DNA from: Actinomycetota bacterium
GTDB taxonomy: Bacteria; Actinomycetota; UBA4738; HRBIN12
DNA length: 64,000 nucleotides
Assembly: GCA_046724395.1 (NCBI GenBank)
Contig: JBKOWM010000020.1
Span: 12 to 64,011 of the forward strand
Direction of reading: 5' to 3'
Numbering within the stretch: position 1 is the first letter of the stretch; the number at the start of each line of letters is the position of its first letter. A program made the translations under genes and the position numbers. Below, piece by piece: positions 1 to 64,000 of the stretch. The notes beneath the pieces are model-generated. The model did no database searches, had not been told where the DNA came from, and saw nothing but the letters and a program-made list of their open reading frames with translations.

Positions 1-377
1 TAGCTCCGGCCAGGCACCCCCGCGGCACCCGCCAGCGCCCGCTTACGGCTGCTTCCTTCCGGACCTGACCGGGTTCGCAGGTTGGCGTCGCGCGGGACCC
101 GACCATCGACGCTCCGTGCCGGGAGCGACCTCGGACCCACAGGGCCTCGGGCGGGGATTCAGCCCCGCTGAAGCGGATCGCGGGTACAGGGCACCGCTAG
201 CTCCCCGCCTAGCACGGCCACCTCCACGAGTATACGGACCGTTGCGACACGCATTGACGCCGGACGCCGGGCATCGGGGAGCCGCACCCTCTTCGGCATG
301 CCCGCGGTCGGACGCCCGATGCACGCAGCGGACCTAGGCGGTTCGCCCGAGATCAAAGGGCCCGACGCCCGTTTCCT

Positions 378-1058
378 GTGACGGGTCCGTCGTACTACCG
401 TCAGGCTGACATCATGGAAGATGCCGGGAACACGCCCTCGCCGCCCTCGGCCGTCCCGTTTCGGCGGGTGGACAACCGTGGAACCTCGCCCGAAACGATA
501 CGCGCCGCTTCTTTCAGGACGGTTCGCAAGGGGTTCGACACACGCGAGGTCCGAGATTTTCTCGAGCGACTCGCGAGCGAAGTCGAGGCGCTTCGCGACC
601 AGATTCGCAGCCTCGAGGCAGAGGCAGCAGCTTCCCCGTCGACGCAGGTCGCCGACCTGATGCGGCGATTCGGCGAGGAGGCCGCCGCGCTCGAACGACA
701 GGCCGAGGCGGCCGCCGAGGCAGCGCGCGCTTCGGCCCGCGCCGAGGCCGACGAAATCCTCCGCGACGCGCGCATCCGGCACGAGGAGGCCGCCGCCGAC
801 GCCGCGGCCACGGTGGCCGCCGCACAGTCGGAGGCCGACCGAATGCTCCGCGAGGCTCGATCGAAGGCCGAGGCGTTTCGCCGGGGCATCGAGGCGGCGC
901 GCCGGACCGCCGTCGGCGATCTTTCGCGAATGCACGACGTTCTCCTGAAGACGCTCGTCGGTCTGGATGCCGCCGGAACCTCCGACGAGACACCCGGCCA
1001 GACCATCGAAGACGTCATCGTGGTTGCGGACGCGACGGACGACACACGCAGCGCCTGA
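378..1058 (+). CDS. DivIVA domain-containing protein (coiled-coil, Ala/Glu-rich)
   Basis: N-terminal block 'FRTVRKGFDTREVRDFLERLASEVEALRDQIRSLE' matches the DivIVA domain signature, followed by a long Ala/Glu-rich coiled-coil. GTG start at 378; alternative ATG at 414. Confidence 0.7.
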   Translation: MTGPSYYRQADIMEDAGNTPSPPSAVPFRRVDNRGTSPETIRAASFRTVRKGFDTREVRDFLERLASEVEALRDQIRSLEAEAAASPSTQVADLMRRFGEEAAALERQAEAAAEAARASARAEADEILRDARIRHEEAAADAAATVAAAQSEADRMLREARSKAEAFRRGIEAARRTAVGDLSRMHDVLLKTLVGLDAAGTSDETPGQTIEDVIVVADATDDTRSA

Positions 1059-1107
1059 TACTCCCGGGCCCGCCTGTCGGCGGGCCGCGACTCCCCGTAG
1101 CGTTCTG

Positions 1108-1192
1108 CGGTGGCCGCGGGATTCGAACCCGCGAGGGGTTGCCCCCTACACGCTCTCCAGGCGTGCCCCTTCGTCCGCTCGGGCAGGCCACC
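1108..1192 (-). tRNA. tRNA-Ser (anticodon GGA)
   Basis: Reverse complement folds as a cloverleaf: 7-bp acceptor GGTGGCC/GGCCACC, anticodon stem CACGC/GCGTG with loop CUGGAGA, long variable arm, T-loop GGTTCGAATCC. No encoded CCA. Confidence 0.8.
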
Positions 1193-1308
1193 GTGACGAG
1201 TCTACGGAACGCCTGCGAACGTCCGGGCGGCGTCGTGACAACCGCACTTATCATGGGTGGCTCGCCCACGCGACCAGAACGTGTCGTTGGATTGGAGCGG
1301 CCATCGCG

Positions 1309-2328
1309 ATGGTGACGACGATGGATCGAACGGAGTTCGAGCGCCAGCTCGAGGAACAACGCACGGTGCTCACCGGCTACTGCTATCGCATGCTCGGCTC
1401 GCCATACGAGGCCGAGGACGCCGTGCAGGAGACGATGCTCCGCGCATGGAAGGCCTTCGATCAGTTCGACGGCCGATCTGCGCTCAGCACGTGGCTCTAT
1501 CGCATCGCGACGAACGTCTGCCTCGACGCCCTGCAGGGGCGCAAGCGGCGCGCCATCCCGATGGACTTGTCCCCCGCGGCGAAGGCGGATGCGCCGCTGC
1601 CGTCACCGGTCTCGTGGGAAGCATGGGTGCGGCCGATCCCCGACGCGGCCGTGCTACCCGACACCGGCGACCCCGCCGAGCTCGTCGAAACCCGCGAGAC
1701 CATCCGGCTCGCGTTCGTCGCGGCGCTACAGACCCTGCCTCCAAAGCAGCGCGCCGTCCTGATCCTGCGCGAGGTGTTGCGCTGGCAGGCGAGCGAGGTG
1801 GCCGAGCTCCTCGGCACCTCCGTCGCGTCCGTCAACAGCGCGCTCCAGCGAGCAAGGGCCACCCTCGACTCGACGGTGATCGGCGACGGCCGCCGGCTCG
1901 ACCCCACGAACGACGACGCGCAGGCCGACCTGCTCGCGCGCTACGTCGACGCGTTCGAGCGGTACGACATGGAGGCGCTCGTGGCGCTGCTCCACGAGGA
2001 CGCAACGCACAACATGCCGCCGTACGAGATGTGGCTTCGAGGACCCGATCAGATGACGCGCTGGATGCTCGGCCCGGGAATCACATGTCGGGGCTCGCGG
2101 CTCCTGCCCGTGCACGGGAACGGATCGCCCGGCTTCGCGATCTACCGGCCGACGGGTCCCGGCGGCAGGCGCGAGCCGTTCAACGTCCACCTGCTGGATA
2201 TCGTGGATGGCCGCATTGCCGGCATCACGTACTTCCTCGACATCGGCCTGTTCCCGCTCTTCGGGCTGCCTCGGGGGGTCGAGGCCAGTCCCGGGAGGGG
2301 AATCGACCAACCGGATGGCAACCGATGA
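1309..2328 (+). CDS. ECF-type RNA polymerase sigma factor with C-terminal SnoaL-like extension (SigJ/ECF41-like)
   Basis: Region 2 'YEAEDAVQETMLRAWKAFDQFDGRSALSTWLYRIATNVCLDAL' and region 4 'QRAVLILREVLRWQASEVAELLGTSVASVNSALQRAR'. ATG at 1309 is in frame with the long ORF; the upstream extension is Arg/Pro-rich junk. Confidence 0.8.
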   Translation: MVTTMDRTEFERQLEEQRTVLTGYCYRMLGSPYEAEDAVQETMLRAWKAFDQFDGRSALSTWLYRIATNVCLDALQGRKRRAIPMDLSPAAKADAPLPSPVSWEAWVRPIPDAAVLPDTGDPAELVETRETIRLAFVAALQTLPPKQRAVLILREVLRWQASEVAELLGTSVASVNSALQRARATLDSTVIGDGRRLDPTNDDAQADLLARYVDAFERYDMEALVALLHEDATHNMPPYEMWLRGPDQMTRWMLGPGITCRGSRLLPVHGNGSPGFAIYRPTGPGGRREPFNVHLLDIVDGRIAGITYFLDIGLFPLFGLPRGVEASPGRGIDQPDGNR

Positions 2329-2537
2329 GTTCGGCGCCACAGCTCCGTCTCTAAAGATAGAGAGAGGGAGGATGGCAGATGGCGTCCCGGCACGGGGCTG
2401 AGTTCGACGCGCACACCACACCGCTGATCCCGGCTCCGACCCTTGTCCTCGGGGTGTCGCCCGCGACCGTGTTCGCCGATGGCCGAACAGGGTCCTTCTC
2501 GGCGACGCGCCGGCGGTTCTGACGCCGGACGGCGCCG

Positions 2538-2912
2538 ATGCCCGGCGATGCCTACGACGGCTCCTGGAGGACTGCGGCCGATGCCTCACGCGACGGGCGG
2601 CTCTCGATCAACGTGCTTCGCCACGGCGAGGTCGTCGTCCTCGCGCCGGGCGAGTCGATGCCGAATGCGCGCGGCGAGTGGGAAGACCGAATGATCGTGG
2701 TCGAGGACGGCGAGATCGAACTCGAGTGCCGCGGCGGGGGGCGCGCAAGGTTCGTTCCCGGCGACGTGCTGTTCGTGTCCGGGCTGTCGGTGAGCGCGAT
2801 CCGGAACGCGGGGCCAGTGTCCGCCGTGCTCGGTACCGTCTCCCGTCACATCGTCCCGACCAGACGTGTCGATGATTCGGGCCGGTCCAACCGGTCGAAC
2901 CCACGGCCGTAA
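2538..2912 (+). CDS. putative cupin-domain protein
   Basis: 'HGEVVVLAPGESMPNARGEWEDRMIVVEDGEIELEC...FVPGDVLFV' resembles the cupin two-motif beta-barrel. Weak RBS and a low-complexity tail. Confidence 0.35.
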   Translation: MPGDAYDGSWRTAADASRDGRLSINVLRHGEVVVLAPGESMPNARGEWEDRMIVVEDGEIELECRGGGRARFVPGDVLFVSGLSVSAIRNAGPVSAVLGTVSRHIVPTRRVDDSGRSNRSNPRP

Positions 2913-2940
2913 TCAGGGCCGTAATCAGGAGGTGCAGACG

Positions 2941-4335
2941 ATGAACGCTTCGCCAACGGAAATCCCGGTCGCCGACCTGCGGGCGGCCGTGAGCGGTCGC
3001 GTGATCGCGCCCGGCGACGAGGACTACGACGTTGCCCGCACCGTCTTTCCGGGTGGAATCGATCGGCGGCCCGGCGCCATCGTGCGGGTCGCGGATGCCG
3101 CCGACGTCGCACGCGTCGTTGAATTCGGCCGCGAGCTGGGCGTCGACATCGCCGTCCGCAGTGGCGGCCACAGCGGCGCCGGTCACAGCGTTTCCGAAGG
3201 CGGGATCACGATCGATCTCGCCGACCTCCGCACGATCGACATCGACACCGACAGGCGGACCGCGTGGGCGCAGACCGGCCTCACCGCGATCGAGTACGCC
3301 AAGGCGGCCGGGGAGCACGGCCTTGTGACCGGCTTCGGCGATACGGGCTCGGTGGGCGTGGGTGGAATCACACTCGGGGGCGGAGTCGGCTACCTCGTAC
3401 GGAGGTTCGGCCTCACGATCGACGATCTTCTCGGGGCCGAAGTCGTGACGGCCGACGCCGAGGTGCTACGCCTCGACGCTGACGCCCATCCCGACCTGTT
3501 CTGGGCGATTCGCGGCGGGGGCGGCAACTTCGGGGTCGCCACACGCTTCCAACTCCGCCTCCATGAGCTGCCGACGGTCGTCGGTGGGATGCTGCTGCTG
3601 CCCGCCACGCCGGAGACGATCCTGTCGTTCCTCGCGGAGGCCGAGGCCGCGCCCGACGAACTCTCGACGATCGCGAACGTCATGCCGGCGCCGCCGATGC
3701 CGTTCCTTCCCGAGGAGCTGCATGGACGGCTCGCGATCATGGCCTTGATGTGCTTCTCGGGCGATGCCGAGTCTGGGGAGAAGGCACTAGCGCCGTTTCG
3801 CGCCATCGCGCAGCCGATGGCGGACATGGTGCGCCCGATCCCGTACCCGGAGATCTATCCGCCAGAGGAGGAGGGCTACCATCCGATCGCGGCCGCTCGC
3901 ACGATGTTCATCGACGCGGTCGACGAGAATTCGGCGCGGACGATGATCGAGCGCCTCGAGGCGTCCGACGCGATGATGCGCGTTGTGCAGATCCGCGTTC
4001 TCGGCGGCGCGATGGCGCGCGTTTCGAACGACGCCACGGCGTTCGCGCACCGCGATCGCCGGATGATGCTCAACGTCGCCGCGCTGGCGAGCGATCCGAG
4101 GGAGTTGCCTCGGCACGAACAGTGGGTCGAATCGTTGGCCGCTTCGATCCAACGCGGCCCCGAGGCCGCATACGTGAACTTCCTCAACGACGAGGGACCC
4201 GAGCGCGTGCGCCAGGCGTACCCGGGAACCACCTACGACCGCCTGGCCGAGGTCAAGGCGCGGTATGACCCGGCCAACCTCTTTCGCCTCAACCAGAACA
4301 TCCCGCCCGCGGTCGCGAGCGGCACCGCGTCATGA
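2941..4335 (+). CDS. FAD-binding oxidoreductase (FAD_binding_4 / BBE-like)
   Basis: 'VRSGGHSGAGHSVSEGGITIDLADL', 'GVGGITLGGGVGYLVRRFGLTIDDL', 'FWAIRGGGGNFGV' are typical of FAD-linked oxidases. ATG at 2941 (MNASPTE) chosen over the upstream Arg-rich extension. Confidence 0.8.
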   Translation: MNASPTEIPVADLRAAVSGRVIAPGDEDYDVARTVFPGGIDRRPGAIVRVADAADVARVVEFGRELGVDIAVRSGGHSGAGHSVSEGGITIDLADLRTIDIDTDRRTAWAQTGLTAIEYAKAAGEHGLVTGFGDTGSVGVGGITLGGGVGYLVRRFGLTIDDLLGAEVVTADAEVLRLDADAHPDLFWAIRGGGGNFGVATRFQLRLHELPTVVGGMLLLPATPETILSFLAEAEAAPDELSTIANVMPAPPMPFLPEELHGRLAIMALMCFSGDAESGEKALAPFRAIAQPMADMVRPIPYPEIYPPEEEGYHPIAAARTMFIDAVDENSARTMIERLEASDAMMRVVQIRVLGGAMARVSNDATAFAHRDRRMMLNVAALASDPRELPRHEQWVESLAASIQRGPEAAYVNFLNDEGPERVRQAYPGTTYDRLAEVKARYDPANLFRLNQNIPPAVASGTAS

Positions 4336-4497
4336 CGTTATAGCCAGCGCGCGAGTCGCCGAGACCCCGCGGCAAGCCTTTTGGCCGGGCTCGGCTGCGC
4401 ACGAATGCTCGCGGAGGGACCGGAAGTTCTCTCGGAATCCCGTTTCGGCTTGCGCCACATCGGAAATCGTGGGGAGGTCGCTACCGAGGAGGAGCAC

Positions 4498-4596
4498 ATG
4501 CTGGCAGCAGGCCTCAACTGGCTCTGGATCCTCATCGTCATCGTCGTGATCGCAGCGGTGGCCTGGTACTTCATCCGTGGCAGAGGAACCGTCTGA
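4498..4596 (+). CDS. small (32 aa) single-TM hydrophobic protein
   Basis: Strong SD 'GAGGAGGAG' 5 nt before ATG 4498. Product MLAAGLNWLWILIVIVVIAAVAWYFIRGRGTV is one TM helix. Confidence 0.4.
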   Translation: MLAAGLNWLWILIVIVVIAAVAWYFIRGRGTV

Positions 4597-4615
4597 GGGC
4601 ACTCGCCCGAGGGCA

Positions 4616-5452
4616 TCAGTAGGCGTCGCCGCTGGCCGGATCGGTCAGTTCCTCGAGCCGAGTGGACTTCAGTCGGGCGAGATCGGTCGGGTAAGCAACG
4701 CCGTTCGCCTTGGCGATGCGCGGCGCGTGCTCGCGGAAGAAGGCGACGATGCGGACGCCCGATTCGAGCATGGCGTCGCGTTGCAGTGCACACAACGTCG
4801 AGGCCAGCTCGGTGAGCTCCCCGACCGGGACCTCCTTTGAGAGCTTCTCGTACGCTTCCCCCTGCGCCTCGACACCGTGCCGGATCCGAACGAGGTTGAC
4901 GCAGTAGCGACGGAGCGCCTCGAGCTGGCCGTATGCCCACCAGAGATCGCCGCGGCCCATCGCGGCGAGAAAATGCGAGAGGTCGTGCCAGAACCACATG
5001 ACGGTCTCACGCAGCCGTTCGCGCTGCTCGTCCGGATCCGGTCGCGAGAACGGGAACTCGGCGCGACCGAGGACGCCGCGCTTGTCCACCAGCGTCTGAA
5101 AGGGTCCCACCTCGAGGCGCTTCAGCGCCCCCTCCCGCTCGAAGTGCAGCTCGACGTCTGTCCCGTCGCGAAGTATGCAGAAGGCGATCCGGTCGAGGCC
5201 GAAGTCCTCCAGGAACAGCGGGTCGCCGAGCCTCCGGACGAAAGCATCACGGCTGCTCATAACATTCTCGAGCGCGTCGTCGGTCGTGATGGCGTACAGG
5301 TCGATGTCGGAGAACTCGTCCGCCTCCCCTCGCGCACGTGAGCCGCCGAGCAGTCCGGCGATGATCCGGTCGTCCGCCTCACAAGCCTCGGCGAAGCGAA
5401 AGACGACGCCGGGCTGGTCTCGCGGTGCACGCGGTTGGATCGATCTCACCAC
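4616..5452 (-). CDS. nucleotidyltransferase-domain protein (ANT(6)/AadK-like)
   Basis: NTase motif 'GLLGGSRARGEADEFSDIDLY' (G-S-x9-D-x-D) plus a C-terminal helical domain resembling aminoglycoside 6-adenylyltransferases. Confidence 0.7.
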   Translation of the reverse strand: MVRSIQPRAPRDQPGVVFRFAEACEADDRIIAGLLGGSRARGEADEFSDIDLYAITTDDALENVMSSRDAFVRRLGDPLFLEDFGLDRIAFCILRDGTDVELHFEREGALKRLEVGPFQTLVDKRGVLGRAEFPFSRPDPDEQRERLRETVMWFWHDLSHFLAAMGRGDLWWAYGQLEALRRYCVNLVRIRHGVEAQGEAYEKLSKEVPVGELTELASTLCALQRDAMLESGVRIVAFFREHAPRIAKANGVAYPTDLARLKSTRLEELTDPASGDAY

Positions 5453-5803
5453 CGAAGTCTCGCATTTTCCTATCGGGCGTCCTCTCGTTCGAAACGAACA
5501 GCGCGCGTCCCGCGAGGTGGAAGGTATTGTCGGCCCGTTTAGGACCCACCGCCCGGACCGCTGTGATCCTCGGCGCCTCCGCCGCTCTCGGACTGCCCAT
5601 GCGGTAGCTCACGCGGCCGCAGCCGCAGCTTCCGGTGGCCGACGGCCGTCAGGAGTACCTGGTAGAAGGCGCCGCCACAACCGAGGTGAGAAAGATCTTC
5701 ACCTCCGTAACGTCCTCGTTCGTAAAGGTCTCGATCACATCATCCACAACGAGGCACGCGCGTCCCGAGCCGGTTGGTTACCTGCGCACGTCAGAACGGA
5801 TTA

Positions 5804-5895
5804 TGGCGGAGGCGGCGTGATTCGAACACGCGAGAGCCGGTCAAGGCCCTAACCGCTTTCGAGGCGGTCCCGTTCGTCCGCTCCGGCACGCCTCC
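5804..5895 (-). tRNA. tRNA-Ser (anticodon CGA)
   Basis: Reverse complement GGAGGCGTGCCGGAGCGGACGAACGG...ACCGC-CUCGAAA-GCGGU...GCGTGTTCGAATCACGC-CGCCTCC-G-CCA. Long variable arm; encoded CCA. Confidence 0.8.
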
Positions 5896-5977
5896 GGCGG
5901 CGAGTCTAGCAAGGCGTGCCGAGCGCCGGCGTGGGAGGATGCTCTCATCGTCTCGCCCTACGTGGAGGCCGCGATAT

Positions 5978-6370
5978 ATGGACGCTCGGAAACTGCGGTC
6001 GATCCCCCTCTTCGACGGGCTCTCCCGCAAGGAGCTCGAGCAGATCGCGAGGCAAGCCGACGAGATCGACCTCCCGCCGGGCAAGCGGCTTTTGGACCAG
6101 GGCCGGTACGCGTACGAGTTCTTCGTGATCGCCGACGGCTCCGTGGAGGTGCGACAGGACCGCCATCCCGTCGCCACACTCGGACCGGGCGATTGTTTCG
6201 GGGAGATCGCCCTGCTCGAAAACTCGCCGCGGACGGCGACAATTGAGACGCTGACGCGCGTGCGAGCGATCGTGATGGATTCCCGCGGCTTCTCGGTGAT
6301 GATGTCCGCGTCGCCCACCGTCGCGGATCGCATCCGTGCAATAGAGCAACAGCGCATGTCGAACGGCTGA
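5978..6370 (+). CDS. stand-alone cyclic-nucleotide-binding (CAP effector) domain protein
   Basis: 'FDGLSRKELEQIARQADEIDLPPGKRLLDQGRYAYEFFVIADGSVEV...GPGDCFGEIALLENSPRTATI' is the cNMP-binding beta-roll (FGE...RTA motif). No HTH domain; ATG 5978. Confidence 0.75.
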   Translation: MDARKLRSIPLFDGLSRKELEQIARQADEIDLPPGKRLLDQGRYAYEFFVIADGSVEVRQDRHPVATLGPGDCFGEIALLENSPRTATIETLTRVRAIVMDSRGFSVMMSASPTVADRIRAIEQQRMSNG

Positions 6371-6376
6371 CGACGC

Positions 6377-6838
6377 CTACCGCCGGCGCCGAAAGAATGC
6401 GCGCAGCAGCTCGGCGGATTGGCCATCGAGGACGCCCGCCGTCACGTCGACTCGGTGATTGAGCCGCTCGTCGCGGACGAGATCGCCGAGCGAGCCGGCG
6501 AAGCCGGCCTTCGCGTCGGCCGCGCCGAACACGAGCCGGTCGATCCGCGCGAGGACCATGGCGCCGGCGCACATGGCGCACGGCTCGAGCGTCACGAACA
6601 TCGTGCACGCGTCCAGCCGCCACGAGCCCACCACTTCGCTCGCCTGGCGGAGCGCGAGGATCTCCGCGTGCGCCGTCGGGTCGTTTCGGTGCTGCCGCTG
6701 ATTCCCGGCCCGCCCGAGCACCTCACCGCCGCGTGCGACGACGGCGCCGACCGGGACGTCGCCCCACGACCCGGCCAGCCGAGCCTCCTCGAGGGCGAGC
6801 CCCATCATCCGCTCGTCGAGCTCGGCGACGCCTTCCAT
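6377..6838 (-). CDS. tadA: tRNA-specific adenosine(34) deaminase
   Basis: Zinc-deaminase motifs 'HAEILALR' and 'TLEPCAMCAGA'; size 153 aa. Confidence 0.9.
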   Translation of the reverse strand: MEGVAELDERMMGLALEEARLAGSWGDVPVGAVVARGGEVLGRAGNQRQHRNDPTAHAEILALRQASEVVGSWRLDACTMFVTLEPCAMCAGAMVLARIDRLVFGAADAKAGFAGSLGDLVRDERLNHRVDVTAGVLDGQSAELLRAFFRRRR

Positions 6839-7185
6839 CAGTAGCGGTCGAGCTCGCGCAGGCGATCGTCGCTGATGCCGAAGAAGTGCGCGACCTCGTG
6901 CGCCACGGTGTGGGCGATGAGGTCGCGCAGCGCATCGTCGCCGGCGCCGGCCGCACGCTCGATCGTCGAACGGTACAGCGTAATCGTGTCGGGCAGCACG
7001 CCGGCGTAATACGTCCGCTCGGTGAGCGGGATGCCGTGGTACCGGCCGAGGAGGTTCGGCTGACCGTGCGGCGGCCGCTTCTCGACGAGCACCTCAACAT
7101 TCTCGAGCCGGTCGAGCACCCACTCCGGAAGAGCATCGACCGCCTCGGCGACGAGGTTTTCGAACCGTTTACGACCGGATGCCAC
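6838..7185 (-). CDS. metallopeptidase-family (zinicin-like) protein
   Basis: C-terminal 'HTVAHEVAHFFGISDDRL' HExxH-type motif; about 115 aa; start overlaps the tadA start by 1 nt. Confidence 0.7.
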   Translation of the reverse strand: MASGRKRFENLVAEAVDALPEWVLDRLENVEVLVEKRPPHGQPNLLGRYHGIPLTERTYYAGVLPDTITLYRSTIERAAGAGDDALRDLIAHTVAHEVAHFFGISDDRLRELDRY

Positions 7186-7194
7186 CGACCGAGC

Positions 7195-8286
7195 CTACGA
7201 CCGCTTCTTCGCGAGCGCCGAGACGGCCTCCAACACGATCCGGTGCGCGAGCATCGCCGTCACGTCGGCGTTGTCGTACGGCGGCGAGACCTCGACGATA
7301 TCCATCCCGACGAGGTCGACGCGGCCGACGATCTGGCGCACCGCGCGGAGCATCTCGCGGGGCAGAATGCCGCCGGGCTCCGGCGTCCCCGTCCCCGGCG
7401 CTGTTCCCGGGTCCACGACGTCGATGTCGACCGAGAGATAAATGCAGTCGGGCCCGTCGAGGGCCTCCGCGATGGAGTCGGCGATGACCGCCTCCGACCC
7501 ACGCTCCTCGATCTCGACCATCGTGTGCCAGCGCAGGCCGCGCTCACGCATCCAGTCGAACGTCGCCCTCTCCGGCCAATAGCCGCGCAGGCCGATCTGC
7601 ACGAAGTTTCTGCCGTCGACCCAGCCCTCCTCGATCAGCCGGCGCATCGGCGTGCCGTGCGAGAGCAGTGACCCCCAGACGTCGTTGCCCGTATCGGCGT
7701 GCGCGTCGAAGTGGACGATGCCGACCGAGCGCGGATGCACGTGGCGCGCGACGGCCGCCGCCGACGGGTATGTGATCGAGTGGTCGCCGCCGAGGACGAG
7801 CGGCGTCGCCCCGGTTCCGGCGACGCGGTACACCTTTTCGTGGATGACGCGGTGCGCTCGCGCGAGCCGCGACGGAACGACGGGGGCATCGCCGGCGTCG
7901 ACGACCGTGACGTGCGCGAACGGCTCGATGTCGAGCTGGATCGACCACGCGTCGACGTTGGCCCAGTGATACGGCGCCCCGCGGATCGCGCGAGGACCGA
8001 AGCGCGCCCCCGGCCGCGCGCTCGTCCCGTCGTCGAGCGGGGCGCCGACGATCGCGACGTCGGCGTTCGCCGCTCGGATGGCCTCCTCGTCGATCGCCCA
8101 GGGCAGCTTGTGGAAGGAGCCCGTCCACCCCGTGTGATACGGAAGGTCTTCGGTCGCGAACTCGTCGAACTCATCCCCGGATGCAAGCTCGCTCCGCTCG
8201 ATGCGAAAGTCTCTTTGAGTCACGTCCGGCTCCGCTCCTGCGCCGATCGGCCCGCGAACCGTACCGGGCCCACCGGCCGCGGACAA
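7195..8286 (-). CDS. speB: agmatinase / ureohydrolase (arginase family)
   Basis: Mn-binding motifs 'GGDHSITYP', 'HFDAHADT', 'SVDIDVVDP'. Confidence 0.85.
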   Translation of the reverse strand: MSAAGGPGTVRGPIGAGAEPDVTQRDFRIERSELASGDEFDEFATEDLPYHTGWTGSFHKLPWAIDEEAIRAANADVAIVGAPLDDGTSARPGARFGPRAIRGAPYHWANVDAWSIQLDIEPFAHVTVVDAGDAPVVPSRLARAHRVIHEKVYRVAGTGATPLVLGGDHSITYPSAAAVARHVHPRSVGIVHFDAHADTGNDVWGSLLSHGTPMRRLIEEGWVDGRNFVQIGLRGYWPERATFDWMRERGLRWHTMVEIEERGSEAVIADSIAEALDGPDCIYLSVDIDVVDPGTAPGTGTPEPGGILPREMLRAVRQIVGRVDLVGMDIVEVSPPYDNADVTAMLAHRIVLEAVSALAKKRS

Positions 8287-8298
8287 TCACAAGGTCCG

Positions 8299-8682
8299 CT
8301 AGGCCTTGGCGATCTGGATGAGGTTGCCGCACGTGTCGTCGAAGACCGCCGTCGTGACACCGCCCATGTCGAGCGGCTCCTGCGTAAACCGGACGCCTCT
8401 CTCCCGAAGCCGCTCGAACTCGGCGTTCACGTCGTCGACCGCGAACGAGGTTGCCGGGATCCCGTCGGCCACGAGCGCCTCCTTGAACGGTCGCGCGGCC
8501 GGATGGGCGTCCGGTTCGAGCAGGAGCTCGGTCCCCTTGGGGTCGTCCGGGGAGACGACGGTGAGCCATCGAGCTTCGCCGAGCGGCACGTCCTTGTTCT
8601 TCACGAATCCGAGGGCGTCGGTGTAAAAGCGGAGCGCCTTCTCCTGATCGTCGACGAGCACGGATGTTATGTAGATCCTCAT
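8299..8682 (-). CDS. VOC/glyoxalase-family protein
   Basis: 'MRIYITSVLVDDQEKALRFYTDALGF...' bba-bbb fold pattern; ATG 8682 overlaps the arsR stop (ATGA). Confidence 0.7.
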   Translation of the reverse strand: MRIYITSVLVDDQEKALRFYTDALGFVKNKDVPLGEARWLTVVSPDDPKGTELLLEPDAHPAARPFKEALVADGIPATSFAVDDVNAEFERLRERGVRFTQEPLDMGGVTTAVFDDTCGNLIQIAKA

Positions 8683-8984
8683 GTGCCTCTCCCTCCGCGT
8701 CTCCGCCGCCATCGCTTCCCGATCTCGTCCAGCGGTGACGTGTCCAGGTGGTGGAACTTGTATCTGCCCTCCCTTCTGGTCTTCACGAGGCCCGCCGACT
8801 CGAGGACGTCGAGGTGTTGCGAGATCGCCTGGCGAGACGACCCGAGGTGGTGCCTCATGGCGAGCCGCGAGCAAAGCTCGAACAGCGTCTGCCCGTCTCG
8901 CTCCGCCAACTCGTCGAGGATCGCCCGCCTCGTTGCGTCTGCGAGCGCGCGGTAGACGTCGCCCACACCCGCGACAATAGGCAA
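8679..8984 (-). CDS. ArsR/SmtB-family transcriptional regulator
   Basis: 'ALADATRRAILDELAERDGQTLFELCSRLAMRHHLGSSRQAISQHLDVLESAGLV' winged-HTH. Confidence 0.8.
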   Translation of the reverse strand: MPIVAGVGDVYRALADATRRAILDELAERDGQTLFELCSRLAMRHHLGSSRQAISQHLDVLESAGLVKTRREGRYKFHHLDTSPLDEIGKRWRRRRGGRGT

Positions 8985-9080
8985 GTGGCGACTTGCCTGT
9001 CAACCCGTGAACGACGCGAGCATCGTGGAATCACCCGGGGCGGTGGCGCGCTGGCGCCGAGGGCACGGGGTGTGCCCGGG

Positions 9081-10241
9081 CTACGTCACGTACGTCACAG
9101 CCAGACCGGCGCCGGCGCCCGCGAGCACGACCCAGCCCGAGTTCGGTCGCCACCGAAGAAGGACGACGAGGGCGACGACCCCGAACAAGACCGTCGGAGC
9201 GTCCACGAACGCCGTGCGAGCCAGCTGCAGCGTCACGCCGGCCATCAGGCCGACGGCGCCGACGTTCACGCCGTCCAGCAGGTCTCCGGTCCATCTGGAG
9301 CGTCGCATCAGGCGGACGATGGGCTGGAGAAGCGCGACGAACACGAAACCCGGCAGGAAGATCCCGATCGTCGCCACAAGCGCGCCTGACACGCCGCCGA
9401 GGAGGTACCCGACGAACGTGGCCGTCGTGAAGACGGGACCGGGCGTGACCTGACCCACGGCGAGCGCATCGAGGACCTGCTGCTGCGTCAACCACCCGAG
9501 CCGGTCGACGAGATCCCCCTGCAGGAACGCGAACAGCACGTAGCCGCTGCCGTAGACGACGGCGCCGAGCTTGAGGAACTCCAGGAAGACCCGCCAGAGC
9601 GCAACCGACGTGGCTTCCGTGGCCGCGGCGAGCGGAAGCACACCGACCAGGAGTGGGAGCAGGGTCGGATGCTCGTCCGTGCGCGCGCGTCCCGCCGCCC
9701 GAGTGAGGGCGACGCCGATCCCGGCGCTCGCGAGCAGGAGCAGCTCGTTCAGGCCGACGAGGTAGAGGGCAAAGACGAGGATCCCCACGCCGACGAGTAG
9801 CCACGAGCGCTTGACCGCGGTGCGACCGAGCGTCAGCAGCGCGACGGCAACGATCGAGACTACGACCGGTCCGATGCCGTACAGCAGCGCCTGTCCCGCC
9901 GTCGTGGCTCCGTAGCGGACATATGCCCAGGCGAGCGCGAGCACGATCAGCATCGCCGGGACGATGAATGATGTCCCTGCCACGATGAGGCCCGGCCAGC
10001 CGGCGCGCAGCAATCCGACGTGGATTGCCATCTCCGTCGAGTTCGGACCGGGGATGAGATTCGTCGCGCCGAGGAGGTCGAGGAACCGCTCGTCGCTCAA
10101 CCAGCGCCGCCGCGTGACGACCTCGTCGTGCATCATCGCGATGTGCGCCGCGGGTCCCCCGAACGCGGTCGTACCCAGCCGAAGGAAAAGAGCCGCGAGC
10201 TCGCGCAGGCGGCGGCTCCGCTCCGCGCGATCGACATCCAC
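9081..10241 (-). CDS. chrA: chromate efflux transporter
   Basis: 'GTTAFGGPAAHIAMMHDEVV' ChrA signature; two homologous membrane halves. Confidence 0.85.
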   Translation of the reverse strand: MDVDRAERSRRLRELAALFLRLGTTAFGGPAAHIAMMHDEVVTRRRWLSDERFLDLLGATNLIPGPNSTEMAIHVGLLRAGWPGLIVAGTSFIVPAMLIVLALAWAYVRYGATTAGQALLYGIGPVVVSIVAVALLTLGRTAVKRSWLLVGVGILVFALYLVGLNELLLLASAGIGVALTRAAGRARTDEHPTLLPLLVGVLPLAAATEATSVALWRVFLEFLKLGAVVYGSGYVLFAFLQGDLVDRLGWLTQQQVLDALAVGQVTPGPVFTTATFVGYLLGGVSGALVATIGIFLPGFVFVALLQPIVRLMRRSRWTGDLLDGVNVGAVGLMAGVTLQLARTAFVDAPTVLFGVVALVVLLRWRPNSGWVVLAGAGAGLAVTYVT

Positions 10242-10323
10242 CGGGGAAGGCTACCCGCGGCTCTCCGCGCGGGAATAGCCTCGTTGTTGTACCGGGCGGA
10301 AACGACGACGCAGAGGTTCGTTC

Positions 10324-12381
10324 ATGGGTCACGATCATCACGCGCATCCGGGAGACGCTGTCGCGGCCGAGGAGCCGACGGTTCACGGCATCGAGCATGC
10401 CCCTCACGACAAGCACGCGGGCCACAGTGTCGCGATGTTCCGGGACCGGTTCTGGATCTGCCTTGGGCTGAGCCTGCCCGTGCTCCTATGGTCCGCCATG
10501 GTGCAGGACTGGTTCGGGTACACCGCGCCGAGCTTCCCACTGTCGGATCGGATCCCGGCCATCCTCGGAACGGTTGTGTTCGTCTACGGCGGCCGGCCGT
10601 TCCTCGAGGGCGCCGCCCGCGAGGTCCGCGACGGACTCCCCGGCATGATGCTCCTCATCTCGCTCGCGATCGTTGTCGCGTTCGCGGCGAGCCTGGCCTC
10701 CGAGTTCGACCTGCTCGATCTCCAGTTCTGGTGGGAACTCGCGCTCCTGATCGATGTAATGCTGCTCGGCCACTGGATGGAGATGAAGGCGCTCGGCCAG
10801 GCCTCGGGCGCGCTCGACGCCCTGGCTGCCCTCTTGCCCGATCAGGCCGACGTCCTCCACGGCGAACACGTCCAAATCGTTCCGGTCTCGCGGCTTCGCC
10901 CGGGCGACACGGTTCTGGTGCGACCGGGGGCGCGCGTGCCCGCCGACGGGACGATCACGATCGGCGACGCCGAGTTCGACGAGTCGACCATCACGGGGGA
11001 ATCGCGGCCCGTCCTGCGCCGCGTCGGCGATCGCGTCGTCGCCGGAACCGTCGCGACGGACGACGCCGTTCGCGTCCGCGTGGACGCCGTGGGGGAGGAC
11101 ACGGCGCTGGCCGGAATCAAGCGGCTGGTTCGGTCGGCGCAGGAGTCGCGGTCGCGCGCGCAGGCGCTGGCCGACCGCGCCGCCGCAGTCCTGTTCTATG
11201 TCGCCGTGGGCGTCGGCGTCGTCACGTTTGTGGTGTGGGCGGCGATCGGCGACGTGGGAGACGCCGTCGAACGAAGCGTGACGGTCCTCGTCATCTCGTG
11301 TCCGCACGCGCTGGGCCTGGCGATCCCGCTCGTCATCTCGATCTCGACGTCGATGGCGGCGCAGTCCGGCATCCTGATCAAGGACCGGCTCGCGCTCGAG
11401 CGGATGCGTACCGTCGACAGGGTGTTGTGGGACAAGACCGGCACCCTGACGAAGGGAATGCCGGGCGTCCGAGACGTCACAGGCGTCGAGACGTCCGAAG
11501 CCGACGTGCTCCGACTCGCGGCTGCCGTGGAGGCAAGCAGCGAGCATCCGCTCGGCCGCGCCGTGGTTGCCGCCGGCCGAGACCGAGGTGGCGTTCCCGT
11601 CGCCACCGACTTCCGATCGATGCCCGGCCGCGGCGTCGCCGCAACGGTCGACGGGTCGGTGGTCGACGTAGGTGGACCGGCGCTGCTGCGCGAGCGGGGC
11701 CTGGCCGAACCCCAAGAGATCGTCGACCGGGTTGGCGACTGGCGCCGCCGAGGCGCCACCGTGCTGTTCGTCGTGTGCGACGGGCGGATCGTCGGCGCGA
11801 TCGAGGCCGAGGACGAGCTCCGTCCCGAATCGATGCAGGCAATTCGTGTCCTTCGAGCCGAGGGCGTCGAGTCCGTGATGATCACCGGCGATGCGCAGGA
11901 CGTCGCCCGCGCCGTCGCGCAGGAGCTCGGCGTCGACCAGGTCGTCGCCGAGGTTCTTCCGCAGGACAAGGCGCGGAAGGTCACGGAGTTCCAGCCCGCC
12001 GGGCGGCGCGTCGCGATGGTCGGCGATGGCGTGAACGACGCCCCCGCGCTCGCTCAGGCGGACGTCGGCATCGCGATCGGCGCGGGCACCGACGTCGCGA
12101 TCGAGTCGGCCGGCGTCGTCATCATGAGCGACGACCCCAGAGCCGTCGTCGCCGTCCGCCGCCTGTCGGTCGCAAGCTACCGGAAGATGCAGCAGAACCT
12201 GGCGTGGGCGGTCGGGTACAACGTCGCCGCGATCCCGCTCGCGGCCGGAGTCTTCGCGTGGGCGGGCGTGCTCCTGCCGCCCGCCGTGGGTGCGCTCGCG
12301 ATGAGCGCCTCCACCGTCGTCGTCGCCGTGAACGCACTCCTCCTGCGGCGCACCGACCTCCACCCCGAGGTCGTTTCGTGA
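10324..12381 (+). CDS. heavy-metal P1B-type ATPase (CopB-like, CPH motif, His-rich N-terminus)
   Basis: 'DKTGTLT', 'GDGVNDAPAL', 'ITGD', TM6 'SCPHALGLA', N-terminal 'MGHDHHAHPGD'. Confidence 0.9.
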   Translation: MGHDHHAHPGDAVAAEEPTVHGIEHAPHDKHAGHSVAMFRDRFWICLGLSLPVLLWSAMVQDWFGYTAPSFPLSDRIPAILGTVVFVYGGRPFLEGAAREVRDGLPGMMLLISLAIVVAFAASLASEFDLLDLQFWWELALLIDVMLLGHWMEMKALGQASGALDALAALLPDQADVLHGEHVQIVPVSRLRPGDTVLVRPGARVPADGTITIGDAEFDESTITGESRPVLRRVGDRVVAGTVATDDAVRVRVDAVGEDTALAGIKRLVRSAQESRSRAQALADRAAAVLFYVAVGVGVVTFVVWAAIGDVGDAVERSVTVLVISCPHALGLAIPLVISISTSMAAQSGILIKDRLALERMRTVDRVLWDKTGTLTKGMPGVRDVTGVETSEADVLRLAAAVEASSEHPLGRAVVAAGRDRGGVPVATDFRSMPGRGVAATVDGSVVDVGGPALLRERGLAEPQEIVDRVGDWRRRGATVLFVVCDGRIVGAIEAEDELRPESMQAIRVLRAEGVESVMITGDAQDVARAVAQELGVDQVVAEVLPQDKARKVTEFQPAGRRVAMVGDGVNDAPALAQADVGIAIGAGTDVAIESAGVVIMSDDPRAVVAVRRLSVASYRKMQQNLAWAVGYNVAAIPLAAGVFAWAGVLLPPAVGALAMSASTVVVAVNALLLRRTDLHPEVVS

Positions 12382-12459
12382 CGCGCCGTGCGCCCGCTGT
12401 CGGACGACGGCCGGACAGCACGGTGACCGTGGGGACCACTCGGCTAGGCTCTGCGCGCG

Positions 12460-13806
12460 ATGGGCCTCGCGCTTCACACGGACCTGTACGAGCTCAATAT
12501 GGCGGCGAGCTACCTGCGTCGCGGTATGAATCGGCCAGCGACATTCAGCCTCTTCGTCCGCGAATTGCCCCCGACGCGCGGATTCCTCGTGGTCGCCGGT
12601 CTCGAGGCGTGTCTGGATTTCCTCGAGGGGTTCGCCTTCGATGACGAGGACCTCGCGTACCTTCGCGACACGCTCGGATTTCCACAGGACGCGATCGAAA
12701 GCTTCGAGCGGCTGAGGTTTACGGGGGACGTCTGGGCCGTTCCCGAGGGCCGCATCGTCTTCGCCGACGAGCCGCTGGTGGAGGTCACGGCGCCAATCGC
12801 GGTCGCGCAACTCGTCGAGACCTATCTGCTGAACGTCATCACGTTCCAGACGACGATCGCCTCGAAAGCTGCTCGATGCCGGATTGCAGCGCGCGACCGG
12901 CAACTAGTCGACTTCGCGTTCCGCCGGACGCAGGGGGCCGATGCCGCGATGGCCGTCGCGCGGGCGACGGCGATGGTCGGGTTCGCCGCCACCAGCAACG
13001 TGGAGGCCGCGCGCCGGCTCGGGTTACGCGTGAGCGGGACGATGGCGCACTCGTACGTCGAGTCGTTCCCGTCCGAGACCGAGGCGTTCCGTGCCTTCGC
13101 GCAGGACTTTCCGGACCGGACGACGTTCCTCGTTGACACATACGACACGCCGAACGGCGTCCGCACGGCCATCGAGGTGATCCGCGAGCTCGGACTGCGC
13201 GAGAACCTGGCGGTGCGCATCGACAGTGGCGACCTGGACGCGCTCTCACGGCAGGCGCGCCGGATCCTAGACGAGGCCGGACTGGCGCACGTGCGGATCT
13301 TCGGCAGCGGCGGCCTGGACGAACTGGACGTCGACGGGCTGGTGAGCGCGGGGGCGCCGATCGATGCGTTCGGGGTCGGAACTCGCGTCGGCGTCTCGGC
13401 CGACGCGCCGTACCTCGACTCGGTCTACAAGCTCGTCGAGTTCGACGACCGGCCGGTGCTGAAGTTGTCGGCGAACAAGGCGACCGAGCCCGGACGCAAG
13501 CAGGTCTTCCGCGGCTCCGAGCGCGACGTGCTCGGGCTCCGCGACGAGCCGGTGCCGCCGCGCGCCGAGCCGATGCTCGTCCCGGTGATGCGCGGCGGCC
13601 GACGAACGGGGCCGATACGAGGCCTCGATGTGGCACGCCGGCTCTTCGAGGCCGATCTCGTTCGACTGCCCGAGGAGGCGCGTCGTCTGCGCGACCCCGT
13701 CGCTCCGCGACCGGCGCCGTCCGAGGAGCTGCGGCGCCTCACCGACGCGACGCGCGCCGATGCTCTACGTCGCGCAGGGGTCCCGTCGGAGTCGCGAGAA
13801 CCTTAG
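12460..13806 (+). CDS. pncB: nicotinate phosphoribosyltransferase
   Basis: N-terminal 'LHTDLYELNMAASY' and overall NAPRTase pattern. Confidence 0.85.
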   Translation: MGLALHTDLYELNMAASYLRRGMNRPATFSLFVRELPPTRGFLVVAGLEACLDFLEGFAFDDEDLAYLRDTLGFPQDAIESFERLRFTGDVWAVPEGRIVFADEPLVEVTAPIAVAQLVETYLLNVITFQTTIASKAARCRIAARDRQLVDFAFRRTQGADAAMAVARATAMVGFAATSNVEAARRLGLRVSGTMAHSYVESFPSETEAFRAFAQDFPDRTTFLVDTYDTPNGVRTAIEVIRELGLRENLAVRIDSGDLDALSRQARRILDEAGLAHVRIFGSGGLDELDVDGLVSAGAPIDAFGVGTRVGVSADAPYLDSVYKLVEFDDRPVLKLSANKATEPGRKQVFRGSERDVLGLRDEPVPPRAEPMLVPVMRGGRRTGPIRGLDVARRLFEADLVRLPEEARRLRDPVAPRPAPSEELRRLTDATRADALRRAGVPSESREP

Positions 13807-13819
13807 CGAAGCCGACTCG

Positions 13820-14602
13820 TCACGCGATGAGAAGACCGCGGCGTGCCCGCACGCGCCGGTCGACGAGCGCGAACAACCAGTCGATCCCCACGCCGACGAT
13901 CATGATGGCGATGATCGTCGCGATCATCAGCGACGTGTCGAGCTCGGCGAGGGCCCGGAAGTTGAGGTGCCCCAGACCGCGGGCGCCGGTCTGCAGGACC
14001 TCAGCCGCGAGCAGCGCGCGCCACGCGATGGCCCACGCTTGCTGCAGACCCGCGACATAGCCGGGCACCGCCGCCGGGAGCACCACACGCGAGTAGAGCC
14101 GCCATCCGTTCGCGCCGAGCGTACGCCCCGTACGAACGTACGACGGCGCGACCAAGCGCAAGCTCGACGCGGTCGCGATCGCAACCGCGGGAAACGCGCC
14201 GACGATCACGACGAACACGACTGCCTTCTCCGTGAAGCCGAGCCAGATGATCGCAAGCGGCAGCCAGGCGATGGGCGGGATCGCCTGGAGTCCCACGACG
14301 ACGCTGCCGACGCTCCGCTGCACGATCCGCGAGCCCGCCATGGCCATCCCGATCGGCGTGCCGAGGACGACGGCGACGCTGAGCCCGACGAACAGCCGGA
14401 ACAGGCTCCGCTCCGCCGCCACCAAGAGGCCTTGGGGGCCGGTGAGGTGCGTCGTGAAGGCGGTCCACACCTCCGCGGGGGACGGAAGCATCAGCGAGCT
14501 CCAGTACCCCGTCGCCGCGACCGCCGCCCAGACGACGAGAATCAGCGCGACGATGGCGATCCTAGGCCAGATCTGCTCCAGTGCCGCCCTCGGTCGCCGC
14601 AT
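13820..14602 (-). CDS. ABC transporter permease (NitT/TauT/SsuC family)
   Basis: Six TM segments and the EAA-like loop 'LRLVAPSYVRTGRTLGANGWRLYSRVVLPAAVP'. Confidence 0.8.
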   Translation of the reverse strand: MRRPRAALEQIWPRIAIVALILVVWAAVAATGYWSSLMLPSPAEVWTAFTTHLTGPQGLLVAAERSLFRLFVGLSVAVVLGTPIGMAMAGSRIVQRSVGSVVVGLQAIPPIAWLPLAIIWLGFTEKAVVFVVIVGAFPAVAIATASSLRLVAPSYVRTGRTLGANGWRLYSRVVLPAAVPGYVAGLQQAWAIAWRALLAAEVLQTGARGLGHLNFRALAELDTSLMIATIIAIMIVGVGIDWLFALVDRRVRARRGLLIA

Positions 14603-15404
14603 CCCGTCTCACCTCCCCCAGGACCTGATCGTGGACGTCCGCGACCACCTTGGCGAGCAGCGCGTCGTCGAGCTCGCGCGGCCGCAGCGAGGAGATGCGA
14701 TGCTCGGCGACGAGCGTGCCCGGCCTGGCCGACATCAGGATCACCCGGTCGGCAAGGAAGACGGCCTCTCCCACGTTGTGGGTGACGAACACGAATGTGT
14801 TGCGCGTCTCGAGCCACACCGTCTGGAGCTCGCGCTGCAGGATCTCGCGCGCCTGGGCATCGAGGGCCCCGAACGGCTCGTCGGCGAGCAAGACGCTCGG
14901 TTGGCACGCCAGTGCGCGCGCGAGCGCGGCGCGCTGCAGCATCCCCGGCGATAGCTCGTGGGGCTGCGCATTTGCGAAACGGGCGAGATGCACCTTGTCC
15001 AGCCACTCGGTCGCTGCGTCGCGGCGATGCGCCTTCGGCGTGCCGGAAAGCTCGAGCGCAAACTCGACGTTGCGAAGCACGCTCATCCACGGGAACAGCG
15101 ATGGCTCCTGGAAAAGGACGGCTCGGTCGGGCCCGGGCGTTCTCACCGGGCTACCGTCGACGAGGACCTCGCCGGAGTCGGGCCGGTCAAGACCCGCGAT
15201 CAGATTCAGCAGAGTCGACTTCCCGCACCCCGACGGCCCGATCAAGCACACGAACTCGCCCTGCGCGATGTCGACCGAGACGTCGGTGACCGCGTCGACT
15301 TTGTCGCCGCTGCGCTGGACGTAGGATTTCCCCACCCTGCGCAGCGAGACCTTGGCCGGTTCCGGCTGCGGGCCGGCCTCGGACACGACTCGCAGCGTGC
15401 GCAC
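14562..15404 (-). CDS. ABC transporter ATP-binding protein (SsuB/TauB-like)
   Basis: Walker A 'GPSGCGKST', signature 'LSPGMLQRAALARAL', Walker B 'LLADEPFGALD'. Confidence 0.85.
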   Translation of the reverse strand: MRTLRVVSEAGPQPEPAKVSLRRVGKSYVQRSGDKVDAVTDVSVDIAQGEFVCLIGPSGCGKSTLLNLIAGLDRPDSGEVLVDGSPVRTPGPDRAVLFQEPSLFPWMSVLRNVEFALELSGTPKAHRRDAATEWLDKVHLARFANAQPHELSPGMLQRAALARALACQPSVLLADEPFGALDAQAREILQRELQTVWLETRNTFVFVTHNVGEAVFLADRVILMSARPGTLVAEHRISSLRPRELDDALLAKVVADVHDQVLGEVRRDAATEGGTGADLA

Positions 15405-15405
15405 C

Positions 15406-16464
15406 TCAGCTCACCTCGCCGCTCGGGTCGGGAACGCGGGGAAGGCCGTCATGGTCGAGGACGGCATTGAGCGCGTCAAGACGGTAGACGCCGAGGACGC
15501 CGGTCGGCGGGCCCGGAGTCAGCCCGAGCGCGTACGCCTCCTCACTGAGCCGCACCATCGACGACGGCACGACCGTCCACGTGAAGGTGATGCGATCCCA
15601 CGCCGCAGCGAGCACGTCTGCCGGCATCGAGGCGACGCCGTCGGCGACGAGCTGGCGCGAGGCGATCGCCATCGCACGCGACGGGTCGTCCCGCATGAAC
15701 CGGATCGTCTCCACGTGGGCCTCGAGCAGCCTTCTGATGACGTCGGGGTGCGCACGCATATAGATGGTGGAGACGAGCAACCCCGCCGTCGCGTACCGAC
15801 CGTCCGGCCACAGGCTCGCCTCGTCGACGAAGCGGCGCGCGACGCCCTCCTCGACAAGAGACGTCGGGTACGGCTCGGGGGCCCACGCCGCGTCGATCCT
15901 GCCGAGGCTGAACAGCCGGAGAAGCTCGCGAGGGTCGGCGGTGACGATCGACACGTCGCCGCCCTCGTCGGTGGCCGCGAGCCCGTGCGCGTGGAGCCAC
16001 GTTCGAAGCACGACGTCCTGCGAGTTCGCAAGGTTTGGCACCGCGACCCGGGCGCCGTGAAGGTCGCGCGGCGCACCGATGCCCGACGCCGTTCGCACCA
16101 CCATCGATGCCCCGCCGACCGCGGCTCCCGCTACGAGGGCGACGTCACCCGAGCGCAGAAAGAGCGACGCCGCGGGCCATGACCCGATGTAGGCGGCGTC
16201 GAGCGAGCCCGAGATCATCGCGATGCTGGCCTCGGTTCCGGAGTCCATGACGCTCGTGCGGATCCGGGTATCGCCGAGGTCCCGCTGGAAGATGCCCGAC
16301 CCCAGCCCGACGTGCGCTACCGCCTGGGTCAGCGTCGGCAATACGCCCAGACGCAGCACCTCGTCGCTCCCCTGCGCCCGCTCCTTCGAACTCGCACATG
16401 CGGCGGCGGACACCACGACGAGGACGAGCCCGGCGAGCCCGCGCCGCGGCGTGGAGAGCCGCAT
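15406..16464 (-). CDS. ABC substrate-binding lipoprotein (NMT1/SsuA-like, sulfonate/nitrate family)
   Basis: Signal peptide plus lipobox 'VVSAAACASS'. ATG 16464 overlaps the cysA stop (TGATG). The six-frame ORF 15406..17592 is a read-through artefact. Confidence 0.75.
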   Translation of the reverse strand: MRLSTPRRGLAGLVLVVVSAAACASSKERAQGSDEVLRLGVLPTLTQAVAHVGLGSGIFQRDLGDTRIRTSVMDSGTEASIAMISGSLDAAYIGSWPAASLFLRSGDVALVAGAAVGGASMVVRTASGIGAPRDLHGARVAVPNLANSQDVVLRTWLHAHGLAATDEGGDVSIVTADPRELLRLFSLGRIDAAWAPEPYPTSLVEEGVARRFVDEASLWPDGRYATAGLLVSTIYMRAHPDVIRRLLEAHVETIRFMRDDPSRAMAIASRQLVADGVASMPADVLAAAWDRITFTWTVVPSSMVRLSEEAYALGLTPGPPTGVLGVYRLDALNAVLDHDGLPRVPDPSGEVS

Positions 16465-17570
16465 CAGGCGGCGGGTGACCCCATCGGCTCGGCGGACACG
16501 TCGACGACGGCGGGCGCGTCGAATGCCTTCGCCCGGCGGAGGTCGACCCAAACCGTCGAGCCCTCGGTCACGCCGGTCAGCTCGTCGCGCGGCAGCTCGG
16601 CTAGGACGACGTGACCGTCGGGCAGTCGCAGATTGGCACGCGACAGCCACCCGAGCGTAACGAGCCGCTCGACGACCGCCGGAACCGACCCGCCGTTGCG
16701 GTCGACGGTCGAGATCCGAACATCGTGCGGCCGGACGAACGCGCGTGCCGGCGCCCCGTCGTCGAGATGGTCGGCGCCCGCCACGCGGTGATCGCCGAAC
16801 TGCACGTGCCCGGCGACGACGCGGCCCTGCAAGACGTTCGACGACCCGACGAACCCGGCGACGAAGGCCGACGCCGGCTCGTTGTAGATCTCGTCGGGCG
16901 TTCCGATCTGCTCCACGCGCCCCTCGTGCATCACGACGATCCGATTCGCGAGCTCGAGCGCCTCGTCCTGGTCGTGCGTCACGAGCAGGCTCGTGACTCC
17001 GATCTCGCGATGCAGCTCGTCCAACCACCGCCGCAGGTCCTGGCGGACCTTCGCGTCGAGCGCGCCGAACGGCTCGTCGAGCAGCAGCACCTTCGGGCGC
17101 GGCGCGAGCGCGCGGGCGAGCGCGACCCGCTGTCGTTGCCCTCCGGACAGCTGATCGGGATACCGGTCCCGGAACCCGGTCAGGTGGACGAGCTCGAGGA
17201 GCTCGTCGATGCGCGCGCGGCGGTCGGCCTTCGGCACCTTGCGGACGGACAGGCCGAAGGCGATGTTCTGCGAGACCGTCATGTGGCGGAACAGCGCGTA
17301 GTGCTGGAACACGAACCCAACGCGCCGCTCCTGAACCGCCTTGAAGGTGTGCTCCTCGCCCTCCATCCAGATTCGGCCCGCGGTCGGCTCCTCCAGGCCA
17401 GCGATCACTCGCAGGACGGTGCTCTTGCCCGAGCCGCTCGGCCCGAGCAGCGCCGTGATCGCGCCTCCCTCGGCCGTGAAGGTCACGTCTCGGACGGCCT
17501 CGAACGAACCGAACCGCTTCGAGAGGCCTTCGACCCGGATAGGCGTTCCCTGCATCGTCGAGTCGGTCAT
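16464..17570 (-). CDS. cysA: sulfate/thiosulfate ABC transporter ATP-binding protein
   Basis: Walker A 'GPSGSGKST', 'LSGGQRQRVALARAL', 'LLLDEPFGALD', plus a C-terminal TOBE-like domain. Confidence 0.85.
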   Translation of the reverse strand: MTDSTMQGTPIRVEGLSKRFGSFEAVRDVTFTAEGGAITALLGPSGSGKSTVLRVIAGLEEPTAGRIWMEGEEHTFKAVQERRVGFVFQHYALFRHMTVSQNIAFGLSVRKVPKADRRARIDELLELVHLTGFRDRYPDQLSGGQRQRVALARALAPRPKVLLLDEPFGALDAKVRQDLRRWLDELHREIGVTSLLVTHDQDEALELANRIVVMHEGRVEQIGTPDEIYNEPASAFVAGFVGSSNVLQGRVVAGHVQFGDHRVAGADHLDDGAPARAFVRPHDVRISTVDRNGGSVPAVVERLVTLGWLSRANLRLPDGHVVLAELPRDELTGVTEGSTVWVDLRRAKAFDAPAVVDVSAEPMGSPAA

Positions 17571-18425
17571 CTGTGCAGCTCCTTCTCCTCACGTCGCTTG
17601 AAGATCTCGATCCCGGCGAGCAAGGCGATCGAGACGAACGCGAGCGTCAGCGCCACGACATAGCCGTTCGCGTCCTTGTACTGCTCGAAGTACCGCAGCA
17701 CGACGAGCGTCGCCGTCTCCGTCTGACCGGTGATCTGACCGCTGACGATGAGCACCGCGCCGATCTCGCCCAGCGCCCGGGCCGTCGACAGCGCGATGCC
17801 GTACAGGAGTCCCCACCGGATGTTCTTGAGCGTGACCCGGAAGAACGTCTGCAGCGAGGACGCTCCGAGCGTCCGCGCCGCCTCCTCCTCGGACGTGCCG
17901 AGCTCCTGCAGGACGGGCGCGACCTCGCGCACCACGAAGGGGATGCAGATGAAGATCGTCACGAGGACCATCGACGGGACCGAGAAGATGATCTGGATGC
18001 CTCGGGCCGCGAACCACGGCTCGAACCACCCCTCGCGCCCGAACAGAACCACGCACATCAGCCCGACGATCACGGGCGACACGGCGAGCGGCAGGTCGAC
18101 GAACGCGCTGAGCACGCGCTTGCCCGGGAACCGGTCGCGCGTCAGCACCAAGGCAACGATCACACCGAACACAGCCGTCACGACGACCGTGATCGCGGTG
18201 ATCACGGTCGTCAGGTAGAACGCGTGCTGGACGTCCGCCGCCGCGAACGTCTCGCGGGCGGTCGACCAACCGGCCTTGAGACCCGCCCACGCGATGCCCG
18301 CGAGCGGCGCGAGCACGAGGATCGCGACGTAGCCCAGCGCGAGGAACGTGAAGCCGCCGTGGACCAGCCGGCGCCGCGTCGCGGCCGACAGACGGGATCT
18401 CTCCTCCGGAAGCGCGCGGGCGCTC
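17567..18425 (-). CDS. cysW: sulfate ABC transporter permease
   Basis: Permease fold and EAA motif 'EEAARTLGASSLQTFFRVTLKNIRWGL'. ATG 18425; ATGA overlaps on both sides. Confidence 0.85.
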
Positions 18426-19311
18426 ATGGCTGCTCCCACCCGTGGCGGCTGCCGAGCAGTCGCTCGGTCACCATCACCAGGACGAACGACAACGCGAACA
18501 GCAATGTCGAGACGGCGGCCGCCTGCGCCGGGTTCACCTGGATGAGCTGCGAGATCAAGACCGAGGCCATGAGCGTCTTGTTCGGCAGGTTGCCGGAGAC
18601 GATCACGACCGCACCGAACTCCCCGAGCGCGCGGGCGAACGCCAGCAGGCCTCCGGCGACGATCCCCGGCCGGATCGCCGGAAACACGACGGAGCGGAAG
18701 GTCGCCCACCGTGACGCGCCGAGGACGCGCGCGGCCTCCTCCTCCGCCTCGTCGAGCTCCTGCAGCACCGGCTGCACCGTCCGAACGACGAGCGGCAGCG
18801 TCACGAACAACAGGGCAAGCAGGATGCCGACCTGGGCGAACACGACGTGGACGCCGTGGCGAAGCAGGAACGCGCCGATGGGCGCGTTGGGACCGTACAG
18901 GGCGACGAGCATGACCCCGGTGACGAGCGTCGGGATCGCGAACGGCAGATCGACGATCGTCGAGACGGCCCTGCGTCCGGGAAACCGGTAGCGAACGATC
19001 ACGTACGCGAGGAGCGTGCCGAACACGACGTTGATGACGGCCGTGGCGGTCGCCATCACGACCGTGAGCACGAGCGCCTGCTGCGCGCCGAAGGCGTTCA
19101 GCGCGTCTTTCAGGTCCGTGAGCCCGTTCTCGAAGCCCTTGGTGACGACGGCGAAGGCGGGCACCGCCACCATGAGGCCGAGGTACAGGATCGCCGTCCC
19201 GCGAAGCGCCCACCGGGCGCCGGCTCTGCGCGCGACGACGCCCGCCGGAGGACCGGCCGCGCCGCCGCCGGCACGCCGGACCTCGGGCGATTCGACCGTC
19301 GTCGCGCTCAT
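18424..19311 (-). CDS. cysT: sulfate ABC transporter permease
   Basis: '[27 protein letters not shown]' EAA motif; ATG 19311. Confidence 0.85.
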
Positions 19312-19313
19312 GG

Positions 19314-20420
19314 CTAGCCCTGCACCGACTGCTGCGCCTTCGTGAAGGCGCCGTTGTCGCCGAACACCGTCTGGTCGAGCTCGTCCCAACCACCGATGTC
19401 GTCGGTCGTGAACAGGTCCTGGATCGGCGGGAACATGTCGCCGTCGCCCTTGGCGGCGTCGGCCTGGGCAACCGGACGCTCGTAGCCGACCGACGCGTAG
19501 AGGTCCTTGGCCTCCTTCGTGTGCAGGAACTTGACGAAGGCGTTCGCGATGTCCTCGACGCAGTGGGCCTCGGCGTTCTTGTCGACGACCGCGACCGGGG
19601 TCTGGATGTCGACGGTCGAGGGCGGGATGACCATCTCGTCCGGCAGCCCGGCGGCCTGGGCCTGGAGCACGGCGTACTCGTAGGTGATCGCGACGTCGCC
19701 GTTGCCGGCCTGGAAGTTCTTGATCGAGTCGTTGGCCGACTTGTCCATCACGGTGACGTTGTTGAAGATGCCTTCGAGCAGCTTCTGCGCGTCCTCCGTG
19801 CTGCCCTTGGCGTAGCCCGGAACCTGACCCCGCATGGCGGCTCCGTACGCACCGACGATGTTCCAGCGAGCTCCCCCGCTCTCGGCCGGATCGGGTGTGA
19901 GGATCTGCAGGCCGGGCTGCGCGAGGTCGTCCCAGTTCTGGATGTTCTTGGGGTTGCCGGGGCGCACGTCGAACACGACCGCCGACGAGGCGACGATGCC
20001 GTTCTCCTGCTCGCTCTGCCAGTCGTGGGTGATGAGCCCCGCGTCCTGGATCAGCTGGACGTCCGGCGCGAGCGACAGAGCCACGATGTCCGCCGGGAAG
20101 CCGGCGACGACGTTCTGCGCCTGCGTGGTGCTGCCACCGAACGAGGTCGAGAAGATGACCTGCTGGTCGTCGTGCGCATCCTTCCATTCCGACTGGAAGG
20201 TCGAGATCAGCTTGCCGTAGACGTCGTAGACGTTGCTGTATGCGGCGAGCGTCACGACTGGGCTCTCGCCCGCCGCGCTGCAATCCGGATTGGCGTTCAC
20301 GTTGCTCGCGTTCGCCGTGCCGTCGTCACCGGACGAGCACGCGGCGGCGAGCAGCGCGAACAGCGCGACGACGCCGAGGGCGCGCACGCCTTGGCGTCGG
20401 CCGAGGGGTCGGAAGGCCAT
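19314..20420 (-). CDS. sbp: sulfate/thiosulfate-binding lipoprotein
   Basis: Lipobox 'LLAAACSS'; periplasmic sulfate-binding protein-like sequence. Confidence 0.85.
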
Positions 20421-20618
20421 GAGGCTCCTTTCGGGCGGACGGACGGAAAACCGTGTGGCTCGGTCTCCGGTCGTCCGGTCAACCGAAAGGGCTGTATCTA
20501 CCCGGAGCGCCGTTGCGTGCGCGAACCGGGCACGACCTCCGGGTGTCCGGTCGGTCGGCGCATATGCGTATCAGAGGTCGTTCGGCCTCGTCAACGGTTA
20601 TGGCCATCCGGCCGGCGC

Positions 20619-20795
20619 CTACCGAAGACGTATCTTCTCGGCCATCTCGATCTGGACGACCTTGCCGTCCTGCACGACGAGCAGCACCGTGCCGAACCGC
20701 ACCTTCCGAAGCAGACGGACGACCTGCACGATGACCTCCTGCTCGTCCTGCGTGAGCGGGGGAAACTCCTCGTCGGACGGTGTCTGCTCGGCCAT
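20619..20795 (-). CDS. YezD-like small protein (DUF2292)
   Basis: '[37 protein letters not shown]' matches the DUF2292/YezD pattern. 58 aa; sits at the head of the cys operon. Confidence 0.6.
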
Positions 20796-20897
20796 GCGCG
20801 GCGACGATATCGCATCGTCCCAGGCCGCCCGCGGAAAGGCGGCGCTCACCAACTGCGTCTGTCCGGCATCCGCGCGTTCCCCGGGTACGCTCGTCCC
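20796..20897. promoter_or_regulatory. divergent intergenic region (yezD-like/cys operon vs LLM monooxygenase)
   Basis: About 100-bp gap between divergently oriented starts. Confidence 0.3.
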
Positions 20898-21971
20898 GTG
20901 GAGCTCGGCGTCTATTCATTCGCGGAGCTGCATCCCGTCGCCGGGAGCACCGCCCCGGTCTCTCCCGCGCGCCGCTTGCGCGACCTGCTCGAGGAGATCG
21001 AGCTCGCCGACCGCCTGGGCCTCGACGTCTTCGGCGTCGGCGAACACCACCGACCCGACTTCGCCGTGTCGGCGCCCGCCGTCGTCCTGGGTGCTGCCGC
21101 GGCGAGGACGTCAGGGATCCGGCTCACCAGCGCGGTGACCGTCCTCAGCTCCGACGACCCGGTTCGCGTCTTCGAGGCCTTCGCGACTGTGGATCTGCTG
21201 TCGGGCGGGCGCACCGAGATCATGGCCGGGCGCGGATCGTTCATCGAATCGTTCCCGTTGTTCGGCTACGACCTGCAGGACTACGACGCCCTGTTCGCCG
21301 AGAAGCTGGAACTGCTGCTCCGGCTTCGCCAGGACGAACGCGTGAGCTGGTCTGGACGGTTCCGCCCACCGCTCTCGGGACAGAGCGTGTTTCCCAGATC
21401 CGTCCAGCAGCCGATCCCCGTCTGGATCGCCGTCGGCGGGAACCCGGAGTCAGCGATCCGTGCCGGACGTCTGGGGCTGCCGATGGCGCTCGCGATCATC
21501 GGCGGGCTGCCCGAGCGGTTCGCGGTGTTTGCGGACCTTCATCGGGCCGCGGCCCGCGAGGCGGGCCTCGATCCGGTTCCGCGGCTCAGCATCAACTCGC
21601 ACGGCTACATCGCCGAGACGTCACGCCGCGCGCTCGACGAATCCTTTCCCGGCGTCGCCGCCGCCATGAACAAGATCGGCCGCGAGCGGGGATGGCCGCC
21701 GATGACTCGACACGATTACGAGGCGGGCGCCGGGCTGCGGGGCGCGAATTTCGTCGGCGCGCCGGAGCAGGTTGTCGAGAAGATCCTGTTCCAGCACCAG
21801 ATCTTCGGGCATGACCGGTTCCTACTGCAGTTCACCGTGGGCTCGATGCCGCATGAAATGACGATGCGCTCGATCGAGCTGTTCGCGAACGAGGTCGCGC
21901 CCGCGGTGCGACGCGAGCTCGACCGCTCGGCCGTCGAGACCGGGCGGCTACCGGCTAGTCCGGACCCCTAG
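20898..21971 (+). CDS. LLM-class (luciferase-like) flavin-dependent monooxygenase
   Basis: TIM-barrel LLM pattern '[12 protein letters not shown]', '[12 protein letters not shown]', '[15 protein letters not shown]'. GTG start; the upstream part of the 816-aa ORF is antisense to sbp. Confidence 0.8.
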
Positions 21972-22171
21972 CTCGCCCTGCCCCACCGGCCGCGCTCGTC
22001 GCCTTCGTCCGCCGCCACCTCGTCCATGATTGCGCGGAGCTTGGCGTGCGCGACGGGGCGGGTCTTGCGGTTGAACCACAGCGGCGGATATCGGTCGTCC
22101 TCGAAGTGAATCGTGATGTCGTCGTCCTTCTCGATGAGCGTCACACCTATCTTCGCGACTCGCCTGGACAT
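21968..22171 (-). CDS. hypothetical small protein (67 aa)
   Basis: SD 'GGGAGGAG' 6 nt before ATG 22171. Product [67 protein letters not shown]. Confidence 0.4.
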
Positions 22172-22327
22172 TCGCGGCTCCTCCCGAAAGCCGAGCGGCT
22201 TCTCCCCGCCTACCCCGCGGTTCTCGCCGTCACACGCCCTCGGATCCGCACGCACGCACGCGGCCGCCGCGGCGGCTCAGGGTCCCCTCCTACCGGTTCG
22301 CCGCCAGCTCGGGAGGATGATGCGGGA

Positions 22328-23623
22328 GTGCCGCGAAGCCGCGACGGCCATGCGCCGCATTCCACTGGGGGGCAGGCATACCGCGCCGCGCTCCGCGGGT
22401 TCGGCTTCTTCCGGCATCTGGGTCCCGGATTCGTCACGGGGGCCGCCGACGACGACCCGGCGGGCATCGGGACGTATTCGCAGGTGGGTTCGCTGTTCCG
22501 CTTCGACCTCGTATGGACAGCCCCGTTCTCGTTTCCCCTCGCCTCCGCCGTGCAGGAGACCGCCGCCCGCCTGGGGCTCGCGACGGGCAGGGGTCTCGTG
22601 GCGCTCATCAAGGAGCGCTTTCCGCGACCGATTCTTTGGCTCGCGGTTGTTCTCGTCGTGGCCGCGAACACGTTCAACATCGGCGCGGATCTCGGGTCGA
22701 TGGCGGCGTCGTTCCGGCTGCTGATCCCGCTGCCGTACCCGGTCCTCGTTTTCGCGTTCGCCGTCGTGATCCTCGCGCTCGAGGTGTTGGTGCCGTACGA
22801 ACGCTATTCGTTGATCCTGCGGTGGCTGGCGCTGTCGATCGTCGTGTACGTCATCGAGCTCTTCGTGATCGACGTCGACTGGTCGCAGGTCGCGGCGGGA
22901 TTCATCCCGCGCCTGCGGGCGGACGCGAGCTACATCCAGGCGATCGTCGCGATCTTCGGGACGACCATCTCGCCGTACCTGTTCGTCTGGCAGGCCGGGG
23001 AGGAGGTCGAGGAGCGCAAGGCGGAACGGATCCGCCGCGTCGACGCCAAGGAGCTCCGGCTGATGCGTATCGACGTGATCTCCGGGATGGCCGCCGGAAT
23101 TCTGGTGATGTTCGCGATCATGGTTACGTCGGGCTCGACTCTGGGGGCCACCGGCGGCCGGTCGATCCAGACGGCGTCTGAGGCCGCGCGCGCCCTCGAA
23201 CCGCTCGCCGGCGGACTGGCGTCGACCGTGTTCGCGCTCGGCATCGTCGGGACCGGGCTGCTCGCGATCCCAACGCTCGCCGGCTCGGCGGCGTACGCGC
23301 TCGCCGAAGCCGCCGGCTGGAAGGAGGGGCTGAGCCGCAAGCCCTCGGACGCTCGCGCCTTCTACAGCGTCATCGCTATCGCGATGCTCGTCGGGGTAAT
23401 GCTGAATTTCGTCGGGATCGACCCGATCCACGCGCTCTATCTCTCGGCGGTCCTGAACGGGCTCGCCGCGCCTCCCCTCATCCTGATGATGCTCATCCTG
23501 TCGAACTCGGCGGCAGTCGGCCGGCGCAAAGGTGGACGGCTGTCCGACGCGCTGGTGGGCATTGCGTTCCTCGTGATGACGGCCGCGGCGCTCACCTATC
23601 TCGTCGGCCTGCTGACGAGCTGA
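22328..23623 (+). CDS. mntH: Nramp-family divalent metal (Mn2+/Fe2+) transporter
   Basis: 'GPGFVTGAADDDPAGIGTYSQVG' Nramp signature; 11 predicted TM segments. Start is uncertain (GTG 22328 after 'GGGAGGA'); the upstream extension overlaps the convergent small gene. Confidence 0.8.
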   Translation: MPRSRDGHAPHSTGGQAYRAALRGFGFFRHLGPGFVTGAADDDPAGIGTYSQVGSLFRFDLVWTAPFSFPLASAVQETAARLGLATGRGLVALIKERFPRPILWLAVVLVVAANTFNIGADLGSMAASFRLLIPLPYPVLVFAFAVVILALEVLVPYERYSLILRWLALSIVVYVIELFVIDVDWSQVAAGFIPRLRADASYIQAIVAIFGTTISPYLFVWQAGEEVEERKAERIRRVDAKELRLMRIDVISGMAAGILVMFAIMVTSGSTLGATGGRSIQTASEAARALEPLAGGLASTVFALGIVGTGLLAIPTLAGSAAYALAEAAGWKEGLSRKPSDARAFYSVIAIAMLVGVMLNFVGIDPIHALYLSAVLNGLAAPPLILMMLILSNSAAVGRRKGGRLSDALVGIAFLVMTAAALTYLVGLLTS

Positions 23624-23637
23624 AGATGCGGGACGAA

Positions 23638-23668
23638 GGGACCCCGGTGCCGCCGGGGTCCCTTTCCC
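23638..23668. terminator. bidirectional intrinsic terminator
   Basis: GGGACCCCGG-tgcc-gCCGGGGTCCC hairpin followed by TTTCCC, between the convergent Nramp and protease genes. Confidence 0.5.
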
Positions 23669-23700
23669 TCCAGCCTCTCGGTTTTGGCATTACAGCGTGG

Positions 23701-24657
23701 CTATGGCGTGATACCGAACGATGCGAGGAACGCCAGATCGTCCGGCTGGTCGAGCCGGTACGCCCCGCCGACGCCCGTGCAGTTGAGGTTTTGGCCCTGC
23801 CCGAACGACGTCACCGCGAGGACCAGGTGCGAGCTCGTGTCGTCGAACGTTGGGCCACCCGAGTCGCCGAAGCACGTACCGCCGGGGTGCGGGACGCCCG
23901 GGTTGTTCGACAGCACTATGTAATCGTCCGGCGGCGAGCTGTTGAGGGAGTTCAGCTTCACCTCGCCCTTCAGTCGGACGTCACCGCCCTCCTCGGTGAA
24001 CGGGCCGCTCTCCGTCAGCCCATACCCCACGACCTCGAAGAGATGGTGCGGGTCGGACTGATACCGGTCGATGTAGTCGAGCGTGGGGATCGTCCCGTAC
24101 TCGCCGACGGAAAGCCCGTCGTTCAGGACGACCACGCCGGCGTCGTGCACGTAGAAGAGCTCGTCGTCGTACTGCGGGTGAGGGTGCGCGGTGCCACGAT
24201 GCCAATACGGGCTCGCGTTCAACCAGTCGGCCCGGTCCTCATACCGCTGCTGGTTCTCGTCGGGGCCGTAGTTCGAGCTCGGCGGGAACCCCTCGAAATG
24301 CGCGTGCTCGCTGTTGTCGAACCAGATGTCGTTGCCGCCCGATCCGTCGTCGCCGCCCGTCGTGGTCGACTCGCCGTTCCTGCCGACGCCGAACGTGCAG
24401 TGCCCGGCGGTGACGATCACGGTCGGCGACAGCATCGTCGCCGAGCAGGTGAACCAGCCGCCCGGGTCGTTGAAGCGACTGTCGATGTAGTCCGGGTTGT
24501 ACCAGAGCAACTCGCCGACGTACGGATGCTCGCCTGCATCGGGTACTCCTGTGGTGATGGCGGACGCAGGAAGGCCTGCGCCACAGTGGGTCCGTCGCAC
24601 CGTCGCGCTTCGTTTCGCGTGGGACGCGTCGGTGAGCGTCTCGACTCCCGTACGCAA
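23701..24657 (-). CDS. trypsin-like serine protease (S1 family)
   Basis: Catalytic His 'TAGHC' and Ser 'GDSGGP'. N-terminus and signal peptide are unclear. Confidence 0.8.
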   Translation of the reverse strand: MRTGVETLTDASHAKRSATVRRTHCGAGLPASAITTGVPDAGEHPYVGELLWYNPDYIDSRFNDPGGWFTCSATMLSPTVIVTAGHCTFGVGRNGESTTTGGDDGSGGNDIWFDNSEHAHFEGFPPSSNYGPDENQQRYEDRADWLNASPYWHRGTAHPHPQYDDELFYVHDAGVVVLNDGLSVGEYGTIPTLDYIDRYQSDPHHLFEVVGYGLTESGPFTEEGGDVRLKGEVKLNSLNSSPPDDYIVLSNNPGVPHPGGTCFGDSGGPTFDDTSSHLVLAVTSFGQGQNLNCTGVGGAYRLDQPDDLAFLASFGITP

Positions 24658-24755
24658 ACGTACCGAGGAAATCTAGTCATCCGCACCGATATTCGGGCGA
24701 CATCGCCATCTCATACGTTGGCGCCACTCTTCGGCTCCATGTTGGGAGGTGAACG

Positions 24756-24926
24756 ATGAAGGCCTTGAAGCGTGGTGTCGCGGTCCTGGTGCTGACCGGG
24801 GCGATCGGCAGCTTCGCTACCGCTGCCTGGGCCAACCCGCCGCCGCCGACGAACGGCGGAAACGGCGCTGGGTCAAGCGGCCAGTGCACGGGCAACCCGG
24901 ACGGCCGCCCGGCATCTTGTCACTGA
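24756..24926 (+). CDS. small secreted peptide precursor (56 aa; mature about 30 aa with two Cys)
   Basis: SD 'GGGAGGTG' 5 nt before ATG. Signal peptide MKALKRGVAVLVLTGAIGSFATAAWA with an AXA cleavage site; mature NPPPPTNGGNGAGSSGQCTGNPDGRPASCH. Followed by an intrinsic terminator. Absent from the ORF track because it is under 60 aa. Confidence 0.5.
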   Translation: MKALKRGVAVLVLTGAIGSFATAAWANPPPPTNGGNGAGSSGQCTGNPDGRPASCH

Positions 24927-24939
24927 GCGCGCGCGGAGA

Positions 24940-24976
24940 AAGGCCCCGTCTCGACCGCGGGACGGGGCCTTTTCCT
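24940..24976 (+). terminator. rho-independent terminator
   Basis: GGCCCCGTC-tcgaccgcgg-GACGGGGCC followed by TTTTCC. Confidence 0.6.
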
Positions 24977-25785
24977 TGGCTCTTTCGGCTCTCGGGAACC
25001 TCAGCACCGTTGGACGATTCGCTCCGCGACCCGCCGGCGCGCGTCAGCGTCGGCGGCATCACCGCCGGCATCCGTGGTGTGAACGTCAGCCAGACGCGGC
25101 GGTGCGGACACGGACGGCATCACGCTCTTCGTTGGCCGTCGCCCGGCCTAGGTAACGGACGACGGAGTCGCCGTGTCTGGTGGCGTGCAACTCCACCTCG
25201 TCGTACGAATGCGCCGGGTGCTCGGCAACGCCCATGAGGGCGCTCTGTGCCGGTCAGCGAAGAACGTCAAGATGCACGACGGGAGTGCATTTGTCGGACG
25301 CACGACCTCGCCGCTGCCCGACAGCGGCCGACGCGCCGGGTGGCCGCGGACGTCTCGTCCTTTATCTCGCCGGAACCCATGCCGAATCAATACGGGAAGA
25401 CATCGTCGCCCGCCACGCAGAGGCACCCGGAAGGCGAATGCGCTACTGCTTCACGCACCACGAGGTTTGGGACACCCACCACCGTGACGACGCCTGCTCC
25501 GACGTCCTCGACCTGGGCGGCCAGCACGATCCGGCCGAGCTGAACCGCGCAGCGCCGATGTATGCGATTGCGATGGCTTCCCGGGGTCGGCCGCGACGAG
25601 GCACTCGTTCTGCAAGAGGTCGCCGCCACGCCTGAACCTGGTGTTCTCCGCTCCTGCCGGGTTTCGCCTTGGGACGAGCACCGGGACTCAGCCCTTGTGA
25701 GGACCAGGGACCGTCCCGTCCGGGAGGATTTCACGAAGCTGCCCAGAAGGAGCGGCGGGCCGGTCCCGTGGATTGATACCTCCGA

Positions 25786-25941
25786 TCACGTCGCCGACCA
25801 GACGTCGTAGTTCCAGTGGCCCATCGGGTAGCCCTGCGCACTGACCGCCTGAGGCGCCGTGTCGTGGTCCCACCCGGCCGGCGACTCCATGGCCGAGACC
25901 CGATCCCAGCGCTTCCAAAGCCTTAGGAACGCACCCTGCAT
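25786..25941 (-). pseudogene. ECF sigma factor fragment (region 2 only)
   Basis: 'MQGAFLRLWKRWDRVSAMESPAGW' parallels 'MVRVYERWDRVRQMGSPQGY' of the intact sigma at 30567..31100; no region 4. Confidence 0.3.
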
Positions 25942-26211
25942 GACCCCTCGGCCTCGGCGCGGTTCCCGCTCATGACGGCGAGCGCACCGAACAGCCTCCT
26001 GCTCTCGGCCTCGAAGAAGCGCTCGAACGAGGGAGCGGCATCGCGCGGTCCCGTCCTCTGTGGGGCTGACCGGAGACGGAACGGATCGGACTAGGCATCG
26101 TCGAACATGAACCCCCACCACACCTTGAAGGCTTACGTGCCGCTATCAATCGGCAGGAGGAGCGCGCCCGGCGCCATCCGGAGACGTGCCGACGGCCCCG
26201 CCGAAGCGAGC

Positions 26212-26579
26212 TCACGAAGACTCTTCAGATGCCGCGCCCTCCGGGCGCGGTTGCCACGGCCAGCGGGCCTCCGTCTCCACCTGAAGGGCCACGCTGAGGA
26301 ACGTACGGATGACGACGATCAGACCCAGCACGCCCACGCTTTCGAACGTCGGCGAGATGGCGACGGTTCGGATGATGTCGCCCGCCACGAGGAACTCCAA
26401 GCCGAGAAGGATGGCTCGCCCCAGCGCGCGGCGATAGGCGACGAAGCGTCGGCCGACCACCCGGCAACGGCTCGACGGACATACGCAACGGTCGCGACGG
26501 CAGCGCCGACCACGATGATCACTATTCCGGTGATGTCGACGGCCTTGCCAAGGGCTTCGACGAGCTCGTTCACGTTCAT
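26212..26579 (-). pseudogene. DUF1622-family membrane protein, frameshifted
   Basis: SD 'GGGAGGT' + ATG 26579 gives MNVNELVEALGKAVDITGIVIIVVGAAVATVAYVRR. The conserved C-terminal part 'AILLGLEFLVAGDIIRTV...' continues in another frame; the joint is near 26440-26470. Confidence 0.55.
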
Positions 26580-27744
26580 CGATACCTCCCAAACAGTCCG
26601 AAACATCGGACTGTCACGTGTCCGGAGAAGCCCAACACTGCTCGGCGTGCACCGCAACTGAGCGACGGCCCAGATCGTTCGCTACCGTCGATAGGACGTC
26701 ATATCGAGGCCCGACCTGTCGGCGGGTGGATCGATTCATCGACCCCTATGCGAAGCCCGAGATATGGAAGCTCCGCGCCGCGCCCGCCTGCGTCGCTTGC
26801 TCGATGTCATCGTGCCGCGGAACCGCTCGGTGAGCGTGCGAGGATCTCATCCACACCCCGCCGACAGCTTCCTCTCAGTGATGCCTCCCCGGGCGGGAGC
26901 CTGCCGTTTGTGGACGATTCAGGAGCGAGCGGCGGGCATCCCTTCGTCCCTGGACATCGTCATTCACCCGAGGAGGCGGACCGGCGCGAGGCGGACTACG
27001 ATCACCGGAGGGACCGAGCCTGTGCGTCGGCGGGCCCCGTCGCGACACTTGAGCGGGTGGAGGTGGACCGTGCCGAAGATACAGGGCGTCTCCAAGGCAC
27101 AGGCGAGCTATCGTCGCGCGACGAAACCAACGATCCGGTGCGGCGATTGCCGGTTTATGTGGCCGCGACTATCCGTCGGCGGCTGCCGGTACGTCCGTGG
27201 CCTGATCCACGCTGACGACGTCTGCGATCTCTTCGCTCCCGCGGCGACCAAACGTCCGTAGCCCACGACGTGTTCGAGAGGATCGGCTGACTCGCTCCCC
27301 TCCCCGCGACATGCCGAGTAACAACACCCCCGGGCAAGGATCGTCGTCGAGCGACAAGCGGATCGTCGCGGCGCCGACGGGAACCACGGGCCGAGCTCCG
27401 GCGTCGATGTGGCATCGGGGCACCTCAAAGAGGGCATCCCGTCTGCGTGGGCGGCGCTCACGCCCATTATGTTTCTCGGTAGCCGAGGGCTGAGTACAGC
27501 TTTCGAGCGGCGTCATTCGACAGGTGCGAGCATCACCAAGCGGCGCCCTCGCCCACGCCTCGATGGCGTTCATCAAGAGCGTCCCGAGCCGGTGCGCTGC
27601 CGTCGCGCGCAACGATCAGTTCATGTCCGGGACGAGCCTAGCGACACACGGCTCGCCTGCGCGTGCGTTCAGATATGTCACCCAAGCCGGTCGGGCCCAG
27701 GCGGCGCTGGACGCTGAAGCGCGGAGACGGCGAGGATAACGACG

Positions 27745-28248
27745 ATGTTGTCGTGGTCGGAGTTCGCATCCGACGAGCCTGCCATGGCCGCCGCCGGGGC
27801 AGCACTCTTGTATCAATTCGGCGGCGTCGGTCTTGCGTTTCTCGCGACCACACGAGGAGACGGGGGTCCGAGAGTGCATCCGGTGTGTCCCATCTTCCAT
27901 AACGGACAGCTTTGGGGCTTTCTGATCCAAAGTCCGAAACGGCACGACCTTCATCGCGACCCACGCTATGCGATGCACTGCTATCCTCCCGAAAACAACG
28001 AGAACGCCTTCTACATCACCGGAGTCGCGCGAGCGGTCGCGGACGATGCCGTTCGGAAGGCCGTCGCCACTACGTTTCTCGCAGAACGATCGTGGTCGAC
28101 TCCGCCACCAGAGTTCGGCCAACAGGAACTGTTCGAGTTCCTGATCCAGCGTGCCCTGCTCACTACCACGGACGGGCATGGCGATCCACATCCGCGCCAC
28201 CGTGTGTGGAAGGCGGAACGCGGACCTTCTACAGCGTCTGGAGGATGA
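27745..28248 (+). CDS. pyridoxamine 5'-phosphate oxidase-family (FMN/F420-binding split-barrel) protein
   Basis: SD GAGGA + ATG. 'LATTRGDGGPRVHPVCPIFHNGQLWGFL' and 'HRDPRYAMHCYPPENNENAFYITGVARAV' match the PNPOx-like family. Confidence 0.6.
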   Translation: MLSWSEFASDEPAMAAAGAALLYQFGGVGLAFLATTRGDGGPRVHPVCPIFHNGQLWGFLIQSPKRHDLHRDPRYAMHCYPPENNENAFYITGVARAVADDAVRKAVATTFLAERSWSTPPPEFGQQELFEFLIQRALLTTTDGHGDPHPRHRVWKAERGPSTASGG

Positions 28249-28539
28249 CGCACGCGATCGAGGCCTGGTCACCCTGGTTGGGCGAGGATTCAGATGTACC
28301 TCGACGCGTCTTGCCTACCTGCTCCGCCAGGGTCAGAGCCACACTTCACCCATTTGCATGACGGCGCCATGCGTGTGGGAGATCGGGTCGGAACGGTACG
28401 TGAAAGGGACGTTAAGGAAGTTGGTCTGCAGTGGCTGGCAACCCTATATGAACGGCAGGCGTTAGGCTGAGACTGGACGCCATTCACAAAGCATTCTGCT
28501 TCGTTCAGTCATCCCGTACGTATGGAGGGTCCTTGAGGG

Positions 28540-29007
28540 ATGAAGCCGGACATCAGCTATGCCCGGAATGGCGATGTAGCACTCGCGTACCAGATCCTGG
28601 GCGACGGCCCAACTGACCTGCTACTCCTGATCGGGTACCTGTCGAACTTAGAGTACGCGTGGGAGTACCCCTCGAGGGCCGCGTTCTTGACGCGGCTTAG
28701 ACACGGCCGCCGCCTCATCCTCATGGATCGGAGGGGTTCAGGCCTATCAGATCCGTTTCCTCCGAATCAGGCTCCGCCGCTTGAGACGCTTACGGATGAC
28801 GTCCGCGCCGTTCTCGATGCGGCCGGCTCTGCCCGGACGGCCTTACTTGGGGTGTGGGATGGGTGTCTGGCGGCAACGCTGTTCGCCGCGACATACCCAG
28901 ACCGGGTGACGTCCCTGATGCTGTTCAGCGGTAATCCACATGGAACTCTCGACGAGGCAACTGTCGTCGCCGACAGTCGAGCATCCATCCATGGTGATAA
29001 CTCATAG
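28540..29007 (+). pseudogene. alpha/beta-hydrolase, C-terminally truncated
   Basis: 'LLLLIGYLSNLEYAW...LILMDRRGSGLSDP...ALLGVWDGCLAATLFAATYPDRVTSLMLFSG' is the N-terminal half of the fold; it stops at 155 aa and is followed by non-coding junk. Confidence 0.5.
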
Positions 29008-29362
29008 ACCCGAAGCCAAGCGGGCCACTTCCGGCAACGAAGGCCGTGCTCTTTGGGGGAACAGCGACCGACCGAGCATACCGCTACCCTGACCGCCAGC
29101 CCTCCCCGATGGCTCCACGATCTTCCCCGCGTGGCTTCGCATGCTCCGACTGTCATTAGCGGTGACCACACGCAGCACGCCAACAGAGACAGTGGTAACT
29201 CACAGGCCCTGTGACCTCTCCCGTAGCCAAGCTTAGGCCTGAGCGGGCAAGGGGCACTCGCACATCAAGAGCGAATTGGGCGACCGGGGCCTTGGCCAAG
29301 ACGTCCGAATGGGTCTTCATCCAGGGTCTTGCCCGCCGTGGATCAGCACGCTGCTCGGTTCC

Positions 29363-30580
29363 TCATTGCCCTGTGTGCAACTCGAAGGAGTTCAGGACCG
29401 GTGCCGCCGCCTCAACCGCCCGCTCGAACAAGGCCCCTTCTGGAGCGGTAATCAAGATCGCCAGGGTCCGAGCGGACCCTCCGGGGAGGTCCAGGACGTA
29501 GACGCGGTCCAGGCGGCCGAGTCCAACACCGCCCCACGCTCCCCGCCCGGGAACGGACACGACCGGCACACTGCTCCCGCCACAGGGGGCGATGGATGCT
29601 CCCGGGGCGGCGGCCACGTCCATTCGCAGCGCATCGATCCCCCCGACGCGTTCGGTGACGGGCACCGTCGCCTCGAGGTCGGGGTTGGACCGGATGGCCC
29701 GGACCAGCTCCTTGGCAGAAGCCGGGATGCGCAGGCTGTCGCAGGGTGTCTCTGGCGGCAGCGGGTTCACGAGGATCTCAATGCCGGCAGGTTCACGTCG
29801 TCCGCCAGCTCCCACCAGGAAAAACAAGCGCGGGTCGATGTACGACTCGGCGTGGTCGATCCAGGGCTCGGCGGCGCGGAAGGTGACCTCCCCGTGGAGC
29901 ATGGCAAAGGTCCCGGGCCCGGCCACGCCGGCCTCCGTCGACGGGTCCGCCCAGTTCTCCGGCGGTGCTCCTTGGTTCCACACCACCCCCAGGTTGTCGT
30001 AGAGCCTGTCGGTGGCGGCGTCGAGGACCAGCGTGTAGCTGCGAAGCCCCTTCTCTTCGTTGGCGGGGATGTGGGGGTCGCTTCCGTCGTCGCATGCCAG
30101 CACGGGGGAGGGCACCACCAGGGTGGTTTGGCCCTCGAGCCGTCCGGTGCCCGTCATCGTTGTCGCGGAATGCGTCGAGCACGCGGGGACATCACGCGTC
30201 AGCACACTCAGGTAACTCATGCCAATCTGGTCGTCGTACGCCGTGATGTGGAGGACGCCGTCCTCCCCCGCGCTGATGGTCATCGTCTGATGAGAGGCGA
30301 CTCGCGCCCCGCCGTAATGGTTGTAGTCGGTGGAGGCCCACGCGCCCACGAACCCGTTCGGCGTTTGATCGGCCGGCCGGGTTTCGGCCCCCCACATGAA
30401 GGCCCGGGCCAGGACGCCGATGGCCGTGGCGGCCACAACCATCGCCACCACCACGGTCCCCACCCTGCGGTTCCGGTCCCGCCGACGGCGGCGGTCGAGC
30501 ACCCTGTCGAACAGATCGGACTGCGGCGCGTAGCGCGAGGCTCGCCGCTCGAGGAGGTCGTGGAGCTCAGGCATCCTCAT
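29363..30580 (-). CDS. putative anti-sigma factor (single TM, about 330-aa extracytoplasmic domain of unknown fold)
   Basis: Start overlaps the ECF sigma stop by 14 nt (alternative 8 nt). TM 'VGTVVVAMVVAATAIGVLARAF'. Large C-terminal domain with no motif I recognise. Confidence 0.6.
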   Translation of the reverse strand: MRMPELHDLLERRASRYAPQSDLFDRVLDRRRRRDRNRRVGTVVVAMVVAATAIGVLARAFMWGAETRPADQTPNGFVGAWASTDYNHYGGARVASHQTMTISAGEDGVLHITAYDDQIGMSYLSVLTRDVPACSTHSATTMTGTGRLEGQTTLVVPSPVLACDDGSDPHIPANEEKGLRSYTLVLDAATDRLYDNLGVVWNQGAPPENWADPSTEAGVAGPGTFAMLHGEVTFRAAEPWIDHAESYIDPRLFFLVGAGGRREPAGIEILVNPLPPETPCDSLRIPASAKELVRAIRSNPDLEATVPVTERVGGIDALRMDVAAAPGASIAPCGGSSVPVVSVPGRGAWGGVGLGRLDRVYVLDLPGGSARTLAILITAPEGALFERAVEAAAPVLNSFELHTGQ

Positions 30581-31100
30581 CCTCCAGCATCCGTCGGAGG
30601 TCGGCCTTGGCGCGAGACAGCCTGGCTCGAACCGACCCAGGCTCGATCCGCAGGGCCGTTGCGGCCTCCTCCTGGTCCATCCCCAGCCACTCGACCAGCA
30701 CGACCGCCTCACGTTGACCGGTCGGGAGCGAGGCGAGCGCCCTGGAAAGGCTGTCCCGGCTCTGCACCACCTCGGCAGGGTCCGGGGAGGCCGTGGCTTG
30801 GAGGAAGTGCCGCGCCCTGCTGGCCAGCCACCGGAGGCGGCTCCGGTGCAGGTTCAGGGCGGTCCGGTACAGGTATCCCTGCGGGGAGCCCATCTGCCGG
30901 ACCCGGTCCCACCGCTCGTACACGCGCACCATGGCCTCCTGGGTGAGCTCGTCGGCCTCGGCCGCGCTGCCGGTGAGGAGGTAGAGGGCTCGAGCCAGGC
31001 GAACATGCTCAGCCTGGAAGAACTCCTCGAACCGGGGGACGGTCACCGGGGTGACCTGCTCCGCGGTCTCCGGGGATCCCATCGCTGAGGATTCCATCAC
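30567..31100 (-). CDS. ECF sigma factor
   Basis: Region 2 'ELTQEAMVRVYERWDRVRQMGSPQGYLYRTALNLHRSRLR', region 4 'QREAVVLVEWLGMDQEEAATALRIEPGSVRARLSRAKADLR'. Confidence 0.85.
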   Translation of the reverse strand: MMESSAMGSPETAEQVTPVTVPRFEEFFQAEHVRLARALYLLTGSAAEADELTQEAMVRVYERWDRVRQMGSPQGYLYRTALNLHRSRLRWLASRARHFLQATASPDPAEVVQSRDSLSRALASLPTGQREAVVLVEWLGMDQEEAATALRIEPGSVRARLSRAKADLRRMLEDEDA

Positions 31101-31407
31101 GTCAGGTCATGAACGCGACCGGGGTCGATCTGTTGCGCTGCGGGAGGAAGAAACTTCGTTGACTCGCGGCTCGTGTCCCGCAGGATCCCGGCCTGCCGCT
31201 GACCCGACTTAGGCGAACCCGCCGATACGGCCGGGAAGCACTCGACGTTGATGAGGTGAGGCAGCACGTTCAGGACACGCGACGCGAACTGCCGCGGGAT
31301 CCGAAGCACGATCCTCGGGAGGAAGCGCTCCCCGGAACCAAGACCGTTCACGACGAGACAAGGAGGAGAGATCGGAGAGACGCCAGCGAACTCCAGGATG
31401 TCTCCCC

Positions 31408-31450
31408 GTGCCCCGGCAGGAATCGAACCCGCGACAAGCGGTTTAGGAAA
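31408..31450 (-). other. orphan tRNA 3'-half-like fragment (possible att-site remnant)
   Basis: Reverse complement ...GTCGCGGGTTCGATTCCTGCCGGGGCAC has T-stem/T-loop/acceptor architecture, but no matching 5' half or anticodon arm. Confidence 0.25.
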
Positions 31451-31675
31451 CCTCGTGAGCAGGGTGACCGAGTACGCCTGAGAGATGTTTCCGCAGGTAG
31501 GGGCGCTGCAGGTACCTCAGTCGATCCCAGTGTGCGGACACTGCTGGCGCCGCACTGGCCCGGCCTTCACAACCAAGAACGTGAAGGGCCGGGCCAGCCG
31601 CCTTCCGGAACCTTCTGCACTGAAGCGTCCTGAATCACGCCCGTAGCAGAATCCGCCCAGGGGGTTCTTGCTGTG

Positions 31676-32000
31676 ATGGGCGAACCAGTCCGCATCGTCG
31701 CTCGGAGCCGCCGGTCCCGGGGCCCGCCGACCTGGCGGCGAGCTTCGAGGGCTTCGTGGTCGAGAACCAGACCGGCCTGATCGGCTGGCTCTGCTTGATG
31801 ACCGGGAGCCGCCACGAGGCCGAGGAGATCGCCCAGGAGGCCTTTGTTCGCGTGCCCGAACGCTGGGACCACCTCCGGGGGCTCGAGGATCAGACCGGCT
31901 ACTTGTTCGTCACGGCGCTGAACGTCTTCCGCAATCGTTCGCCGAGCGGGAATCGCCCTGCGGCGATCGATCGGCGTGGCGCCGAATCAGGACGCGTTCG
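31676..32000 (+). pseudogene. ECF sigma factor pseudogene (frameshift after start; region 4 lost)
   Basis: ATG 31676 is out of frame by 1 with 'FEGFVVENQTGLIGWLCLMTGSRHEAEEIAQEAFVRVPERWDHL...YLFVTALNVFRNR' (region 2). Downstream is Arg-rich junk. Confidence 0.4.
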
Positions 32001-32204
32001 CCGGAGTCGAAGACAGAGAGGTCGTCCTCGCCGGGCTCCGGACGGAGGAGGTCAGGGCTTCCATGAATACACCCGAGCGGCTTCGATCGAACGTCTGACC
32101 ACGACGAGCGACGGGCCGTTCAAGCCGTGCGGTGCCTATATGCGGCTGACGGACGGGCGGGGTCGATGCCCTCACCTCGGTGCTCGAAGGAGGTGCGGTC
32201 GTCC

Positions 32205-32340
32205 TGGTGGCACGCCCTGGATGGCCGGATCGTCGGGATGGCGGCCCTCGCCGTAGCACGAGTCTTGTCAGGTGTGGCCGCGCACATTGAAGACGTCGTC
32301 GTCGACGCTGGACGCCGTCGTCGCCGGATCGGTCGACGGC
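32205..32340 (+). pseudogene. GNAT acetyltransferase fragment
   Basis: 'IVGMAALAVARVLSGVAAHIEDVVVDAGRRRRRIGRRL' resembles GNAT motif A; no intact ORF context. Confidence 0.3.
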
Positions 32341-32366
32341 TGCCGACGAGCGTTTCCGCTGCTAGC

Positions 32367-32438
32367 GCGCCGGGAGGGAGTCGAACCCCCAACCTTCTGA
32401 TCCGTAGTCAGATGCTCTGTCCATTGAGCTACCGGCGC
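32367..32438 (-). tRNA. tRNA-Arg (anticodon ACG)
   Basis: Reverse complement GCGCCGG-TA-GCTC-AATGGACA-GAGC-A-TCTGA-CUACGGA-TCAGA-AGGTT-GGGGG-TTCGACT-CCCTC-CCGGCGC-G; 73 nt. This is the cognate substrate of TadA. Confidence 0.85.
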
Positions 32439-32589
32439 TCCGGTACAGGATAACGAGGGCTTGGACGTGGAGCATCGGACAAGGCAGAAAGGTGGGTGCT
32501 CCATGCTCAGCCCCCGTACCGAGAACGAGAATCGCTGGTACGTCTCCCGGTGGTAGGCGGACGATTCCTCCGAACCTGGATAATGGGTG

Positions 32590-33130
32590 GACAAGTTCCC
32601 ATTCCCCGGTTCCCACCAGCGCCGCAATGCTCGCGCTGCCCTAGTGTGGTGGTATCGAGTGGAGCTTGGCCGCGACGCATTCTCGGGTCGGCCCACCCTT
32701 ACTCTTCTTTATGTAACCGGTGCCCGCGGTCCGAAGCTGCTGACGTCCTACACTCGAAGACATCACCACTTCCCACATCATCCTCCGAGAGACGACGCGC
32801 AACGCTCGTACCGGTGGACGAACCGAGCGAGCTATACCGCTGTCCCTTCGTTCCCGCGCCGCAGTCATGGAGCTTCGCGCCCCCTGGACGCGTGAACAAC
32901 CTCATCGGTGTGCGAGCCACACCGTCCAGGACTGGTGCCGCGGACTGTCTAGGGGAACCGCCTGAACGTCCAGCCGCACAAGTCCCGGAATACCTTCGCT
33001 ACCCATGTGCTGCAACGCGGGTGTTTCCATCCATGAGGTTCAGCGGCTTCTTGGGCATCGAGACGTCACCACCACGATGCCCTATGCCGTCGTCGCACAC
33101 CAACGCTGGGTAGAGGCCCAGTCGCTGTTG
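32590..33130 (+). pseudogene. tyrosine recombinase (integrase) remnant, frameshifted
   Basis: 'NTFATHVLQRG' then a +1 shift to 'VSIHEVQRLLGHRDVTTTMPYAVV' (box II, catalytic Tyr region). Upstream 'LTLLYVTGARGPKLLTS' (box I-like) sits in a third frame. Lies beside tRNA-Arg. Confidence 0.5.
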
Positions 33131-33898
33131 TCCCGACGCTTCCGTCGGTGCGGTAGAGCGGTCGATTCGTCCTACACCTTCGCCATTAACTAGCGTTCAC
33201 GTTCATAGGGGTGCGGAAGAGCGAGTGCAGTTTCGGAGATTTCTCCGCTACGGCGACCGCAGCCAGGAGTCCACGATCAGATAGAGGTACCCCGCCATGA
33301 AGGAGATAGCTACGAACGTCCACCACGTTGGGCGGGCCAACATTTGCGCTCTGCGGCGCCCATACCCCAGATAGACCAACACCCAGAAGGTCCGCGGGTG
33401 CGCGCGGAGCCACGGCGTACGCCGCCGGCGCGCGTCGAGAGTGAGCCACCTCGCCATGTGTGCCACCCTAGCGACTCATCAACCGCCCTACTAGTTCACC
33501 TTGAGCAGACAACGCCAAGCGTCGACACAGAACTCCAATTGGCCGCTGCGTCTGCCCAGACGAGTGAGTTCGCCGGCAGGTTTTCCGTGCTGCGACGGGA
33601 ACCGAAGCGACCTGAAGACCTCAACGTTGCACGATGGGAGGGCTGCTTCGTAAGAAGCTGGACGAATGGGCGTCGCGAAGCGCTGAGCTGCTCTAGACGC
33701 CAGAGCTGACTGACTTCGAGTGGGCAGCTGCGATCGGCGACCTGTGGGCGTCGCCGAAGTCTCGCTCTCTTGCAGAGTGCTCACCGACCCCGAGGAGGAC
33801 CGGATGGTTCGGGCGCTGCTCATCGGAATGCTGCGTGAGCGAGAGCGCGGAGGGTCGCACACCTAACGGCCGAGAGCGTACGTGTCGCTGGCCCAGTC

Positions 33899-34327
33899 AT
33901 GTTCCCTTCTCGTTCGCCAATAAGAGGTAGTCTGCCGGAACCGTCAGCCTCGGGAGGGACCTTGCCATCGAAGAAGACCGCGACGAACAAGACCATGGCC
34001 AAGAAGTCCACGGCCACGGCCAAGAAGTCGACGGCCACGGCCAAGAAGTCCACGGCCACGGCCAAGAAGTCGACGGCCACGGCCAAGAAGTCCACGGCCA
34101 AGAACACGACGGCCGGCGAGACCATGGGCGAGAAGACTTCCAACCCGCCGCAGCCGGGCGACCTCATCGTTATTGATTCCGCTCAGGTTGGCTCGCCCGC
34201 CCGACAGGGCGAAATACTGAAGGTCATCGATAGGGGCCTTGCCGTCAGCTACGAAGTGAAGTGGGCAGATGGACACGAGACTCTCATCACACCCGCTGCT
34301 GGAACGGCTCACATCCTTCCAACGTAA
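33899..34327 (+). CDS. DUF1918-domain protein with N-terminal Lys-rich heptad repeats
   Basis: C-terminus 'QPGDLIVIDSAQVGSPARQGEILKVIDRGLAVSYEVKWADGHETLITPAAGTAHILP' is DUF1918-like; N-terminus has (AKKSTAT)x5. Start ambiguous: ATG 33899, TTG 33962 or ATG 33995. Confidence 0.6.
   Translation: MFPSRSPIRGSLPEPSASGGTLPSKKTATNKTMAKKSTATAKKSTATAKKSTATAKKSTATAKKSTAKNTTAGETMGEKTSNPPQPGDLIVIDSAQVGSPARQGEILKVIDRGLAVSYEVKWADGHETLITPAAGTAHILPT
33998..34102 (+). repeat. 21-bp tandem repeat (about 5 copies, alternating C/G variant, i.e. 42-bp higher-order unit)
   Basis: gccaagaagtc[c/g]acggccacg repeated head-to-tail; encodes AKKSTAT. Confidence 0.8.
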
Positions 34328-34848
34328 CGCAAGCCCCGACTGGTTTGAGTCCGGCGCACGAGTGAGACGGAGGACCGAAAAGGCCCCGGAGGGAGAGGGC
34401 AGCCAAAGCCTCCGGGGCTGTTCTCCGGTTAGCGCATGAGGACACCTCGCGCTCTTCGGACGGACCGCAACCAGGAGGATATTGCGTCGCGACGAGGACA
34501 GAGGTGTGAGAAGGTCTACAGTGAGTTCCCCGGGTTAGGGATGTCGCCGAGCGACTTGGGAAGCCGCTTGTAGCAGCTCGGCAGCCTCATCGAACGCCAC
34601 GAGTGTGAGCTGGAGATGGCGTCGGCTTCGAACTTCCTTTCGTTACAGAACGACATGACGACTGGCGCTTGGTCGCGAGAACCAGAACTCTGGAACCAAT
34701 TGCTGTCTTGGGAGTTGAACGTCTGTCGGGAACCTGGGGCGTTGGACGGCGGGACACACATCATCTTCGCGATTCGACGGATCTGAAACCCAAGCCGTGC
34801 GCCGTACCCGCGCTGCGGCCGCGGGATCATACCGAGGCACGGCAGCCA

Positions 34849-35607
34849 CTACTCTGCGGGGACGACCGCCCACAGATCGTGGATGACTGGGTGCCGTTGC
34901 GGCGCCGGCGGGCTGGGGTCGGTGGGTCGAACGATCTGGAACGTCCGCATGCCGAGCGCCGCTCCACCTTCGAGGTAGGCGGGTTGGTCGTCCACGAACG
35001 TGGTCGTCGCCGGATCGGCGCCGATCCTGTCCAGCGCGATGCGATAGATCTCTGCGTCGGGCTTCATGACACGTACCTCGAAGGAGAGCACTACGGCGTC
35101 GGCCTCGTACTCGAGACGCAGCGCGTCGACGACCGGCCGCGTCCAGTGGTCGCAGTTGCTGACCACCGCCGTCCGGATGCCCCGCCGCCGGAGCTGCCGC
35201 AGCACGGGCAGAGAGTCCTCGTACAGATGGACGCCGCCGTTGGTCAGGGCCCGCATTTCGAGTGTGGTCAGCTCTCGCAGCTCGTCGTCGGTTGGTTCCC
35301 CTCCTGCTGCCCGAAGGACAGCGGCGAGATCGCCTTCCGGGCTGCCGAAGATCCCGACGCCTCGACGCTCGCGCGTCCTGACGAACCCCCGCATGACGTC
35401 CCGCGGGGTCACGCCGATGGTCTCCGCGAGACGTTCACGCAGCATCGGCCATTCTGTCCATGCCAGCGTGTCGTACAGGTCGAAGACGACGGCGTCCACG
35501 GCCCCGAGTGTAGGGGCCGAAAGGTCGTCGTCCGGCGCCTTGTCGAGGTCCGCCTCGCTCGATGCGACGGCGGAGACGGGATGACCTGAACCTCCGAAGG
35601 ACCTCAA
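34849..35607 (-). CDS. HAD-superfamily hydrolase (subfamily IA-like)
   Basis: Motif I 'VVFDLYDTL', motif II 'VVSNC', motif III/IV 'K..........FVDD'. Confidence 0.75.
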   Translation of the reverse strand: MRSFGGSGHPVSAVASSEADLDKAPDDDLSAPTLGAVDAVVFDLYDTLAWTEWPMLRERLAETIGVTPRDVMRGFVRTRERRGVGIFGSPEGDLAAVLRAAGGEPTDDELRELTTLEMRALTNGGVHLYEDSLPVLRQLRRRGIRTAVVSNCDHWTRPVVDALRLEYEADAVVLSFEVRVMKPDAEIYRIALDRIGADPATTTFVDDQPAYLEGGAALGMRTFQIVRPTDPSPPAPQRHPVIHDLWAVVPAE

Positions 35608-35745
35608 CAGCCTCGATTACGCGGAATCGCGGAGCACGCGAGTACCCGGGACGGACATTCTCGAAAGCCCTCGGCCATCGTCGCGCAATCTCGTGCGGCA
35701 GACCAATCGTAGTACTTCGTCATCGAGCAGGAGGGAGAAAGAGAA

Positions 35746-36015
35746 ATGCGCGTTCGACGTCTAATCCTGGCGGCGTCTATCTCCGGCGCAATCGTGGTCG
35801 TGTCCGACGGCTCCGCGTCGGCACATGTGCACGGCATCACGCCGCTACTGCAGTGCAGCGTCGACTCATCGAACTCGGGTGGTACCGCGACGGATACGAC
35901 GCCTGCCTCGGCCACGAACGGCGGACCGATCGGCGGACTGATCCCTTCGACGGTCGGGGACGCGCCGCTCGAGATCGGGGACGGCGGATTCGACGCACCG
36001 GTCGCCTGTCCGTAG
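35746..36015 (+). CDS. small secreted protein (89 aa, signal peptide, two Cys)
   Basis: SD 'GGAGGGAG' 8 nt before ATG. Signal MRVRRLILAASISGAIVVVSDGSASA, then a Gly/Thr/Ser-rich mature region with Cys at both ends. Confidence 0.55.
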   Translation: MRVRRLILAASISGAIVVVSDGSASAHVHGITPLLQCSVDSSNSGGTATDTTPASATNGGPIGGLIPSTVGDAPLEIGDGGFDAPVACP

Positions 36016-36017
36016 TC

Positions 36018-36344
36018 TCACCACGCGCCAGGGCCTTCTCTGGGCGGTCGCACTGCCATGGCCTTTCGGTTGAGCAACCCCCGCTCGTAGGCGGCGACCG
36101 CCGCCTGCCCTGTGCGCCTGACTCGCAGCTTTGCGCGGACGTGGGCCAGGTGTGAGTGCACGGTGGCCGGCGACATCCCAACGACCTCCCCGAGGCGCTG
36201 GTAGTTGGTTGTCCGGTAATGCCAGCACGCGGACAGGACGTCGCGTTCACGGGGCGTGAGCGGGCACGGGCACGGCGTCCAGCGTCCCCACCGGCGCGAC
36301 CCGTGACATATGGCCAATTGGCCATTTGCCGACCCGTGCATCAA
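36018..36344 (-). CDS. LuxR-family HTH protein (GerE-type domain only)
   Basis: 'LTPRERDVLSACWHYRTTNYQRLGEVVGMSPATVHSHLAHVRAKLRV'. Convergent with the secreted-protein gene with 2 nt spacing. Confidence 0.6.
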   Translation of the reverse strand: MMHGSANGQLAICHGSRRWGRWTPCPCPLTPRERDVLSACWHYRTTNYQRLGEVVGMSPATVHSHLAHVRAKLRVRRTGQAAVAAYERGLLNRKAMAVRPPREGPGAW

Positions 36345-36475
36345 GCGGGTTCAGCCGCGTCTCACGAGGCCGTCCAGAGGGAGGGCGCGTAGCAGGGAGC
36401 CCGCGGCAAGCCATCGCACCGCGGACGCGGGCTGCGGACCAAGGGCGCCGGACGCGCGTGCGGACGCGGAGTCTG

Positions 36476-36565
36476 CGGAGACGGGAGGATTCGAACCTCC
36501 GGAGGAGCTCAACACCCCTCAACCGCTTAGCAGGCGGCTGCTTTCGGCCACTCAGCCACGTCTCC
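36476..36565 (-). tRNA. tRNA-Ser (anticodon GCT)
   Basis: Reverse complement GGAGACG-TG-GCT-GAGTGGCCGAA-AGC-A-GCCGC-CUGCUAA-GCGGT-long variable arm-GGAGG-TTCGAAT-CCTCC-CGTCTCC-G. Confidence 0.8.
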
Positions 36566-36610
36566 GGGTCACCGATTCTACGAACCCCTCGATGCGTGCG
36601 CCTCGCGCCG

Positions 36611-37720
36611 CTACGGGGAGAGGCGGCCGTGACGGTCGAGGATCTCGAGCGTTCGGTCGATCGGAAGCGCGTGCAGCACCTTCCCGTCGCGCCCCCTGGT
36701 CGTCGTGGCCTGAAACATCGCGTTGGCCACCGACTCCTCGACCACCTCGATCGTCGCCTCGAACAACGCGCTGAGTCTGGCCGGCTGATCATCCGCGGGG
36801 CCGTCCAGGAGGGCGCGCACGTCGATCGCCGCGCCGTCGGAGCGGAGCGGAATCCGGTTCGCGGTGGAGAACGCGATCATCAGCTCCCCCGACCCATTCC
36901 TCGCGGTCGATCCCGTGCGGGCCAGGCCGAGACCGGCTCGTTGGGCGATCCTCCGCAGTTGGTGGGGCAGCACAGGCGCGTCGGTCGCAACGACGCAGAT
37001 GCACGAGCCCTCCGAGTGCTCCTCGGGCATGAGATCCCGGATCTCCCTGCCGACCGGGACGCCGAGGAGCAGCATGTCGGATCGATCGCCGAAGTTCGTA
37101 AGGACGAGAGCGCCGACCGCGAAGCCGCCGTACTCCGCATCCAGAACGCGAGATGCCGTTCCGATCCCGCCCTTGAAGTCGAAGCACTGCATGCCGGTGC
37201 CCGCGCCGACACACCCCTCCTCGATCTCGTCGGAAGCCGCCGCGTCAAGGGCGTCGAACACGTCGCCGTCGGCGAGCGGGAACGTCGTCACGTCATTCAG
37301 GAAGGAATCGTCGCATTCGGAGACGACCGGCATGTCGCCGCCGTCGTTCGTCGTGACACCATGACGCTCGGTCCGCCACCGTACCGTCGCGTCGTACGCC
37401 AGCCCGATCGCCAAAGAGGACGTGAGCACGATCGGCGAGTGCAGCAGACCCCACTCGGTGATCTGGTTCGAGCCGATCATCTCGCCGTACCCGTTCAAGA
37501 CGTGCAACCCGGCGTAGACGCGTTCGACCCACGGCAGGCCCTCGTGCGGGAACACGGCCGTGACGCCGGTTCGCACCGCGTCGCGGCCGTCGGGGCTCGG
37601 ATCGCGAACGACCGTCTTGTGGCCAACGCGGACGCCCGCGACGTCCCTGATCGAGTTGGAGCGTCCCGTCGGCAATCGACCGACCGAAACGCCGAAGTCC
37701 CTTGCTCGGCCGCGCTTCAC
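36611..37720 (-). CDS. P1-family peptidase (DmpA/S58 aminopeptidase-like)
   Basis: 'SIRDVAGVRVGHKTVV', 'GAGTGMQCFDFKGGIGTASR', 'ICVVATDAPV' match the DmpA/OAT fold family. Confidence 0.8.
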   Translation of the reverse strand: MKRGRARDFGVSVGRLPTGRSNSIRDVAGVRVGHKTVVRDPSPDGRDAVRTGVTAVFPHEGLPWVERVYAGLHVLNGYGEMIGSNQITEWGLLHSPIVLTSSLAIGLAYDATVRWRTERHGVTTNDGGDMPVVSECDDSFLNDVTTFPLADGDVFDALDAAASDEIEEGCVGAGTGMQCFDFKGGIGTASRVLDAEYGGFAVGALVLTNFGDRSDMLLLGVPVGREIRDLMPEEHSEGSCICVVATDAPVLPHQLRRIAQRAGLGLARTGSTARNGSGELMIAFSTANRIPLRSDGAAIDVRALLDGPADDQPARLSALFEATIEVVEESVANAMFQATTTRGRDGKVLHALPIDRTLEILDRHGRLSP

Positions 37721-37848
37721 TGGTCCGCCTCCTCCGGGGCCCGCTCGAGACCGAGCGGGGGCCGGTGGATGCTACCCGGCCGACGGGAGGAGGGCAGACC
37801 GGCCGAGGCCCAACGCTTGGGCGGGTCGTTCGTAGAATCGGAGTCTCC

Positions 37849-39132
37849 ATGGCCGTCCTGTCGCTCGGCATCTCGCACCGGCGCGCCTCCGTCGATCTCC
37901 TCGAACGCCTGGCCTTCGGCGACGACGACCTTGCGAAGGCGTATCGCGCGGCGGCCGACGAGGGAGCGATCGAGGGCGCGGTCATCCTGTCGACGTGCAA
38001 CCGGGTCGAGGTGTACGCGCAGGTGCCGACCTACCACGCGGGGTTCCTCGCGCTGAAGCGCCTGTTGGCCGAGACTCGCTCCGTCGACCCAGACGAGCTC
38101 GGCGACGCGCTGTATTCACACTACGAGGAATCGGCGGCGGATCATGTGTTCGACGTCGCCGCCGGCCTCGACTCAATGGTCCTGGGCGAGCCGCAGATCC
38201 TCTCGCAGGTGCGCGACGCGTTTCGCCGCGCCGAGGCCGAGCACGCGACGACCCCCCTCCTCAGGGACCTGTTCCATGCGGCGGCGCGCGCCGGCCGACG
38301 GGTCCGGACGGAGACCGGCATCGCCGCCGCGCCCGACGCGTTCGTTGCGGCCGGAGCGGATCTCGCCGACGAATGGCTCGACGGACTTCTCGGTCGAAAT
38401 GCGACCGTGGTCGGCGCCGGACACATGGCCACCCTCGCGGCGCGACACCTGCGAGAGCGGGGCGTCCGCTCGATCCGGGTTCTCAACCGCACGCCCGAGC
38501 GAGCTCGCGCCCTGGCACGGCGCGTCGGCGGCGATCACGCCGGACTCGATCGTCTTGCCGAGGCCCTCGCGGACTCGGACGTCGTCGTCGGCGCGACCGG
38601 AGCGTCGAGGATCGTCCTCGATGAGCGGTTGGTGCGCGACGCCATGCGCGCGCGCCGGGATCGGCCATTCTTCGTGTTGGACCTCGCCGTTCCACGTGAC
38701 GTCGAACCGTCGGCCGGTAGCGCCCGCGGTGTTCGTCTCGTCGACATCGAGGGGCTTCGCGAGCGGTTGTCGCGTCGCGACGACGTCGTCGTCGCCGACG
38801 TGGAGCGTGGGCGCGAGATCGTGCGCGAGGAGGTGCGTCGCTTCTCGCTGCGTCGCCGTGCGGAGCGCCTGGCACCGCTGATCACCGGACTTCGCGAGCG
38901 CGGGGAAGACATCGTTCGCGCCGAACTCGAGCGCTTCGGCTCGGAGCTCGCGGAGCTCACGCCGGACCAGCGGTCGGCGGTCGAGGCGCTCGCGCGCGGC
39001 ATCGTCGCGAAGCTTCTTCACGATCCAATCGTTCGACTCAAGGAGCGGTCGGCGCCCGGCGGCGATTCCGCATATGCCACGACGCTCGCCGACCTGTTCG
39101 GCATCGGTCGGCGCGGCTCGTCGCCGTCGTGA
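37849..39132 (+). CDS. hemA: glutamyl-tRNA reductase
   Basis: 'MAVLSLGISHRRASVDLLERL', 'ILSTCNRVEVY', NADP Rossmann 'VVGAGHMA'. Confidence 0.9.
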   Translation: MAVLSLGISHRRASVDLLERLAFGDDDLAKAYRAAADEGAIEGAVILSTCNRVEVYAQVPTYHAGFLALKRLLAETRSVDPDELGDALYSHYEESAADHVFDVAAGLDSMVLGEPQILSQVRDAFRRAEAEHATTPLLRDLFHAAARAGRRVRTETGIAAAPDAFVAAGADLADEWLDGLLGRNATVVGAGHMATLAARHLRERGVRSIRVLNRTPERARALARRVGGDHAGLDRLAEALADSDVVVGATGASRIVLDERLVRDAMRARRDRPFFVLDLAVPRDVEPSAGSARGVRLVDIEGLRERLSRRDDVVVADVERGREIVREEVRRFSLRRRAERLAPLITGLRERGEDIVRAELERFGSELAELTPDQRSAVEALARGIVAKLLHDPIVRLKERSAPGGDSAYATTLADLFGIGRRGSSPS

Positions 39133-40016
39133 CGCTTCGGATCGGAACCCGCCGCTCGAGGTTGGCGCTCGCGCAAGCCGAAGAGGTGCGGGCGCGACTC
39201 GCCGCGCTAGGCGTGGAGTCCGAGCTCGTGCCGCTGTCGACGGCCGGCGACCGGGGCGAGTCGGCCACGGGCCCGATCGCCGGCCTGAAGGGCCTCTGGG
39301 TCAACGAAATCGTTCGCGCGCTCCGCGAAGGCGAGGTCGACCTAGCCGTGCATTCGGCGAAGGACCTGCCCGCCGAGGACGAGGACGGCGTCATCATCGC
39401 GGCCGTTCCCGAGCGCGCGAGCCCGCTCGACGTTCTCGTGACGCACGACGGTGACCTACCCAAGGGTGGTCGCGTCGGCACCTCCAGTCTGCGGCGGCAG
39501 GCGCAGATCTGGCGCTGGCGCCCGGACGTGCTGCTGAAGGACCTGCGGGGAAACGTCGATACGCGGCTCCGGAGGGTCGAGGACGGCGAGGTCGAGGCGA
39601 TCGTCATCGCGGCCGCCGGGCTCCTCCGCCTTGGCGTCGTACCCGAGCACGCAGCGCCGATGTCGCTCGCGGAAATGGTCCCGGCGCCCGGGCAGGGATG
39701 CCTCGCCGTGCAGACGATGGACGACACGACGCGCGAGGTGGTTGCCAGGCTCGATCACCGTGAGAGCCGCATCGCGCTCGAGGCCGAGCGCCGACTCACG
39801 GCGCTGCTCGGTGGAGGATGTGCCCTCCCGCTCGGCGCGAACGCGTCGATCGAGGGCGACCGCGTCCGCCTGGTCGGGGTCGTCGCGAGCGCCGACGGAG
39901 CACGAGTGGTCCGTACGGCAGTCGATGGCGGATCCGCCCGCGAGGCCGCCGATCGCGCCGCACGCGACCTCCGTGCCGGCGGCGCCGACGAGATCCTCGC
40001 CAAGGTCCGGCCGTGA
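39129..40016 (+). CDS. hemC: hydroxymethylbilane synthase (porphobilinogen deaminase)
   Basis: 'LRIGTRRSRLALAQA', 'GTSSLRRQAQI', 'KDLRGNVDTRL'. GTG start overlaps the hemA stop (GTGA). Confidence 0.9.
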   Translation: MTLRIGTRRSRLALAQAEEVRARLAALGVESELVPLSTAGDRGESATGPIAGLKGLWVNEIVRALREGEVDLAVHSAKDLPAEDEDGVIIAAVPERASPLDVLVTHDGDLPKGGRVGTSSLRRQAQIWRWRPDVLLKDLRGNVDTRLRRVEDGEVEAIVIAAAGLLRLGVVPEHAAPMSLAEMVPAPGQGCLAVQTMDDTTREVVARLDHRESRIALEAERRLTALLGGGCALPLGANASIEGDRVRLVGVVASADGARVVRTAVDGGSAREAADRAARDLRAGGADEILAKVRP

Positions 40017-40765
40017 CTCCGCGCGTCCGCCGGACGCTCGACGGCCGAACGATCGTGGTTACGCGCCCGCTCGAACACTCGGCATCGCTCGCTGCACAAC
40101 TCGAGCGCCTCGGCGCCAACGCGATCGTCGCGCCGACGATCGAGCTCATCCCCGCTCGCTCAGCGGCCTGGACGCGCGGGCTGCGTGATCTCACGGCCGG
40201 CCGGTTTGCGTGGCTGACGATCACCAGCCGACAGACGGTCGACGTTCTCCGGTCGCGGATCGATCCCGGCGCCGTACGGGCGCGGGTCGCGGCGATCGGC
40301 GACGGGACGGCCGAGGCATTCCGGTCGTGGACCGGTCGTGAGCCGGACCTGGTGCCGGCGATCTTCACGACGGCGGCGCTGGCGCGCGCGTTCCCGCGCG
40401 GGGAGGGGCGAGTGCTCTGCGCACGTGCCGACATCGCGCCCGAGGGCCTGGAAGAGGCGATCTCGGCGAAGGGTTGGACGCCCGAGCGGGTGGACGCGTA
40501 CCGCACGCGACAGCCCACGCGCCTGCCGCGGGAGGCCCGAGAGGCGCTGGCGCGCGGCGACGTCGACGCGCTGACCTTCACGAGCGCGTCGACGGTGCGC
40601 GGTTTCGTCCGGGCGGTCGGTCGGCTCGGCGGCGACCCGAAGGTCGTCTGTATCGGTCCCGTCACCGCGCACGAGGCGCGCGCGCACGGCCTCCGCGTCG
40701 ACGCCGTCGCGCGGCCGCACACGGTTGCGGGCCTCGTCGCCGCGCTCGAGCGGACGCTCCGCTGA
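40013..40765 (+). CDS. hemD: uroporphyrinogen-III synthase
   Basis: HemD-like 'LDGRTIVVTRP', 'LTFTSASTVRGF'. GTG start overlaps the hemC stop; the ORF-track N-terminal extension is discounted. Confidence 0.75.
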   Translation: MTPRVRRTLDGRTIVVTRPLEHSASLAAQLERLGANAIVAPTIELIPARSAAWTRGLRDLTAGRFAWLTITSRQTVDVLRSRIDPGAVRARVAAIGDGTAEAFRSWTGREPDLVPAIFTTAALARAFPRGEGRVLCARADIAPEGLEEAISAKGWTPERVDAYRTRQPTRLPREAREALARGDVDALTFTSASTVRGFVRAVGRLGGDPKVVCIGPVTAHEARAHGLRVDAVARPHTVAGLVAALERTLR

Positions 40766-40820
40766 TGCGATGTCACGGCATCGCGACTGCGTCGCGGGGT
40801 CCGCACGCTAGCATCCACGC

Positions 40821-41807
40821 ATGACGTCCTTTCCACGGCACCGCCCCCGGCGGCTCCGCCGGACACCCGCTCTTCGAGCCCTGATTCGCGAGACCGATCT
40901 CACGCCTCGGCGCCTGATCGCGCCCCTGTTCGTGAAGGAGGGAATGGAGGAGCCTGCGCCCATCGACTCGATGCCGGGTCAGTCCCAGCACACGCTCGAG
41001 TCGCTCCGGAAGGAGTCGGTCGAGATCGCGAGCAGGGGCGTCAACGCGTTCATGTTGTTCGCCGTTCCCGAGCAAAAGGATCCCGAGGGGTCGGAGGCGT
41101 GGAACCCGGACGGCATCGCGCAGCGAGCTATCCGGGTCCTTCGCGCAGAGCTCGGGGACGAGCACGTCATCGTCGCCGACCTGTGCCTCGACGAGTACAC
41201 CGACCACGGGCACTGCGGCGTCCTCGACGACGATGACAACGTCGACAACGACGCGACGCTCGGCCTGTACCGGCGGATCGCGCTCGCGCAGGCGGACGCC
41301 GGCGCACACATGATCGGACCGAGCGGCATGATGGATGGGCAGGTGGCGGCGCTCCGCGACGAGCTCGACGCAAACGAGTTCGAGCGCGTCGGCATCATGG
41401 CGTACGCGGCGAAGTTCGCCTCGGCGCTCTACGGCCCGTTCCGCGAGGCGGCGGAGTGCGCCCCGCGGTTCGGCGACCGCTCCGGATACCAGATGGATCC
41501 ACCGAACGCGGACGAGGCTCTTCGTGAGATCCGCACGGACATCGACGAGGGCGCCGACATCGTCATGGTCAAGCCCGCGCTTCCATATCTCGACGTGATC
41601 CGGCGGGCGAAGGACGAGACCCGCTTCCCCCTCGCGGCGTACAACGTGAGCGGCGAGTACGCGATGGTGAAGGCAGCGGTCGCCAACGGCTGGCTCGACG
41701 AGCGCCGCGCCACGCTCGAGATCCTCACGTCGATCCGTCGCGCGGGCGCCGACCTCATCCTCACGTACCACGCGAAGCAGGCGGCCGACTGGCTTGCCGG
41801 CTCGTGA
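40821..41807 (+). CDS. hemB: porphobilinogen synthase (ALA dehydratase)
   Basis: 'RRLRRTPALRALIRET', 'PLFVKEG', active-site Lys region 'DIVMVKPALPYLDVI'. Confidence 0.9.
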   Translation: MTSFPRHRPRRLRRTPALRALIRETDLTPRRLIAPLFVKEGMEEPAPIDSMPGQSQHTLESLRKESVEIASRGVNAFMLFAVPEQKDPEGSEAWNPDGIAQRAIRVLRAELGDEHVIVADLCLDEYTDHGHCGVLDDDDNVDNDATLGLYRRIALAQADAGAHMIGPSGMMDGQVAALRDELDANEFERVGIMAYAAKFASALYGPFREAAECAPRFGDRSGYQMDPPNADEALREIRTDIDEGADIVMVKPALPYLDVIRRAKDETRFPLAAYNVSGEYAMVKAAVANGWLDERRATLEILTSIRRAGADLILTYHAKQAADWLAGS

Positions 41808-41881
41808 CGTCGCACCGACGCCGCACGCTCGCCCATCAGCGACGGCCCGCCGTCACGGCGGGACGCACGGCGAAGCGCAAC

Positions 41882-43339
41882 TCAGCCCTCGTCGGCGCCG
41901 ATGATCCACTCCGTTCCCGGTCGCCGATTCGTCCGCAGCTCGCCGCCGAGGAGCACGCGCGTGAGCGTGCTCTCCTCCGCGAGCAGCTCGTCGAGCGCCG
42001 CGTGGACCTCCCGGTCCGTCGCGACGAGCGCGCCGGCCGAATCATCGGGCGACGCAACAGCCGACAGTACCGCCGCCTTTCGCATCAGCTCCTTGATGAA
42101 CGATGCCGTAACACCCTGCGTGCGCTCGACGATCGAGCCGACGTCGTCGAGACGCAGGTCGAGGCCCCGTCCGTAGAGCTGGATGAGACGCCGCCGCGCG
42201 CCCTCGTCGGGAAGAGCGATCTCGACGGCGAGGTCGACACGGCCGGGCCGGGCCGCGAGCGCCGGCTCGAGCAGGTCGGCCCGGTTCGTCGTGAGGAGGA
42301 AGGCCACGTCGGCGTCCTCCTCGATCCCATCCATCACGTTCAGGACGTCGTACAGGAACGGGTTGCTGAAGCCGGGATGCATCCCCCGCTGCTCCGCGAC
42401 GAGGTCGACGTCCTCCAACACGACGACGGAAGGTTGAAGCAAACGGGCGAGCGCCCCTGCGTGGCGCACGAGGTGCAACGCGCCACCCGTGAGCAACACG
42501 ACGGTGTGGTCGCGCGCTGCGCTCACCAGATATCGGACCGTGAGTGTCTTGCCGGTGCCGGGCGGACCGTGCAGGAGGAGCCCTCGCTTGACGTGCTGAT
42601 CGCTCCCGCGAAGTCGTTCCCTGTGCCGAGCCACCTCGAGGACCTGCCGCTCGACGGCCTCGAGGACGCCGGGCGCGAGCACCAAATCAGTGCGCTGAAC
42701 GGCGGGTCGGTCGTAGAACACGATCGGACCGGCGCCGTAGTGACCCATCGGCGACTCCCCGAACGATATGACCTGTCCGCGGAAGACGTTCAGCTCGATG
42801 GTGAGGTCGCGGACGTCCCTCAAAAAGGCGAGCCCGCGCTCCTCGTCCACCGACAGGACCTCGAGGGTGATCCCCTGGCTCTCGGCGTGCGGACTCGGAC
42901 CGCGCATCAGGACCGCGAACCTCGCTCCACCGTCGTCGACGAGGAACAGACCGAACTGAACGCAGGCCAGCGTCTCGCGCGGGCCGACCGGCAGGTTCAC
43001 GAGGTCGACGGGCCCAACGCGCACACCCATCCACTGGCCGGCGTCGAGCATGTCGGACAGCGACGAATAGTGCCGCTGCTGGCCGGTCAGGCCGACGAGC
43101 TCGTGCGAGCGGCCCTCGCCGCCGAGCCAGGCCGTCACCGCGACCTGGACGTTGACGTGGTCCCAGGGCTGGAAGGTCTCCGACAGGATCGGGACCATCG
43201 AGGTATCGGCCCCTACGTGGGCGTCGATGAGGGCCCGCACCGGCGATATACGCTCGTCTTGCGCGAGCTTGGCCATGCGCTCTGCGAAGACCTGGAAGGT
43301 GGCGGCGAATCGCTCGATCTCCTTCTCCGTTGGCTCCAT
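41882..43339 (-). CDS. AAA+ family ATPase with about 250-aa N-terminal domain
   Basis: Walker A 'GPPGTGKT', Walker B 'VVVLEDVDL', sensor '[14 protein letters not shown]'. ATG 43339 ([11 protein letters not shown]). Confidence 0.75.
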
Positions 43340-43487
43340 CGCGGCAGCGTACGTCGTTAGGATCGACCACGGCCGGAAACGAAGGCGCGATCGCGCTCGC
43401 TCGCGAGCGGTCGTGTCGCGGCGGCGCAACGAGCGCGGGCGCCGGGAACGAACGGACCTCTCGGCGACGTTAGAGAGGACGAGACAA

Positions 43488-44036
43488 ATGGGAGACCATG
43501 AAGGAGACCCGACCATGACATTCGAGACCGCCACGTTCGGAGCCGGCTGCTTCTGGGGGGTCGAGTGGGTGTTCCGCCAGGTGCCCGGAGTGATCGACGC
43601 CGTCTCCGGCTACAGCGGCGGAAGCGTAGCGAACCCCGATTACCGTCTCGTCTGTACCGGCAGAACGGGCCACGCCGAGGTCGTGCAGGTCACGTTCGAC
43701 CCGTCGGTTGTGACGTATGACCAGCTCCTCGAGGTGTTCTGGGCGATGCACGATCCGACGCAGGTCGACCGGCAGGGTCCCGACCACGGCACACAGTACC
43801 GCTCGATCGTGCTTGCCCATTCGCCCGAGCAGCGAAAGACGGCCGAGGCCTCGAAGGCCCGGGCACAGGAGCGGTTCTCCAGGCCGATCGCTACGCAGAT
43901 CGAGGACTTCGAGGCGTTCTATCCGGCGGAGGGCTACCACCAGCGGTACTACGAGAAGACCGGGCACGAGCCGTACTGCCACGTGCTGCCCGTCGACCGG
44001 CTGAGCGAGCTCGGTCTGGTTTCGACCCGCTCGTAG
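43488..44036 (+). CDS. msrA: peptide-methionine (S)-S-oxide reductase
   Basis: '[12 protein letters not shown]' active site. Alternative start ATG 43515. Confidence 0.85.
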
Positions 44037-44073
44037 GCCGACCGACGCCGCCCCGTTTGCGAGCGCCGCGATA

Positions 44074-44715
44074 GTGGGCGCGGCGGCTGAGGTGCGAGCG
44101 CTCCTCGAGGGCATTCTCGCCGGTCTCGGAATCGCGGTGCCCGTCGGCCCGATCGCCGTCCTGCTCGTCGACATGTCGATGCGTCGCGGGTTCGCGCACG
44201 CGGTGCCGGCCGCGATCGGCACGGCGAGCGCGGATCTGATGTACGCGACCGTTGCCGCCGTCCTGGGATCCGCCGCTGCCGCGGCGCTCGAACCCCTCGA
44301 GGAACCGCTCCAGGGGGTAAGCGTCCTCGTACTGCTAGCGATCGCCGGTATTCGGACGTGGCAACTGCTGCGCCGACCGCTATCCGGAGCATCGCAGCCC
44401 CCGCAGGATCGCCGCTCGGAACGGGGAGGCGTGTCGACCTTCCTCGCGTTCCTCGGGCTGACGCTCCTGAACCCGGTCACGGTCGCGTACTTCGCGGCGC
44501 TGATCCTCGGGCTGCAGGCCGAGGCGCTCATCGGCCCGGACGCGAAGGCGCTCTTCGTGGTCGGGGCGTTCGCGGCGTCGGCGGCGTGGCAGCTCACCCT
44601 GGTTGGCGCGGGCGGACTCCTCCATCACCGCCTGCCCCAGAACGCGACGCTCGTGACGGGCCTCGCCGGCAACGCAGTGATCGTGTTGCTCGCGATCAGG
44701 CTGGCGCTCGACTGA
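44074..44715 (+). CDS. LysE/RhtB-family amino-acid exporter
   Basis: Six-TM protein; 'GLGIAVPVGPIAVLLV' and the 'TLLNPVTVAYFAALI' pattern. Confidence 0.75.
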   Translation: MGAAAEVRALLEGILAGLGIAVPVGPIAVLLVDMSMRRGFAHAVPAAIGTASADLMYATVAAVLGSAAAAALEPLEEPLQGVSVLVLLAIAGIRTWQLLRRPLSGASQPPQDRRSERGGVSTFLAFLGLTLLNPVTVAYFAALILGLQAEALIGPDAKALFVVGAFAASAAWQLTLVGAGGLLHHRLPQNATLVTGLAGNAVIVLLAIRLALD

Positions 44716-45748
44716 GCCGCTCGCGAACCATGACTTCGGCGGCCTCCGACGTCGAGACGCCGTCGGCGTCGGCCCGGCGGAACACGTCCGCAAGGGTGCC
44801 GCCGATTTCTCGGATTCGGTCGTCCCGCCGGGCCTGGTCCTCCCCCAGTAGCTCAAGCGAGGCCAGGTGGATGATGCCGCCGGCGTTGACGACGAAATCG
44901 GGGGCGTACAGGACGCCGCGCTCGGCGAAGCGGTCGGCGTCCCTCGGCGAGACGAGCTGGTTGTTGGCCGCACCGGCGACGATGCGACACCGCAGCCGGG
45001 CGATCGTCTCGGCGGACAGCACGCCGCCGGTCGCGCACGGCGAGAAGACGTCGCACTCGCTCGAGAGGGCGTCCTCGGCCGCGACCGCCGTGGCGCCGAT
45101 CTCGGCGGACGCGCGCTCTGCTCGCGCCTGATCGACGTCGGCCACGGCGACCTTGGCGCCCGCGTCGGACAGGCGGCGGGCGAGCGGCTGGCCGACGGCA
45201 CCAACGCCCTGCACCACGACCGAGCGGTCGTCGAGTCCCGGCGTCCCAAAGACGTGCTCGACGCTGGCCGCGATGGCGTGGAACACACCGTCTGCGGTCG
45301 CCGGAGCGGAGCTGCCCGAGCCGCCCGCTGCCTCCGTTCTCCCGAACACCGAGGAGCACCGGCGCCCGATAACGTCCATGTCCTCGGGCGACGTGTTCAT
45401 GTCGCACGCCGTCCAGTACGTACCGTGCAGCGATTCGACGAGGTCGGCGTAGCGGAGCAGGAGACGCTCCCGTCGCTCACCGGCGGGCAGCTCCGAGACC
45501 GCGATCACGGCCTTTCCACCGCCGAGCGGCAGACCGGCGACCGCGTTCTTGCGCGTCATGGCGCCGGACAGTCGCAGCCCGTCCCCCAGGGCGTCGGCCG
45601 GCGTCTCGTAGACCTTCATGCGCGTCCCGCCGGCGCCGGGTCCGAGGGCGGTGGAATGAACGCACACGAACATCCACGCATCGAGCTCGGCGTCGAAGGC
45701 AAGCGCGACCTCCTCGCCGTCCCAGACGCTGAGGAGTTGCTCGAACAC
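44696..45748 (-). CDS. Glu/Leu/Phe/Val dehydrogenase-family (Leu/Val dehydrogenase-like)
   Basis: 'GGTRM...LSGAMTRKNAVAGLPLGGGKAVI' catalytic Lys box; NAD Rossmann 'VVVQGVGAVG'. GTG start 45748, 2 nt after the upstream small-ORF stop. Confidence 0.85.
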   Translation of the reverse strand: MFEQLLSVWDGEEVALAFDAELDAWMFVCVHSTALGPGAGGTRMKVYETPADALGDGLRLSGAMTRKNAVAGLPLGGGKAVIAVSELPAGERRERLLLRYADLVESLHGTYWTACDMNTSPEDMDVIGRRCSSVFGRTEAAGGSGSSAPATADGVFHAIAASVEHVFGTPGLDDRSVVVQGVGAVGQPLARRLSDAGAKVAVADVDQARAERASAEIGATAVAAEDALSSECDVFSPCATGGVLSAETIARLRCRIVAGAANNQLVSPRDADRFAERGVLYAPDFVVNAGGIIHLASLELLGEDQARRDDRIREIGGTLADVFRRADADGVSTSEAAEVMVRERLSRAPA

Positions 45749-45750
45749 GC

Positions 45751-45894
45751 CTACGACTGCGACGTCTCGATATGGATCGGCTGCGTCCCCGCGGTCGCGC
45801 GCTTGGCCTTCTTCTCGGCGCGCTTCTGCTTCAGGTTCTTCTGAGCCGTGCGTTTGACGTGCTTCTCCCCGCCCTTGTCCTTGCCGTGCGGCAA
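45751..45894 (-). CDS. putative small basic protein (47 aa)
   Basis: SD 'GGAGGTGA' 6 nt before TTG 45894. Product (M)PHGKDKGGEKHVKRTAQKNLKQKRAEKKAKRATAGTQPIHIETSQS. Speculative. Confidence 0.3.
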   Translation of the reverse strand: MPHGKDKGGEKHVKRTAQKNLKQKRAEKKAKRATAGTQPIHIETSQS

Positions 45895-45965
45895 CGCCTT
45901 CACCTCCGTTCCTGGTCCCACGGCATGATGCCGCTCGTGCCGACGTCCGACAAGGAACGGCCCGT

Positions 45966-46382
45966 CTACCAGGTGTCGTCGAGCCCGACCCAGTCGCGGA
46001 ACTGTTCCTTTCCGCCGCGGATCGCCCAGTCGGAGTCGACCGTCAACTTGCTCGAGATCCCGCCGCGTGGACGCGTCTCGAAGACCAGCCGGAGCCGCAC
46101 CGGCTGGTACACCAGGATGAGGTGTTCGTACACGACGTCGAGAAAGCGCTCGTACGAGACCGCGGTGTCCCTCCACTGATACAGGTATTCCTTTAGTGAC
46201 TTCAGCTCGATGACGCTCTCGTTCGGATAAAACGTGACGTACAGCGTCCCGAAGTCGGGCTGGGCACGCGCGCCCAGAAATGTGACCTCCGGCGCCTTGT
46301 GCTTGAGCTCCATGGCGCCACCGGGGTTCGGAAGTGCCTTGAGGACGAAAGGATCGATGTCGTCGTAGCGCTTGGCGCTCAT
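45966..46382 (-). CDS. QueF-family (T-fold) protein, apparently lacking the catalytic Cys
   Basis: QueF signature 'ESVIELKSLKEYLYQW' is present. The position of the QueF 'CPEFTSLCP...QPDF' box reads 'APEVTFLGARAQPDF', with no Cys, by my alignment from memory. Confidence 0.65.
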   Translation of the reverse strand: MSAKRYDDIDPFVLKALPNPGGAMELKHKAPEVTFLGARAQPDFGTLYVTFYPNESVIELKSLKEYLYQWRDTAVSYERFLDVVYEHLILVYQPVRLRLVFETRPRGGISSKLTVDSDWAIRGGKEQFRDWVGLDDTW

Positions 46383-46535
46383 ACAACGACCGTAGGCGCC
46401 GGGCGAGCTCGAGGCAAGCGGGTCCGGCACGAACGCGGTTCGGCGTCGACGAGCGAGGGCGCGGATCAGCCGCAGTCGGTTGGCCCTGCCGGAGGGGTCA
46501 CGCGGCCCGGCGTCGGCGAGGTGACCTAAGGCAGG

Positions 46536-47195
46536 CTAGACGAGGTCACGCACCGCGTCGCGAACATCCTTTCGGATGCCCGAGACGAACGGGACCTCCG
46601 CCTTGGTGAAGCGGCGCGCCTCGGCCTCGCGTAGTCGGCGGATGCAATCGACGATACGGCCGAGATCGTCCGCTTCGAAGGCCAGGATCCATTCCCAGTC
46701 GTTGATGCCGAAGGCGCTCGTCGTGTTGGCCAGCACGTCAGGGAACTCGCGGCCGATCACGCCGTGCTCGCGCAGGAGCGCGGCTCGCTCGTCGCGCGGC
46801 AGCAAATACCACTCGGGCGTACGGACGAACGGGTAGACCGAGACGTACCGCCTCGGTGCGTCGCCCCTCACGAACGCGGGTGCGTGGTCGGGGGTGAACT
46901 CTGCGGGCTTGACGACCCCCATGAAGGACCACGTCATTTCTAGCGCCCGGCCGAGCGCCGTCCGTCGGAAGCGGACGATCGCGTCCTGCACCGCGTCCGC
47001 CGTCGGCGAAACGAGCCACAGCATCACGTCGGCATCGGCGCGGAACCCGACCGTCGAGTACACGCCGCGCACCGAGACGTCGTCGGACACTTCCTTGAAG
47101 AGGTTCTCGACCTCCTGTGCGGCGTCGTCCGGATCCAGCTCGATATCGGGATCCGCTGCGAACACGGGGTACACCGCGTACAGCGATTCGCTCAT
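46536..47195 (-). CDS. chdC: coproheme decarboxylase (chlorite-dismutase family)
   Basis: 219 aa; 'MSESLYAVYPVF', 'GVYSTVGFRADADVMLWL', 'YVSVYPFVRTPEWYLL'. ATG 47195 overlaps the cgoX stop (ATGA). Confidence 0.8.
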   Translation of the reverse strand: MSESLYAVYPVFAADPDIELDPDDAAQEVENLFKEVSDDVSVRGVYSTVGFRADADVMLWLVSPTADAVQDAIVRFRRTALGRALEMTWSFMGVVKPAEFTPDHAPAFVRGDAPRRYVSVYPFVRTPEWYLLPRDERAALLREHGVIGREFPDVLANTTSAFGINDWEWILAFEADDLGRIVDCIRRLREAEARRFTKAEVPFVSGIRKDVRDAVRDLV

Positions 47196-48592
47196 CGCAC
47201 CCGCTCTCCTTCGAATCGATCGGCCCGACCGGCCAAGAACGCGGCGACTCGGTCCGCCGCCACGGCACCCTGACGAACGGCGTCGGGAACGCCGGCGCCG
47301 CGATACGCCTGCCCCGCGAGGACGAGACCCTCGGGAAGCGACTGCTCGATCCGCTCGACGCGCTCCAGATGCCCGACCACGTACTGCGGCATCGCCGCGG
47401 GCCATCGCACCACGGCCGAGGCCTCCGGGCGCTCGGGCAGCGGCAGCAGGGCCGCGAGCTGCCGCGCTACTCCATCGACGATGTCGTCGTCCGGCTGGGC
47501 GACGAGGTCCTCGACGCCGGCGGCGCCGACGAAGCACCGCACGACGGCTCGGGAGCCGAACGACGGATCGGGCCATTTCCTGGACACGATCGTGCACGCG
47601 GTCATGGCCAGGCGGCCCCGCGGAACGACGAACCCCGACGAGTCGGGGAGCGGGTCGTTCGTTCCCTCGCCGTACACGAGCTGGACGACGGCCGTGTCGA
47701 CGTGCCGGATCGCTTGCAGCTCCGGCGCCGCCGCGGGGGCGACGTGCGCGAGCAGGCGCGCCGTCGCAAACGCGGGCGAGGTGACGACGACGGCGTCGGC
47801 GTCGATGTCGCCGTCCGGCGCCGACACCACGTATGAGTCACCGGATCGCCGCAGTGATGTTGCGGGCGCTCCCGTGCGAATCCGTGCCGCGCCGATTCGG
47901 GCACCGAGCGCCGAAGGAAGGCGCCCGAGCCCGCCGCGCAGTCGGACGAACATGGGAACCGGCGTTGCGCGCCGGGACGCGGCGACCGCGGCCCGCGCCC
48001 CCCTCAGGAGGCTGCCGTGTTCGCGCTCCCAGTCGGCGAGCACCGGAAACGTCGCCCGAACGCCGAGCCGGTCGACGTCCCCCGCGAACAGTCCTCCGAG
48101 CAGGGGCGCCACGAGCGCGTCGGTTGCCTCGTCCCCGATCCGGCGGCGGAGCAGCGCACCGAGGGACTCGTCGCCGTGGTCGGCGCGAGGCTTCGTTATG
48201 AGATCGAGCGCCGCTCGAAGCTTTCCTCGCTGTGACATTCCGGGCCATCGCCACAGCTCGAGCGGATCGGTCGGTATACCGAACGGACCCGACGGGAACG
48301 GAACGAGCCCGCGGCGGGTGAATAGGTGCGTCCGCGACGTCGCCGCCGGAAGGAGATCCGCGCCCATCCCGAGCTCGCGAACGAGATCGACGGCCCACGG
48401 CTTGCGGAACAGAAGTGAATCGGGACCCGCCTCGACCTGCACGCCGGCCACTTCGATCGACGCGATCTTGCCGCCGATTCGTCCATCCCTCTCGAGGACA
48501 ACGACATCGGCCTCGGGGTCTGCAGTCCGGATCCGATGGGCGGCGACGAGACCGGAAATGCCCGCGCCCACGACGACGATGCGCCCGCTCAC
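47192..48592 (-). CDS. cgoX: coproporphyrinogen III oxidase / protoporphyrinogen oxidase (HemY-type)
   Basis: FAD Rossmann 'RIVVVGAGISGLVAA', 'ERDGRIGGKI'. GTG 48592 overlaps the cpfC stop (GTGA) with 'GAGGAG' 8 nt upstream. Confidence 0.85.
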   Translation of the reverse strand: MSGRIVVVGAGISGLVAAHRIRTADPEADVVVLERDGRIGGKIASIEVAGVQVEAGPDSLLFRKPWAVDLVRELGMGADLLPAATSRTHLFTRRGLVPFPSGPFGIPTDPLELWRWPGMSQRGKLRAALDLITKPRADHGDESLGALLRRRIGDEATDALVAPLLGGLFAGDVDRLGVRATFPVLADWEREHGSLLRGARAAVAASRRATPVPMFVRLRGGLGRLPSALGARIGAARIRTGAPATSLRRSGDSYVVSAPDGDIDADAVVVTSPAFATARLLAHVAPAAAPELQAIRHVDTAVVQLVYGEGTNDPLPDSSGFVVPRGRLAMTACTIVSRKWPDPSFGSRAVVRCFVGAAGVEDLVAQPDDDIVDGVARQLAALLPLPERPEASAVVRWPAAMPQYVVGHLERVERIEQSLPEGLVLAGQAYRGAGVPDAVRQGAVAADRVAAFLAGRADRFEGERVR

Positions 48593-49566
48593 CCTCCGAA
48601 CTCCTCGACGAACGCACGACGCGCGACGTTTGCTAGGACGCGCACGAACTCCGGGTCCGCGTTCGGCATCTGGGTGCGAGCGAACGCCATCCCCGCATCC
48701 TCGGCGACCTGCCGCGCCTCGATGTCGACGTCGTAGAGGATCTCGAGGTGGTCCGCCACGAAGCCGGCAGGGCACACGACGATGCCGCCTCGTCCGGAGC
48801 CGCCCAGATCGGCGATGACGTCTTCGAGCGGCGGCCCCCACCATGGGTCGGACGTCCGCCCCGCACTCTGCCAGGCCGTCGTCCAGTCGGTCACCCCAGT
48901 GCTGAGCGCGACGAGCTCGGCTGTCTCGCGCAGGCCCGCGTGGTATCGGCACCCCGTCTTGCAGAGGTCGGCGTCGCAGGACTTGCACCGCCGTGATCCG
49001 TCGTCGTCCGTACGCACCGGAAGGCTGTGCGCCGAGAAGACGACCGCGGTGGCGTCCCGGACATCGTCCGGGATCATGGCGAGCGCGGCCGTAACGCGAC
49101 TCGACAGGAATCGGACGAAGGCGGGCTCGTCGTGGAAACTCCGGACGAACGCGAACGCCGGACCCTCGCCGCCGGCGGCCTCGCGGACGCGGTCGATGTA
49201 CGTCTCCACCGACATCCCGGACCAGTGTGGAGCCATCACGACGCCGACGGCCCGTTCGATGCCCTCGGTCGTCATGGTCTCGACCGTCTCGTGGATGAAC
49301 GGCGGCGAGTGCTTCATCCCGAGGTACGCCACGTAGTCGTCGTCCTCGGTCTCGTTCAGCACGCGCTCGAGTCCCGCGGCCTGCTCGCGCGTGATGTCGA
49401 GCAGCGGGAAGCGATTGCCGATCGCGGCGTACCGCTCGCGAAGCTCGGCGAGCTGCTCGGGCGCCGGCGGGCGGCCCCCACGGATGTCGGTGTAGTAGCG
49501 CTCGACGTCGTCCGGCCCGCTCGCAGTGCCGTACGCCATCACCAGGACGCCGATCGGCCCGTTCAC
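48589..49566 (-). CDS. cpfC: coproporphyrin ferrochelatase
   Basis: 'IGVLVMAYGTASGPDDVERYYTDI', 'VVFSAHSLP', 'HLEILYDVDIEA'. GTG 49566 overlaps the hemE stop (GTGA). Confidence 0.85.
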   Translation of the reverse strand: MNGPIGVLVMAYGTASGPDDVERYYTDIRGGRPPAPEQLAELRERYAAIGNRFPLLDITREQAAGLERVLNETEDDDYVAYLGMKHSPPFIHETVETMTTEGIERAVGVVMAPHWSGMSVETYIDRVREAAGGEGPAFAFVRSFHDEPAFVRFLSSRVTAALAMIPDDVRDATAVVFSAHSLPVRTDDDGSRRCKSCDADLCKTGCRYHAGLRETAELVALSTGVTDWTTAWQSAGRTSDPWWGPPLEDVIADLGGSGRGGIVVCPAGFVADHLEILYDVDIEARQVAEDAGMAFARTQMPNADPEFVRVLANVARRAFVEEFGG

Positions 49567-50606
49567 ACCGCGGTCCGCTCGCTCTCGATGTGCACTAGAT
49601 CGACGACGCGCTGGACGTTCTCCACCGGCGTGTGCGGCAGCACGCCGTGCCCAAGGTTGAAGACGTGCCCGTCGCGTCCGCCGGCGCGCTTCAGGACGCG
49701 CCGGGCATCGTCGGCGAGCGACTCCCACGGTCCGAGGAGCGCCACGGGGTCGAGATTCCCCTGCACGGCGCGGTCCGGGCCGATCCGCTCCCACGCGACG
49801 TCGAGCGGCACGCGCCAGTCCACGCCGATGGCATCGCCACCCGCCCGGCGCATCGCGCCGAGCAGCTCGCCGGTTCCGACGCCGAAGTGAATGGTCGGCA
49901 CCCCGAGTGCCGACAGGCGGTCGAAGAGGGATCGCATGACCGGCTGCACGCGGGCGACGTAGTCGTCGACGGAGACGGATCCGACCCAGCTGTCGAAGAC
50001 CTGCACGGCCTGGACACCGGCCTCGATCTGCCGGCGCAGGTGCGCAACGGTGAGATCACCAAGCCACTCGAGGAGCGACCGCCAGGTGTCCGAGTCGGAT
50101 CGCATGAACGCGCGCGTTCGGTCGTGCGTGCGCGAGGGGCCGCCGTCGACGAGATATGCGGCCAGCGTGAATGGCGCGCCGGCAAAGCCGATGAGCGGGA
50201 CGTCGAGCTCCTTGCGCAAGAGGCGCACCGCCTCGAGGACGTACGGAACCTCCGCCTCCGGTTCGAGCCGACGCAATCGCGCGACGTCCGCGCGCGATCG
50301 AAGCGGCTCGGCGACGACGGGTCCAGTCCCGGGCTCGACTCGGACGTCGACACCGAGCGCCTCGACCGGCACCATGATGTCGGAGAACAGGATCGCGGCG
50401 TCGAATTCGAATCGGCGCAGCGGCTGCATCGTGATCTCGACGGCGAGATCCGGGTGCCTGACGGCCTCGAGAATGTCGTCGTTCCGACGCAGCTCTCGGT
50501 ATTCGGGGAGGTACCTGCCGGCCTGCCGCATGAACCACACCGGCGTGCGGTCGACCGACTGCCGCCGGCACGCGCGCAGGAACCGATCGTTCACGGGGGG
50601 CGACAT
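49563..50606 (-). CDS. hemE: uroporphyrinogen decarboxylase
   Basis: 'NDRFLRACRRQSVDRTPVWFMRQAGRYLPEY' N-terminal signature. ATG 50606 chosen by homolog-like N-terminus; upstream in-frame Met codons exist. Confidence 0.9.
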   Translation of the reverse strand: MSPPVNDRFLRACRRQSVDRTPVWFMRQAGRYLPEYRELRRNDDILEAVRHPDLAVEITMQPLRRFEFDAAILFSDIMVPVEALGVDVRVEPGTGPVVAEPLRSRADVARLRRLEPEAEVPYVLEAVRLLRKELDVPLIGFAGAPFTLAAYLVDGGPSRTHDRTRAFMRSDSDTWRSLLEWLGDLTVAHLRRQIEAGVQAVQVFDSWVGSVSVDDYVARVQPVMRSLFDRLSALGVPTIHFGVGTGELLGAMRRAGGDAIGVDWRVPLDVAWERIGPDRAVQGNLDPVALLGPWESLADDARRVLKRAGGRDGHVFNLGHGVLPHTPVENVQRVVDLVHIESERTAV

Positions 50607-50663
50607 CACCACGCCCAGCATACGAACAGGCATGCGAAGCGGCCCAGCTCTTACGATCCCGGC

Positions 50664-51503
50664 GTGGATCACCGGCGCGCGCTCGACGATCTCGTCGCCT
50701 GGGCGTCCTCGAACGACAACATCCGCCTCCTCGTGCTGACCGGATCACTGGCTCGAAACCCCGAGGAGTCCGATCCGCTGTCCGACGTCGACGTCGAGTT
50801 GTACGTGCGCCAGCCCGCGACGCTCCTGGAATCGCGGTACTGGTACTCAACTTTCGGCGACGTCCTGGCCGTGGAGGAACTCGAGAACGAGGGATGGCAC
50901 CCGACGCGGCTCGTGTACTACGTCGACGGCAAGATCGACTTCATGATCGCCCCGGTGAACGCCCTCGACCAGGGCGTTTCGTACGTCCGCGGCTTCCGCG
51001 TGCTGATCGACAAGGACGGGCTCGGCGCGCGGCTGAGCGGCGACGCGGCGAGCGCGACGCCGCCGACGGCAGAGGAGTTCCGCAGGTGCGTCGACTGGTT
51101 CGCCGCGGCCGCGATCATGACCGCCAAGGCCGTCGTGCGGGACGAGCCGTGGATGGCCAAGCGTCGCGACGAGGACCTCAAAGAGGAGCTGCTGCGGATG
51201 ACCGAGTGGGATCACCGCTCGAGGCATGGATGGGGGTTCGACACCTGGCACCTCGGCGTTCACATGCGTACATGGATGGACGCCGACGTCCAGGCATCGC
51301 TCGAGCGCTGTTGGGGGCGGTTCGCGCTCGGGGAGACGGCGGCCGCGCTGGAGGCGTCAATTCGACTGTTCGAGCGCCTGGGGCGCCGGACCGCGAACGC
51401 GCTCGGCGTAGGCGGCTTCGACCTGCGGCCGGTTCGGACGGAAGTCGACCGCATCCTTCTCCTTCCTCGGCAACTTCCTCGGCATTCCCCGGGGCCGCCG
51501 TGA
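50664..51503 (+). CDS. ANT(6)/AadK-like nucleotidyltransferase
   Basis: 'NDNIRLLVLTGSLARNPEESDPLSDVDVELYV' and the C-terminal 'EFRRCVDWFAAAAIMTAKAVVRDEPWMAKRRDEDLKEELLRM' pattern. GTG 50664; divergent from hemE. Confidence 0.7.
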   Translation: MDHRRALDDLVAWASSNDNIRLLVLTGSLARNPEESDPLSDVDVELYVRQPATLLESRYWYSTFGDVLAVEELENEGWHPTRLVYYVDGKIDFMIAPVNALDQGVSYVRGFRVLIDKDGLGARLSGDAASATPPTAEEFRRCVDWFAAAAIMTAKAVVRDEPWMAKRRDEDLKEELLRMTEWDHRSRHGWGFDTWHLGVHMRTWMDADVQASLERCWGRFALGETAAALEASIRLFERLGRRTANALGVGGFDLRPVRTEVDRILLLPRQLPRHSPGPP

Positions 51504-51640
51504 GGGGTCCGCGCCAACCCGCGGCTCAGGCGGCCCCGGCCGGGGCGGCGGACCGGTAGGTAACCTCCGGGAGCCCGTCCGATGACGCAACGTCGTCGCC
51601 GACTTTCGCTCTGTGTCCAGACGGTGTAGACCTTCTGCGC

Positions 51641-53770
51641 ATGGCCGGTCGGACACACTCCGTCATGAGGTACGTCCCCGTCGACCTAACGAAGACGGAA
51701 CGGCGGCGGCGGCCGACGGGTACGCCGGCGCCGTTGCCCAAGAGCATCGGGCTCAGCGGCCGGCTTTGGGTTGCGGCGGCACTGATCATCGTGGTCTCGG
51801 GCTCCCTCTGGCTTCACGTCTCGGCAGGACCCCTCGATCGTTTCGATGCTGCACTGACGCGCCCCATCGTGGCGCTTCGCACCGACTGGCTCGATGCGCT
51901 GGCCAGAAGCCTGAACTCGGTCGGCTCGCGATGGGGACTCGGTGGGCTCGGCGTCACCGTCGCTGCGCTCGCGATCGTCTTCCGGCGTTTTCGCCACCTC
52001 ATCGTGTTCCTCATCAGTCTCGCGCTGCTGCATCTCGGCTTGGACGCTCTTAACGTCGTCGCTGCGCGCGTGAGACCGCTCGACGTAACGCAGATCGGCG
52101 CCTGGGAGGGCTACTCGGCTCCATCCCGGCCGATCGCAGTTCTGACCGCGCTTGCGATCGCGTTCGCCTTCATGCTCGTTGTGCCAGGGAGGCCGCGCTG
52201 GTACGCGAAACTCGTGATCGTCTTCGGCATCACCGCGGTCGGGCTCCTTCGTATCTACCTGGGCATCGATCATCCAACCGACGTCATGTTCGGGGCGATC
52301 GTAGGTGTGGCCATTCCGATCGCGATGTTCCGGGCGTTCGTTCCCAACGATGTGTTCCCCGTGACGTACCAGCGTCGAGGGAAGGCGGCCCATCTCGACG
52401 TCGGTGGACGCCGCGGAGACGCAATCCGCCGCGCGATGCAGGACCAGCTCGGATTCTCGGTGCTCGACATGAAGCCGGTCGGACTCGCCGCCTCCGGCGG
52501 TTCCACACCGCTCAAGCTGACGGTGATCGATGAGAACGGCGATGAGCGCTCGATCTTCGCGAAGCTCTACGCGAAGAATCACGTCCGCGCCGACCGTTGG
52601 TACAAGCTCGGCCGCGCGATGCTCTATGGGGGGCTGGAAGACGAAACGCCGTTCAAGACGGTTCGACGTTTCGTCGAGTACGAGGATTACACGCTCAGGC
52701 TGCTGGGCGAGTTCGGCTTCCCCACGCCGGCACCCTTCGGCGTCGTCGAGATCACGCCGGAGCGCGAGTACTTGATCGCGATGGAATTCTTCGAGGACGC
52801 CGAGGAGATCGGAAGTGCCCCTGTCGACGACCAGGTCATCGACGAGGGATTGCAGCTCGTCCGGCGTCTGTGGCACGTCGGCCTTGCACACCGTGACATC
52901 AAGCCGGCGAATCTCATGGTCCAAGGCGGCCATCTGCGCCTGATCGATGTCTTCTTCGTCCAGGTACGTCCCTCACCTTGGCGGCAAGCCGTCGATCTCG
53001 CGAACATGATGCTGGTCCTTGCCCTGCGCTCGGATGCCGAGACGGTCTACCGGCGGGCTCTGCAGTACTTCACACCCGACGATCTGGCAGAGGCGTTCGC
53101 CGCTACGCGCGGCGTGGCAAGCCCCACGCAGCTGCGATCGCTCATGAAGCAGGATCGGCCCGAACTCCTGGAGGAGTTCCGGAGGCTTGCTCCAGCACGC
53201 CGGCCGATCCAAATTCAGCGGTGGAGCTTCAGACGCGTCGGCTTGATCGCGTTGAGCCTGCTCGTCGTCGTTCTTGCCGCGTCGTTCGCGGTTGAATTGT
53301 TCTTCCCAAGTCGCGGACAGGTGCTGACGCCCTCGTGCGATACCGATCGAGCGATGATCCTCATGGCACAGGCGGTGCCGTCGGCTACGGAACTGCCGTG
53401 TATCCGCCGTCTCCCGCTCGGCTGGGAGCTCTCGAACGCCACCATCGTGCGCGGGCGGGCGACCATCACGATGGGCGTCGGCGGCGGCACGGGTGTGATC
53501 GTCCAGGTCGGTCGGGCGCCCGTCGAGCCACTCGTCGAGGTGACGCTCTCGGCGAATTGCACAACGCCCGACGGCGCAGGCGGTACTCGAATCATCCGCG
53601 CGGAGGGCGGATGCATCGAGTACACAGCGTCGATCCGGACAAACGACGACGTCATCCCATCATTCGAGTCCGGCGGAGGGCTCGCAACGATGCCACGCTC
53701 TACGCTCGTTTCCTTTGTCGCAAACGAGGAGGAGTTAAAACTCTGCGGCGCCGGCGTCTCGTGTCCGTAG
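51641..53770 (+). CDS. membrane protein: PAP2-like domain + eukaryotic-type kinase-like domain + TM + Cys-rich extracytoplasmic domain
   Basis: PAP2 motif 3 'LRIYLGIDHPTDV', motif 1-like 'ARVRP', motif 2 degenerate. Kinase catalytic loop 'HRDIKPANLMV', with 'IDVFF' where DFG is expected. TM 'RVGLIALSLLVVVLAASFAV', then about 190 aa with 7 Cys. Confidence 0.75.
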   Translation: MAGRTHSVMRYVPVDLTKTERRRRPTGTPAPLPKSIGLSGRLWVAAALIIVVSGSLWLHVSAGPLDRFDAALTRPIVALRTDWLDALARSLNSVGSRWGLGGLGVTVAALAIVFRRFRHLIVFLISLALLHLGLDALNVVAARVRPLDVTQIGAWEGYSAPSRPIAVLTALAIAFAFMLVVPGRPRWYAKLVIVFGITAVGLLRIYLGIDHPTDVMFGAIVGVAIPIAMFRAFVPNDVFPVTYQRRGKAAHLDVGGRRGDAIRRAMQDQLGFSVLDMKPVGLAASGGSTPLKLTVIDENGDERSIFAKLYAKNHVRADRWYKLGRAMLYGGLEDETPFKTVRRFVEYEDYTLRLLGEFGFPTPAPFGVVEITPEREYLIAMEFFEDAEEIGSAPVDDQVIDEGLQLVRRLWHVGLAHRDIKPANLMVQGGHLRLIDVFFVQVRPSPWRQAVDLANMMLVLALRSDAETVYRRALQYFTPDDLAEAFAATRGVASPTQLRSLMKQDRPELLEEFRRLAPARRPIQIQRWSFRRVGLIALSLLVVVLAASFAVELFFPSRGQVLTPSCDTDRAMILMAQAVPSATELPCIRRLPLGWELSNATIVRGRATITMGVGGGTGVIVQVGRAPVEPLVEVTLSANCTTPDGAGGTRIIRAEGGCIEYTASIRTNDDVIPSFESGGGLATMPRSTLVSFVANEEELKLCGAGVSCP

Positions 53771-53796
53771 ACGCGTCATGACGACGGACTCTCGGT

Positions 53797-54489
53797 GTGG
53801 GTCCCAGGACGTGGCGGAGCAGTGGACTTCTGTTGAACCTTGACGATGAGCGCCGGCGCTTCGAGCGCGCTCACGATCCCAGGCGCGTGATGGCCCTGTC
53901 GGACGGTGTGTTCGCGATCATCATCACGCTGCTTGTGCTCGAGATTCGGATCCCCGATCTTACGGACGGGAAGCGCCTCGCCGATGCGTTGCGGGAGATT
54001 CGGCCCTCGTTCGTCGCGTTCGTGATCAGCTTCCTTGTCGTCGCGATAGCATGGACGTCACACCGCGATCTGTTCTCCTTCGTTCGCCTCACGGACCGAA
54101 ATTTGGTGTGGCTAAACGTGCTCTACTTGCTACCGCTCACGCTGCTTCCGTTCGGTGCCGCCCTGATCTCTCGGTACGGTGACCAAACCGTCGCCCTGAC
54201 CCTGTACGGCGTGCTGTTGCTGGCAATCGCGCTAACCAGGCTTGTCATCTGGTTGTACGCGACCAACCGGCCGCAACTGCTGTTCGAGCCGATCGACCGG
54301 CGGTCGCGGAGGGTGGGCGTCTTGACGGTCGTTGTGCCTGCTGGGCTTTGTGTCGTGGCGATCCTGCTGGCGGGGACCGCGCCGACTGTGAGCCTGTCGA
54401 TCTACGCGGGCGTTCCCTTGCTGTACTTCGTGGTGCTGTTTCTCACCCGGGGCAATCCGGCGACGGCAGCCCAGCGCGAGCTGCCCTGA
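53797..54489 (+). CDS. TMEM175/DUF1211-family putative K+ channel
   Basis: 'RVMALSDGVFAIIITLLVLEIRIP' DUF1211 signature helix; 6 TM. GTG start. Confidence 0.75.
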   Translation: MGPRTWRSSGLLLNLDDERRRFERAHDPRRVMALSDGVFAIIITLLVLEIRIPDLTDGKRLADALREIRPSFVAFVISFLVVAIAWTSHRDLFSFVRLTDRNLVWLNVLYLLPLTLLPFGAALISRYGDQTVALTLYGVLLLAIALTRLVIWLYATNRPQLLFEPIDRRSRRVGVLTVVVPAGLCVVAILLAGTAPTVSLSIYAGVPLLYFVVLFLTRGNPATAAQRELP

Positions 54490-54531
54490 ACCGCCTCGGC
54501 GGGCCCGGGCCTCGGATGCGATGCTCCGTGC

Positions 54532-56196
54532 GTGAAGTGGCTGCTGCTGCGTCTCGGCCGGCCGGCGAGCGCCGTCCAGAGCGTCATACGCAACCGTGAT
54601 CTGCGACGCGCCGAGCTGGCGTTTCTCGCCTTCAACGTTGCGGAACCGGCAACATGGATCGCGATTCTCGTGTACGCCTTCGATCGTGGTGGCACGGCCG
54701 CGGCTGGCATCGTCACGCTGGTGCTGCTGGCGCCGGCGGCCGTCGTCGCCCCGATCGCCGCCGCGCTCGGCGATAGGCACTCGCGGAGACGCGTGGTCGC
54801 GATCGGTTACACGCTGCAGGCGGGGGCGACGGCCGCAACCGGGATCGCGATGGTTGCGGACGCGCCTGCGATCCTGGTGTACGCGGTTGCGACGATCGCG
54901 ATGGCGACGTACACAACCGGCCGTCCCGGTCACCACTCGCTGCTGCCAAAACTCGCCTCTTCGCCCGACGAGCTCGCGGCCGCAAACTCGGTTTCGTCGC
55001 TAGTCGAGGGATTGGGCGGCACCGCCGGAACGGCCGGCGTGGCCGTGCTTCTGGCGGCGACGTCCGTCGGCGTCGCATACCTCGTGATGGCCGCCATCCT
55101 CGGCCTCGGGGCGCTCCTCGCGTACGGCGTCCGGGTCGTGCACGACACGAGGCCCCCGAACCGCACGGTCGGTCCGTGGTCGTTCGCCGTCGACGCGGTG
55201 ACGGGGCTTCTCGCAATTGCCCGAGTGCGTGGAGCGGGCGCATTGCTGACCGTCGCAGCGGCGATGGCGCTCGTGTGGGGTACGTTCGACGTCCTCCTCG
55301 TGACGCTCGCGTTCGATCGCCTCGGGATCGGCGCGGCGGGTGTGGGCGCCCTTCACACCTCGATCGCGGTGGGCGTCCTGCTCGGCGCCGCAGGATCGGT
55401 CGCCTTGGTCGGGCGGTCTCGGATCTCACCGACGCTGCTCGGCGGCGCCGTCGTCATGGGTGCCAGCATCGCCGTACTCGGGTTCGGGGACACCGTCGCC
55501 GCTGCTGTGCTCGCGTCGGGCGTAGCCGGGGCGGCGACGACCGTGCTCGACGTCGCCGGGCGGACGTTGCTCCAACGCGCCATCGACGACTCGCTGCTCG
55601 CTCGCGTGTTCGGAGCGATCGAGTCGCTCTGGATGATCGGCTTCGGCGTCGGCGGACCGGTCGCGGCGGCGCTGGTATCGCTGTTTGGCCTCAGCGCTTC
55701 CTTCGTGGTCGCGTCCGCAGTCGTGCCTCTGATCACGCTGTTGGGGTTCCGCGCGCTCGACCGCCTGGAGCAACAGGTCGTCGTTCCGACCCGGCAACTC
55801 GAGCTCATCTCGGCGCTCCCGATGTTCGGACCTCTGCCGAAGAGCGACGTCGAACGCGTGGCGCGCCAGCTCGATCGGCTCAACGTCGTCCGTGGGACCG
55901 ACGTGATCCGGCAAGGTGATGTCGGCGACCGCTTCTACGTAGTCGACGCCGGCGCGTTCGAGGTCCTTACGGACGGCCGCTTCGTCGCGTCACTGTCGGA
56001 GGGCGATCACTTCGGCGAGATCGCGCTACTCAAGGATGTGCTGCGGACGGCGACGGTCCGCGCGACGGTGGACAGCACGGTGTGGGCGCTCGACCAGGAG
56101 GAATTCCTCGCGACGGTCACGGGGATGCCGCAGGCGAAAAGGGCTGCCCACGCGATCTCGGCGGAGCGCCTCCGCGCGAGTTCCCGACGTGAGTAG
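54532..56196 (+). CDS. MFS transporter fused to a C-terminal cyclic-nucleotide-binding domain
   Basis: About 12 TM; C-terminus 'ALPMFGPLPKSDVERVARQLDRLNVVRGTDVIRQGDVGDRFYVVDAGAFEV...GDHFGEIALLKDVLRTATVRA' is a CAP-type beta-roll. GTG 54532. Confidence 0.8.
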   Translation: MKWLLLRLGRPASAVQSVIRNRDLRRAELAFLAFNVAEPATWIAILVYAFDRGGTAAAGIVTLVLLAPAAVVAPIAAALGDRHSRRRVVAIGYTLQAGATAATGIAMVADAPAILVYAVATIAMATYTTGRPGHHSLLPKLASSPDELAAANSVSSLVEGLGGTAGTAGVAVLLAATSVGVAYLVMAAILGLGALLAYGVRVVHDTRPPNRTVGPWSFAVDAVTGLLAIARVRGAGALLTVAAAMALVWGTFDVLLVTLAFDRLGIGAAGVGALHTSIAVGVLLGAAGSVALVGRSRISPTLLGGAVVMGASIAVLGFGDTVAAAVLASGVAGAATTVLDVAGRTLLQRAIDDSLLARVFGAIESLWMIGFGVGGPVAAALVSLFGLSASFVVASAVVPLITLLGFRALDRLEQQVVVPTRQLELISALPMFGPLPKSDVERVARQLDRLNVVRGTDVIRQGDVGDRFYVVDAGAFEVLTDGRFVASLSEGDHFGEIALLKDVLRTATVRATVDSTVWALDQEEFLATVTGMPQAKRAAHAISAERLRASSRRE

Positions 56197-56239
56197 CGGT
56201 GAGTGGAGCCGATGTTCCGGAACCTGTCGCGCGGCCGAG

Positions 56240-57484
56240 GTGAACGAGTGGCGGCTCCGGATACCATCGCCTCCTGCCGTGGAGGAACGCTCGCGCCGTG
56301 AGGTGGCTCGAAGGGCCGGCGTCGACCTGGAGTACGTCGACCGATTGGTCGAGATCGGGATCCTGAAACCTGGCCCGAGGGATACGTTCTCGCCGGGTGA
56401 CGTTCGAAGGGCGCGCTGGGTTCGGAGCTTGGAGCGCGCCGGCGTTCCGCTGGACGAGATGGCCACCGCCGTCCGCCAACGACTTCTTTCGTTGTCCTTC
56501 CTGGACGTGCCCGTGTTCGATCGGTTCGCCGTACTCAGCGACACTACATTCGGCGAGCTGAGTGAACGCACGGGTGTTCCGTTGGAGCTGCTCGAGGTCG
56601 TCCGAGAGGCCGTCGGTTTCGCAGACCCCCAGCCTGGGGACCGCGTGCGCGAGGACGAGCTTTCCGTCGTCGAGGCGATCCAACTCCAGCTCTCGAACGG
56701 ATTCCGGCCCATCGCGATCGAACGGTGGCTCCGGGTCTGCGAAGACAGTCTTCGTCGAATCATCGAGACCGAGACGGATTGGTATGGGACCGAGGTGATC
56801 CGGCCCCTCCTGGAGTCAGGCATGACGGAGGCGGAGATGCTCGAGGCGCAGGCGGACGTGGGGTCCCGCGTCGCCCCCCTCACCGAGCAGGCGACGCTCG
56901 CCATCTACCACGGACAGCAGGAACACGCCTGGAGCAGGGCGTTGGTCGAGTACGTGGAGGGCGCGCTCGACAGGGCCGGGCTGCTCAAGCGGTTGCACCG
57001 TCCGCCGGCCATGGTCTTCCTCGACGTCACCGGGTACACGAGGCTGACGGAGGAGCGCGGAGACCAGGCTGCGGCGGACCTGGCGGCCAGGCTTGCGACG
57101 TTCGTCCGGCGCCGCGCACAGGAACACGGTGGCCAGCCGGTGAAGTGGCTCGGGGACGGCGTGATGTTCTACTTTCCGGACCCCGCCCAAGGCGTCATTG
57201 CCGCACTCGAGATGGTGGACGGCGTTGCGACGCGAGGCCTTCCACCCGCGCATGTCGGGATCCACGCCGGGCCGGTGGTCTTCCAGGAGGGGGACTACTT
57301 CGGCCGGACGGTGAACATCGCGGCGCGGATCGCCGACTACGCGAGACCGGGCGAGGTGCTGGTGAGCCAGGAAGTCGTCGACGCCGCCGCCGGAACGGCC
57401 GTGACGTTTACGGACATCGGGCCCGTCGAGTTAAAGGGCGTGTCGGGCCCCCTTCACCTTCAGACAGCTCATCGATCCTCGTGA
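56240..57484 (+). CDS. class III adenylate/guanylate cyclase with N-terminal MerR-like HTH region
   Basis: Cyclase motifs 'MVFLDVTGYTRLTE', 'VKWLGDGVMFYFP', 'GIHAGPVVFQEGDYFGRTVNIAARIA'. N-terminus 'EVARRAGVDLEYVDRLVEIGILKPG' is HTH-like. Start uncertain (GTG 56240 or 56279). Confidence 0.8.
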   Translation: MNEWRLRIPSPPAVEERSRREVARRAGVDLEYVDRLVEIGILKPGPRDTFSPGDVRRARWVRSLERAGVPLDEMATAVRQRLLSLSFLDVPVFDRFAVLSDTTFGELSERTGVPLELLEVVREAVGFADPQPGDRVREDELSVVEAIQLQLSNGFRPIAIERWLRVCEDSLRRIIETETDWYGTEVIRPLLESGMTEAEMLEAQADVGSRVAPLTEQATLAIYHGQQEHAWSRALVEYVEGALDRAGLLKRLHRPPAMVFLDVTGYTRLTEERGDQAAADLAARLATFVRRRAQEHGGQPVKWLGDGVMFYFPDPAQGVIAALEMVDGVATRGLPPAHVGIHAGPVVFQEGDYFGRTVNIAARIADYARPGEVLVSQEVVDAAAGTAVTFTDIGPVELKGVSGPLHLQTAHRSS

Positions 57485-57525
57485 TTCCGGTCCCGACGCC
57501 TCTCTCAGGGTGGGCTCGAGAGACG

Positions 57526-58209
57526 CTACGAGGTGTCGGCGTTTGCCAACAGCCCTAGTTCTGCAGCGTAGCCGTCGAGGCGGTCCGCCAACTCCTTCGG
57601 GCGGCTGAGTGCGGGCGTGTGACCGCCGTCGATCTCGTCCGGCGTCATCCCCAGACGCTCGCGCGCGACCCTTCGAACGAAGGGAGCGGGGAGCAGGCGG
57701 TCATCGCGACAGAGGATGACTCTCGTCGGGACGGTCGGCCAGGCTTTCAACGGCGATCGCTCCCCCATCCGCGTCTCAGACTGCCTACGTCCACGCTTCA
57801 AGGCCTCCGCCGCAAGCGCTCTCGGGACGTCTTGGTAGAACAGGGCGATCTCATCGTCGTAGTGTTCGCGCGCCTCCTCGTCGTATCCGGTGTTCGCCCA
57901 ATAATCGGCGGGGGCCTCGCCGGGAGCCGGAATCATCGGTGCGACAAGGACGAGCAGCTCGACCGGCACCCGCTCGCACACGAGCGGCGCCGTGAAGCCG
58001 CCCAGCGACTGGGCCACGACGACCACACCGGTCCGAGAACCGATCGCGTCGACGACGGCGTCTGTGTATTCGGGGAGTCCGGCCGCGTCATCGTCACATG
58101 GAAGGTTGGGCGCGACGGTGTCGTGGCCTCGTGCACGCAGCTCGCTTTCGACAAGACGCCAGTACCAGCCGACGTCGCCGGCGCCGTGGATCAAGACGAA
58201 GGCGGCCAT
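57526..58209 (-). CDS. alpha/beta hydrolase
   Basis: SD 'AAGGAGGG' 6 nt before ATG 58209. 'FVLIHGAG', nucleophile elbow 'VAQSLGG'. The long upstream ORF-track extension is discounted. Confidence 0.75.
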   Translation of the reverse strand: MAAFVLIHGAGDVGWYWRLVESELRARGHDTVAPNLPCDDDAAGLPEYTDAVVDAIGSRTGVVVVAQSLGGFTAPLVCERVPVELLVLVAPMIPAPGEAPADYWANTGYDEEAREHYDDEIALFYQDVPRALAAEALKRGRRQSETRMGERSPLKAWPTVPTRVILCRDDRLLPAPFVRRVARERLGMTPDEIDGGHTPALSRPKELADRLDGYAAELGLLANADTS

Positions 58210-58271
58210 CTCTCGCCCTCCTTTTGGGTCCGGCCGCTTCGACCCCGTCCGCCATCGGCCGGAAGACGTCC

Positions 58272-59054
58272 TCAGCCCCGTCGCGGATCTGCGACGTTGG
58301 ATCTTTTTCGTCGGCTTTCGTCGGCGGGCCTGCCCTCCTTGTACGCGGCCATCAGCTCCCTCTTGCGACGGTCGTCCAGATACTTCACAGCCTCGCGCAT
58401 CGTCACGCCGGACGCGCGATGCGTCCGCGGCGCGAGCCACTGGTACACCTCGTCGGGGCGGCGTTTGCCCGTCTCGCGCAGCACCCACCCGATGGCCTTG
58501 CGGATGAAAAACTCCTTCTCGTCGAGCATCGCGTCGGCGTGGGAGGCGAAGCGGCCGAAGCTCGCACCGTCCTTCAGCGGGAGGAGTTCCGCCAGCAACG
58601 CCGAACGGCGCACCCAGAAGTCCTCGTCCTTGGCCCAGCGATCGAGCCGATCCGCGGCCCCTGGGTTCCGAAGGACGACCGCGCCTGCCACGTCGCCGCT
58701 CAGCACGTCGACGAGCGCCCACGTCTTCGACTCACGGATGAGCCGCTCGATCAGGTCGAGGTCGGCCGGCTTCAGCAGTCGTGCGTGCTCTTCAAGCAGC
58801 ATCACGGCGGCCATCCGCCGCTCGAACACCGGTTCCGACCACAAAGAAGCCACCAGGGAAACGATGTGGTCGTGGGATAGATCCGGGTGCCGCCCGGCGA
58901 AGGACTTCATGACGCTGCGGATTCCCCACACGGAGACGCCGAGGAACTCGAGATCGCTCTTCAGGTAGCGCTTCTCGCCCTCGGCGCGCTCCGGCGTTCC
59001 GAGGGCACGCAGTTCCTGCTCCAGCTCGTCGGCCGCCTCAGTCACGAAGAACAT
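58272..59054 (-). CDS. DNA alkylation repair protein (AlkD/AlkC HEAT-like family)
   Basis: 'YLKSDLEFLGVSVWGIRSV', 'RRMAAVMLLEEH', 'WALVDVLSGDVAG', 'FFIRKAIGWVLRE' match the DNA_alkylation family pattern. Confidence 0.7.
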   Translation of the reverse strand: MFFVTEAADELEQELRALGTPERAEGEKRYLKSDLEFLGVSVWGIRSVMKSFAGRHPDLSHDHIVSLVASLWSEPVFERRMAAVMLLEEHARLLKPADLDLIERLIRESKTWALVDVLSGDVAGAVVLRNPGAADRLDRWAKDEDFWVRRSALLAELLPLKDGASFGRFASHADAMLDEKEFFIRKAIGWVLRETGKRRPDEVYQWLAPRTHRASGVTMREAVKYLDDRRKRELMAAYKEGRPADESRRKRSNVADPRRG

Positions 59055-59121
59055 GAGCGACGAGGGTAGTCGGCTCGAGGCGATTTGGGAGGACGCGCAA
59101 GGAGTTCCTCCCGCCAACTCC

Positions 59122-60102
59122 TCATCGCGGATGTCCGAGGACATCCGGGTTCACGACGTTGGTCGGCTTTCCTGCCGCGTAGGCATTGATCTGATCGAAC
59201 ACGTCGGAGAACTGCACGTCGAACTCGTCCTTCGTCACGTACCCGATGTGCGGCGTAACGACGACGCTGCTCATCTGCAACAGCGGATGTGACGTGTCGC
59301 GAAGCGGTTCCTCGTCGAAGACGTCGACGGCAGCCATGCCGGGCCGGCCCGCCTGCAGGGCCGAGACCAGCGCGCCGGCTTCGATGAGCGCCGCACGGCT
59401 CGTGTTCACGAGAAGCGCCGTCGGCTTCATGCGAGCGAGGTCCGAGGCCTTGATGATCCCTCGCGTCGCCGGTACTAGACGCATATGAATTGACAACACA
59501 TCGCATGCTTCGAAGAACGAGGCCTTGCTCTCGGCAGATTCGTAGCCATCGGTCTGCGCCCTCGCGAGCGACGTCTCCCGGCCCCAGACGACGACGCGCA
59601 TCCCAAAGGCTCGGCCGTACCCGGCGACGACGGCACCGATCCGGCCGTAGCCGTAGATGCCAAGAGACTTGCCGTAAAGCGAGTCCCCGACGCCCATCTG
59701 CCACTCACCTGCACGCAGGGACGCCGCCTGCTGCGGAATCTGTCGCATCGCCGCGAGGACGAGGCCCCACGTGAGCTCGGCCGTTGCGTGCGACGGCGTG
59801 TCCGAGTGCAGATCGGATGAGACGATGATTCCGAGCCGCGTGCACGCGTCGAGGTCGATGTGAGGATAGACGCTCCGCTGGCTGATCAGTCGCAGCGTCG
59901 GCAGCCGCTCGAGCAGTGGCGCGCGTATCCGCGTCCGCTCCCGTATGAGCACGAGCGCCTCGCATCTTTGTAGTCGGTCGGTCAGGACGTCGACGTCCTC
60001 GACGTGGTCGTTCCACACCGTAACCTCGTGTTCCGCGAGTTTTTCGAAGCACGGCAACCCGCGGAGTGTGTCGAACCAGTCGTCGAGGATCGTTACCTTC
60101 AT
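59122..60102 (-). CDS. D-isomer-specific 2-hydroxyacid dehydrogenase
   Basis: NAD fold '[14 protein letters not shown]', catalytic '[10 protein letters not shown]', 'VTPHIGY'. Confidence 0.8.
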
Positions 60103-60436
60103 ACGCCCCATCGTCTCATTGGGATGCAGACGTCGTTGCGGTGCGGCTTCCTTCGATGACCACGTCTCAACGTGACAACCAGTACAGGCTGATGCCCAGG
60201 ATCCTCAGATGAATGGCCTGGTCGGTCACGATCACTCCCCAAGACGCCATCGCGAAGTTCTGCTTCCAGCGGAGCTGAGCAGCAGTCGCGTCGGCCATCT
60301 CCGGTCGACGATCGCATGGGTGCTGCCGAGATCCCGAGGAACCACACCGCACGCAGGTCATGCCACACCGGGAGAACGAGAAGAGCCAACGTCAGATGGT
60401 AGGTGAGGACGTGAACGAGGGAGAAGCCAGCGCCGG

Positions 60437-60640
60437 ATGAGGTTCAGCGAGCTCAGGCTCGGGCTCGATCACGTCGCATTCGGCTGCGAGGACCGAGCGG
60501 AACTCGAGAACTCGACGAGCTCGGCATCCAGCACACCGACATCGAGGACTCGCACCACGGGTCGGACGTGAGCTTGCGAGACCCCGACGGTATCGCGCTC
60601 GAGTTCTTCGCCCCGCTGAGCCATGGGAGCGGCGCCGATC
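60437..60640 (+). pseudogene. VOC/glyoxalase-family remnant (frameshift plus internal deletion)
   Basis: 'MRFSELRLGLDHVAFGCEDRAELE' then a frame change to 'LDELGIQHTDIEDSHHGSDVSLRDPDGIALEFFAP'; the middle of the domain is missing. Confidence 0.4.
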
Positions 60641-60704
60641 TGGGTAGGGGTATCAGAACGCGGTTCGCGGATGAACGAGGACACGGCCCGCGCGGGAGGA
60701 CGGC

Positions 60705-61295
60705 ATGGGCAGACTGATCGTCAGCGAGTTCGTCACTCTGGACGGGGTGATCCAGTCGCCGGGCTATCCGGACGAGGACCCGAGCGGCGGCTTCGACGCG
60801 GGCGGCTGGCAGCCGCAGTACTTCGACGACGAGGGTGGCCGGGCCGTCATGGGCCGGCTGAGCGAGTCCGGCGGACTCGTCCTCGGTCGGCGCACGTACC
60901 AGATCTTCGCGGGGTACTGGCCGAACGCGTCCGCCGACGACCCGATGGCGGCAATCATCAACGGGCTCCCGAAGTACGCGGTCTCGACGACGCTGCGGGA
61001 GCCCCTCCCCTGGAGCAACAGCCACGTGATCAAGGGCAACGTCGCCAAGGAGATCGAGGAGCTCAAGGCGCAGGACGGTAAAGACCTCATCGTGATCGGT
61101 AGTGGGGAGCTCGTCCAGACGCTCATGGATGAGGACCTGGTCGACGAGTTCGCGTTGATGATCCATCCGCTCGTGATCGGCGGCGGGAAGCGGCTTTTCC
61201 GCGACGGCACTCCGGCGAAGAAGCTTCGGCTGACGAACACCACGACGACGAGCACGGGGGTCATGATCGCCTCGTACGTTCCAGCCGATCGCTAA
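60705..61295 (+). CDS. dihydrofolate reductase-family protein (RibD C-terminal-like)
   Basis: 'MGRLIVSEFVTLDGV', 'LVLGRRTY', 'LIVIGSGELVQTLMDEDLVDEFALMIHPLVIGGGKRLF'. Confidence 0.8.
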   Translation: MGRLIVSEFVTLDGVIQSPGYPDEDPSGGFDAGGWQPQYFDDEGGRAVMGRLSESGGLVLGRRTYQIFAGYWPNASADDPMAAIINGLPKYAVSTTLREPLPWSNSHVIKGNVAKEIEELKAQDGKDLIVIGSGELVQTLMDEDLVDEFALMIHPLVIGGGKRLFRDGTPAKKLRLTNTTTTSTGVMIASYVPADR

Positions 61296-61372
61296 ACGAC
61301 GGCCGACGCGAAACAGCCCGAGCCGGAAGCGGGCTCTCGTCGTCGCAGACGTTCGCTTGCAGGAGCAGTCGT

Positions 61373-62503
61373 CTAGCGCTGCTCGTCAGGCGGGCGCGTG
61401 GGATCGTGAACGTGGGCGTCCGAGAAGTCGGCGACGTCGAGTCTCAGGTTCACAGGCTCGAAGGTGGACGTGACCCGGACGGCGGCCCGCTCTCTGACCG
61501 CCGTCTGTGCGGCGTCGAGCACGTCGAGGAGATGAACGTCCTGCTCGATCGTGGCCAGAGGCTGGCGCGACTGATGAATCGCAGAAATTAGTTCGCGCAA
61601 TCCGTCGGTCCACAGCCACGTCGCATCGAGTGCGTCGACCAGCCGCCAGGAAGCCTCCTTCGAGCGATAGACCTCGTACCCCCGTGGATCCCAGTCATCA
61701 CCCAAGAGATTGGCGGCTCCCTCTGTGCCGTAGAGCTCCAGCGCCGGTCGCCGGTAGGCACGGATCTGCCAGCTCGCGATCGTCGACGACAGAGCCCCCG
61801 AGTGGTGTCGCGAGGTCAGATGGAAGACGTCGGGGACCTCGCCGGCCGGCATCGCATCGAAGGAGGCCATCGCCGCGGACGTCTCCGCCGCGACAACCTC
61901 GGCGATCGGCCCGAGGAGGGACGTGAAGCTCTTCAGGTTGTAGACGCCGAGGTCGGCTAGCGGTCCGACCTCGACCATCCAGCTGTTCCAATCCGGACGC
62001 GGAACACCGTAGAGCCCTCTCGCGGAATGGACCCGTCCGATCGCCCCGTCGGCGATCTCTGTCCACAACGCGCGAAACGTCGGCGCAAGCTGGACGAAGG
62101 GTGCCGCGAGTAGATGAACCCCGCGTGCACGTGCGAGCTCGGCCAGCTCGGCCCCCTCCCGCCGCGAGGACGCGAGCGGCTTCTCGACGAGGACGTGCTT
62201 CGCGTTCTCCAACGCGAGCTTCGCGAGCTCGGCATGGCTGGCCGCCGCCGTGAGCACCAGGACGACGTCGACGTCGCTCTCCACGACCGCCTCGGGATCG
62301 GCCACCAGCGCGGCGCCCGGACGCCTGGAACGGATCCGCTCCCATGTCTCGGGTCGCCGGGCGCAAATTGGGCCGGCCTCGGCCAGACCCCGGGGAACGA
62401 GGCGATCGAGCAGCTGCAGATACGCCCACAGCACGCTGCCACTACCGATGAACCCGACCCGTACCGGAGAGGAGCTCGATCGGTCCGCCCCCCGCGCCAT
62501 CAC
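61373..62503 (-). CDS. Gfo/Idh/MocA-family oxidoreductase
   Basis: 'VRVGFIGSGSV' Rossmann, 'HVLVEKPLA', C-terminal alpha/beta domain. Confidence 0.8.
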   Translation of the reverse strand: MMARGADRSSSSPVRVGFIGSGSVLWAYLQLLDRLVPRGLAEAGPICARRPETWERIRSRRPGAALVADPEAVVESDVDVVLVLTAAASHAELAKLALENAKHVLVEKPLASSRREGAELAELARARGVHLLAAPFVQLAPTFRALWTEIADGAIGRVHSARGLYGVPRPDWNSWMVEVGPLADLGVYNLKSFTSLLGPIAEVVAAETSAAMASFDAMPAGEVPDVFHLTSRHHSGALSSTIASWQIRAYRRPALELYGTEGAANLLGDDWDPRGYEVYRSKEASWRLVDALDATWLWTDGLRELISAIHQSRQPLATIEQDVHLLDVLDAAQTAVRERAAVRVTSTFEPVNLRLDVADFSDAHVHDPTRPPDEQR

Positions 62504-62603
62504 GATCGCGGACTATACGTTCCGGATGGAGGGACGCCGCTCGCCGGCCGCAGGCCGGCGGCGAGTTTGACCTCAAAATTCGTAACGTTGTAACGTCCGC
62601 GCG

Positions 62604-63422
62604 ATGAGCGCGTCGCTCGAGCCGAAGCCCGCCGAGTCGACCCGCCCTCTGGCGTCGCCGAGAAAGATCAACCGCGACGTTCCGGTTCCGCTTCACTTCC
62701 AACTCCGCGCGCTGCTCGTGGAGATGATCGAGCGAGGCGAGGTCCCGCCCGGCGAGCCGTTGCCGCCCGAGCGGACGCTGGCCGCACGCTACGGCGTGTC
62801 GCTGACTCCCATCCGGCAAGCGATCTTGGACCTCGTCAAGGAGGGCGTGCTGTATCGGCGCCCGGGAAGCGGAACCTTCATCCGGGAGCCGCCGACGACC
62901 GAACGGGTTTCGGTCTTGAGTTCGTTCAGCGAGAGCCTGAGGGCGCGGGGCGCGGACGTCGACGTGACGGTCCTCGTGCAGCGGCGGACGCGGACGCCAC
63001 GCGAGATCGCCCCGCTCGTCGGACCCACCCGAGACGTCCTCATCATCGAACGCGTGACGGTCATCGACGGCGAGCCGGCCGCCGTCCTTCGCTCGTCGCT
63101 CCCGGCCGACCGATTTCCCGATCTCGAACACGCCAAGCTCCCGCGCGGGTCGCTCTATCGGTACCTCGAGGACGCGGCCGGCGTCGTTCCGATGCGCGCC
63201 GAGACCACGGTACAGGTCGTCCCTTGCAGCACCGTGCGATCCGAGCAGCTCGGGATCGCCGCTGGAGCACCGCTCCTGCAGGCCACGGGCGCCGTGTTCG
63301 ACGCCGACGACGACGTCATCGAGGCGTTCGAGGTCCAGTACCGCTCGGATGTCGTCCGCTTGCGATTCGACACGCTGCAGACTGCCGAGGACATCGTCGC
63401 CGGCCGGGCACGATCGCCGTAG
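62604..63422 (+). CDS. GntR-family regulator with UTRA domain (HutC subfamily)
   Basis: HTH 'LPPERTLAARYGVSLTPIRQAILDLVKEGVLYRRPGSGTFI'; C-terminal UTRA-like domain. Confidence 0.8.
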   Translation: MSASLEPKPAESTRPLASPRKINRDVPVPLHFQLRALLVEMIERGEVPPGEPLPPERTLAARYGVSLTPIRQAILDLVKEGVLYRRPGSGTFIREPPTTERVSVLSSFSESLRARGADVDVTVLVQRRTRTPREIAPLVGPTRDVLIIERVTVIDGEPAAVLRSSLPADRFPDLEHAKLPRGSLYRYLEDAAGVVPMRAETTVQVVPCSTVRSEQLGIAAGAPLLQATGAVFDADDDVIEAFEVQYRSDVVRLRFDTLQTAEDIVAGRARSP

Positions 63423-63469
63423 GGAGCAGTGCACCGCACGTTCGAACATCGTGAAGGAGGGGAAGCGCG

Positions 63470-64000
63470 ATGAGGCAACGGCCCGACGCTCCATCGATCA
63501 GGTTCACGCGGCGCGAACTGCTTCGACAGGCCGGGGTCGCTGCGGTCGCGGCGGGAGGCCTCCCAGCCCTGCTCGCGGCGTGCAGCAACGACAACGGAGG
63601 CGGCGCGACCCCGACGGCCGGCGGATCGGCGGGCGGCGCGGCCGACATCAGTGGGACGACGCTCGACTTCTACAGCTGGCAGGGATACGACATTCCCGTC
63701 AAGCCGATCAAGGCGTGGCTGAAGGACAACGACGTCACCATGAAGACGACGTACATCAGCACGCACGACGACATCACCGCGAAGTTCACGACGGGCGGCG
63801 GCCGCGGGAACTACAACCTCAGCACGTACGAGGCCGGGTGGGGCCCCTTGTACATCGACCTCGGGATCCCGACGGTCCTCGACGTCTCCCGCGTCCCCAA
63901 CTTTCAGAAGGCGTACGACGTCTTCAAGACCGGCACGGCAGGCAAGTGGTTCAACGTGGACGGAAAGCAATACGCGTTTCCGTTCACGTGGGGCGTCCAG
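63470..64000 (+). CDS. ABC substrate-binding lipoprotein (PotD/family-1-like), Tat signal, 3'-partial
   Basis: SD 'GAAGGAGGGG' 7 nt before ATG. 'RFTRRELLRQAGVAAVAAGGLPALLAACSN' has a twin-Arg motif and lipobox. ORF runs off the window end. Confidence 0.75.
   Translation, partial: MRQRPDAPSIRFTRRELLRQAGVAAVAAGGLPALLAACSNDNGGGATPTAGGSAGGAADISGTTLDFYSWQGYDIPVKPIKAWLKDNDVTMKTTYISTHDDITAKFTTGGGRGNYNLSTYEAGWGPLYIDLGIPTVLDVSRVPNFQKAYDVFKTGTAGKWFNVDGKQYAFPFTWGVQ

Follow-up and report, generated by a model that had tools for sequence, protein, structure and literature searches.

An eroded tRNA-linked plasticity zone in an uncultured soil Actinomycetota

Introduction

Positions 24980-36475 of the window, by which we mean the whole 64,000-nt stretch of DNA analysed here, lie against two tRNA genes and hold many broken genes, which raises the question of how this DNA came to be there and which of its genes belong to the lineage. 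An initial annotation had read the region as a low-GC island left by two or more tRNA-targeted integrations that had since eroded. In our analysis the region is an ordinary eroded tRNA-linked plasticity zone; we consider it likely that this zone, anchored on tRNA genes in an uncultured soil Actinomycetota, contains the eroded remains of several site-specific insertions together with some relocated intact genes.

Results

Backbone and composition of the region

The nearest relatives are only about 85-88% identical at the protein level, so that there is no true empty site to compare, and the backbone was defined from relatives at about 85% protein identity (related loci are designated by L and a number). 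Its order is hem operon, S58 peptidase, tRNA-Ser(GCT), HAD hydrolase, tRNA-Arg(ACG), one gene, a 62-65-aa ORF, a luciferase-like gene, DUF2292 and SBP. The backbone features of the window are as follows:

36475-36565, minus strand: tRNA-Ser(GCT) (ARAGORN; Rfam tRNA, 59.6 bits), conserved anchor with its 3' end facing slot X
34849-35517, minus strand: intact HAD-family hydrolase (Pfam Hydrolase, 5.2e-16), conserved backbone and not island
32365-32438, minus strand: tRNA-Arg(ACG) (ARAGORN; Rfam, 69.4 bits), conserved anchor between slots Y and Z
20898-22171: left backbone anchor, comprising the next two genes
20898-21923, plus strand: luciferase-like monooxygenase, 77-78% identical to the L081 and L082 genes
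21986-22171, minus strand: 62-aa ORF, corresponding to the 62-65-aa genes in L081 and L082 (66-69% identical)

The S58 peptidase is 85-88% identical to those of the relatives and is followed by tRNA-Ser(GCT) in 61 related loci; this tRNA gene indeed forms the right edge of the region, with its 3' end toward it, as had been annotated. The HAD protein is 65-70% identical to the one lying between tRNA-Ser and tRNA-Arg in L001, L081 and L082, and the homology to these three loci stops at the HAD stop codon. DNA extra to the backbone occupies three slots, X (35,613-36,474), Y (32,439-34,848) and Z (22,237-32,364).

The collapse in coding density described in the initial annotation was reproduced: ORFs with the GC3 signature of the genome cover 28% of 24980-36475 compared with 75% and 82% of the flanks, and coding-like coverage is 0% in 24980-29362. 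The accompanying drop from about 70% to 52-62% GC was not. Mean GC is 65.5% in the region vs 68.6% outside, with a range of 57-72% in 300-nt windows, and this mild shift is not unique, since comparable stretches of 63-64% GC occur at 52-53.8 kb and 58.7-60.7 kb of the window. Non-coding-like island DNA has 64.4% GC, and a lower GC is what is expected of DNA that stopped coding; the intact genes have a native-like GC3 of 0.81-0.9.

A tRNA-Ser repeat closes slot X

The region next to tRNA-Ser(GCT) contains the following:

35613-36474: slot X, 862 nt inserted between tRNA-Ser and the HAD gene of the backbone
35570-35612, minus strand: att-like direct repeat, degenerate, of the final 43 nt of tRNA-Ser(GCT), 36/43 identical to 36475-36517
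36018-36344, minus strand: LuxR/sigma-region-4 type HTH ORF (Pfam Sigma70_r4 and GerE)
35746-36015, plus strand: ORF of 89 aa, with two Cys and a start resembling a signal peptide

The direct repeat of the tRNA-Ser 3' end that an integration should leave was thus found, at 84% identity (blastn-short E 0.002 for the whole window), and it closes the insert about 50 nt upstream of the start of homology to the relatives' HAD genes. The repeat retains the window-specific variable-arm string TGTTGAG, at which L081 and L082 differ, and is also similar to the tRNA-Ser 3' end of L001; it is presumed to be the displaced original 3' end of the tRNA gene. In L019 and L059 the HAD match extends into the tRNA-Ser 3' end, and in L062 and L063 it begins 20-40 nt past it. 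The slot equivalent to X holds unrelated genes (0.9-5 kb) in relatives. Slot X contains no integrase, and the JGI gene caller predicts only a 52-aa piece of its HTH ORF. A tyrosine-recombinase-type integration at the tRNA-Ser 3' end would have duplicated the last ~43 nt of the tRNA, and the displaced copy would later have drifted to its present 84% identity, leaving a remnant that resembles a decayed 'cis-mobilizable' islet.

Such repeats recur among the relatives. Downstream direct repeats of the tRNA-Ser 3' end are present in L012, L033 and L080, and of the tRNA-Arg 3' end in L026 (twice), L029, L061, L063 and L071. The inserts that they bound are 1-4 kb long and carry ordinary ORFs only, including an ECF sigma pair in one insert and, in a different one, a hydrolase-cyclase of full length; within these inserts there is no match to the recombinase family of the window.

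A dead recombinase beside tRNA-Arg

The features of slot Y are as follows:

32503-33130, plus strand: short (about 240 aa) Xer-like tyrosine recombinase pseudogene, frame-corrected catalytic domain 52.7 bits on PF00589
33899-34327, plus strand: intact gene with a Lys-rich 7-residue repeat fused to DUF1918 (Pfam DUF1918; GC3 up to 0.97)

The recombinase gene is divergent from tRNA-Arg, and its start is 65 nt from the tRNA 5' end. It had been described as a remnant broken across frames beside this tRNA; the break and the location stand, but the gene is a decayed copy of full extent, not a piece, and is located 5' of the tRNA. Intact homologues (P0121, 245 aa, 61%; P0122, 240 aa, 57%) are encoded by 723-738 nt compared with 628 nt here, and tblastn shows that the ATG is kept, followed by two in-frame stops N-terminally and more stops beyond these, and that the gene has lost ~31 codons and changed frame at least three times. 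A long ORF over the pseudogene was predicted in neither of two independent assemblies. What slot Y preserves is a dead short Xer-like recombinase gene left next to the tRNA-Arg 5' end.

An intact relative of this recombinase occupies the same position in L084, 70 nt from the tRNA-Arg 5' end. L084 also contains an exact 43-nt copy of the 3' half and an exact 41-nt copy of the 5' half of tRNA-Arg, 5.7 and 5.6 kb away, respectively, which overlap at ATCCGTAG in the anticodon loop. We infer from these sequences that a recombinase of the L084 type may recombine at the anticodon loop of tRNA-Arg, including from the unusual 5' side. This orientation claim rests on L084 and not on the window, where the recombinase is dead and the displaced 5' half has been lost. 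The tRNA-Arg gene does lie beside the region as annotated, but no repeat of its 3' end, for which the initial annotation suggested a search, bounds the large left part; neither a 3'- nor a 5'-half repeat occurs anywhere in the window, so slots Y and Z are without demonstrable att borders.

The L084 arrangement, in which a full tRNA-Arg and its recombinase are enclosed by two half-copies with nothing but the anticodon-loop core in common, is what would be seen had an element carrying a complete tRNA split the resident gene. By analogy, slots Y and Z of the window might be one element that brought tRNA-Arg(ACG) and the recombinase into the anticodon loop of a chromosomal tRNA-Arg and whose flanking halves were lost; the tRNA-Arg/recombinase pair does have window-specific DNA on both sides. 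We regard this as very improbable, because L084 is equally explained by two independent insertions, one per side, because tRNA-Arg follows HAD by 50-90 nt in four relatives without any recombinase (L062, L063, L081 and L082), and because the half-copies are absent from the window.

The DUF1918/Lys-repeat gene contains a 21-nt tandem repeat (33967-34128). Its architecture is also found in L084 (59% identical), between the two tRNAs, and L039 has the DUF1918 part, likewise between tRNA-Ser and tRNA-Arg. The gene is inverted relative to both, which indicates that rearrangements other than integration also occurred.

Intact genes and debris in slot Z

The features of slot Z and of its left border are as follows:

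22237-24926: left part of slot Z, with intact genes that are not at this position in the closest relatives
22046-23623, plus strand: Nramp transporter (Pfam; true start probably later)
23701-24657, minus strand: trypsin-like protease (Pfam)
24756-24926, plus strand: 56-aa signal-peptide/2-Cys ORF
24939-24978, plus strand: intrinsic-terminator-like hairpin (16-bp stem, U-rich tail, -40.9 kcal/mol, z -3.96)
25855-26027, minus strand: second ECF sigma fragment, region 2 over two frames (Pfam Sigma70_r2, 26.8 bits with frames joined)
26212-26579, minus strand: DUF1622 membrane-protein gene in two frames, 1-nt deletion in the GCA_046724395.1 assembly
27745-28248, plus strand: PPOX-class (F420-dependent type) oxidoreductase-like ORF (PNPOx_N 26 bits, TIGR03618 39 bits, both below cut-off)
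28540-29007, plus strand: truncated alpha/beta-hydrolase, N-terminal third only (Pfam positions 22-111 of 245)
29363-30574, minus strand: intact 403-aa single-pass membrane protein (TM segment read from the translation)
30567-31100, minus strand: intact ECF (SigE-family-like) sigma factor (Pfam Sigma70_r2 and r4_2; GC3 0.87)
31406-31450, minus strand: tRNA-like 3' fragment (4-of-5-bp anticodon arm, T-arm and acceptor 3' strand read from the sequence)
31744-31938, plus strand: ECF sigma fragment, region 2 only (Pfam Sigma70_r2), head-to-head with the intact sigma gene
32196-32342, plus strand: remnant of a GNAT acetyltransferase, limited to the motif A region (positions 33-80 of 116 of Pfam Acetyltransf_1, 27 bits)

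The left border had been placed at 24.98 kb. A terminator is present there, following the small secreted-peptide gene, but it is not the backbone junction: homology to L081 and L082 stops at about 22236, and window-specific DNA starts at ~22,237, about 2.7 kb further left. The genes of this left part have a GC3 of 0.85-0.88, and L048, L049 and L060 have Nramp homologues in the interval from S58 to tRNA-Ser. The PPOX-class-like ORF has a weak GC3 signal in the frame plot and is of uncertain status. The truncation of the alpha/beta-hydrolase within its fold was confirmed; the fragment aligns with residues 28-159 of the L029 hydrolase-cyclase (476 aa), the rest of which is missing downstream. The GNAT fragment also proved to be as described, and its ORF (32127-32453) extends into tRNA-Arg antisense.

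All three annotated ECF sigma copies, an intact pair and two fragments, were recovered. The intact factor scores above the cut-off of NCBIfam sigma70-ECF (62 bits) and is translationally coupled to the 403-aa protein, a putative anti-sigma or sensor partner that matches no Pfam family. The fragment at 31744-31938 is 73% complementary to 30897-30986, with which it makes up an inverted repeat of 90 nt, and shares 52% identity with L088 sigma1 over 65 aa; the fragment at 25855-26027 forms inverted repeat I2 with 31777-31825 and is matched by L088 sigma1 in tblastn. Over the block 29284-31414 the identity to L088 is 88.5%, and this homology ends within ~9 nt of the 3' end of the tRNA-like fragment, which places the fragment at a synteny breakpoint. 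The fragment had been called an orphan tRNA 3'-half. A tRNA-like 3' fragment is indeed located there, but Rfam backs its T-arm only (tmRNA/tRNA T-arm, 31416-31433, E 0.02), the acceptor strand and anticodon arm having been recognized by reading. Its loop reads TTCCTAA, from which it may derive from tRNA-Arg(CCT), and searches of the window, the related loci, and viral and metagenome collections gave no copy of it. The fragment would mark an old recombination junction. Slot Z is therefore a mixture: Nramp, the protease, the small secreted peptide, and the ECF sigma factor and its partner are intact, whereas the broken GNAT, sigma and hydrolase genes and the tRNA-like 3' fragment are debris.

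The 403-aa protein has more than 260 homologues elsewhere, up to 88% identical, and its divergence from the best of them (86-88%) is about that of the backbone S58 (85-88%), which fits vertical descent with relocation rather than a foreign origin. Might the region, then, owe nothing to mobile elements and be a low-constraint neighbourhood that changed by ordinary duplication, inversion, deletion and pseudogenisation and also received genes from other parts of the genome? The native GC3 of the intact genes (0.81-0.9), the three paralogous region-2 copies, which suggest local duplication, and the want of att borders for slots Y and Z agree with this explanation, as do the homologues of the ECF pair, DUF1918, HAD, Nramp and trypsin-like genes in relatives, which are often near and differ in position or orientation. 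It leaves unexplained, however, the 43-nt duplication of the tRNA-Ser end exactly at the backbone edge, the recombinase whose intact relative has exact flanking tRNA half-copies, the tRNA-like fragment at the breakpoint and the recurrent tRNA-end repeats among relatives, and we consider it unlikely.

Reproducibility across assemblies

The source is a 79.8-kb contig of a metagenome-assembled genome (MAG), and the apparent decay could stem from chimeric joins, or from errors in the consensus, where strains vary, the genes really being intact. The DUF1622 gene may be such a case. The 1-nt frameshift reported in the initial annotation is present in the GCA_046724395.1 assembly but gone in an independent one: JGI sample 3300041966 has an intact 122-aa gene with the same start and an end 1 nt further. 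Inserting any single base restores the 122-aa protein, and after one frame correction the gene covers Pfam positions 1-77 of 78 (83 bits). Moreover, the spacing between HAD and the sigma partner varies by +5 and -41 nt among assemblies, and core genes are split in many related MAGs. Nevertheless, two independent JGI contigs share the gene order, the 155-aa truncated hydrolase and the lack of a long recombinase ORF; among the matches listed, JGI and Logan contigs reproduce the gene order of the region and the truncated hydrolase, and five other contigs carry exact copies of the 403-aa protein. Positions 28759-30903 are matched by three short contigs at 99.94-99.95% without gaps, and L085 confirms this span (99.95%, no gaps). 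The in-frame stop codons and the ~31-codon deletion of the recombinase exceed single-base indels, and the flanking hemA, hemB, hemC, S58, SBP and luciferase-like genes align full-length in single pieces. The DUF1918/Lys-repeat gene varies in length between assemblies, and two fewer 21-nt units in it explain most of the -41 nt difference. An assembly artefact is thus a highly unlikely source of the decay.

Discussion

We compared the region with three known kinds of system. First, it resembles the tRNA-targeted islands of tyrosine recombinases, whose sublocation classes are given by Williams 2002 as cited in PMC6563490: it is tRNA-adjacent, the tRNA 3' part is duplicated directly (slot X and several relatives), a recombinase gene neighbours the tRNA, content differs from one related genome to another and GC is lower. 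It differs from them in that the recombinase is short (~240 aa), Xer-like, dead and without a recognisable arm-binding domain, and lies on the tRNA 5' side; family searches of the region found no excisionase, conjugation or other transfer genes and no phage genes, and slot Z, its largest part, has no att border. Second, slot X and the 1-4 kb inserts of relatives, like the CIMEs and tandem accretions of decayed elements of the ICESt1/ICESt3 type (PMC5704250, citing Pavlovic 2004 and Bellanger 2011), keep both att-type repeats and no integration or transfer genes, and L026 has two repeat-bounded segments in tandem. Unlike CIMEs, the window repeat has decayed to 84% and is probably no substrate any more, and the relatives' inserts, with 1-2 intact-looking ORFs of native-like GC3, are not obvious remains of a larger ICE. 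Third, integration at a tRNA 5' part, the 'reversed target orientation' of Zhao and Williams 2002, is considerably less frequent according to PMC6563490. L084 has an exact 5'-half copy upstream of the complete tRNA-Arg, whose 5' end its recombinase abuts, and the window keeps this tRNA/recombinase pairing; unlike such integrators, it has lost the displaced 5' half and its recombinase is a pseudogene.

Variable content relative to related loci, the tRNA-Ser repeat, the anatomy of the pseudogene, the synteny breakpoint and reproducibility across assemblies are what we observe; we infer, above all for slot Z, that each piece was brought by recombinase-mediated integration and not by another rearrangement. 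The core of the initial annotation, tRNA-targeted integration followed by erosion, holds on the tRNA-Ser repeat, the dead recombinase and the fragment at the breakpoint. Its expectation of lineage-specific genes does not hold for the DUF1918/Lys-repeat gene and the ECF pair, both of which have homologues in relatives: judged by homology, these genes and HAD are conserved in the lineage, none being an island novelty. No mobility is left in the region now. The locus is best described as a hotspot next to a pair of tRNA genes, into which foreign DNA would have been inserted repeatedly and later decayed, a kind of region that is common and well understood.

Comparison with related genomes moves the borders of the region

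The interval 24980-36475 is a real, ordinary, eroded plasticity zone linked to tRNA genes. The initial annotation, which read it as a decayed island left by successive tRNA-targeted integrations, was right in kind but wrong in its borders, in how far it had GC content fall and in the choice of genes assigned to the island. For comparison we used 80 species-level relatives and contigs reached through protein look-ups (their loci carry L numbers); the source sequence is a 79.8-kb NCBI MAG contig of an uncultured Actinomycetota. The shared backbone runs hemB, hemC, hemA, S58, tRNA-Ser(GCT), a variable slot and a HAD hydrolase gene, followed by a 50-90 nt spacer, tRNA-Arg(ACG), one gene and a 62-65-aa ORF, and lastly by a luciferase-like gene, a kinase in some loci, DUF2292 and SBP. 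The distance from tRNA-Ser to tRNA-Arg ranges among relatives from 1 bp to 8.2 kb. Homology to the loci L081 and L082 (85% identity) stops at the HAD stop codon (34849) and at about 22236, and the window-specific DNA therefore falls into three slots, two of which (X and Z) directly adjoin a tRNA gene at its 3' end.

The tRNA genes and the window-specific slots
22237-32364: slot Z, beginning at the tRNA-Arg(ACG) 3' end
32365-32438, minus strand: tRNA-Arg(ACG) (ARAGORN and Rfam)
32439-34848: slot Y
35613-36474: slot X, beginning at the tRNA-Ser(GCT) 3' end
36475-36565, minus strand: tRNA-Ser(GCT) (ARAGORN and Rfam)

Slot Z takes up 10.1 kb in the window versus a single gene (~0.6 kb) in L081 and L082, whose S58 is 85% identical, and slot Y takes up 2.4 kb versus 50-64 nt in the same two loci, a comparison made above the species level. 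The left border, previously placed at 24.98 kb, lies ~2.7 kb further out, so that the region includes intact Nramp and trypsin-like genes. Beyond it, the stretch at 20.9-22.2 kb was considered as a split chromate-transporter gene and rejected, as tblastn with the L081 and L082 proteins showed that the opposite strand holds an intact luciferase-like gene.

Gene content and composition

The genes were inventoried by a six-frame Pfam scan and frame-corrected constructs. The result matches the genes first listed from the sequence, and that list is therefore essentially correct.

Features of the flagged interval and its edge
24939-24978: terminator-like hairpin (-40.9 kcal/mol, z -3.96)
25855-26027, minus strand: sigma region-2 fragment
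26212-26579: DUF1622 gene, split by one frameshift
27745-28248: PPOX-like ORF (Pfam)
28540-29007: alpha/beta-hydrolase fragment (profile positions 22-111 of 245)
29363-30574: 403-aa membrane partner of the ECF sigma factor
30567-31100: intact ECF sigma factor (Pfam)
31744-31938, plus strand: sigma region-2 fragment
32196-32342: GNAT fragment, whose ORF continues into the antisense of tRNA-Arg
32503-33130: tyrosine-recombinase pseudogene, divergent, on the 5' side of tRNA-Arg and 65 nt from it
33899-34327: intact Lys-repeat/DUF1918 gene
34849-35517: intact HAD hydrolase gene
36018-36344: LuxR/sigma-region-4 HTH ORF

L029 has a 476-aa hydrolase-cyclase whose residues 28-159 correspond to the hydrolase fragment; the remainder was undetectable downstream of the fragment. 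A cyclase-domain region at 57008-57448, part of a separate gene, shares 35% identity with the C-terminal half of that L029 protein. The hairpin comes after a 56-aa ORF (24756-24926) with a strong ribosome-binding site. This ORF and an 89-aa ORF (35746-36015) each have a signal-peptide-like N-terminus and two cysteines, and neither matched a Pfam or NCBIfam family; the 89-aa ORF is also called in one independent assembly spanning that stretch. No excisionase, relaxase, capsid or similar mobility or phage gene was found in the six-frame Pfam scan of the window, and ten ORFs without a known family had no meaningful PHROGs match. An origin as a prophage remnant would leave phage structural, replication or lysis families, none of which appeared in Pfam or PHROGs. 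Likewise, the island's junk DNA contained no remnants of the PAS/HisKA_3 kinase or of other genes that occupy the slots in relatives.

The reported collapse of coding density was borne out: ORFs that carry the third-position-GC signature of the genome cover 28% of 24980-36475, compared with 75% and 82% in the two flanks; within 24980-29362 their coverage is 0%. The reported GC content of 52-62% was overstated, since the flagged interval averages 65.5% and its lowest 300-nt window has 57%, compared with 68.6% outside and a window average of ~69%. The drop is restricted to non-coding-like DNA (64.4% GC), and the intact genes look native. Comparable stretches with 63-64% GC occur elsewhere in the window, at 52000-53800 and 58700-60700.

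Slot X is bordered by a copy of the tRNA-Ser end

The search for repeats of the tRNA-Ser(GCT) 3' end proposed in the initial annotation returned a 43-nt direct repeat at 35570-35612 (36 of 43 positions identical, 84%), located 905 nt from the tRNA and ~50 nt upstream of the start of homology to the relatives' HAD genes. The repeat keeps variable-arm bases specific to the window, at which L081 and L082 differ, and Rfam returned nothing useful for it. The HAD match extends into the tRNA-Ser 3' end in the loci L019 and L059 and begins 20-40 nt past that end in L062 and L063. Slot X, which contains only the HTH ORF and the 89-aa ORF, thus has a direct-repeat border and the make-up of a cis-mobilizable element (CIME), with both att-type ends kept (the end of tRNA-Ser and the 84% repeat) and no integration or transfer genes.

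At 1107-1192 and 5804-5895, less than 5 kb apart and in the same orientation, the window has two more tRNA-Ser genes, GGA and CGA; blast gave just their similarity to each other. The Rfam models Plastid-ycf2 and Plastid-psbl-rps4 matched the plus strand at 32365-32438 and 36476-36530 (E 2.5e-4 to 7e-4). We discarded these matches as false positives, because the models are tRNA-derived and the hits are antisense to true tRNA genes and far below the gathering score.

A recombinase pseudogene beside tRNA-Arg and its intact homologue

The same search with the tRNA-Arg(ACG) 3' end gave no copy, and half-copies of this tRNA are absent throughout the window; slots Y and Z are therefore without demonstrable borders. 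Slot Y contains the recombinase remnant, which, after frame correction across three frames, scored 52.7 bits on PF00589. Its closest intact homologues (240-245 aa) are P0121 (61% identity) and P0122 of L084 (57%), which are Xer-like in NCBIfam and below all curated cut-offs. Relative to them, the remnant covers the whole extent of the gene and retains a start codon. It is interrupted by two in-frame stops within its N-terminal part and by more downstream, has a ~31-codon deletion and changes frame at least three times. Judged from these lesions, it is a genuine, old pseudogene. The region encodes an integrase or recombinase only as this pseudogene, and among the other related loci tblastn found the family in L084 only.

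The window's arrangement is also seen in L084, where an intact, divergent 240-aa Xer-like recombinase gene is separated by 70 nt from the tRNA-Arg(ACG) 5' end.

Features of the L084 locus
4106-4148: exact 43-nt copy of the tRNA-Arg 3' part, 5.7 kb downstream of the tRNA
9856-9931: tRNA-Arg(ACG)
10001-10723: intact recombinase gene
15489-15529: exact 41-nt copy of the tRNA-Arg 5' part, 5.6 kb upstream of the tRNA

The two half-copies share the anticodon loop alone (ATCCGTAG), and the Lys-repeat/DUF1918 gene adjoins the 5'-part copy. This arrangement would mean integration at the anticodon loop, either of two elements or of a single one with a tRNA of its own, and in part from the rare 5' side. 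A passage of PMC6563490, citing Zhao and Williams 2002, describes elements that enter a tRNA gene from its 5' side as known and rare. The tRNA-Arg anticodon loop seems to be the site used by the short Xer-like recombinase, the 5' side included.

Repeat-bounded inserts recur in relatives. Convincing downstream repeats of the tRNA-Ser end were found in L012, L033 and L080, and of the tRNA-Arg end in L026 (twice), L029, L061, L063 and L071.

Repeat-bounded segments in relatives
L026: 14832-18640 (two in tandem)
L029: 13845-15683
L033: 11865-12824
L063: 12045-14622
L080: 18712-19724
L012, L061 and L071: segments also present

These repeats enclose inserts of 1-4 kb, most with one or two ordinary ORFs of native-like GC3. 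By ORF inspection, the ORFs encode a kinase-like protein, the hydrolase-cyclase, an ECF sigma factor with its partner and a fasciclin-like protein; the L061 insert has two short ORFs without an assigned identity, and the L071 insert has none. Neither ORF inspection nor tblastn with this recombinase family detected an integrase in the inserts. They fit the CIMEs and tandem accretion already described, a published picture of decayed 'cis-mobilizable' elements (PMC5704250).

The ECF block and other proposed cargo

Most of the apparent island cargo, namely the HAD and Lys-repeat/DUF1918 genes and the ECF pair, turned out to be conserved material of the lineage. Homologues of the ECF partner number more than 260, the best at 86-88% identity. 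These are as close as those of the backbone genes (85-88%), and the partner therefore looks like a relocated gene of the lineage rather than foreign cargo. Sigma factor and partner form a block (29284-31414) with 88.5% nucleotide homology to L088, which stops exactly at a tRNA-like fragment (31406-31450). Rfam matched only a T-arm in this fragment, which may derive from tRNA-Arg(CCT). No partner or full-length relative of it was found in related loci or viral contigs; in a metagenome scan the first pass was empty, and a relaxed pass gave 11 loci, none with tRNA-Arg(CCT). In L088 (5859-7723 and 8996-10718) the sigma/partner pair stands head-to-head with a second sigma gene and a PD40/Tricorn-domain partner, and longer members of the partner family (~675-707 aa) bear PD40/Tricorn beta-propeller domains. 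The sigma fragment at 31.7 kb was considered as a remnant of this divergent second sigma gene; it resembles the first one, and we rejected that origin. Compared with its counterparts in L084 and L039, the DUF1918 gene has the inverse orientation, and rearrangements of other kinds must therefore also have happened.

Independent assemblies

Five contigs, two longer ones from JGI and three short ones, have the exact partner protein. These show the window's gene order, a 155-aa truncated hydrolase and no long ORF across the recombinase, and the short contigs match 28759-30903 at 99.94-99.95% identity without gaps. One JGI contig has a 122-aa DUF1622 gene with the same start offset and an end 1 nt further, and a single extra base in the window gene would restore these 122 aa. 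The 1-nt frameshift noted earlier, near 26455-26480, is thus present in the window but absent from this independent assembly, and is specific to an assembly or strain. We infer the intact allele from gene-call coordinates only; exact look-up of nine guessed intact sequences found none. The DUF1918 protein has 107 versus 121 aa between assemblies, with spacing differences of -41 and +5 nt, which suggest differing numbers of 21-nt repeat units together with small indels. This tandem repeat (33967-34128) encodes Lys-rich AKKSTAT units, whose copy number seems to vary between assemblies of the same population.

Implications

One reading, which we consider improbable, is that the tRNA-Ser(GCT)-HAD-tRNA-Arg(ACG) locus is a platform for cassette exchange, burnt-out in the window, whose units are swapped in trans by the short Xer-like recombinase. 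Units of ~1-4 kb with one or two genes, apparently intact ORFs and native-like GC3 would be bounded by copies of tRNA ends and exchanged, with the ECF sigma pair, the hydrolase-cyclase, the kinase and the fasciclin-like protein as examples of cargo. The recombinase encoded beside tRNA-Arg would act at the anticodon loop, on either side.

As an eroded plasticity zone, the region leaves the current understanding of how such regions arise unchanged, and it is a further case of genome plasticity at tRNA genes, here in an uncultured and poorly known lineage of actinobacteria. For annotation and for searches for lineage-specific genes, the borders first drawn are the wrong starting point. The useful outcomes are the corrected borders and the warning of at least one assembly-specific frameshift: as in DUF1622, single-base frameshifts in this MAG contig may be non-biological. 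The lead of wider interest is the short Xer-like recombinase, together with the small integrase-less inserts bounded by tRNA ends that recur in this lineage.

What the first reader, a model, noticed from the sequence alone, without database searches (positions are those of the whole stretch)
45751..46382. QueF-family protein apparently missing the catalytic cysteine, co-operonic with a small basic ORF and a Leu/Val dehydrogenase
The QueF signature E(S/L)K(S/A)hK(L/Y)Y is present ('ESVIELKSLKEYLYQW'). Where unimodular QueF has 'CPEFTSLCP...QPDF', this protein reads 'APEVTFLGARAQPDF', so the thioimide-forming Cys seems replaced.
If correct, this is a non-canonical T-fold protein (binding or a different chemistry) rather than a preQ0 reductase. 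It is followed, with 2-nt spacing, by a 47-aa Lys-rich ORF (TTG start, good SD) and then an amino-acid dehydrogenase.
Basis: partly seen in the sequence, partly recalled or inferred. Interest (0 to 1): 0.5.

Follow-up and report, generated by a model that had tools for sequence, protein, structure and literature searches.

The report
Cysteine-less QueF-like methionine-cycle protein
This gene is labelled a queuosine-pathway nitrile reductase (QueF) but belongs to a widespread, undescribed sister family in bacteria and phages that has lost the catalytic cysteine and sits among methionine, SAM-cycle and folate genes, so it probably does a different job there.

Summary
Window 45966-46382 (-) encodes a 138-aa QueF-fold protein. 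It keeps the NADPH (QueF) motif, the catalytic Asp and the substrate-anchoring Glu. Gly37 sits where QueF has its thioimide-forming Cys.

This is a family trait: 252 of 252 distinct relatives have Gly there and no conserved Cys anywhere. They also share an invariant C-terminal extension (DSDW..RGG.E..W..W). The family occurs in 368 species genomes across several phyla and in 92 uncultivated viral contigs. Public databases call it "7-cyano-7-deazaguanine reductase".

Its neighbours are not queuosine genes:
- In Cytophagales and relatives it lies between the two halves of a split metH, behind a SAM riboswitch.
- In Niastella/Longitalea it lies between a Cys/Met PLP enzyme and homoserine dehydrogenase, also behind a SAM riboswitch.
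- In Deltaproteobacteria it follows thyX.
- In phages it lies directly before ahcY, often after metK, and sometimes next to metE.

The window's own neighbours (47-aa ORF, ELFV dehydrogenase, hemQ) are lineage-specific. A relative has hemQ, small ORF and dehydrogenase with no QueF-like gene. The small ORF is real, but it is coupled to the dehydrogenase.

Best reading: a methionine/SAM-cycle enzyme, probably an NADPH-dependent folate one-carbon reductase that works like MTHFR. The exact reaction is inferred, not shown.

The parts
45966..46382 (-). Cys-less QueF-like gene ('Q'), 138 aa plus stop
   Evidence: for ORF and codon bias. Pfam QueF at 63.4 bits. TIGR03139 at 74.7 bits, below the 86.9 cutoff; alignment to 4F8B. 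AF2 model with T-fold, best PDB match QueF.
46272..46274 (-). Codon GGC for Gly37, at the position of the catalytic Cys55 of B. subtilis QueF
   Evidence: alignment. Gly in 252 of 252 family members.
46251..46262 (-). Q41-P-D43-F44, equivalent to the QPDF of QueF with the general-acid Asp62. Invariant in the family.
46185..46208 (-). E59-L-K-S-L-K-E-Y66, the retained QueF (NADPH-binding) motif
   Evidence: Motif definition from PMC5372742.
46146..46157 (-). S76-Y77-E78-R79. E78 is equivalent to the substrate-anchoring Glu97. S76 replaces the invariant Phe of canonical QueF, and R79 is specific to this family.
45969..46037 (-). Family-specific C-terminal extension D116-S-D-W ... R122-G-G ... 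E126 ... W131 ... W138, absent from canonical QueF
   Evidence: Low pLDDT in the monomer model.
46383..46535 (-). 153-nt spacer between the hemQ stop and the Q start. Together with Q it is absent from the related locus L167. No Rfam family and no sigma-70-like promoter found.
45895..45965 (-). 71-nt leader between the Q stop and the small ORF. It is conserved with L167, where it directly follows hemQ, and contains the GGAGGTGA Shine-Dalgarno.
45751..45894 (-). 47-aa Lys-rich ORF (TTG start). A real conserved small protein that belongs with the dehydrogenase, not with Q.
   Evidence: GC3 0.94. 21 homologous clusters at 75-98% identity. Always 2 nt before the ELFV dehydrogenase, with or without Q.
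44696..45748 (-). ELFV-family amino-acid dehydrogenase, 350 aa, specificity unknown. A neighbour, not part of the Q function.
   Evidence: ELFV_dehydrog and ELFV_dehydrog_N; best NCBIfam match Trp_DH_ScyB at 269 bits, far below the 600 cutoff.
46536..47195 (-). hemQ (chlorite-dismutase-like), the upstream neighbour and last gene of the hemE-hemH-hemY-hemQ block into which Q is inserted
   Evidence: Chlor_dismutase at 218.7 bits; 219-aa gene calls in L164 and L167.

Best explanation
The gene encodes a member of a conserved clade that lacks the catalytic cysteine and is sister to unimodular QueF.

**What the protein keeps and loses.** It keeps the T-fold, the NADPH-binding QueF motif, the acid Asp and the Glu that anchors a 2-amino-4-oxo-pyrimidine ring (guanine or pterin type). 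It has lost the nucleophilic Cys, so it cannot form the thioimide that nitrile reduction needs.

**Where it works.** It works in the methionine / S-adenosylmethionine (activated methyl) cycle, at its junction with one-carbon folate metabolism.

**Most likely mechanism (inferred).** It acts as a flavin-free, NADPH-dependent reductase that delivers a hydride directly to the one-carbon unit on N5 of tetrahydrofolate, converting 5,10-methylene-THF (as the 5-iminium) to 5-methyl-THF. It would therefore work like MTHFR, although it is not homologous to it. Its product feeds MetH or MetE, which consume the homocysteine released by AhcY.

**Geometric rationale (my inference).** In QueF the hydride acceptor is the exocyclic carbon on C7 of 7-deazaguanine. 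With the pyrimidine edge anchored the same way, that carbon lies where the C11 carbon on N5 of a pterin would lie. An iminium is already electrophilic and needs no Cys. The Asp could protonate N10 to open the ring.

**In this window.** The gene is a laterally inserted singleton between hemQ and an unrelated small-ORF/dehydrogenase pair.

**Confidence by tier.**
- Not a preQ0 reductase and a distinct family: about 0.9.
- Methionine/SAM-cycle/folate role: about 0.75.
- Specifically MTHFR-like chemistry: about 0.3.
For: **Shown: family and residues.**
- Cys is replaced by Gly in 252 of 252 members. D43, E78 and E59/K64/Y66 are invariant.
- The best structural match is QueF.
- 1308 database clusters, 368 species genomes and 92 viral contigs carry it.

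**Shown: bacterial context.**
- In 14 Cytophagales-type loci the order is SAM-I riboswitch, homocysteine S-methyltransferase domain gene, Q, then the MetH remainder (Pterin_bind + B12 + activation). The Q ATG overlaps the upstream stop by 11-20 nt in most of the six such loci checked.
- In 5 Niastella/Longitalea loci the order is SAM-I riboswitch, Cys_Met_Meta_PP, Q, homoserine dehydrogenase.
- A full-length metH lies divergently next to Q in Kangiellaceae, Pleionea and Chitinophagales loci.
- thyX lies directly upstream in 15 deltaproteobacterial loci.
- panBCD lies upstream in Syntrophorhabdus.
- Overall 42 of 70 non-actinobacterial loci carry metH, thyX, metE, or the Cys/Met PLP enzyme with homoserine dehydrogenase nearby.

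**Shown: viral context.**
- Of 80 viral loci, 27 have ahcY (directly downstream of Q in 25), 15 have metK, 3 have metE, and 3 have an MTA/SAH-nucleosidase-like gene. The union is 34 of 80.
- In phage backbones that are otherwise syntenic, Q is present or absent exactly in front of ahcY.

**Shown: no queuosine link.** No QueC, QueD or Tgt was found in the window plus 168 loci.

**Inferred or from the literature.**
- Direct hydride transfer from NAD(P)H to methylene-H4F without flavin has a precedent in mycobacterial Mfr (PMC11094777 abstract).
- Family-specific invariant Arg/Lys (K29, R79, R96, R98) and the change of the invariant Phe to Ser76 would fit a larger, anionic ligand such as a folate (inference).
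Against: - No enzymology, and no genome-wide test of whether Q replaces metF or folA.
- A canonical MTHFR (PF02219) follows in the same operon in L036 and L051. Q is therefore not simply a MetF replacement there.
- thyX and panB adjacency fits any enzyme that makes THF or CH2-THF (DHFR-like or FolD-like) as well as, or better than, MTHFR.
- The tight coupling to ahcY could instead point to adenosine or homocysteine handling.
- In Actinomycetota, including this window, the gene is a singleton in unrelated contexts with no riboswitch. The pathway assignment for this particular gene is transferred from relatives about 60% identical.
- Two jumbo-phage loci place it beside FolE, PTPS/QueD-like and radical-SAM genes.
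- Neighbour genes were called with my own ORF script.
Confidence: 0.4

Rival explanations
1. It is another NADPH-dependent folate or pterin oxidoreductase. Candidates are a dihydrofolate reductase analogue, a methylene-THF dehydrogenase working in the reductive direction (FolD-like), or a repair reductase for oxidised 5-methyl-folate or quinonoid dihydropterin. Any of these would supply THF or CH2-THF to ThyX, PanB, MetF and MetH.
For: - thyX-Q operons in 15 loci mirror the classical thyA-folA pairing, and panB is nearby.
- Coexistence with canonical MetF in L036 and L051 is natural under this reading.
- The same retained NADPH motif and pterin-type Glu apply.
- No folA or thyA was seen near Q in any locus.
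- A Pterin_4a gene sits in the corresponding neighbourhood of the Q-less relative L167. This is weak evidence.
Against: - To my knowledge, DHFR and FolD are not expected members of SAM-riboswitch regulons, yet Q lies inside S-box operons in 19 loci of two architectures.
- Phage coupling is to ahcY, metK and metE, not to thymidylate synthase.
Confidence: 0.2
2. It is a non-catalytic or accessory ligand-binding protein of the methyl cycle. For example, it could be a folate, purine or NADPH sensor or carrier that modulates AhcY or methionine synthase, or an enzyme that removes adenosine or another AhcY product to pull SAH hydrolysis forward.
For: - Q has been repeatedly and independently inserted exactly upstream of ahcY, with overlapping or abutting reading frames.
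- It sits between the two MetH polypeptides.
- Loss of a catalytic residue is typical of pseudo-enzymes.
- The C-terminal extension, poorly predicted in the monomer, could be an interaction surface.
Against: - The remaining catalytic and cofactor residues (D43, E78, E59, K64, Y66) are 100% invariant across phyla and viruses. That argues for retained chemistry and NADPH use.
- Q occurs with thyX, or as a singleton, without ahcY or metH. It is therefore not an obligate partner of one enzyme.
Confidence: 0.15
3. It still acts in 7-deazaguanine metabolism by a Cys-independent reaction, for example reduction or binding of a non-nitrile 7-deazaguanine derivative, free or in DNA/tRNA. Under this reading the SAM-cycle genes in phages merely support DNA hypermodification.
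For: - Its closest homologues are QueF enzymes.
- In the jumbo-phage locus L149 the order is FolE, two unannotated ORFs, PTPS/QueD-like, MazG, radical SAM, MetK, Q, AhcY. L155 has the radical-SAM gene before MetK, Q and AhcY.
- Phage paralogues of queuosine T-fold enzymes that lost a catalytic Cys have been proposed to have new deazaguanine chemistry (DpdL; 10.1101/2023.04.13.536721).
Against: - Only 2 of 168 loci show such genes, and no QueC, QueD or Tgt/DpdA hit occurs elsewhere.
- The bacterial contexts are S-box methionine operons and thyX.
- The invariant Phe of QueF that lines the preQ0 site is replaced by Ser.
Confidence: 0.08
4. It is a decaying or inactive QueF, a pseudo-gene product of no function in this genome.
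For: - Loss of the essential Cys.
- Below the TIGR03139 cutoff.
- Singleton in an unrelated heme cluster with a locally lower GC of 61-63%.
Against: - Intact ORF with strong codon bias.
- 42 invariant positions in a 28-sequence alignment that spans several bacterial phyla, and 56-60% identity to the window protein in genomes of other phyla.
- 252 of 252 members have the same Gly and a conserved extra C-terminal motif.
Confidence: 0.02

Closest known systems
Unimodular QueF (B. subtilis YkvM; PDB 4F8B/4FGC), NADPH-dependent preQ0 reductase, EC 1.7.1.13
   Same: - T-fold; about 30% identity, E 6e-13.
- QueF/NADPH motif E-x-K-S-h-K-x-Y, QPDF with the acid Asp, the substrate-anchoring Glu, and PRGGIS.
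   Different: - Catalytic Cys55 is replaced by Gly, back-door Cys99 by Phe, and the invariant Phe before the Glu by Ser.
- New invariant residues K29, R79, R96 and R98.
- A roughly 23-residue C-terminal extension, DSDW..RGG.E..W..W.
- Never found next to queC/D/E/tgt; found instead with metH, metE, ahcY, metK and thyX.
QueF-L (Pyrobaculum calidifontis archaeosine synthase; PDB 5JYX/5K0P)
   Same: A QueF paralogue with a T-fold that has changed chemistry.
   Different: It shows the opposite pattern of loss. QueF-L keeps the Cys and forms the thioimide but has lost NADPH-dependent reduction. The window family keeps the NADPH motif and has lost the Cys. Only 14% identity in the fold match.
MTHFR: MetF (FAD, TIM barrel, PF02219) and mycobacterial flavin-independent Mfr
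   Same: - Proposed reaction and pathway position: NAD(P)H-driven reduction of methylene-THF to methyl-THF for methionine synthase.
- Mfr shows that direct hydride transfer without flavin is feasible (PMC11094777).
- Operon partners are shared: metH and SAM-riboswitch regulons.
   Different: - No homology and a different fold, T-fold versus (beta-alpha)8.
- MetF is present alongside Q in L036 and L051.
- The activity of Q is untested.
DpdL (phage QueD/PTPS paralogue proposed as CDG decarboxylase)
   Same: A T-fold enzyme of the queuosine pathway whose paralogue, often carried by phages, lost the catalytic Cys (CxxxHGH to LxxxHRHxF) and is predicted to have a new function (10.1101/2023.04.13.536721).
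   Different: - A different T-fold family (PTPS, not QueF).
- DpdL stays in 7-deazaguanine gene clusters, whereas Q sits in SAM-cycle and methionine clusters.

Membership tests
QueF (preQ0 reductase, EC 1.7.1.13) | Catalytic Cys (Cys55 in B. subtilis, Cys194 in V. cholerae) that forms the thioimide | tested here: not met
   Gly37 aligns to Cys55. No Cys in the loop in 252 of 252 members. PMC5372742 section 3.4 excludes sequences that lack this residue from QueF.
QueF (preQ0 reductase, EC 1.7.1.13) | Asp62/201 general acid in QPDF | tested here: met
   D43 is invariant.
QueF (preQ0 reductase, EC 1.7.1.13) | Glu97/234 that anchors the substrate | tested here: met
   E78 is invariant.
QueF (preQ0 reductase, EC 1.7.1.13) | QueF motif E(S/L)K(S/A)hK(L/Y)(Y/F/W) for NADPH binding | tested here: met
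   E59-L-K-S-L-K-E-Y66. Actual NADPH binding is not testable here.
QueF (preQ0 reductase, EC 1.7.1.13) | Score above the curated equivalog cutoff (TIGR03139 QueF-II) | tested here: not met
   74.7 bits against a cutoff of 86.9. The Pfam domain model PF14489 is passed.
QueF (preQ0 reductase, EC 1.7.1.13) | Genomic association with queC/queD/queE/folE/tgt | tested here: not met
   No QueC, QueD or Tgt in the window plus 168 loci. FolE, PTPS and a radical-SAM gene occur together only in L149; L155 has the radical-SAM gene.
QueF (preQ0 reductase, EC 1.7.1.13) | preQ0 to preQ1 activity | not testable with these tools
   Needs an enzyme assay or complementation of an E. coli queF deletion.
QueF-L (archaeosine synthase) | Conserved Cys (Cys21) forming a thioimide with preQ0-tRNA; no NADPH-dependent reduction | tested here: not met
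   The Cys is absent and the NADPH motif is present. 14% identity in the fold match.
GTP cyclohydrolase I (FolE) | Match to PF01227 / FolE as the best structural neighbour | tested here: not met
   No PF01227 hit. FolE structures rank below QueF: E 3e-5 against 8e-9, with 16% identity.
MTHFR (MetF/Mfr) | (beta-alpha)8 barrel, PF02219 | tested here: not met
   The protein is a T-fold and only PF14489 is matched. The claim is that it 'works like' MTHFR, not that it is a member.
MTHFR (MetF/Mfr) | NAD(P)H-dependent reduction of 5,10-methylene-THF | not testable with these tools
   Inferred from context only.
Cys-less QueF-like clade (defined here) | E-[VFLI]-T-F-L-G-x(3)-Q-P-D-F, S-Y-E-R, P-R-G-G-I-S-S and the C-terminal D-S-D-W..R-G-G-x-E..W..W | tested here: met
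   The window protein carries all of these motifs.

The most novel reading that the evidence does not exclude
The family is a new, fourth structural solution for making 5-methyl-THF: a 15-kDa, flavin-free, NADPH-dependent T-fold methylene-THF reductase derived from the nitrile reductase QueF by loss of the covalent Cys. It is regulated by SAM riboswitches in Bacteroidota. Phages spread it as an auxiliary gene, translationally coupled to ahcY and metK, to keep the host methyl cycle running during infection.
Probability: 0.3. Interest if true: 0.85.

Novelty: new variant of a known kind. Interest (0 to 1): 0.7.

Why it matters
- **Annotation.** More than 1300 sequence clusters and hundreds of genomes and viral contigs carry a protein that every source I saw (NCBI, JGI) names "7-cyano-7-deazaguanine reductase". 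It fails the published definition of QueF. Queuosine-pathway reconstructions and viral auxiliary-gene surveys that rely on that name are wrong for these genes.
- **Biology.** The family has a tightly conserved active site. It lies inside S-box methionine operons, between the halves of split MetH, after thyX, and directly before phage ahcY. This makes it a strong candidate for an unrecognised step or isozyme at the junction of the folate and methyl cycles, and for a new class of phage auxiliary metabolic gene.
- **Testability.** It is small, soluble-looking and easy to test.

Tried and rejected
- **Functional link to the small ORF and dehydrogenase: rejected.** tblastn of the 47-aa ORF, the dehydrogenase and HemQ found nothing in 83 related loci. 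L167/L168 have the same cluster without Q.
- **Riboswitch or other Rfam element near Q: none found.** Searched the window, 13 Actinomycetota loci and 10 viral loci. The promoter/terminator scan was uninformative.
- **Q as a straight replacement for MetF: weakened.** MTHFR lies in the same operon in L036 and L051.
- **Informative fusions: little gained.** P0124 is a Lar-type zinc ribbon fused to Q. P0186 (FliM) looks chimeric.
- **Sequenced phage isolates (INPHARED): none.** The only hit is a 40%-identical relative in a Staphylococcus phage record, whose type was not examined.
- **PHROGs.** Only a generic 'GTP cyclohydrolase' phrog was matched.
- **Literature.** Seven of the nine searches looked for a Cys-less QueF, or for QueF together with folate, methionine or phage SAM-cycle genes. 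None returned a description of this family.
- **Queuosine genes in the window.** Pfam annotation of about 30 window genes found none. This covers only 64 kb of the genome.
Full report
**1. The observation**

The minus-strand ORF at window 45966-46382 (ATG at 46382) encodes 138 aa with the codon-position GC pattern of a real gene in this roughly 68% GC window (GC1/2/3 = 0.62/0.38/0.86).
- It matches Pfam QueF (PF14489, E 2.3e-17, 63.4 bits, cutoff 27.3).
- It falls below the curated cutoff of the preQ1-synthase equivalog TIGR03139 (74.7 against 86.9 bits).
- phmmer against all PDB chains finds B. subtilis QueF (4F8B, E 5.7e-13; the C55A mutant 4FGC scores slightly better).

In that alignment 'PEFTSLCPKTGQPDF' pairs with 'PEVTFLGAR-AQPDF'.
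- The thioimide Cys55 corresponds to Gly37 (codon GGC at 46272-46274).
- Asp62 corresponds to D43, Glu97 to E78, and the QueF/NADPH motif to E59-L-K-S-L-K-E-Y66.
- The protective Cys99 corresponds to Phe80.

An AlphaFold2 model (pLDDT 76) has the T-fold. The refutation routes it named (a correctly placed Cys, or a better fit to FolE) both fail.

**2. A family trait, not an accident**

A search of 5.8 billion proteins returned 1308 relatives. All 120 listed, down to about 60% identity, read E-[VFLI]-T-F-L-G-x3-Q-P-D-F.

I aligned 252 distinct members with the C-terminal motif, drawn from protein hits, bacterial loci and viral loci, together with 17 canonical unimodular QueFs.
- Gly37 is present in 100% of members. 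No Cys occurs in the loop, and the most Cys-rich column anywhere reaches only 34%.
- Invariant in both groups: E32, Q41-P-D43, E59, K64, R71, E78, P94 and R106-G-G.
- Family-specific invariants: F35 (Ser in QueF), S76 (an invariant Phe in QueF), Y77, R79, R96 and R98.
- Also family-specific is a C-terminal extension, D116-S-D-W, G123-G and W138, which is absent from QueF.

An exhaustive HMMER scan of 1.84 billion cluster representatives shows two Cys-less architectures. One carries the DSDW extension, as in the window. The other is a shorter form of 115-125 aa. Canonical 'FTSLCP.TGQPDF' QueFs appear only from E of about 1e-13.

The published working definition of QueF requires Cys55, Asp62, Glu97 and the QueF motif, and treats sequences lacking any of these as non-QueF (PMC5372742, section 3.4). 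By that test this protein is not QueF. It is the mirror image of QueF-L, which keeps the Cys and has lost NADPH-dependent reduction. Every source name I retrieved is nevertheless "7-cyano-7-deazaguanine reductase".

**3. Distribution**

One genome per species (185,579 species) gave 368 carriers. They include Actinomycetota MAGs (the window's closest relatives, 83-88% identical), Syntrophorhabdus and other Deltaproteobacteria, Chitinophagales (Niastella, Longitalea), Cytophagales/Cyclobacteriaceae, Flavobacteriales, Kangiellaceae/Pleionea, and MAGs labelled Bacillota.

Identity to the window protein is still 56-60% in other phyla. IMG/VR holds 92 relatives on viral contigs up to 338 kb, including two giant-virus MAGs. 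Several of these loci carry tRNA arrays, tmRNA, NrdAB and phage-family proteins. No sequenced phage isolate has a member of the family.

**4. Context in the window is not conserved**

- *Gene order.* On the minus strand the order is hemE, hemH, hemY, hemQ, a 153-nt spacer, Q, a 71-nt leader, the 47-aa ORF, a 2-nt gap, and the ELFV dehydrogenase. LysE and msrA follow on the other strand.
- *The small ORF.* It has GC3 of 0.94, a GGAGGTGA Shine-Dalgarno and 21 homologous clusters at 75-98% identity, so it is a real gene.
- *Not linked to Q.* The small ORF, the dehydrogenase and HemQ are absent from all 83 related bacterial loci. In L167/L168 (small ORF 77% identical) the order is hemQ, small ORF, dehydrogenase, Pterin_4a, with no Q. 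The leader in front of the small ORF aligns across the junction.
- *Insertion or deletion.* Q plus its upstream spacer is therefore an indel at this site. This is consistent with its local GC dip to 61-63%.
- *Other Actinomycetota.* Q sits after a sugar ABC transporter, between arg and his operons, or next to a PNPOx-like gene.
- *No other signals.* No Rfam element, promoter-like site or convincing terminator was found around Q. About 30 window genes annotated by Pfam include no queuosine, folate or methionine genes.

**5. Context elsewhere is consistent**

I called ORFs in all loci, clustered them by BLASTP, and annotated the recurrent neighbours with Pfam.

- *(a) Cytophagales, Cyclobacteriaceae and some Flavobacteriales (14 loci).* The order is a homocysteine S-methyltransferase-domain gene (about 338 aa), Q, then a roughly 895-aa protein with Pterin_bind + B12-binding + Met_synt_B12. 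Q thus lies between the halves of a split MetH. Its ATG overlaps the upstream stop by 11-20 nt in most of the six loci checked. In L036 and L051 a canonical MTHFR follows.
- *(b) Kangiellaceae, Pleionea, Chitinophagales and one Bacteroidetes MAG.* A full-length metH lies divergently next to Q.
- *(c) Niastella and Longitalea (5 loci).* The order is Cys_Met_Meta_PP, Q, homoserine dehydrogenase.
- *(d) Deltaproteobacteria and Syntrophorhabdaceae (15 loci).* thyX is directly upstream, with a gap of about 20 nt or a 4-nt overlap. It is often preceded by a 123-aa membrane protein with CxxC motifs that has no Pfam match.
- *(e) Syntrophorhabdus aromaticivorans type.* panB, panC and panD lie upstream.

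Rfam then showed a SAM-I riboswitch (59-89 bits) directly in front of the operon in 14 of 14 type (a) loci and 5 of 5 type (c) loci. In four type (b) loci the riboswitch stands in front of the divergent metH. In total, 42 of 70 non-actinobacterial loci carry metH, thyX, metE, or the Cys/Met PLP enzyme with homoserine dehydrogenase nearby.

**6. Viral context**

Counts among the 80 viral loci:

| Neighbour | Loci |
|---|---|
| S-adenosylhomocysteine hydrolase (ahcY) | 27, directly downstream of Q in 25 |
| SAM synthetase (metK) | 15 |
| Cobalamin-independent methionine synthase (metE) | 3 |
| PNP_UDP_1 (MTA/SAH-nucleosidase-like), with a PRTase nearby | 3 |
| AdoMet decarboxylase | 5 |
| Any of ahcY, metK, metE or nucleosidase-like | 34 |

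I then fetched 80 viral loci through their AhcY. Q is present in 18, and in 17 of those it lies immediately upstream with abutting or overlapping frames. In several phage backbones that are otherwise syntenic, the only difference is the presence or absence of Q in front of ahcY: L250 against L237, L180 against L184, and L176 against L178. None of these loci has MetF, MetH, FolA, ThyA or FolD.

**7. Queuosine genes**

The exception is the jumbo-phage locus L149, with the order FolE, two unannotated ORFs, PTPS/QueD-like, MazG, radical SAM, MetK, Q, AhcY. L155 has the radical-SAM gene before MetK, Q and AhcY. This keeps a 7-deazaguanine-related reading alive at low probability.

**8. Interpretation**

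*Shown.* The protein is a conserved QueF paralogue without the catalytic Cys. It retains the cofactor motif and the residues that anchor the substrate. In two unrelated operon types it is co-regulated with methionine biosynthesis by SAM riboswitches. It is physically coupled to MetH, ThyX and phage AhcY/MetK/MetE.

*Inferred.* The ligand is a 2-amino-4-oxo-pyrimidine heterocycle, because the T-fold Glu is retained. In these pathways that heterocycle is folate.

The reaction I think most likely is NADPH-dependent reduction of the N5-bound one-carbon unit, from 5,10-methylene-THF to 5-methyl-THF. The reasons are these:
- MTHFR is the NAD(P)H-dependent folate step that commits one-carbon units to the methyl cycle. 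To my knowledge it is a typical S-box regulon member; B. subtilis YitJ fuses a homocysteine methyltransferase domain to MTHFR.
- The carbon reduced by QueF, exocyclic on C7 of the deazapurine, is positionally equivalent to C11 on N5 of a pterin anchored the same way.
- An iminium needs no thiol activation.
- Flavin-free direct hydride transfer to methylene-H4F has a precedent in Mfr (PMC11094777).

For a phage, ahcY plus an unregulated source of methyl-THF would pull SAH through homocysteine to methionine and relieve inhibition of its methyltransferases.

*Against this reading.* MetF coexists with Q in two operons. thyX and panB fit an enzyme that makes THF or CH2-THF (DHFR-like or FolD-like) equally well. 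The ahcY coupling could mean an accessory or product-removal role. I therefore put about 0.9 on "not QueF, distinct family", about 0.75 on a methionine/SAM-cycle/folate role, and about 0.3 on MTHFR-like chemistry.

**9. Novelty**

Seven of the nine full-text searches, plus reading of the QueF, QueF-L and phage 7-deazaguanine papers, found no description of this clade or of its link to methionine and the SAM cycle. The library does not cover most subscription journals, so prior description cannot be excluded. I classify it as a new variant of a known kind: the QueF/T-fold superfamily with a changed catalytic set and a changed pathway.

**10. Caveats**

- Neighbour genes were called with a simple ORF script and clustered at 60% coverage. 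Only cluster representatives were checked with Pfam.
- Many loci within a context type are phylogenetically related. The number of independent associations is about six bacterial architectures plus at least three or four phage backbones, not the raw counts.
- The viral status of the IMG/VR contigs was not independently verified.
- The functional inference for the window's own gene is transferred from relatives about 55-62% identical.

Noticed in passing
window 45751-45894 (-) and 44696-45748 (-); L167 5001-6528: A conserved 47-aa Lys-rich protein always lies 2 nt before an ELFV-family amino-acid dehydrogenase of unknown specificity (best NCBIfam match Trp dehydrogenase ScyB, far below cutoff). 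In L167/L168 a pterin-4a-carbinolamine dehydratase gene follows the dehydrogenase. The function of the pair is unknown.
   Followed up: partly
window 45895-45965 (-): The roughly 70-nt leader upstream of the small ORF is conserved between the window and L167, even though different genes precede it (Q here, hemQ there). It may be a regulatory element. No Rfam match.
   Followed up: partly
window 37702-50672: A coproporphyrin-type heme cluster (hemA, hemC, hemB ... hemQ, hemY, hemH, hemE) is split by unrelated genes: an AAA ATPase, msrA, LysE, the dehydrogenase pair and Q.
   Followed up: partly
window 1-217 (-); 32366-32438 (-); 36476-36565 (-); about 26000-36000: An SRP RNA is cut by the window edge, and there are two tRNA genes. 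GC falls to 63-65% over about 26-36 kb next to the tRNAs, with few long high-GC3 ORFs. This may be an integrated element.
   Followed up: no
L016-L019, L040-L082 (for example L002 7536-7907): A 123-aa protein with predicted membrane segments and a CxxC...CxxC ribbon, and no Pfam match, lies in 20 Deltaproteobacteria/Syntrophorhabdus-type loci. It sits directly upstream of Q or, where thyX is present, just before thyX. Separately, P0124 fuses a Lar-type zinc ribbon to the Cys-less QueF-like domain.
   Followed up: no
P0194: A 2676-aa protein with 8 separate QueF-like stretches (27% identity) was found in the representative search. It was not examined.
   Followed up: no
L143, L151, L131 (tRNA arrays); L134 11708-12105, L147 14010-14384: Viral contigs carrying Q have large tRNA arrays (more than 30 tRNAs within 12 kb of L143). 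Two encode tmRNA-like genes a few kb from Q-ahcY.
   Followed up: no
L149 2299-9693: A jumbo-phage contig of 210 kb carries FolE, two unannotated ORFs, PTPS/QueD-like, MazG, radical SAM (QueE-like), MetK, Q and AhcY in one block. This possible 7-deazaguanine module lacks QueC and abuts the SAM-cycle module.
   Followed up: partly
L084, L086, L089, L094, L108 (about 5800-9000): Another group of viral loci places Q next to AdoMet decarboxylase, an ATE_C-like (arginyl-tRNA-protein transferase C-terminal) protein, a cupin and DUF2452. This context is unexplained.
   Followed up: no

Follow-up and report, generated by a model that had tools for sequence, protein, structure and literature searches.

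An actinobacterial MFS transporter with a fused cyclic-nucleotide-binding domain and a conserved phosphate-binding cassette, a member of a large family of such fusions

Is an actinobacterial carrier of the major facilitator superfamily (MFS) genuinely fused to a CNBD (cyclic-nucleotide-binding domain), is that domain equipped to bind a nucleotide, and does it take its signal from the cyclase gene encoded next to it? These questions are raised by an open reading frame (ORF) in a 64 000-nt stretch of contig JBKOWM010000020.1 (hereafter the window; Actinomycetota bacterium, GenBank assembly GCA_046724395.1), in which a sequence-only reading had described an MFS core of about 12 transmembrane (TM) helices joined to a C-terminal CAP-type beta-roll.

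The ORF opens with a GTG codon and encodes 554 aa, ending in a stop codon at positions 56194–56196 (Table 1). The GTG start is supported by homologues of equal length that align from residue 1, one of them (P0001) 99% identical and also of 554 aa, another (P0002) 75% identical with 100% coverage. A false fusion of two separate genes, created by a frameshift, by misassembly or by a wrongly called ORF, has next to no probability and we consider it refuted, as the architecture is common to many independent full-length relatives. More than 140 of these, of about 550 aa, match across both domains in one unbroken alignment, a continuous protein is encoded likewise at 80 genomic loci and the linker between TM12 and the sensor domain is short and conserved. 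The match to the MFS plus CNBD architecture does not arise by chance, and the fusion described earlier is borne out by Pfam matches to MFS_1 and cNMP_binding, by the 12 helices and by the structural model.

Table 1. Features of the transporter gene and its neighbours (nucleotide positions in the window; residues of the 554-aa protein).
Feature	Residues	Positions	Strand	Basis
TMEM175-type potassium-channel homologue, upstream, 42-nt gap		53797..54489	+	Pfam TMEM175, E 1.3e-26
Whole gene, MFS transporter with C-terminal cyclic-nucleotide-binding domain		54532..56196	+	ORF list, Pfam, same-length homologues
N-terminal cytoplasmic helix	1-24	54532..54603	+	AlphaFold2 helix 2-20, alignment conservation
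12-helix MFS core	25-404	54604..55743	+	Hydropathy, AlphaFold2 helices, Foldseek, TIGR00900 residues 38-386
MFS motif A, TM2-TM3 cytoplasmic loop (G80-D81-R82-H-S-R-R-R87)	80-87	54769..54792	+	Read from sequence
Cytoplasmic TM10-TM11 loop (DVxGxTLLQRxxxDxxLxRVFG)	340-361	55549..55614	+	Conservation
Linker from TM12 to sensor domain	405-417	55744..55782	+	AlphaFold2 helix 406-416
Cyclic-nucleotide-binding domain	418-554	55783..56193	+	Pfam, sequence matches, Foldseek, DSSP
Phosphate-binding cassette (FGEIALLKDVLRTATV)	494-509	56011..56058	+	Ungapped alignment with PKG cassettes
Rv1264-type class III adenylate cyclase, downstream		56240..57484	+	Pfam Ad_Cy_reg and Guanylate_cyc

The membrane part matches Pfam MFS_1 (PF07690; superfamily TC 2.A.1) over residues 41–290 (E = 1.5e-17; 64.0 bits against a gathering cut-off of 33.4), as do 56 of 56 relatives. 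In the hydropathy profile, 12 hydrophobic peaks lie within residues 29–398, and the AlphaFold2 model (pLDDT 86, pTM 0.81) contains 12 long helices and a beta-roll, in agreement with the estimate of about 12 helices. Hydropathy, the model and Foldseek together place these helices in the two six-helix bundles of an MFS protein, with structural matches to SPNS2, VMAT2, MdfA and NorA at TM-scores (target) of 0.67–0.77; a sequence search of solved structures with the core returned no match at E ≤ 0.01. Foldseek found no solved structure spanning both domains, the best whole-query TM-score being 0.58 for a match to the MFS part only. The C-helix of the sensor domain, its 'lid' (residues 531–554), is modelled with low confidence (pLDDT < 50).

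With the cassette of the sensor domain set aside, conservation across the protein is highest in the cytoplasmic loops. Motif A (consensus GxxxD[RK]xGR[RK]) is present in the TM2-TM3 loop, with Ser instead of the consensus Gly at position 84; of its residues, D81 and R82 recur in no fewer than 95% of 142 relatives, and the mean conservation of the segment is 0.78. The loop between TM10 and TM11 (0.76) is second only to motif A among the segments of the protein, and D340, V341, R344, Q348, R349, R358 and F360 are invariant in the alignment of close homologues; we infer that this loop is a candidate site of contact with the sensor domain. In the N-terminal helix, residues G9, P10, P11, A14, V18 and N21 are nearly invariant in close homologues, and conservation is lower across the wider family (mean 0.48). 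The linker contains one residue, L409, that is invariant in the close-homologue alignment.

The nearest curated relatives of the 12-TM core are the DHA3 H+ antiporters (TIGR00900, TC 2.A.1.21) and the enterobactin exporter EntS (NF007792), which are also the best curated transporter matches in 56 of 56 close family members. The match to TIGR00900 covers nearly the full profile (positions 15–364 of 364) at 89.7 bits against a curated cut-off of 319.6, and that to EntS scores 34.5 bits against a cut-off of 324, so that, judged by its profile scores, the window protein is a relative of the DHA3 family and, by NCBI's criterion, not a member. Neither the DHA3 nor the EntS family has a fused sensor domain, unlike the window protein. 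Weaker matches of the core, to Tet(V), Mef(A) and a ryptide exporter, are all to exporters. The protein is thus probably a secondary-active carrier of the DHA3/EntS-like exporter branch and a proton-coupled efflux carrier, an assignment of function taken from the nearest relatives, the protein's own scores lying far under the cut-offs of both families.

At the C terminus, the Pfam scan identified cNMP_binding (PF00027) at residues 452–527 (E = 1.2e-17; 64.1 bits against a gathering cut-off of 27.5). According to DSSP on the model, the domain consists of N-terminal helices, an eight-strand beta-roll (residues 448–521) and the following helices B and C. Foldseek recovers the same roll with flanking helices, aligning it to a CNBD of PKG I (4ku8_C; TM-score 0.86, rmsd 1.6 Å), and its matches also include HCN2, SthK and CNGA1. 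In sequence, the domain as a whole matches the CNBDs of PKA, PKG and HCN channels (HCN2, E = 5e-15). The FGE...RTA signature noticed by the sequence-only reading is located at F494-G495-E496 and R505-T506-A507, forming a canonical cassette, its Glu and Arg nine positions apart, that aligns with PKG cassettes without a gap. Careful alignment confirmed both the Glu and the Arg on which the assignment had been made to depend: G495, E496, A498, L499, R505, T506 and A507 are each kept in 138–141 of 142 relatives (36–99% identity). The near-invariance of Gly-Glu and Arg-Thr-Ala across this set argues for selection on nucleotide binding.

As to the ligand, the curated entry that matches the sensor best is, in 56 of 56 members, the CNBD of the mycobacterial cAMP-activated protein acetyltransferase Pat (NF058543; best E = 4.3e-15). 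The CNBD of Pat binds cAMP, and cAMP is the predicted ligand here as well; cGMP may be an alternative, since the Thr that follows the cassette Arg also occurs in cGMP-selective PKG domains. No curated family lies closer to the sensor domain than Pat, but the output domain of Pat is a GNAT acetyltransferase and not a transporter. A CRP model matched the CNBD part only, and weakly (E = 3.6e-05, residues 439–553), and no helix-turn-helix DNA-binding family of the CRP/FNR type scored in curated profile searches of the window protein. Nor did any ion-channel family, with its six-TM pore, selectivity filter and C-linker, the membrane part being MFS. The HCN, CNG and MloK1/SthK channels have a homologous CNBD and follow the same logic of a C-terminal cytoplasmic sensor, but they combine a tetrameric 6-TM pore with a C-linker, whereas the window protein is a 12-TM carrier of the monomeric type that lacks a C-linker.

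The suggestion that nucleotide gating is unusual for an MFS carrier stands in one respect, as literature searches found no experimental study of any MFS-CNBD fusion, and fails in another, because the architecture is abundant, annotated in databases and already catalogued. The fusion is encoded at no fewer than 545 loci in species-representative genomes, mostly of soil Actinomycetota with some Chloroflexota, and comprises 3835 clusters at 50% identity (E ≤ 1e-30). MFS-CNBD fusions appear as a catalogued class of MFS fusion in a 2023 review (PMC10710835), which credits the catalogue to Willson, Dalzell, Chapman & Thomas (2019, Microbiology 165:419). As presented in that review, the class consists of single polypeptides in which a CNBD lies C-terminal to an MFS core, the architecture of the window protein, and a regulatory role of the CNBD has been proposed. 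The window protein is one more member of this class, with nothing qualitatively new beyond its membership.

Two further systems invite comparison. Rv3728 and Rv3239c of Mycobacterium tuberculosis are proteins of about 1050 aa that combine an MFS permease, a cNMP-binding domain and a C-terminal patatin/NTE-like esterase region. They go under the label 'conserved two-domain membrane proteins', and McCue et al. in 2000 reportedly described their architecture. Likened by architecture, they share with the window protein an MFS permease and a cNMP-binding domain in an actinobacterial host; the esterase-like third region is a feature of theirs, as residue 554, right after the CNBD, is the last of the window protein and Pfam found no third domain behind it. 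A published list of MFS efflux pumps includes the two (PMC6300501). As a functional precedent that has been characterised we found only SLC9C1, a Na+/H+ exchanger of sperm with a fused CNBD on the cytoplasmic side; when cAMP binds there, the activity of the exchanger is modulated (PMC13095418). Like the window protein, SLC9C1 is a secondary carrier with a fused CNBD and not a channel, but it is eukaryotic and its non-homologous membrane part has an NhaA/CPA-type fold with 13 TM helices and an added S1-S4 voltage-sensor domain.

The gene immediately downstream, as the sequence-only reading had it, does encode a class III cyclase on the same strand, with Guanylate_cyc (E = 9.3e-12) and Ad_Cy_reg (E = 6.6e-10) domains. 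Its start is uncertain (GTG at 56240, 56279 or 56303), its regulatory domain extends over approximately 56408–56884 and its catalytic domain over approximately 57008–57439. Both domains align with Rv1264 (chain 1y10_A; E = 2.1e-23), the pH-responsive prototype cyclase of M. tuberculosis, and the KxxGD motif, the metal-binding Asp residues and the GD(W/Y)FG motif are retained. On the other side, the arrangement of a TMEM175 gene before the transporter recurs in a 99%-identical contig (L084); TMEM175, PAP2-kinase and other neighbours in the window are absent from 80 other loci. When 883 ORFs flanking 85 loci were clustered, no gene neighbour proved common to the whole family and none hinted at the substrate. 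The clusters reflect lineage-specific synteny only, as with a subtilisin-type peptidase-like cluster (labelled from the look of its example sequence) and a small protein at Gaiellaceae-type loci.

Transporter and cyclase could form a dedicated, co-transcribed pair in which the cAMP gating the carrier is supplied specifically by the adjacent Rv1264-type enzyme. The two genes lie on the same strand, separated by 43–106 nt depending on the start codon, no terminator-like site was found in 53600–57700 and the arrangement is identical in L084. At four loci (the window locus, L017, L006 and L075) a same-strand cyclase starts less than 1 kb downstream, and L006 has an orthologous Rv1264-type cyclase 1.6 kb upstream. 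Four such cases compare with about 0.6 expected by our own estimate, which assumes uniform placement of the approximately 15 flanking cyclase genes, and this excess makes a loose, recurrent association of the family with cAMP-signalling genes plausible. (The downstream gene at L080 was dropped from the count of cyclases, being a BTAD regulator with a beta-propeller.) A dedicated pair is nevertheless unlikely. The downstream gene is unrelated in the orthologue of 75% identity (L082; BLASTP E = 0.58), those of 66% and 65% identity (L081 and L083) have convergent, unrelated genes, and a cyclase catalytic domain is found within 6 kb at 12 of the 85 loci, leaving 73 with none in that range. The cyclases that do occur nearby vary in architecture (STAND-TPR, zinc-ribbon-AAA, Rv1264-like), and the genomes of these lineages may just be cyclase-rich. 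Thus, the proposal that substrate flux is controlled by the adjacent cyclase is unsupported family-wide; the pairing is local to the window's copy and is no rule of the family.

Beyond the two-domain architecture, the intact and conserved cassette, the fold of both domains in the AlphaFold2 model and the size of the family, the reading that we favour, and regard as reasonably likely, is that of a proton-coupled MFS exporter tuned allosterically by cytoplasmic cAMP from the general pool. The single CAP-type CNBD follows the last TM helix at a distance of about 13 residues and would lie beneath the cytoplasmic face of the carrier. Binding of cAMP, its putative ligand, would move the cassette and the C-helix and alter contacts with the motif A loop, the TM10-TM11 loop and possibly the N-terminal helix; the altered contacts would bias how the two six-helix bundles rock between inward and outward states, so that the rate of transport would track cellular cAMP. 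That cAMP would most likely come from the general pool, to which the adjacent Rv1264-type cyclase would contribute, rather than from a dedicated partner. A bolder version has the carrier extrude cAMP itself or a cAMP-linked metabolite, opened by cAMP on its own tail; at high cytoplasmic cAMP it would serve as a valve for overflow or secretion. It would fit a core related to exporter families, an intact cAMP-type cassette and the recurrence of the family near adenylate cyclases; moreover, Actinobacteria release cAMP, and we know of no exporter assigned to this release. We hold it to be improbable, as the neighbouring genes vary widely and many genomes have several paralogues, tandem pairs (L064, L037 and L054) included, which fits diverse substrates better than a single one. 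The C-terminal domain might also be a structural or oligomerisation module that binds no ligand, or might bind a ligand other than a nucleotide. CNB-fold domains of both kinds exist, the cyclic-nucleotide-binding homology domains of KCNH channels being ligand-free and some sensors of the CRP/FNR family binding non-nucleotide ligands, and the lid helix is poorly predicted. The cyclic-phosphate contacts Gly-Glu and Arg-Thr-Ala are, however, near-invariant in 142 relatives down to 36% identity, which would be unexpected had nucleotide binding been lost, and we give this explanation very little credence.

Should the carrier prove to export cAMP under the control of cAMP, it would supply the missing route by which Actinomycetota release cAMP and would be the first second-messenger-gated MFS carrier demonstrated, sitting here beside an Rv1264-type cyclase and a TMEM175-type K+ channel. 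More generally, post-translational control by second messengers is poorly explored for the secondary transporters of bacteria, and CBS, UspA, PAS and CNB domains fused to MFS carriers have already been catalogued. The family described here is large and compact (approximately 550 aa, with one sensor domain and a short linker) and is confidently predicted by AlphaFold, so that it would offer a convenient model for how a ligand-binding domain biases the alternating access of an MFS carrier.

The gene at 54532–56196 encodes an MFS core followed by a C-terminal cyclic-nucleotide-binding (CNB) domain, as the sequence-only reading proposed: its ORF boundaries were exact and both Pfam domains scored above the respective cut-offs, MFS_1 on residues 41–290 (E = 1.5e-17; 64.0 bits against 33.4) and cNMP_binding on residues 452–527 (E = 1.2e-17; 64.1 bits against 27.5). 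In a 19-residue hydropathy scan, residues 29–398 showed 12 hydrophobic peaks, and the TM2–TM3 loop carries MFS motif A (G80-D-R-H-S-R-R-R87). The GTG start is supported by the homologues P0001 (99% identity, 554 aa) and P0002 (75% identity, 100% coverage), which have the same length and align from residue 1. Thus, the MFS-CNB arrangement is real and not a chance match. The window segment 54001–56000, which overlaps this membrane-protein gene, has a strongly negative AT skew (−0.266), probably a codon-composition effect of the hydrophobic residues.

Transporter gene and its neighbours in the window
Feature	Coordinates	Strand	Basis and remarks
PAP2/kinase-like membrane protein, 709 aa	51641-53770	+	Pfam; upstream of the TMEM175-type gene
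TMEM175-type potassium-channel homologue	53797-54489	+	Pfam E 1.3e-26; 42-nt gap upstream of transporter
Transporter (MFS-CNB)	54532..56196	+	ORF list; GTG start; 554 aa
Rv1264-type adenylate cyclase	56240-57484	+	Pfam Ad_Cy_reg and class III catalytic domain

Among solved structures, the final 148 residues of the transporter match the CNB domains found in PKG, in PKA regulatory subunits and in HCN channels, at E = 1.1e-36 for the best whole chain and 5e-15 for the HCN2 domain. The cassette FGEIALLKDVLRTATV aligns without gaps with those of PKG, e.g. FGEAALIHNTQRSATI, and has the two residues that hold the cyclic phosphate, Glu and Arg, at a spacing of nine residues. Across 56 aligned homologues (49–76% identity), G495, E496, A498, L499, R505, T506 and A507 do not vary, and they are retained in 138–141 of the 142 relatives in a wider set (36–99% identity). 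Both points on which the reading had been set to fall, failure to score as cNMP_binding and loss of the cassette Arg and Glu, were checked and came out in its favour.

Which nucleotide would be bound is less readily read from the cassette. cGMP-selective PKG domains typically place a Thr after the cassette Arg, but bacterial cAMP binders such as CRP also have Ser or Thr there, so this residue does not settle the selectivity. In each of the 56 members, the sensor domain has its best curated match in the CNB domain from the mycobacterial acetyltransferase Pat, which binds cAMP. The neighbouring cyclase, in turn, aligns with Rv1264 of M. tuberculosis (1y10) across both domains (E = 2.1e-23) and retains the Asp residues for metal binding together with the lysine of KxxGD and the aspartate of GD(W/Y)FG; in class III cyclases, these residues mark adenylate specificity. 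Because of the Pat match and the adenylate-type neighbour, cAMP is the more likely putative ligand.

The transporter core had no match among solved structures by sequence. An AlphaFold2 model built on the homologue alignment was confident (mean pLDDT 86, pTM 0.81) except for the poorly predicted final C-terminal helix, and comprises, in order, 12 long helices, a short helical linker (residues 406–416), the CNB N-terminal helices, a beta-roll (448–521) and two C-terminal helices. In Foldseek searches of the PDB, the core matched SPNS2, VMAT2, MdfA and NorA (target TM-score 0.67–0.77) and the tail matched the PKG I CNB domain (4ku8_C; TM-score 0.86, rmsd 1.6 Å); no solved chain spanned both. The best NCBIfam transporter models in all 56 members were TIGR00900 (DHA3 H+ antiporter) and EntS, with Tet(V), Mef(A) and a ryptide exporter as weaker matches. 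Since these are exporters without exception, the core is a DHA3/EntS-like carrier and probably exports its substrate; all scores were below the curated cut-offs, which places it outside every curated subfamily. Leaving the cassette aside, conservation is highest in two cytoplasmic segments, the motif A loop, with a mean conservation of 0.78, and the loop between TM10 and TM11 (residues 340–361; 0.76). A domain held only 13 residues past TM12 could plausibly make contact with these candidate surfaces.

The fusion had been described as unusual, which overstated its rarity. When a single genome for each species was scanned, at least 545 MFS-CNB loci were found, the best 80 of which come from soil Actinomycetota MAGs (Gaiellaceae, Thermoleophilia, Solirubrobacteraceae) and some Chloroflexota. 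A profile search of 1.84 billion representatives at 50% identity gave 3835 proteins at E ≤ 1e-30, with match no. 150 still at 6e-111 and spanning both domains, and a word-indexed search with the transporter gave 2607 proteins at E ≤ 1e-5, the best 120 of which all carry PF00027 and PF07690 and are mostly ∼ 550 aa long, with a few shorter fragments. The transporter is a new member of a known and abundant MFS-CNBD architecture. Rv3728 and Rv3239c of M. tuberculosis have a cNMP-binding domain. Both are listed among MFS pumps (PMC6300501), and fusions of MFS transporters to CNBDs, PAS domains and UspA are described in a 2023 review citing a 2019 survey (PMC10710835); in our literature search, no MFS-CNBD protein turned up that had been studied experimentally. 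In every feature that could be examined here, the transporter agrees with the MFS, the CNB-domain family and the catalogued MFS-CNBD fusion class. It does not belong to DHA3, EntS, the Rv3728 type, the channels or CRP/FNR.

Several relatives depart from the common form. Side-by-side paralogues occur in tandem (L064, 4225–7614; L037, 5470–9503) or convergently (L054, 5992–9332), which suggests family expansion with diversified substrates. In P0136, P0172 and P0244 the MFS core is followed by a tandem pair of CNB domains, and P0124 has a closely related core with a 130-aa C-terminal part lacking any Pfam match. The profile search also matched P0121, P0122, P0123, P0126 and P0234, proteins of 1551–3779 aa with 9–16 matched CNB-domain stretches, which are unrelated to the transporter. 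Within the window, a second CNB protein (5774–6370, + strand; up to 198 aa) has cNMP_binding at residues 99–178 (E = 3.2e-16), no other domain, and a CNB region 32% identical to the transporter's sensor domain. ORFs of ∼ 135 aa at roughly 2700–3250 and roughly 7620–9040 in L041, L046, L058 and L059 may be putative stand-alone CNB-domain proteins.

A cyclase does lie immediately downstream, on the same strand and 43–106 nt from the transporter stop, depending on which GTG (56240, 56279 or 56303) is its start; no terminator-like site was detected in 53600–57700, and co-transcription is possible. The further claim, that this enzyme controls substrate flux, has weak support. The arrangement recurs in the 99%-identical contig L084 and is missing from the next relatives. 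The gene downstream of the orthologue in L082 (75% identity) is unrelated to the cyclase (BLASTP E = 0.58), as are the genes convergent to the orthologues in L081 (66%) and L083 (65%). With an HMM built from catalytic domains, cyclases were found within 6 kb in 12 of 85 loci. Four of the 12, namely the window, L017, L006 and L075, have a cyclase that begins under 1 kb downstream and shares the strand of the MFS-CNB gene, against ∼ 0.6 expected if ∼ 15 flanking cyclase genes were placed uniformly over ∼ 12 kb and two strands, and the architectures of the four differ (Rv1264-like, STAND-TPR, zinc-ribbon-AAA). This excess hints at a recurrent association of MFS-CNB genes with cyclases; a conserved pairing is not supported. 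In L017, two paralogous cyclase-STAND NTPase-TPR proteins flank the MFS-CNB gene, one per side (1634–4219, − strand; 7698–10151, + strand). In the window cyclase, an additional MerR/FtsR-like helix-turn-helix stretch, scoring below cut-off for both MerR_1 (E = 0.0034) and FtsR (E = 1.6e-6), apparently lies at the N-terminus, ahead of the regulatory domain.

Flanking-ORF clustering around the relatives showed lineage-specific synteny only and gave no substrate clue. The TMEM175-type gene is kept beside the transporter in L084, and an orthologue (49% identical) of the 709-aa membrane protein, in which a PAP2 phosphatase domain is joined by a weak protein-kinase/RIO-like region and a C-terminal part containing Cys, adjoins the transporter orthologue in L082 (3722–5893, − strand) in reversed orientation; neither gene is present in the 80 more distant loci.

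The best-supported reading is of a putative proton-coupled DHA3-like exporter, in which cAMP binding at the fused C-terminal CNB domain would bias the alternating-access cycle. Among characterized proteins, its nearest analogue in function is SLC9C1, a Na+/H+ exchanger that cAMP modulates via a fused CNBD (PMC13095418) and that has a different fold; the CNG, HCN and MloK1 channels share the sensor domain and not the membrane part. The value of the finding lies in the family rather than in the window copy: MFS-CNBD proteins are a tractable system in which to study how second messengers control MFS carriers.

Follow-up and report, generated by a model that had tools for sequence, protein, structure and literature searches.

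A gene on the forward strand of the actinobacterial contig JBKOWM010000020.1, of which we analyzed a stretch of 64,000 nucleotides (hereinafter the window), codes for an adenylyl cyclase whose N-terminus resembles a MerR-type helix-turn-helix (HTH). The first-pass annotation of the window took this resemblance to indicate a cyclase tethered to a putative DNA- or effector-binding module, an arrangement that it considered uncommon, and it left the start codon ambiguous between GTG 56240 and GTG 56279. The locus raises the question of whether its N-terminal region is a DNA-binding head that couples cAMP synthesis to the occupancy of chromosomal sites, or an integral part of a regulatory domain of the cyclase itself, and, prior to that, whether the HTH-like segment is translated at all.

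The cyclase gene and its start codon

The open reading frame closes with a TGA at 57482–57484 on the + strand, and the two candidate GTG codons, which lie in frame with each other, give proteins of 414 aa (from 56240) and 401 aa (from 56279). Database gene callers give the 414-aa form on this contig. Against this form, homologues in the 90%-identity protein database are mostly 401 aa long with an N-terminus of the type M-E-E-x-S, and those that begin with ATG open with MEE.S..EVARRAGVD at the position of GTG 56279. Across 82 orthologous loci, the codon aligned with GTG 56279 reads GTG in 71, ATG in 8, TTG in 2 and CTG in 1, and the position is a start codon in 81 of the 82. When the window is compared with these loci, the substitutions in codons 4–29, which contain the HTH, number 330/380/824 by codon position, i.e., with an excess at third positions and a divergence of ~24%, whereas nucleotides 56240–56278 show no codon periodicity (759/760/668) and diverge by ~68%. 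Furthermore, a conserved −10-like element (Table 1) falls within the supposed 5′ extension. Since the N-termini of homologues, the codon-position statistics and the conserved TANNNT hexamer agree, the true start is GTG 56279, and of the two codons between which the earlier annotation hesitated only the downstream one stands. Consequently, the HTH-like segment (EVARRAGVDLEYVDRLVEIGIL, residues 8–29 of the 401-aa protein; nucleotides 56300–56365) lies at the extreme N-terminus, downstream of the start, and is translated. Translation from GTG 56240, or from a codon downstream of the HTH, by which the segment would either not be N-terminal or be left untranslated, is exceedingly improbable. In annotations of this gene, the start codon accordingly shifts to 56279.

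The −10-like element is visible only through the comparison of the 82 loci: a TANNNT hexamer is found 6–12 nt upstream of the start in 72 of them, most commonly in the form TACGAT, against 0–2 of 82 at control offsets and a mean of 2.7 (maximum 8) in shuffles. Semi-conserved sequence borders it at both ends, CTCCGGC preceding and CG following the hexamer. We found no Shine-Dalgarno sequence ahead of the cyclase start, and neither a conserved −35 nor a conserved dyad upstream of the element in the 72 anchored orthologous promoters; likewise, a scan of 55800–57800 for sigma-70 promoter and terminator consensus sequences found nothing. The placement and conservation of the hexamer suggest that it acts as a −10 element and that the mRNA has no leader or a very short one. 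We also considered, and rejected, a palindrome in the conserved block CTCCGGC-TACGAT-CG: only 6 bp of it (CGATCG) are self-complementary, and the pattern of invariant positions, T-A-N-N-N-T, fits a −10 hexamer.

Table 1. Features of the cyclase gene and its product (positions in the window; residues of the 401-aa protein).
Feature	Positions	Strand	Basis or remark
Putative −10-like promoter hexamer TACCAT (TANNNT)	56262..56267	+	11 nt before GTG 56279, downstream of GTG 56240
Adenylyl cyclase CDS, 401 aa	56279..57484	+	GTG start, TGA stop included; homologue N-termini, 82 loci, codon-position statistics
Repeat 1, MerR-like winged helix, residues 4–68	56288..56482	+	Strand, helices 6–13 and 17–25 (HTH), shortened wing, helices 39–53 and 58–66
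Pfam Ad_Cy_reg (PF16701), Rv1264-type regulatory domain, residues 44–202	56408..56884	+	Pfam match
Repeat 2, second MerR-like unit, residues 86–158, includes TFGELSERTGVPLELLEVVREAVGF	56534..56752	+	Profile-profile alignment with repeat 1
Long helix linking regulatory and catalytic domains, residues 184–232	56828..56974	+	AlphaFold2 secondary structure, one continuous helix
Class III cyclase catalytic domain, residues 244–399	57008..57475	+	Pfam Guanylate_cyc, PDB matches, six conserved residues

The catalytic domain

The C-terminal part of the protein matches the Pfam Guanylate_cyc domain well above its cut-off (46 bits vs 21.9, E = 6e-12; residues 257–400 of the 414-aa reading), and its matches in the PDB include the class III cyclases Rv1264, Rv1900c and Ma1120, with solved class III cyclases at E = 1e-19 to 1e-11. 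All six catalytic residues are present (D249, K289, D293, D339, N346 and R350); they align with those of Rv1264, and among 22 diverse relatives, the most distant of which have 42% identity, each is either invariant or conserved in at least 90%. The cyclase core is intact, as had been claimed at first pass, and the two motifs singled out there each hold a metal-binding aspartate: FLDVTGYT contains the first (D249; nucleotides 57023–57025) and GDGVMFYFP the second (D293; nucleotides 57155–57157). Judged by these residues, the C-terminal domain is a class III adenylyl cyclase that is catalytically competent, and the presence of the Lys/Asp pair points to ATP as its substrate. The domain would make cAMP by means of this substrate pair, the two metal-binding aspartates and the Asn/Arg residues for the transition state.

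The regulatory domain and its MerR-like repeats

Residues 1–240 are an Rv1264-type, putatively autoinhibitory regulatory domain rather than a separate module added to the cyclase. The Pfam Ad_Cy_reg model is matched with 40.2 bits against a cut-off of 28.6 (E = 4e-10; residues 57–215 of the 414-aa reading), collinear with the catalytic domain, and the Rv1264 holoenzyme (1y10/1y11) is the best solved relative, with both halves collinear over residues 103–411 of the 414-aa reading (E = 2e-23). With these matches, the tethering of a cyclase to a putative DNA- or effector-binding module gives way to a known type of regulatory domain. It consists of two MerR-like units in tandem and, after them, long helices at residues 144–179 and 184–232, and AlphaFold2 models it with good confidence (pLDDT 88.8 at full length and 91.4 for residues 1–240, the latter with a pTM of 0.79). 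In a Foldseek comparison, the full-length model was placed on inhibited Rv1264 (1y10) with E = 5e-23 and TM 0.60/0.67; its fit to the active state (1y11) is poorer, with a TMq of 0.40 as against 0.60 for 1y10. On the model, the second of the long helices would correspond to the switch helix of Rv1264.

The MerR-type HTH-like N-terminus reported at first pass was borne out by profile searches. With Pfam MerR_1, the window protein alone scores 18.5 bits, below the cut-off of 21.6 (E = 0.002; residues 20–78 of the 414-aa reading), and 32 of 84 diverse N-termini of the family match the same model singly at E ≤ 0.01, the best of them at 4e-8. A profile built from all 84 N-termini recovered solved MerR-family domains, namely those of Tn501 MerR (E = 1.4e-5), TipAN (1.8e-4) and the Listeria protein 3gp4 (4.6e-4), as well as the C-terminal domain of Rv1828 (2.8e-3) and SoxR (0.035), and the alignments with the MerR-family proteins among them cover the entire winged-helix unit. 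The homology between the N-terminus and the MerR winged helix-turn-helix is evident both in the family profile and in the predicted fold. Repeat 1 is conserved like the rest of the protein (mean column identity 52% vs 54%) and is modeled at a pLDDT of 91–96 within the 240-residue unit. The closest folds to the model include CbpM, the Rv1828 C-terminal domain and DafA, which are MerR-fold domains without a known DNA-binding role. The NCBIfam equivalog model for FtsR meets repeat 1 through its C-terminal half (positions 105–162 of 223; 28.4 bits vs a cut-off of 150).

The helical repeats noted after the HTH are likewise present, in that the helical region holds an internal repeat: an hhalign comparison of residues 1–72 with residues 86–158 gave a probability of 85.7% (E = 5.4e-6), and a second run gave 89.2% (E = 2.2e-6). 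The Ad_Cy_reg domain starts with repeat 2, to which the Rv1264 residues SAREISENYGVDLELL... correspond in the alignments; the profile of this repeat retrieved only Rv1264 and no direct MerR match from the PDB, and the link of repeat 2 to MerR is thus a transitive one, through the match between the repeat-1 and repeat-2 profiles. On these profile comparisons, the regulatory domain is built from a pair of consecutive MerR-like units, of which repeat 1 is the first. A MerR-type winged helix appears to have been duplicated in tandem to give the Rv1264 regulatory domain, the closest non-cyclase relative of which, by sequence, is the C-terminal domain of FtsR/Rv1828. A search of the searchable literature found no description of this link to a duplicated MerR fold with a first copy that is complete in the present clade.

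Distribution and gene neighborhood

Contrary to the initial impression of an uncommon arrangement, the architecture is common and already catalogued. All 8000 candidates scored were significant matches, corresponding to at least 8000 clusters of the 90%-identity protein database; the regulatory region gave 1112 clusters at 50% identity (E ≤ 0.001); relatives occur in at least 275 species-level genomes; and the precomputed Pfam architecture of homologues is Rv1828_C + Ad_Cy_reg + Guanylate_cyc. The 80 genomes listed are nearly all metagenome-assembled genomes from soil that are labeled as uncultured Actinomycetota or Acidimicrobiia, with a few labeled as Acidobacteriota. Neither stand-alone regulatory domains nor other output domains were found among the matches: the short ones end in frameshift-like or contig-end sequence, and one long match (690 aa) still closes with a cyclase-family C-terminus. 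The interest of the family is modest and evolutionary, in that a very abundant clade of soil Actinomycetota keeps repeat 1 complete while the crystallized enzyme is without the helix-turn-helix part of this repeat. For annotation, the product can be named an Rv1264-family adenylyl cyclase, of the pH- or lipid-regulated type, and not a DNA-binding cyclase.

The gene upstream of the cyclase on the same strand (54532–56196) codes for a 554-aa MFS transporter with a C-terminal cyclic-nucleotide-binding (cNMP) domain and ends 82 nt before the cyclase start; its predicted product could be a cAMP-gated transporter beside a cAMP source. As a conserved operon partner this gene was rejected, since it, or any cNMP-domain match, accompanies the cyclase in 1 of the 82 loci. 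Just upstream of it, again on the + strand, 53797–54489 codes for a homologue of TMEM175-type potassium channels (Pfam E = 1.3e-26). The genes downstream of the cyclase run opposite to it and code for an alpha/beta hydrolase (57526–58290), a DNA alkylation repair protein (58272–59144) and a D-2-hydroxyacid dehydrogenase (59122–60111), all on the − strand. For the called open reading frame 57526–58722, the 5′ end was probably set too far out, given that in the shorter reading the hydrolase domain begins near codon 31. The remaining neighbors in the window accompany the cyclase in 0–2 of the 82 loci, and the neighbors in two orthologous loci on other contigs (L001 and L002) are unrelated. On the first of these, a metagenomic contig, 1348–2691 (− strand) is a LipJ-like gene in which an alpha/beta hydrolase and a cyclase domain are fused; it lies at a distance of 3.3 kb from the orthologue. 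Genomes with this cyclase appear to carry several class III cyclases.

Proposed regulation and the role of repeat 1

We favor, with a probability of roughly 70%, the reading that the gene product belongs with the class III adenylyl cyclases of the Rv1264/Rv2212 type, as a soluble homodimer that is autoinhibited and regulated by pH and/or fatty acids, and that its repeat 1 is not a DNA-binding head. The N-terminal 240 residues would form one compact all-helical domain, which, by analogy with Rv1264, would lock the two catalytic domains in a non-productive geometry until the long connecting helix rearranges and sets them free. By the same analogy, the signal would be acidic pH and/or a bound unsaturated fatty acid, and repeat 1 would be a part of the sensor and of the dimer scaffold. 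Autoinhibition, its signal and the absence of DNA binding are the parts of this reading that we infer. The proposal of autoinhibition and lipid control draws on reports that Rv1264 was found with oleic acid bound and that Rv2212, a relative of Rv1264, is activated up to eight-fold by >50 μM oleic acid (PMC12505454), together with the description of the Rv1264 N-terminal domain as autoinhibitory (work cited in PMC3961136). In the present protein, the only pointer to autoinhibition is that the model takes the inhibited-state geometry, and regulation by pH and/or fatty acids is predicted as the most likely mode by extrapolation from a relative with 27% identity in the structural alignment.

Repeat 1 could alternatively be a working DNA-binding winged helix, making the protein a one-component system that couples DNA occupancy and cAMP synthesis, either as a transcription factor with a cyclase effector or as a cyclase tethered to, and regulated by, particular chromosomal sites. 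If true, this would amount to a DNA-bound cyclase or a bifunctional regulator in which cAMP output and DNA occupancy control each other. In its favor, there is true homology to MerR-family DNA-binding domains through the helix-turn-helix, the wing and helices 3–4; the basic residues R12, R22, R43, R44 and R46 are conserved; and helices 3–4 keep a MerR-like basic pattern, DVxRxRxV[KR]S..R.G..LDE, that is compatible with DNA contacts. However, every alignment with MerR demands a 5-residue deletion in the wing; the recognition helix reads D-R-L in the family consensus as opposed to R/H-F/H/Y-Y in MerR, TipA and 3gp4; V24 is hydrophobic where the same three proteins carry a polar residue; and helix 4 (58–66) is followed by two short helices and the second repeat, with no MerR-type coiled-coil helix. 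While the window copy of repeat 1 has a net charge of +4, the repeat is net negative in most family members (median −2); we rejected net charge as a discriminator of DNA binding, as TipAN binds DNA and yet its aligned stretch is net negative by our own count. Genomic context also speaks against this alternative, with no conserved palindrome upstream of 72 orthologues and no conservation of the gene neighborhood, as do the confident modeling of repeat 1 together with the rest of the regulatory domain and the fact that the closest characterized relative, Rv1264, works without the HTH part. On these features of sequence and model, which stand against the canonical MerR mode, we disfavor DNA binding by repeat 1 as unlikely. 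We regard as quite unlikely the evolutionary scenario in which the Rv1264-type regulatory domain would descend from a two-unit MerR/FtsR-like transcription factor, with the first unit still competent for DNA binding in a large soil-actinobacterial clade.

A different possibility is that repeat 1 is a protein–protein interaction module, like CbpM, DafA or the dimerizing C-terminal domain of Rv1828, and that it recruits a partner that controls the cyclase, with no sensing of pH or lipids. There is no conserved neighbor gene that points to such a partner, and the confidence with which repeats 1 and 2 are modeled together suggests that repeat 1 acts within its own molecule; we hold this possibility to be very unlikely. 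If repeat 1 bound either DNA or a partner, it would constitute a new input to a well-studied mechanism of autoinhibition. Under the favored reading of an Rv1264/Rv2212-type enzyme, we read repeat 1 as a structural, dimerization or sensing element rather than as a DNA-binding head.

Comparison with known systems

A class III cyclase and an HTH are also combined on one polypeptide in the mycobacterial cyclases Rv0386, Rv1358 and Rv2488c, where the HTH is of the LuxR type and C-terminal. Their order is the reverse of that in the present protein, with the cyclase first, then an ATPase/TPR region and the LuxR HTH at the C-terminus; moreover, their HTH belongs to an unrelated family and they have no Ad_Cy_reg domain. 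By profile and predicted fold, MerR-family regulators (MerR, SoxR, TipA, BmrR, CueR; MerR_1) share with the present protein the strand, the helix-turn-helix, the wing and the two-helix unit. Unlike them, the present protein has a wing that is 5 residues shorter and replacements of the R/Y of the recognition helix; it has no antiparallel coiled-coil dimerization helix directly following the unit and no C-terminal effector domain, and its MerR_1 score lies under the Pfam cut-off. MerR-family regulators bind dyad operators in promoters whose −35/−10 spacer is long. FtsR/Rv1828, the actinobacterial MerR-type regulator of ftsZ (C-terminal domain 5ydc, 5ydd; Pfam Rv1828_C), is a DNA-binding regulator that acts via its own N-terminal HTH (PMC6683498). 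It differs in having no cyclase, and the score of the present protein with the FtsR equivalog model is far below the cut-off of that model.

The closest likeness is to the pH-sensing Rv1264 of Mycobacterium tuberculosis (1y10, 1y11, 2ev1–2ev4), which shares the Ad_Cy_reg domain, the long connecting helix, the class III domain and the six catalytic residues, is collinear over about 310 residues (E = 2e-23) and superposes best in its inhibited state. The two proteins differ in that their identity is only ~27% over the structural alignment and in that ~22 acidic residues of Rv1264 take the place of the strand, two helices and wing of repeat 1; in a weak alignment, Rv1264 keeps only the equivalent of repeat-1 helices 3–4. 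The 120 orthologues of Rv1264 listed are all annotated with PF16701 and, with a single exception, also with PF00211; neither Rv1828_C nor MerR_1 is annotated in Rv1264 or in any of them, and the repeat-1 profile gave no match, even at E ≤ 10, to Rv1264 and the 120 orthologues listed. As Rv1264 is without the HTH part of repeat 1, the role of that part is not readable from the solved structures. By eye only, residues 12–22 in the acidic tail of Rv1264 (NIDDLLGDLGG) are loosely like the second HTH helix of the family studied here (YVDRLVELGIL), and this stretch may be what remains of a repeat-1 HTH that has been lost. Finally, Rv2212, the fatty-acid-activated cyclase of M. tuberculosis, to which we liken the present protein from its description in the literature, is a plausible model for the signal to which this cyclase would respond.
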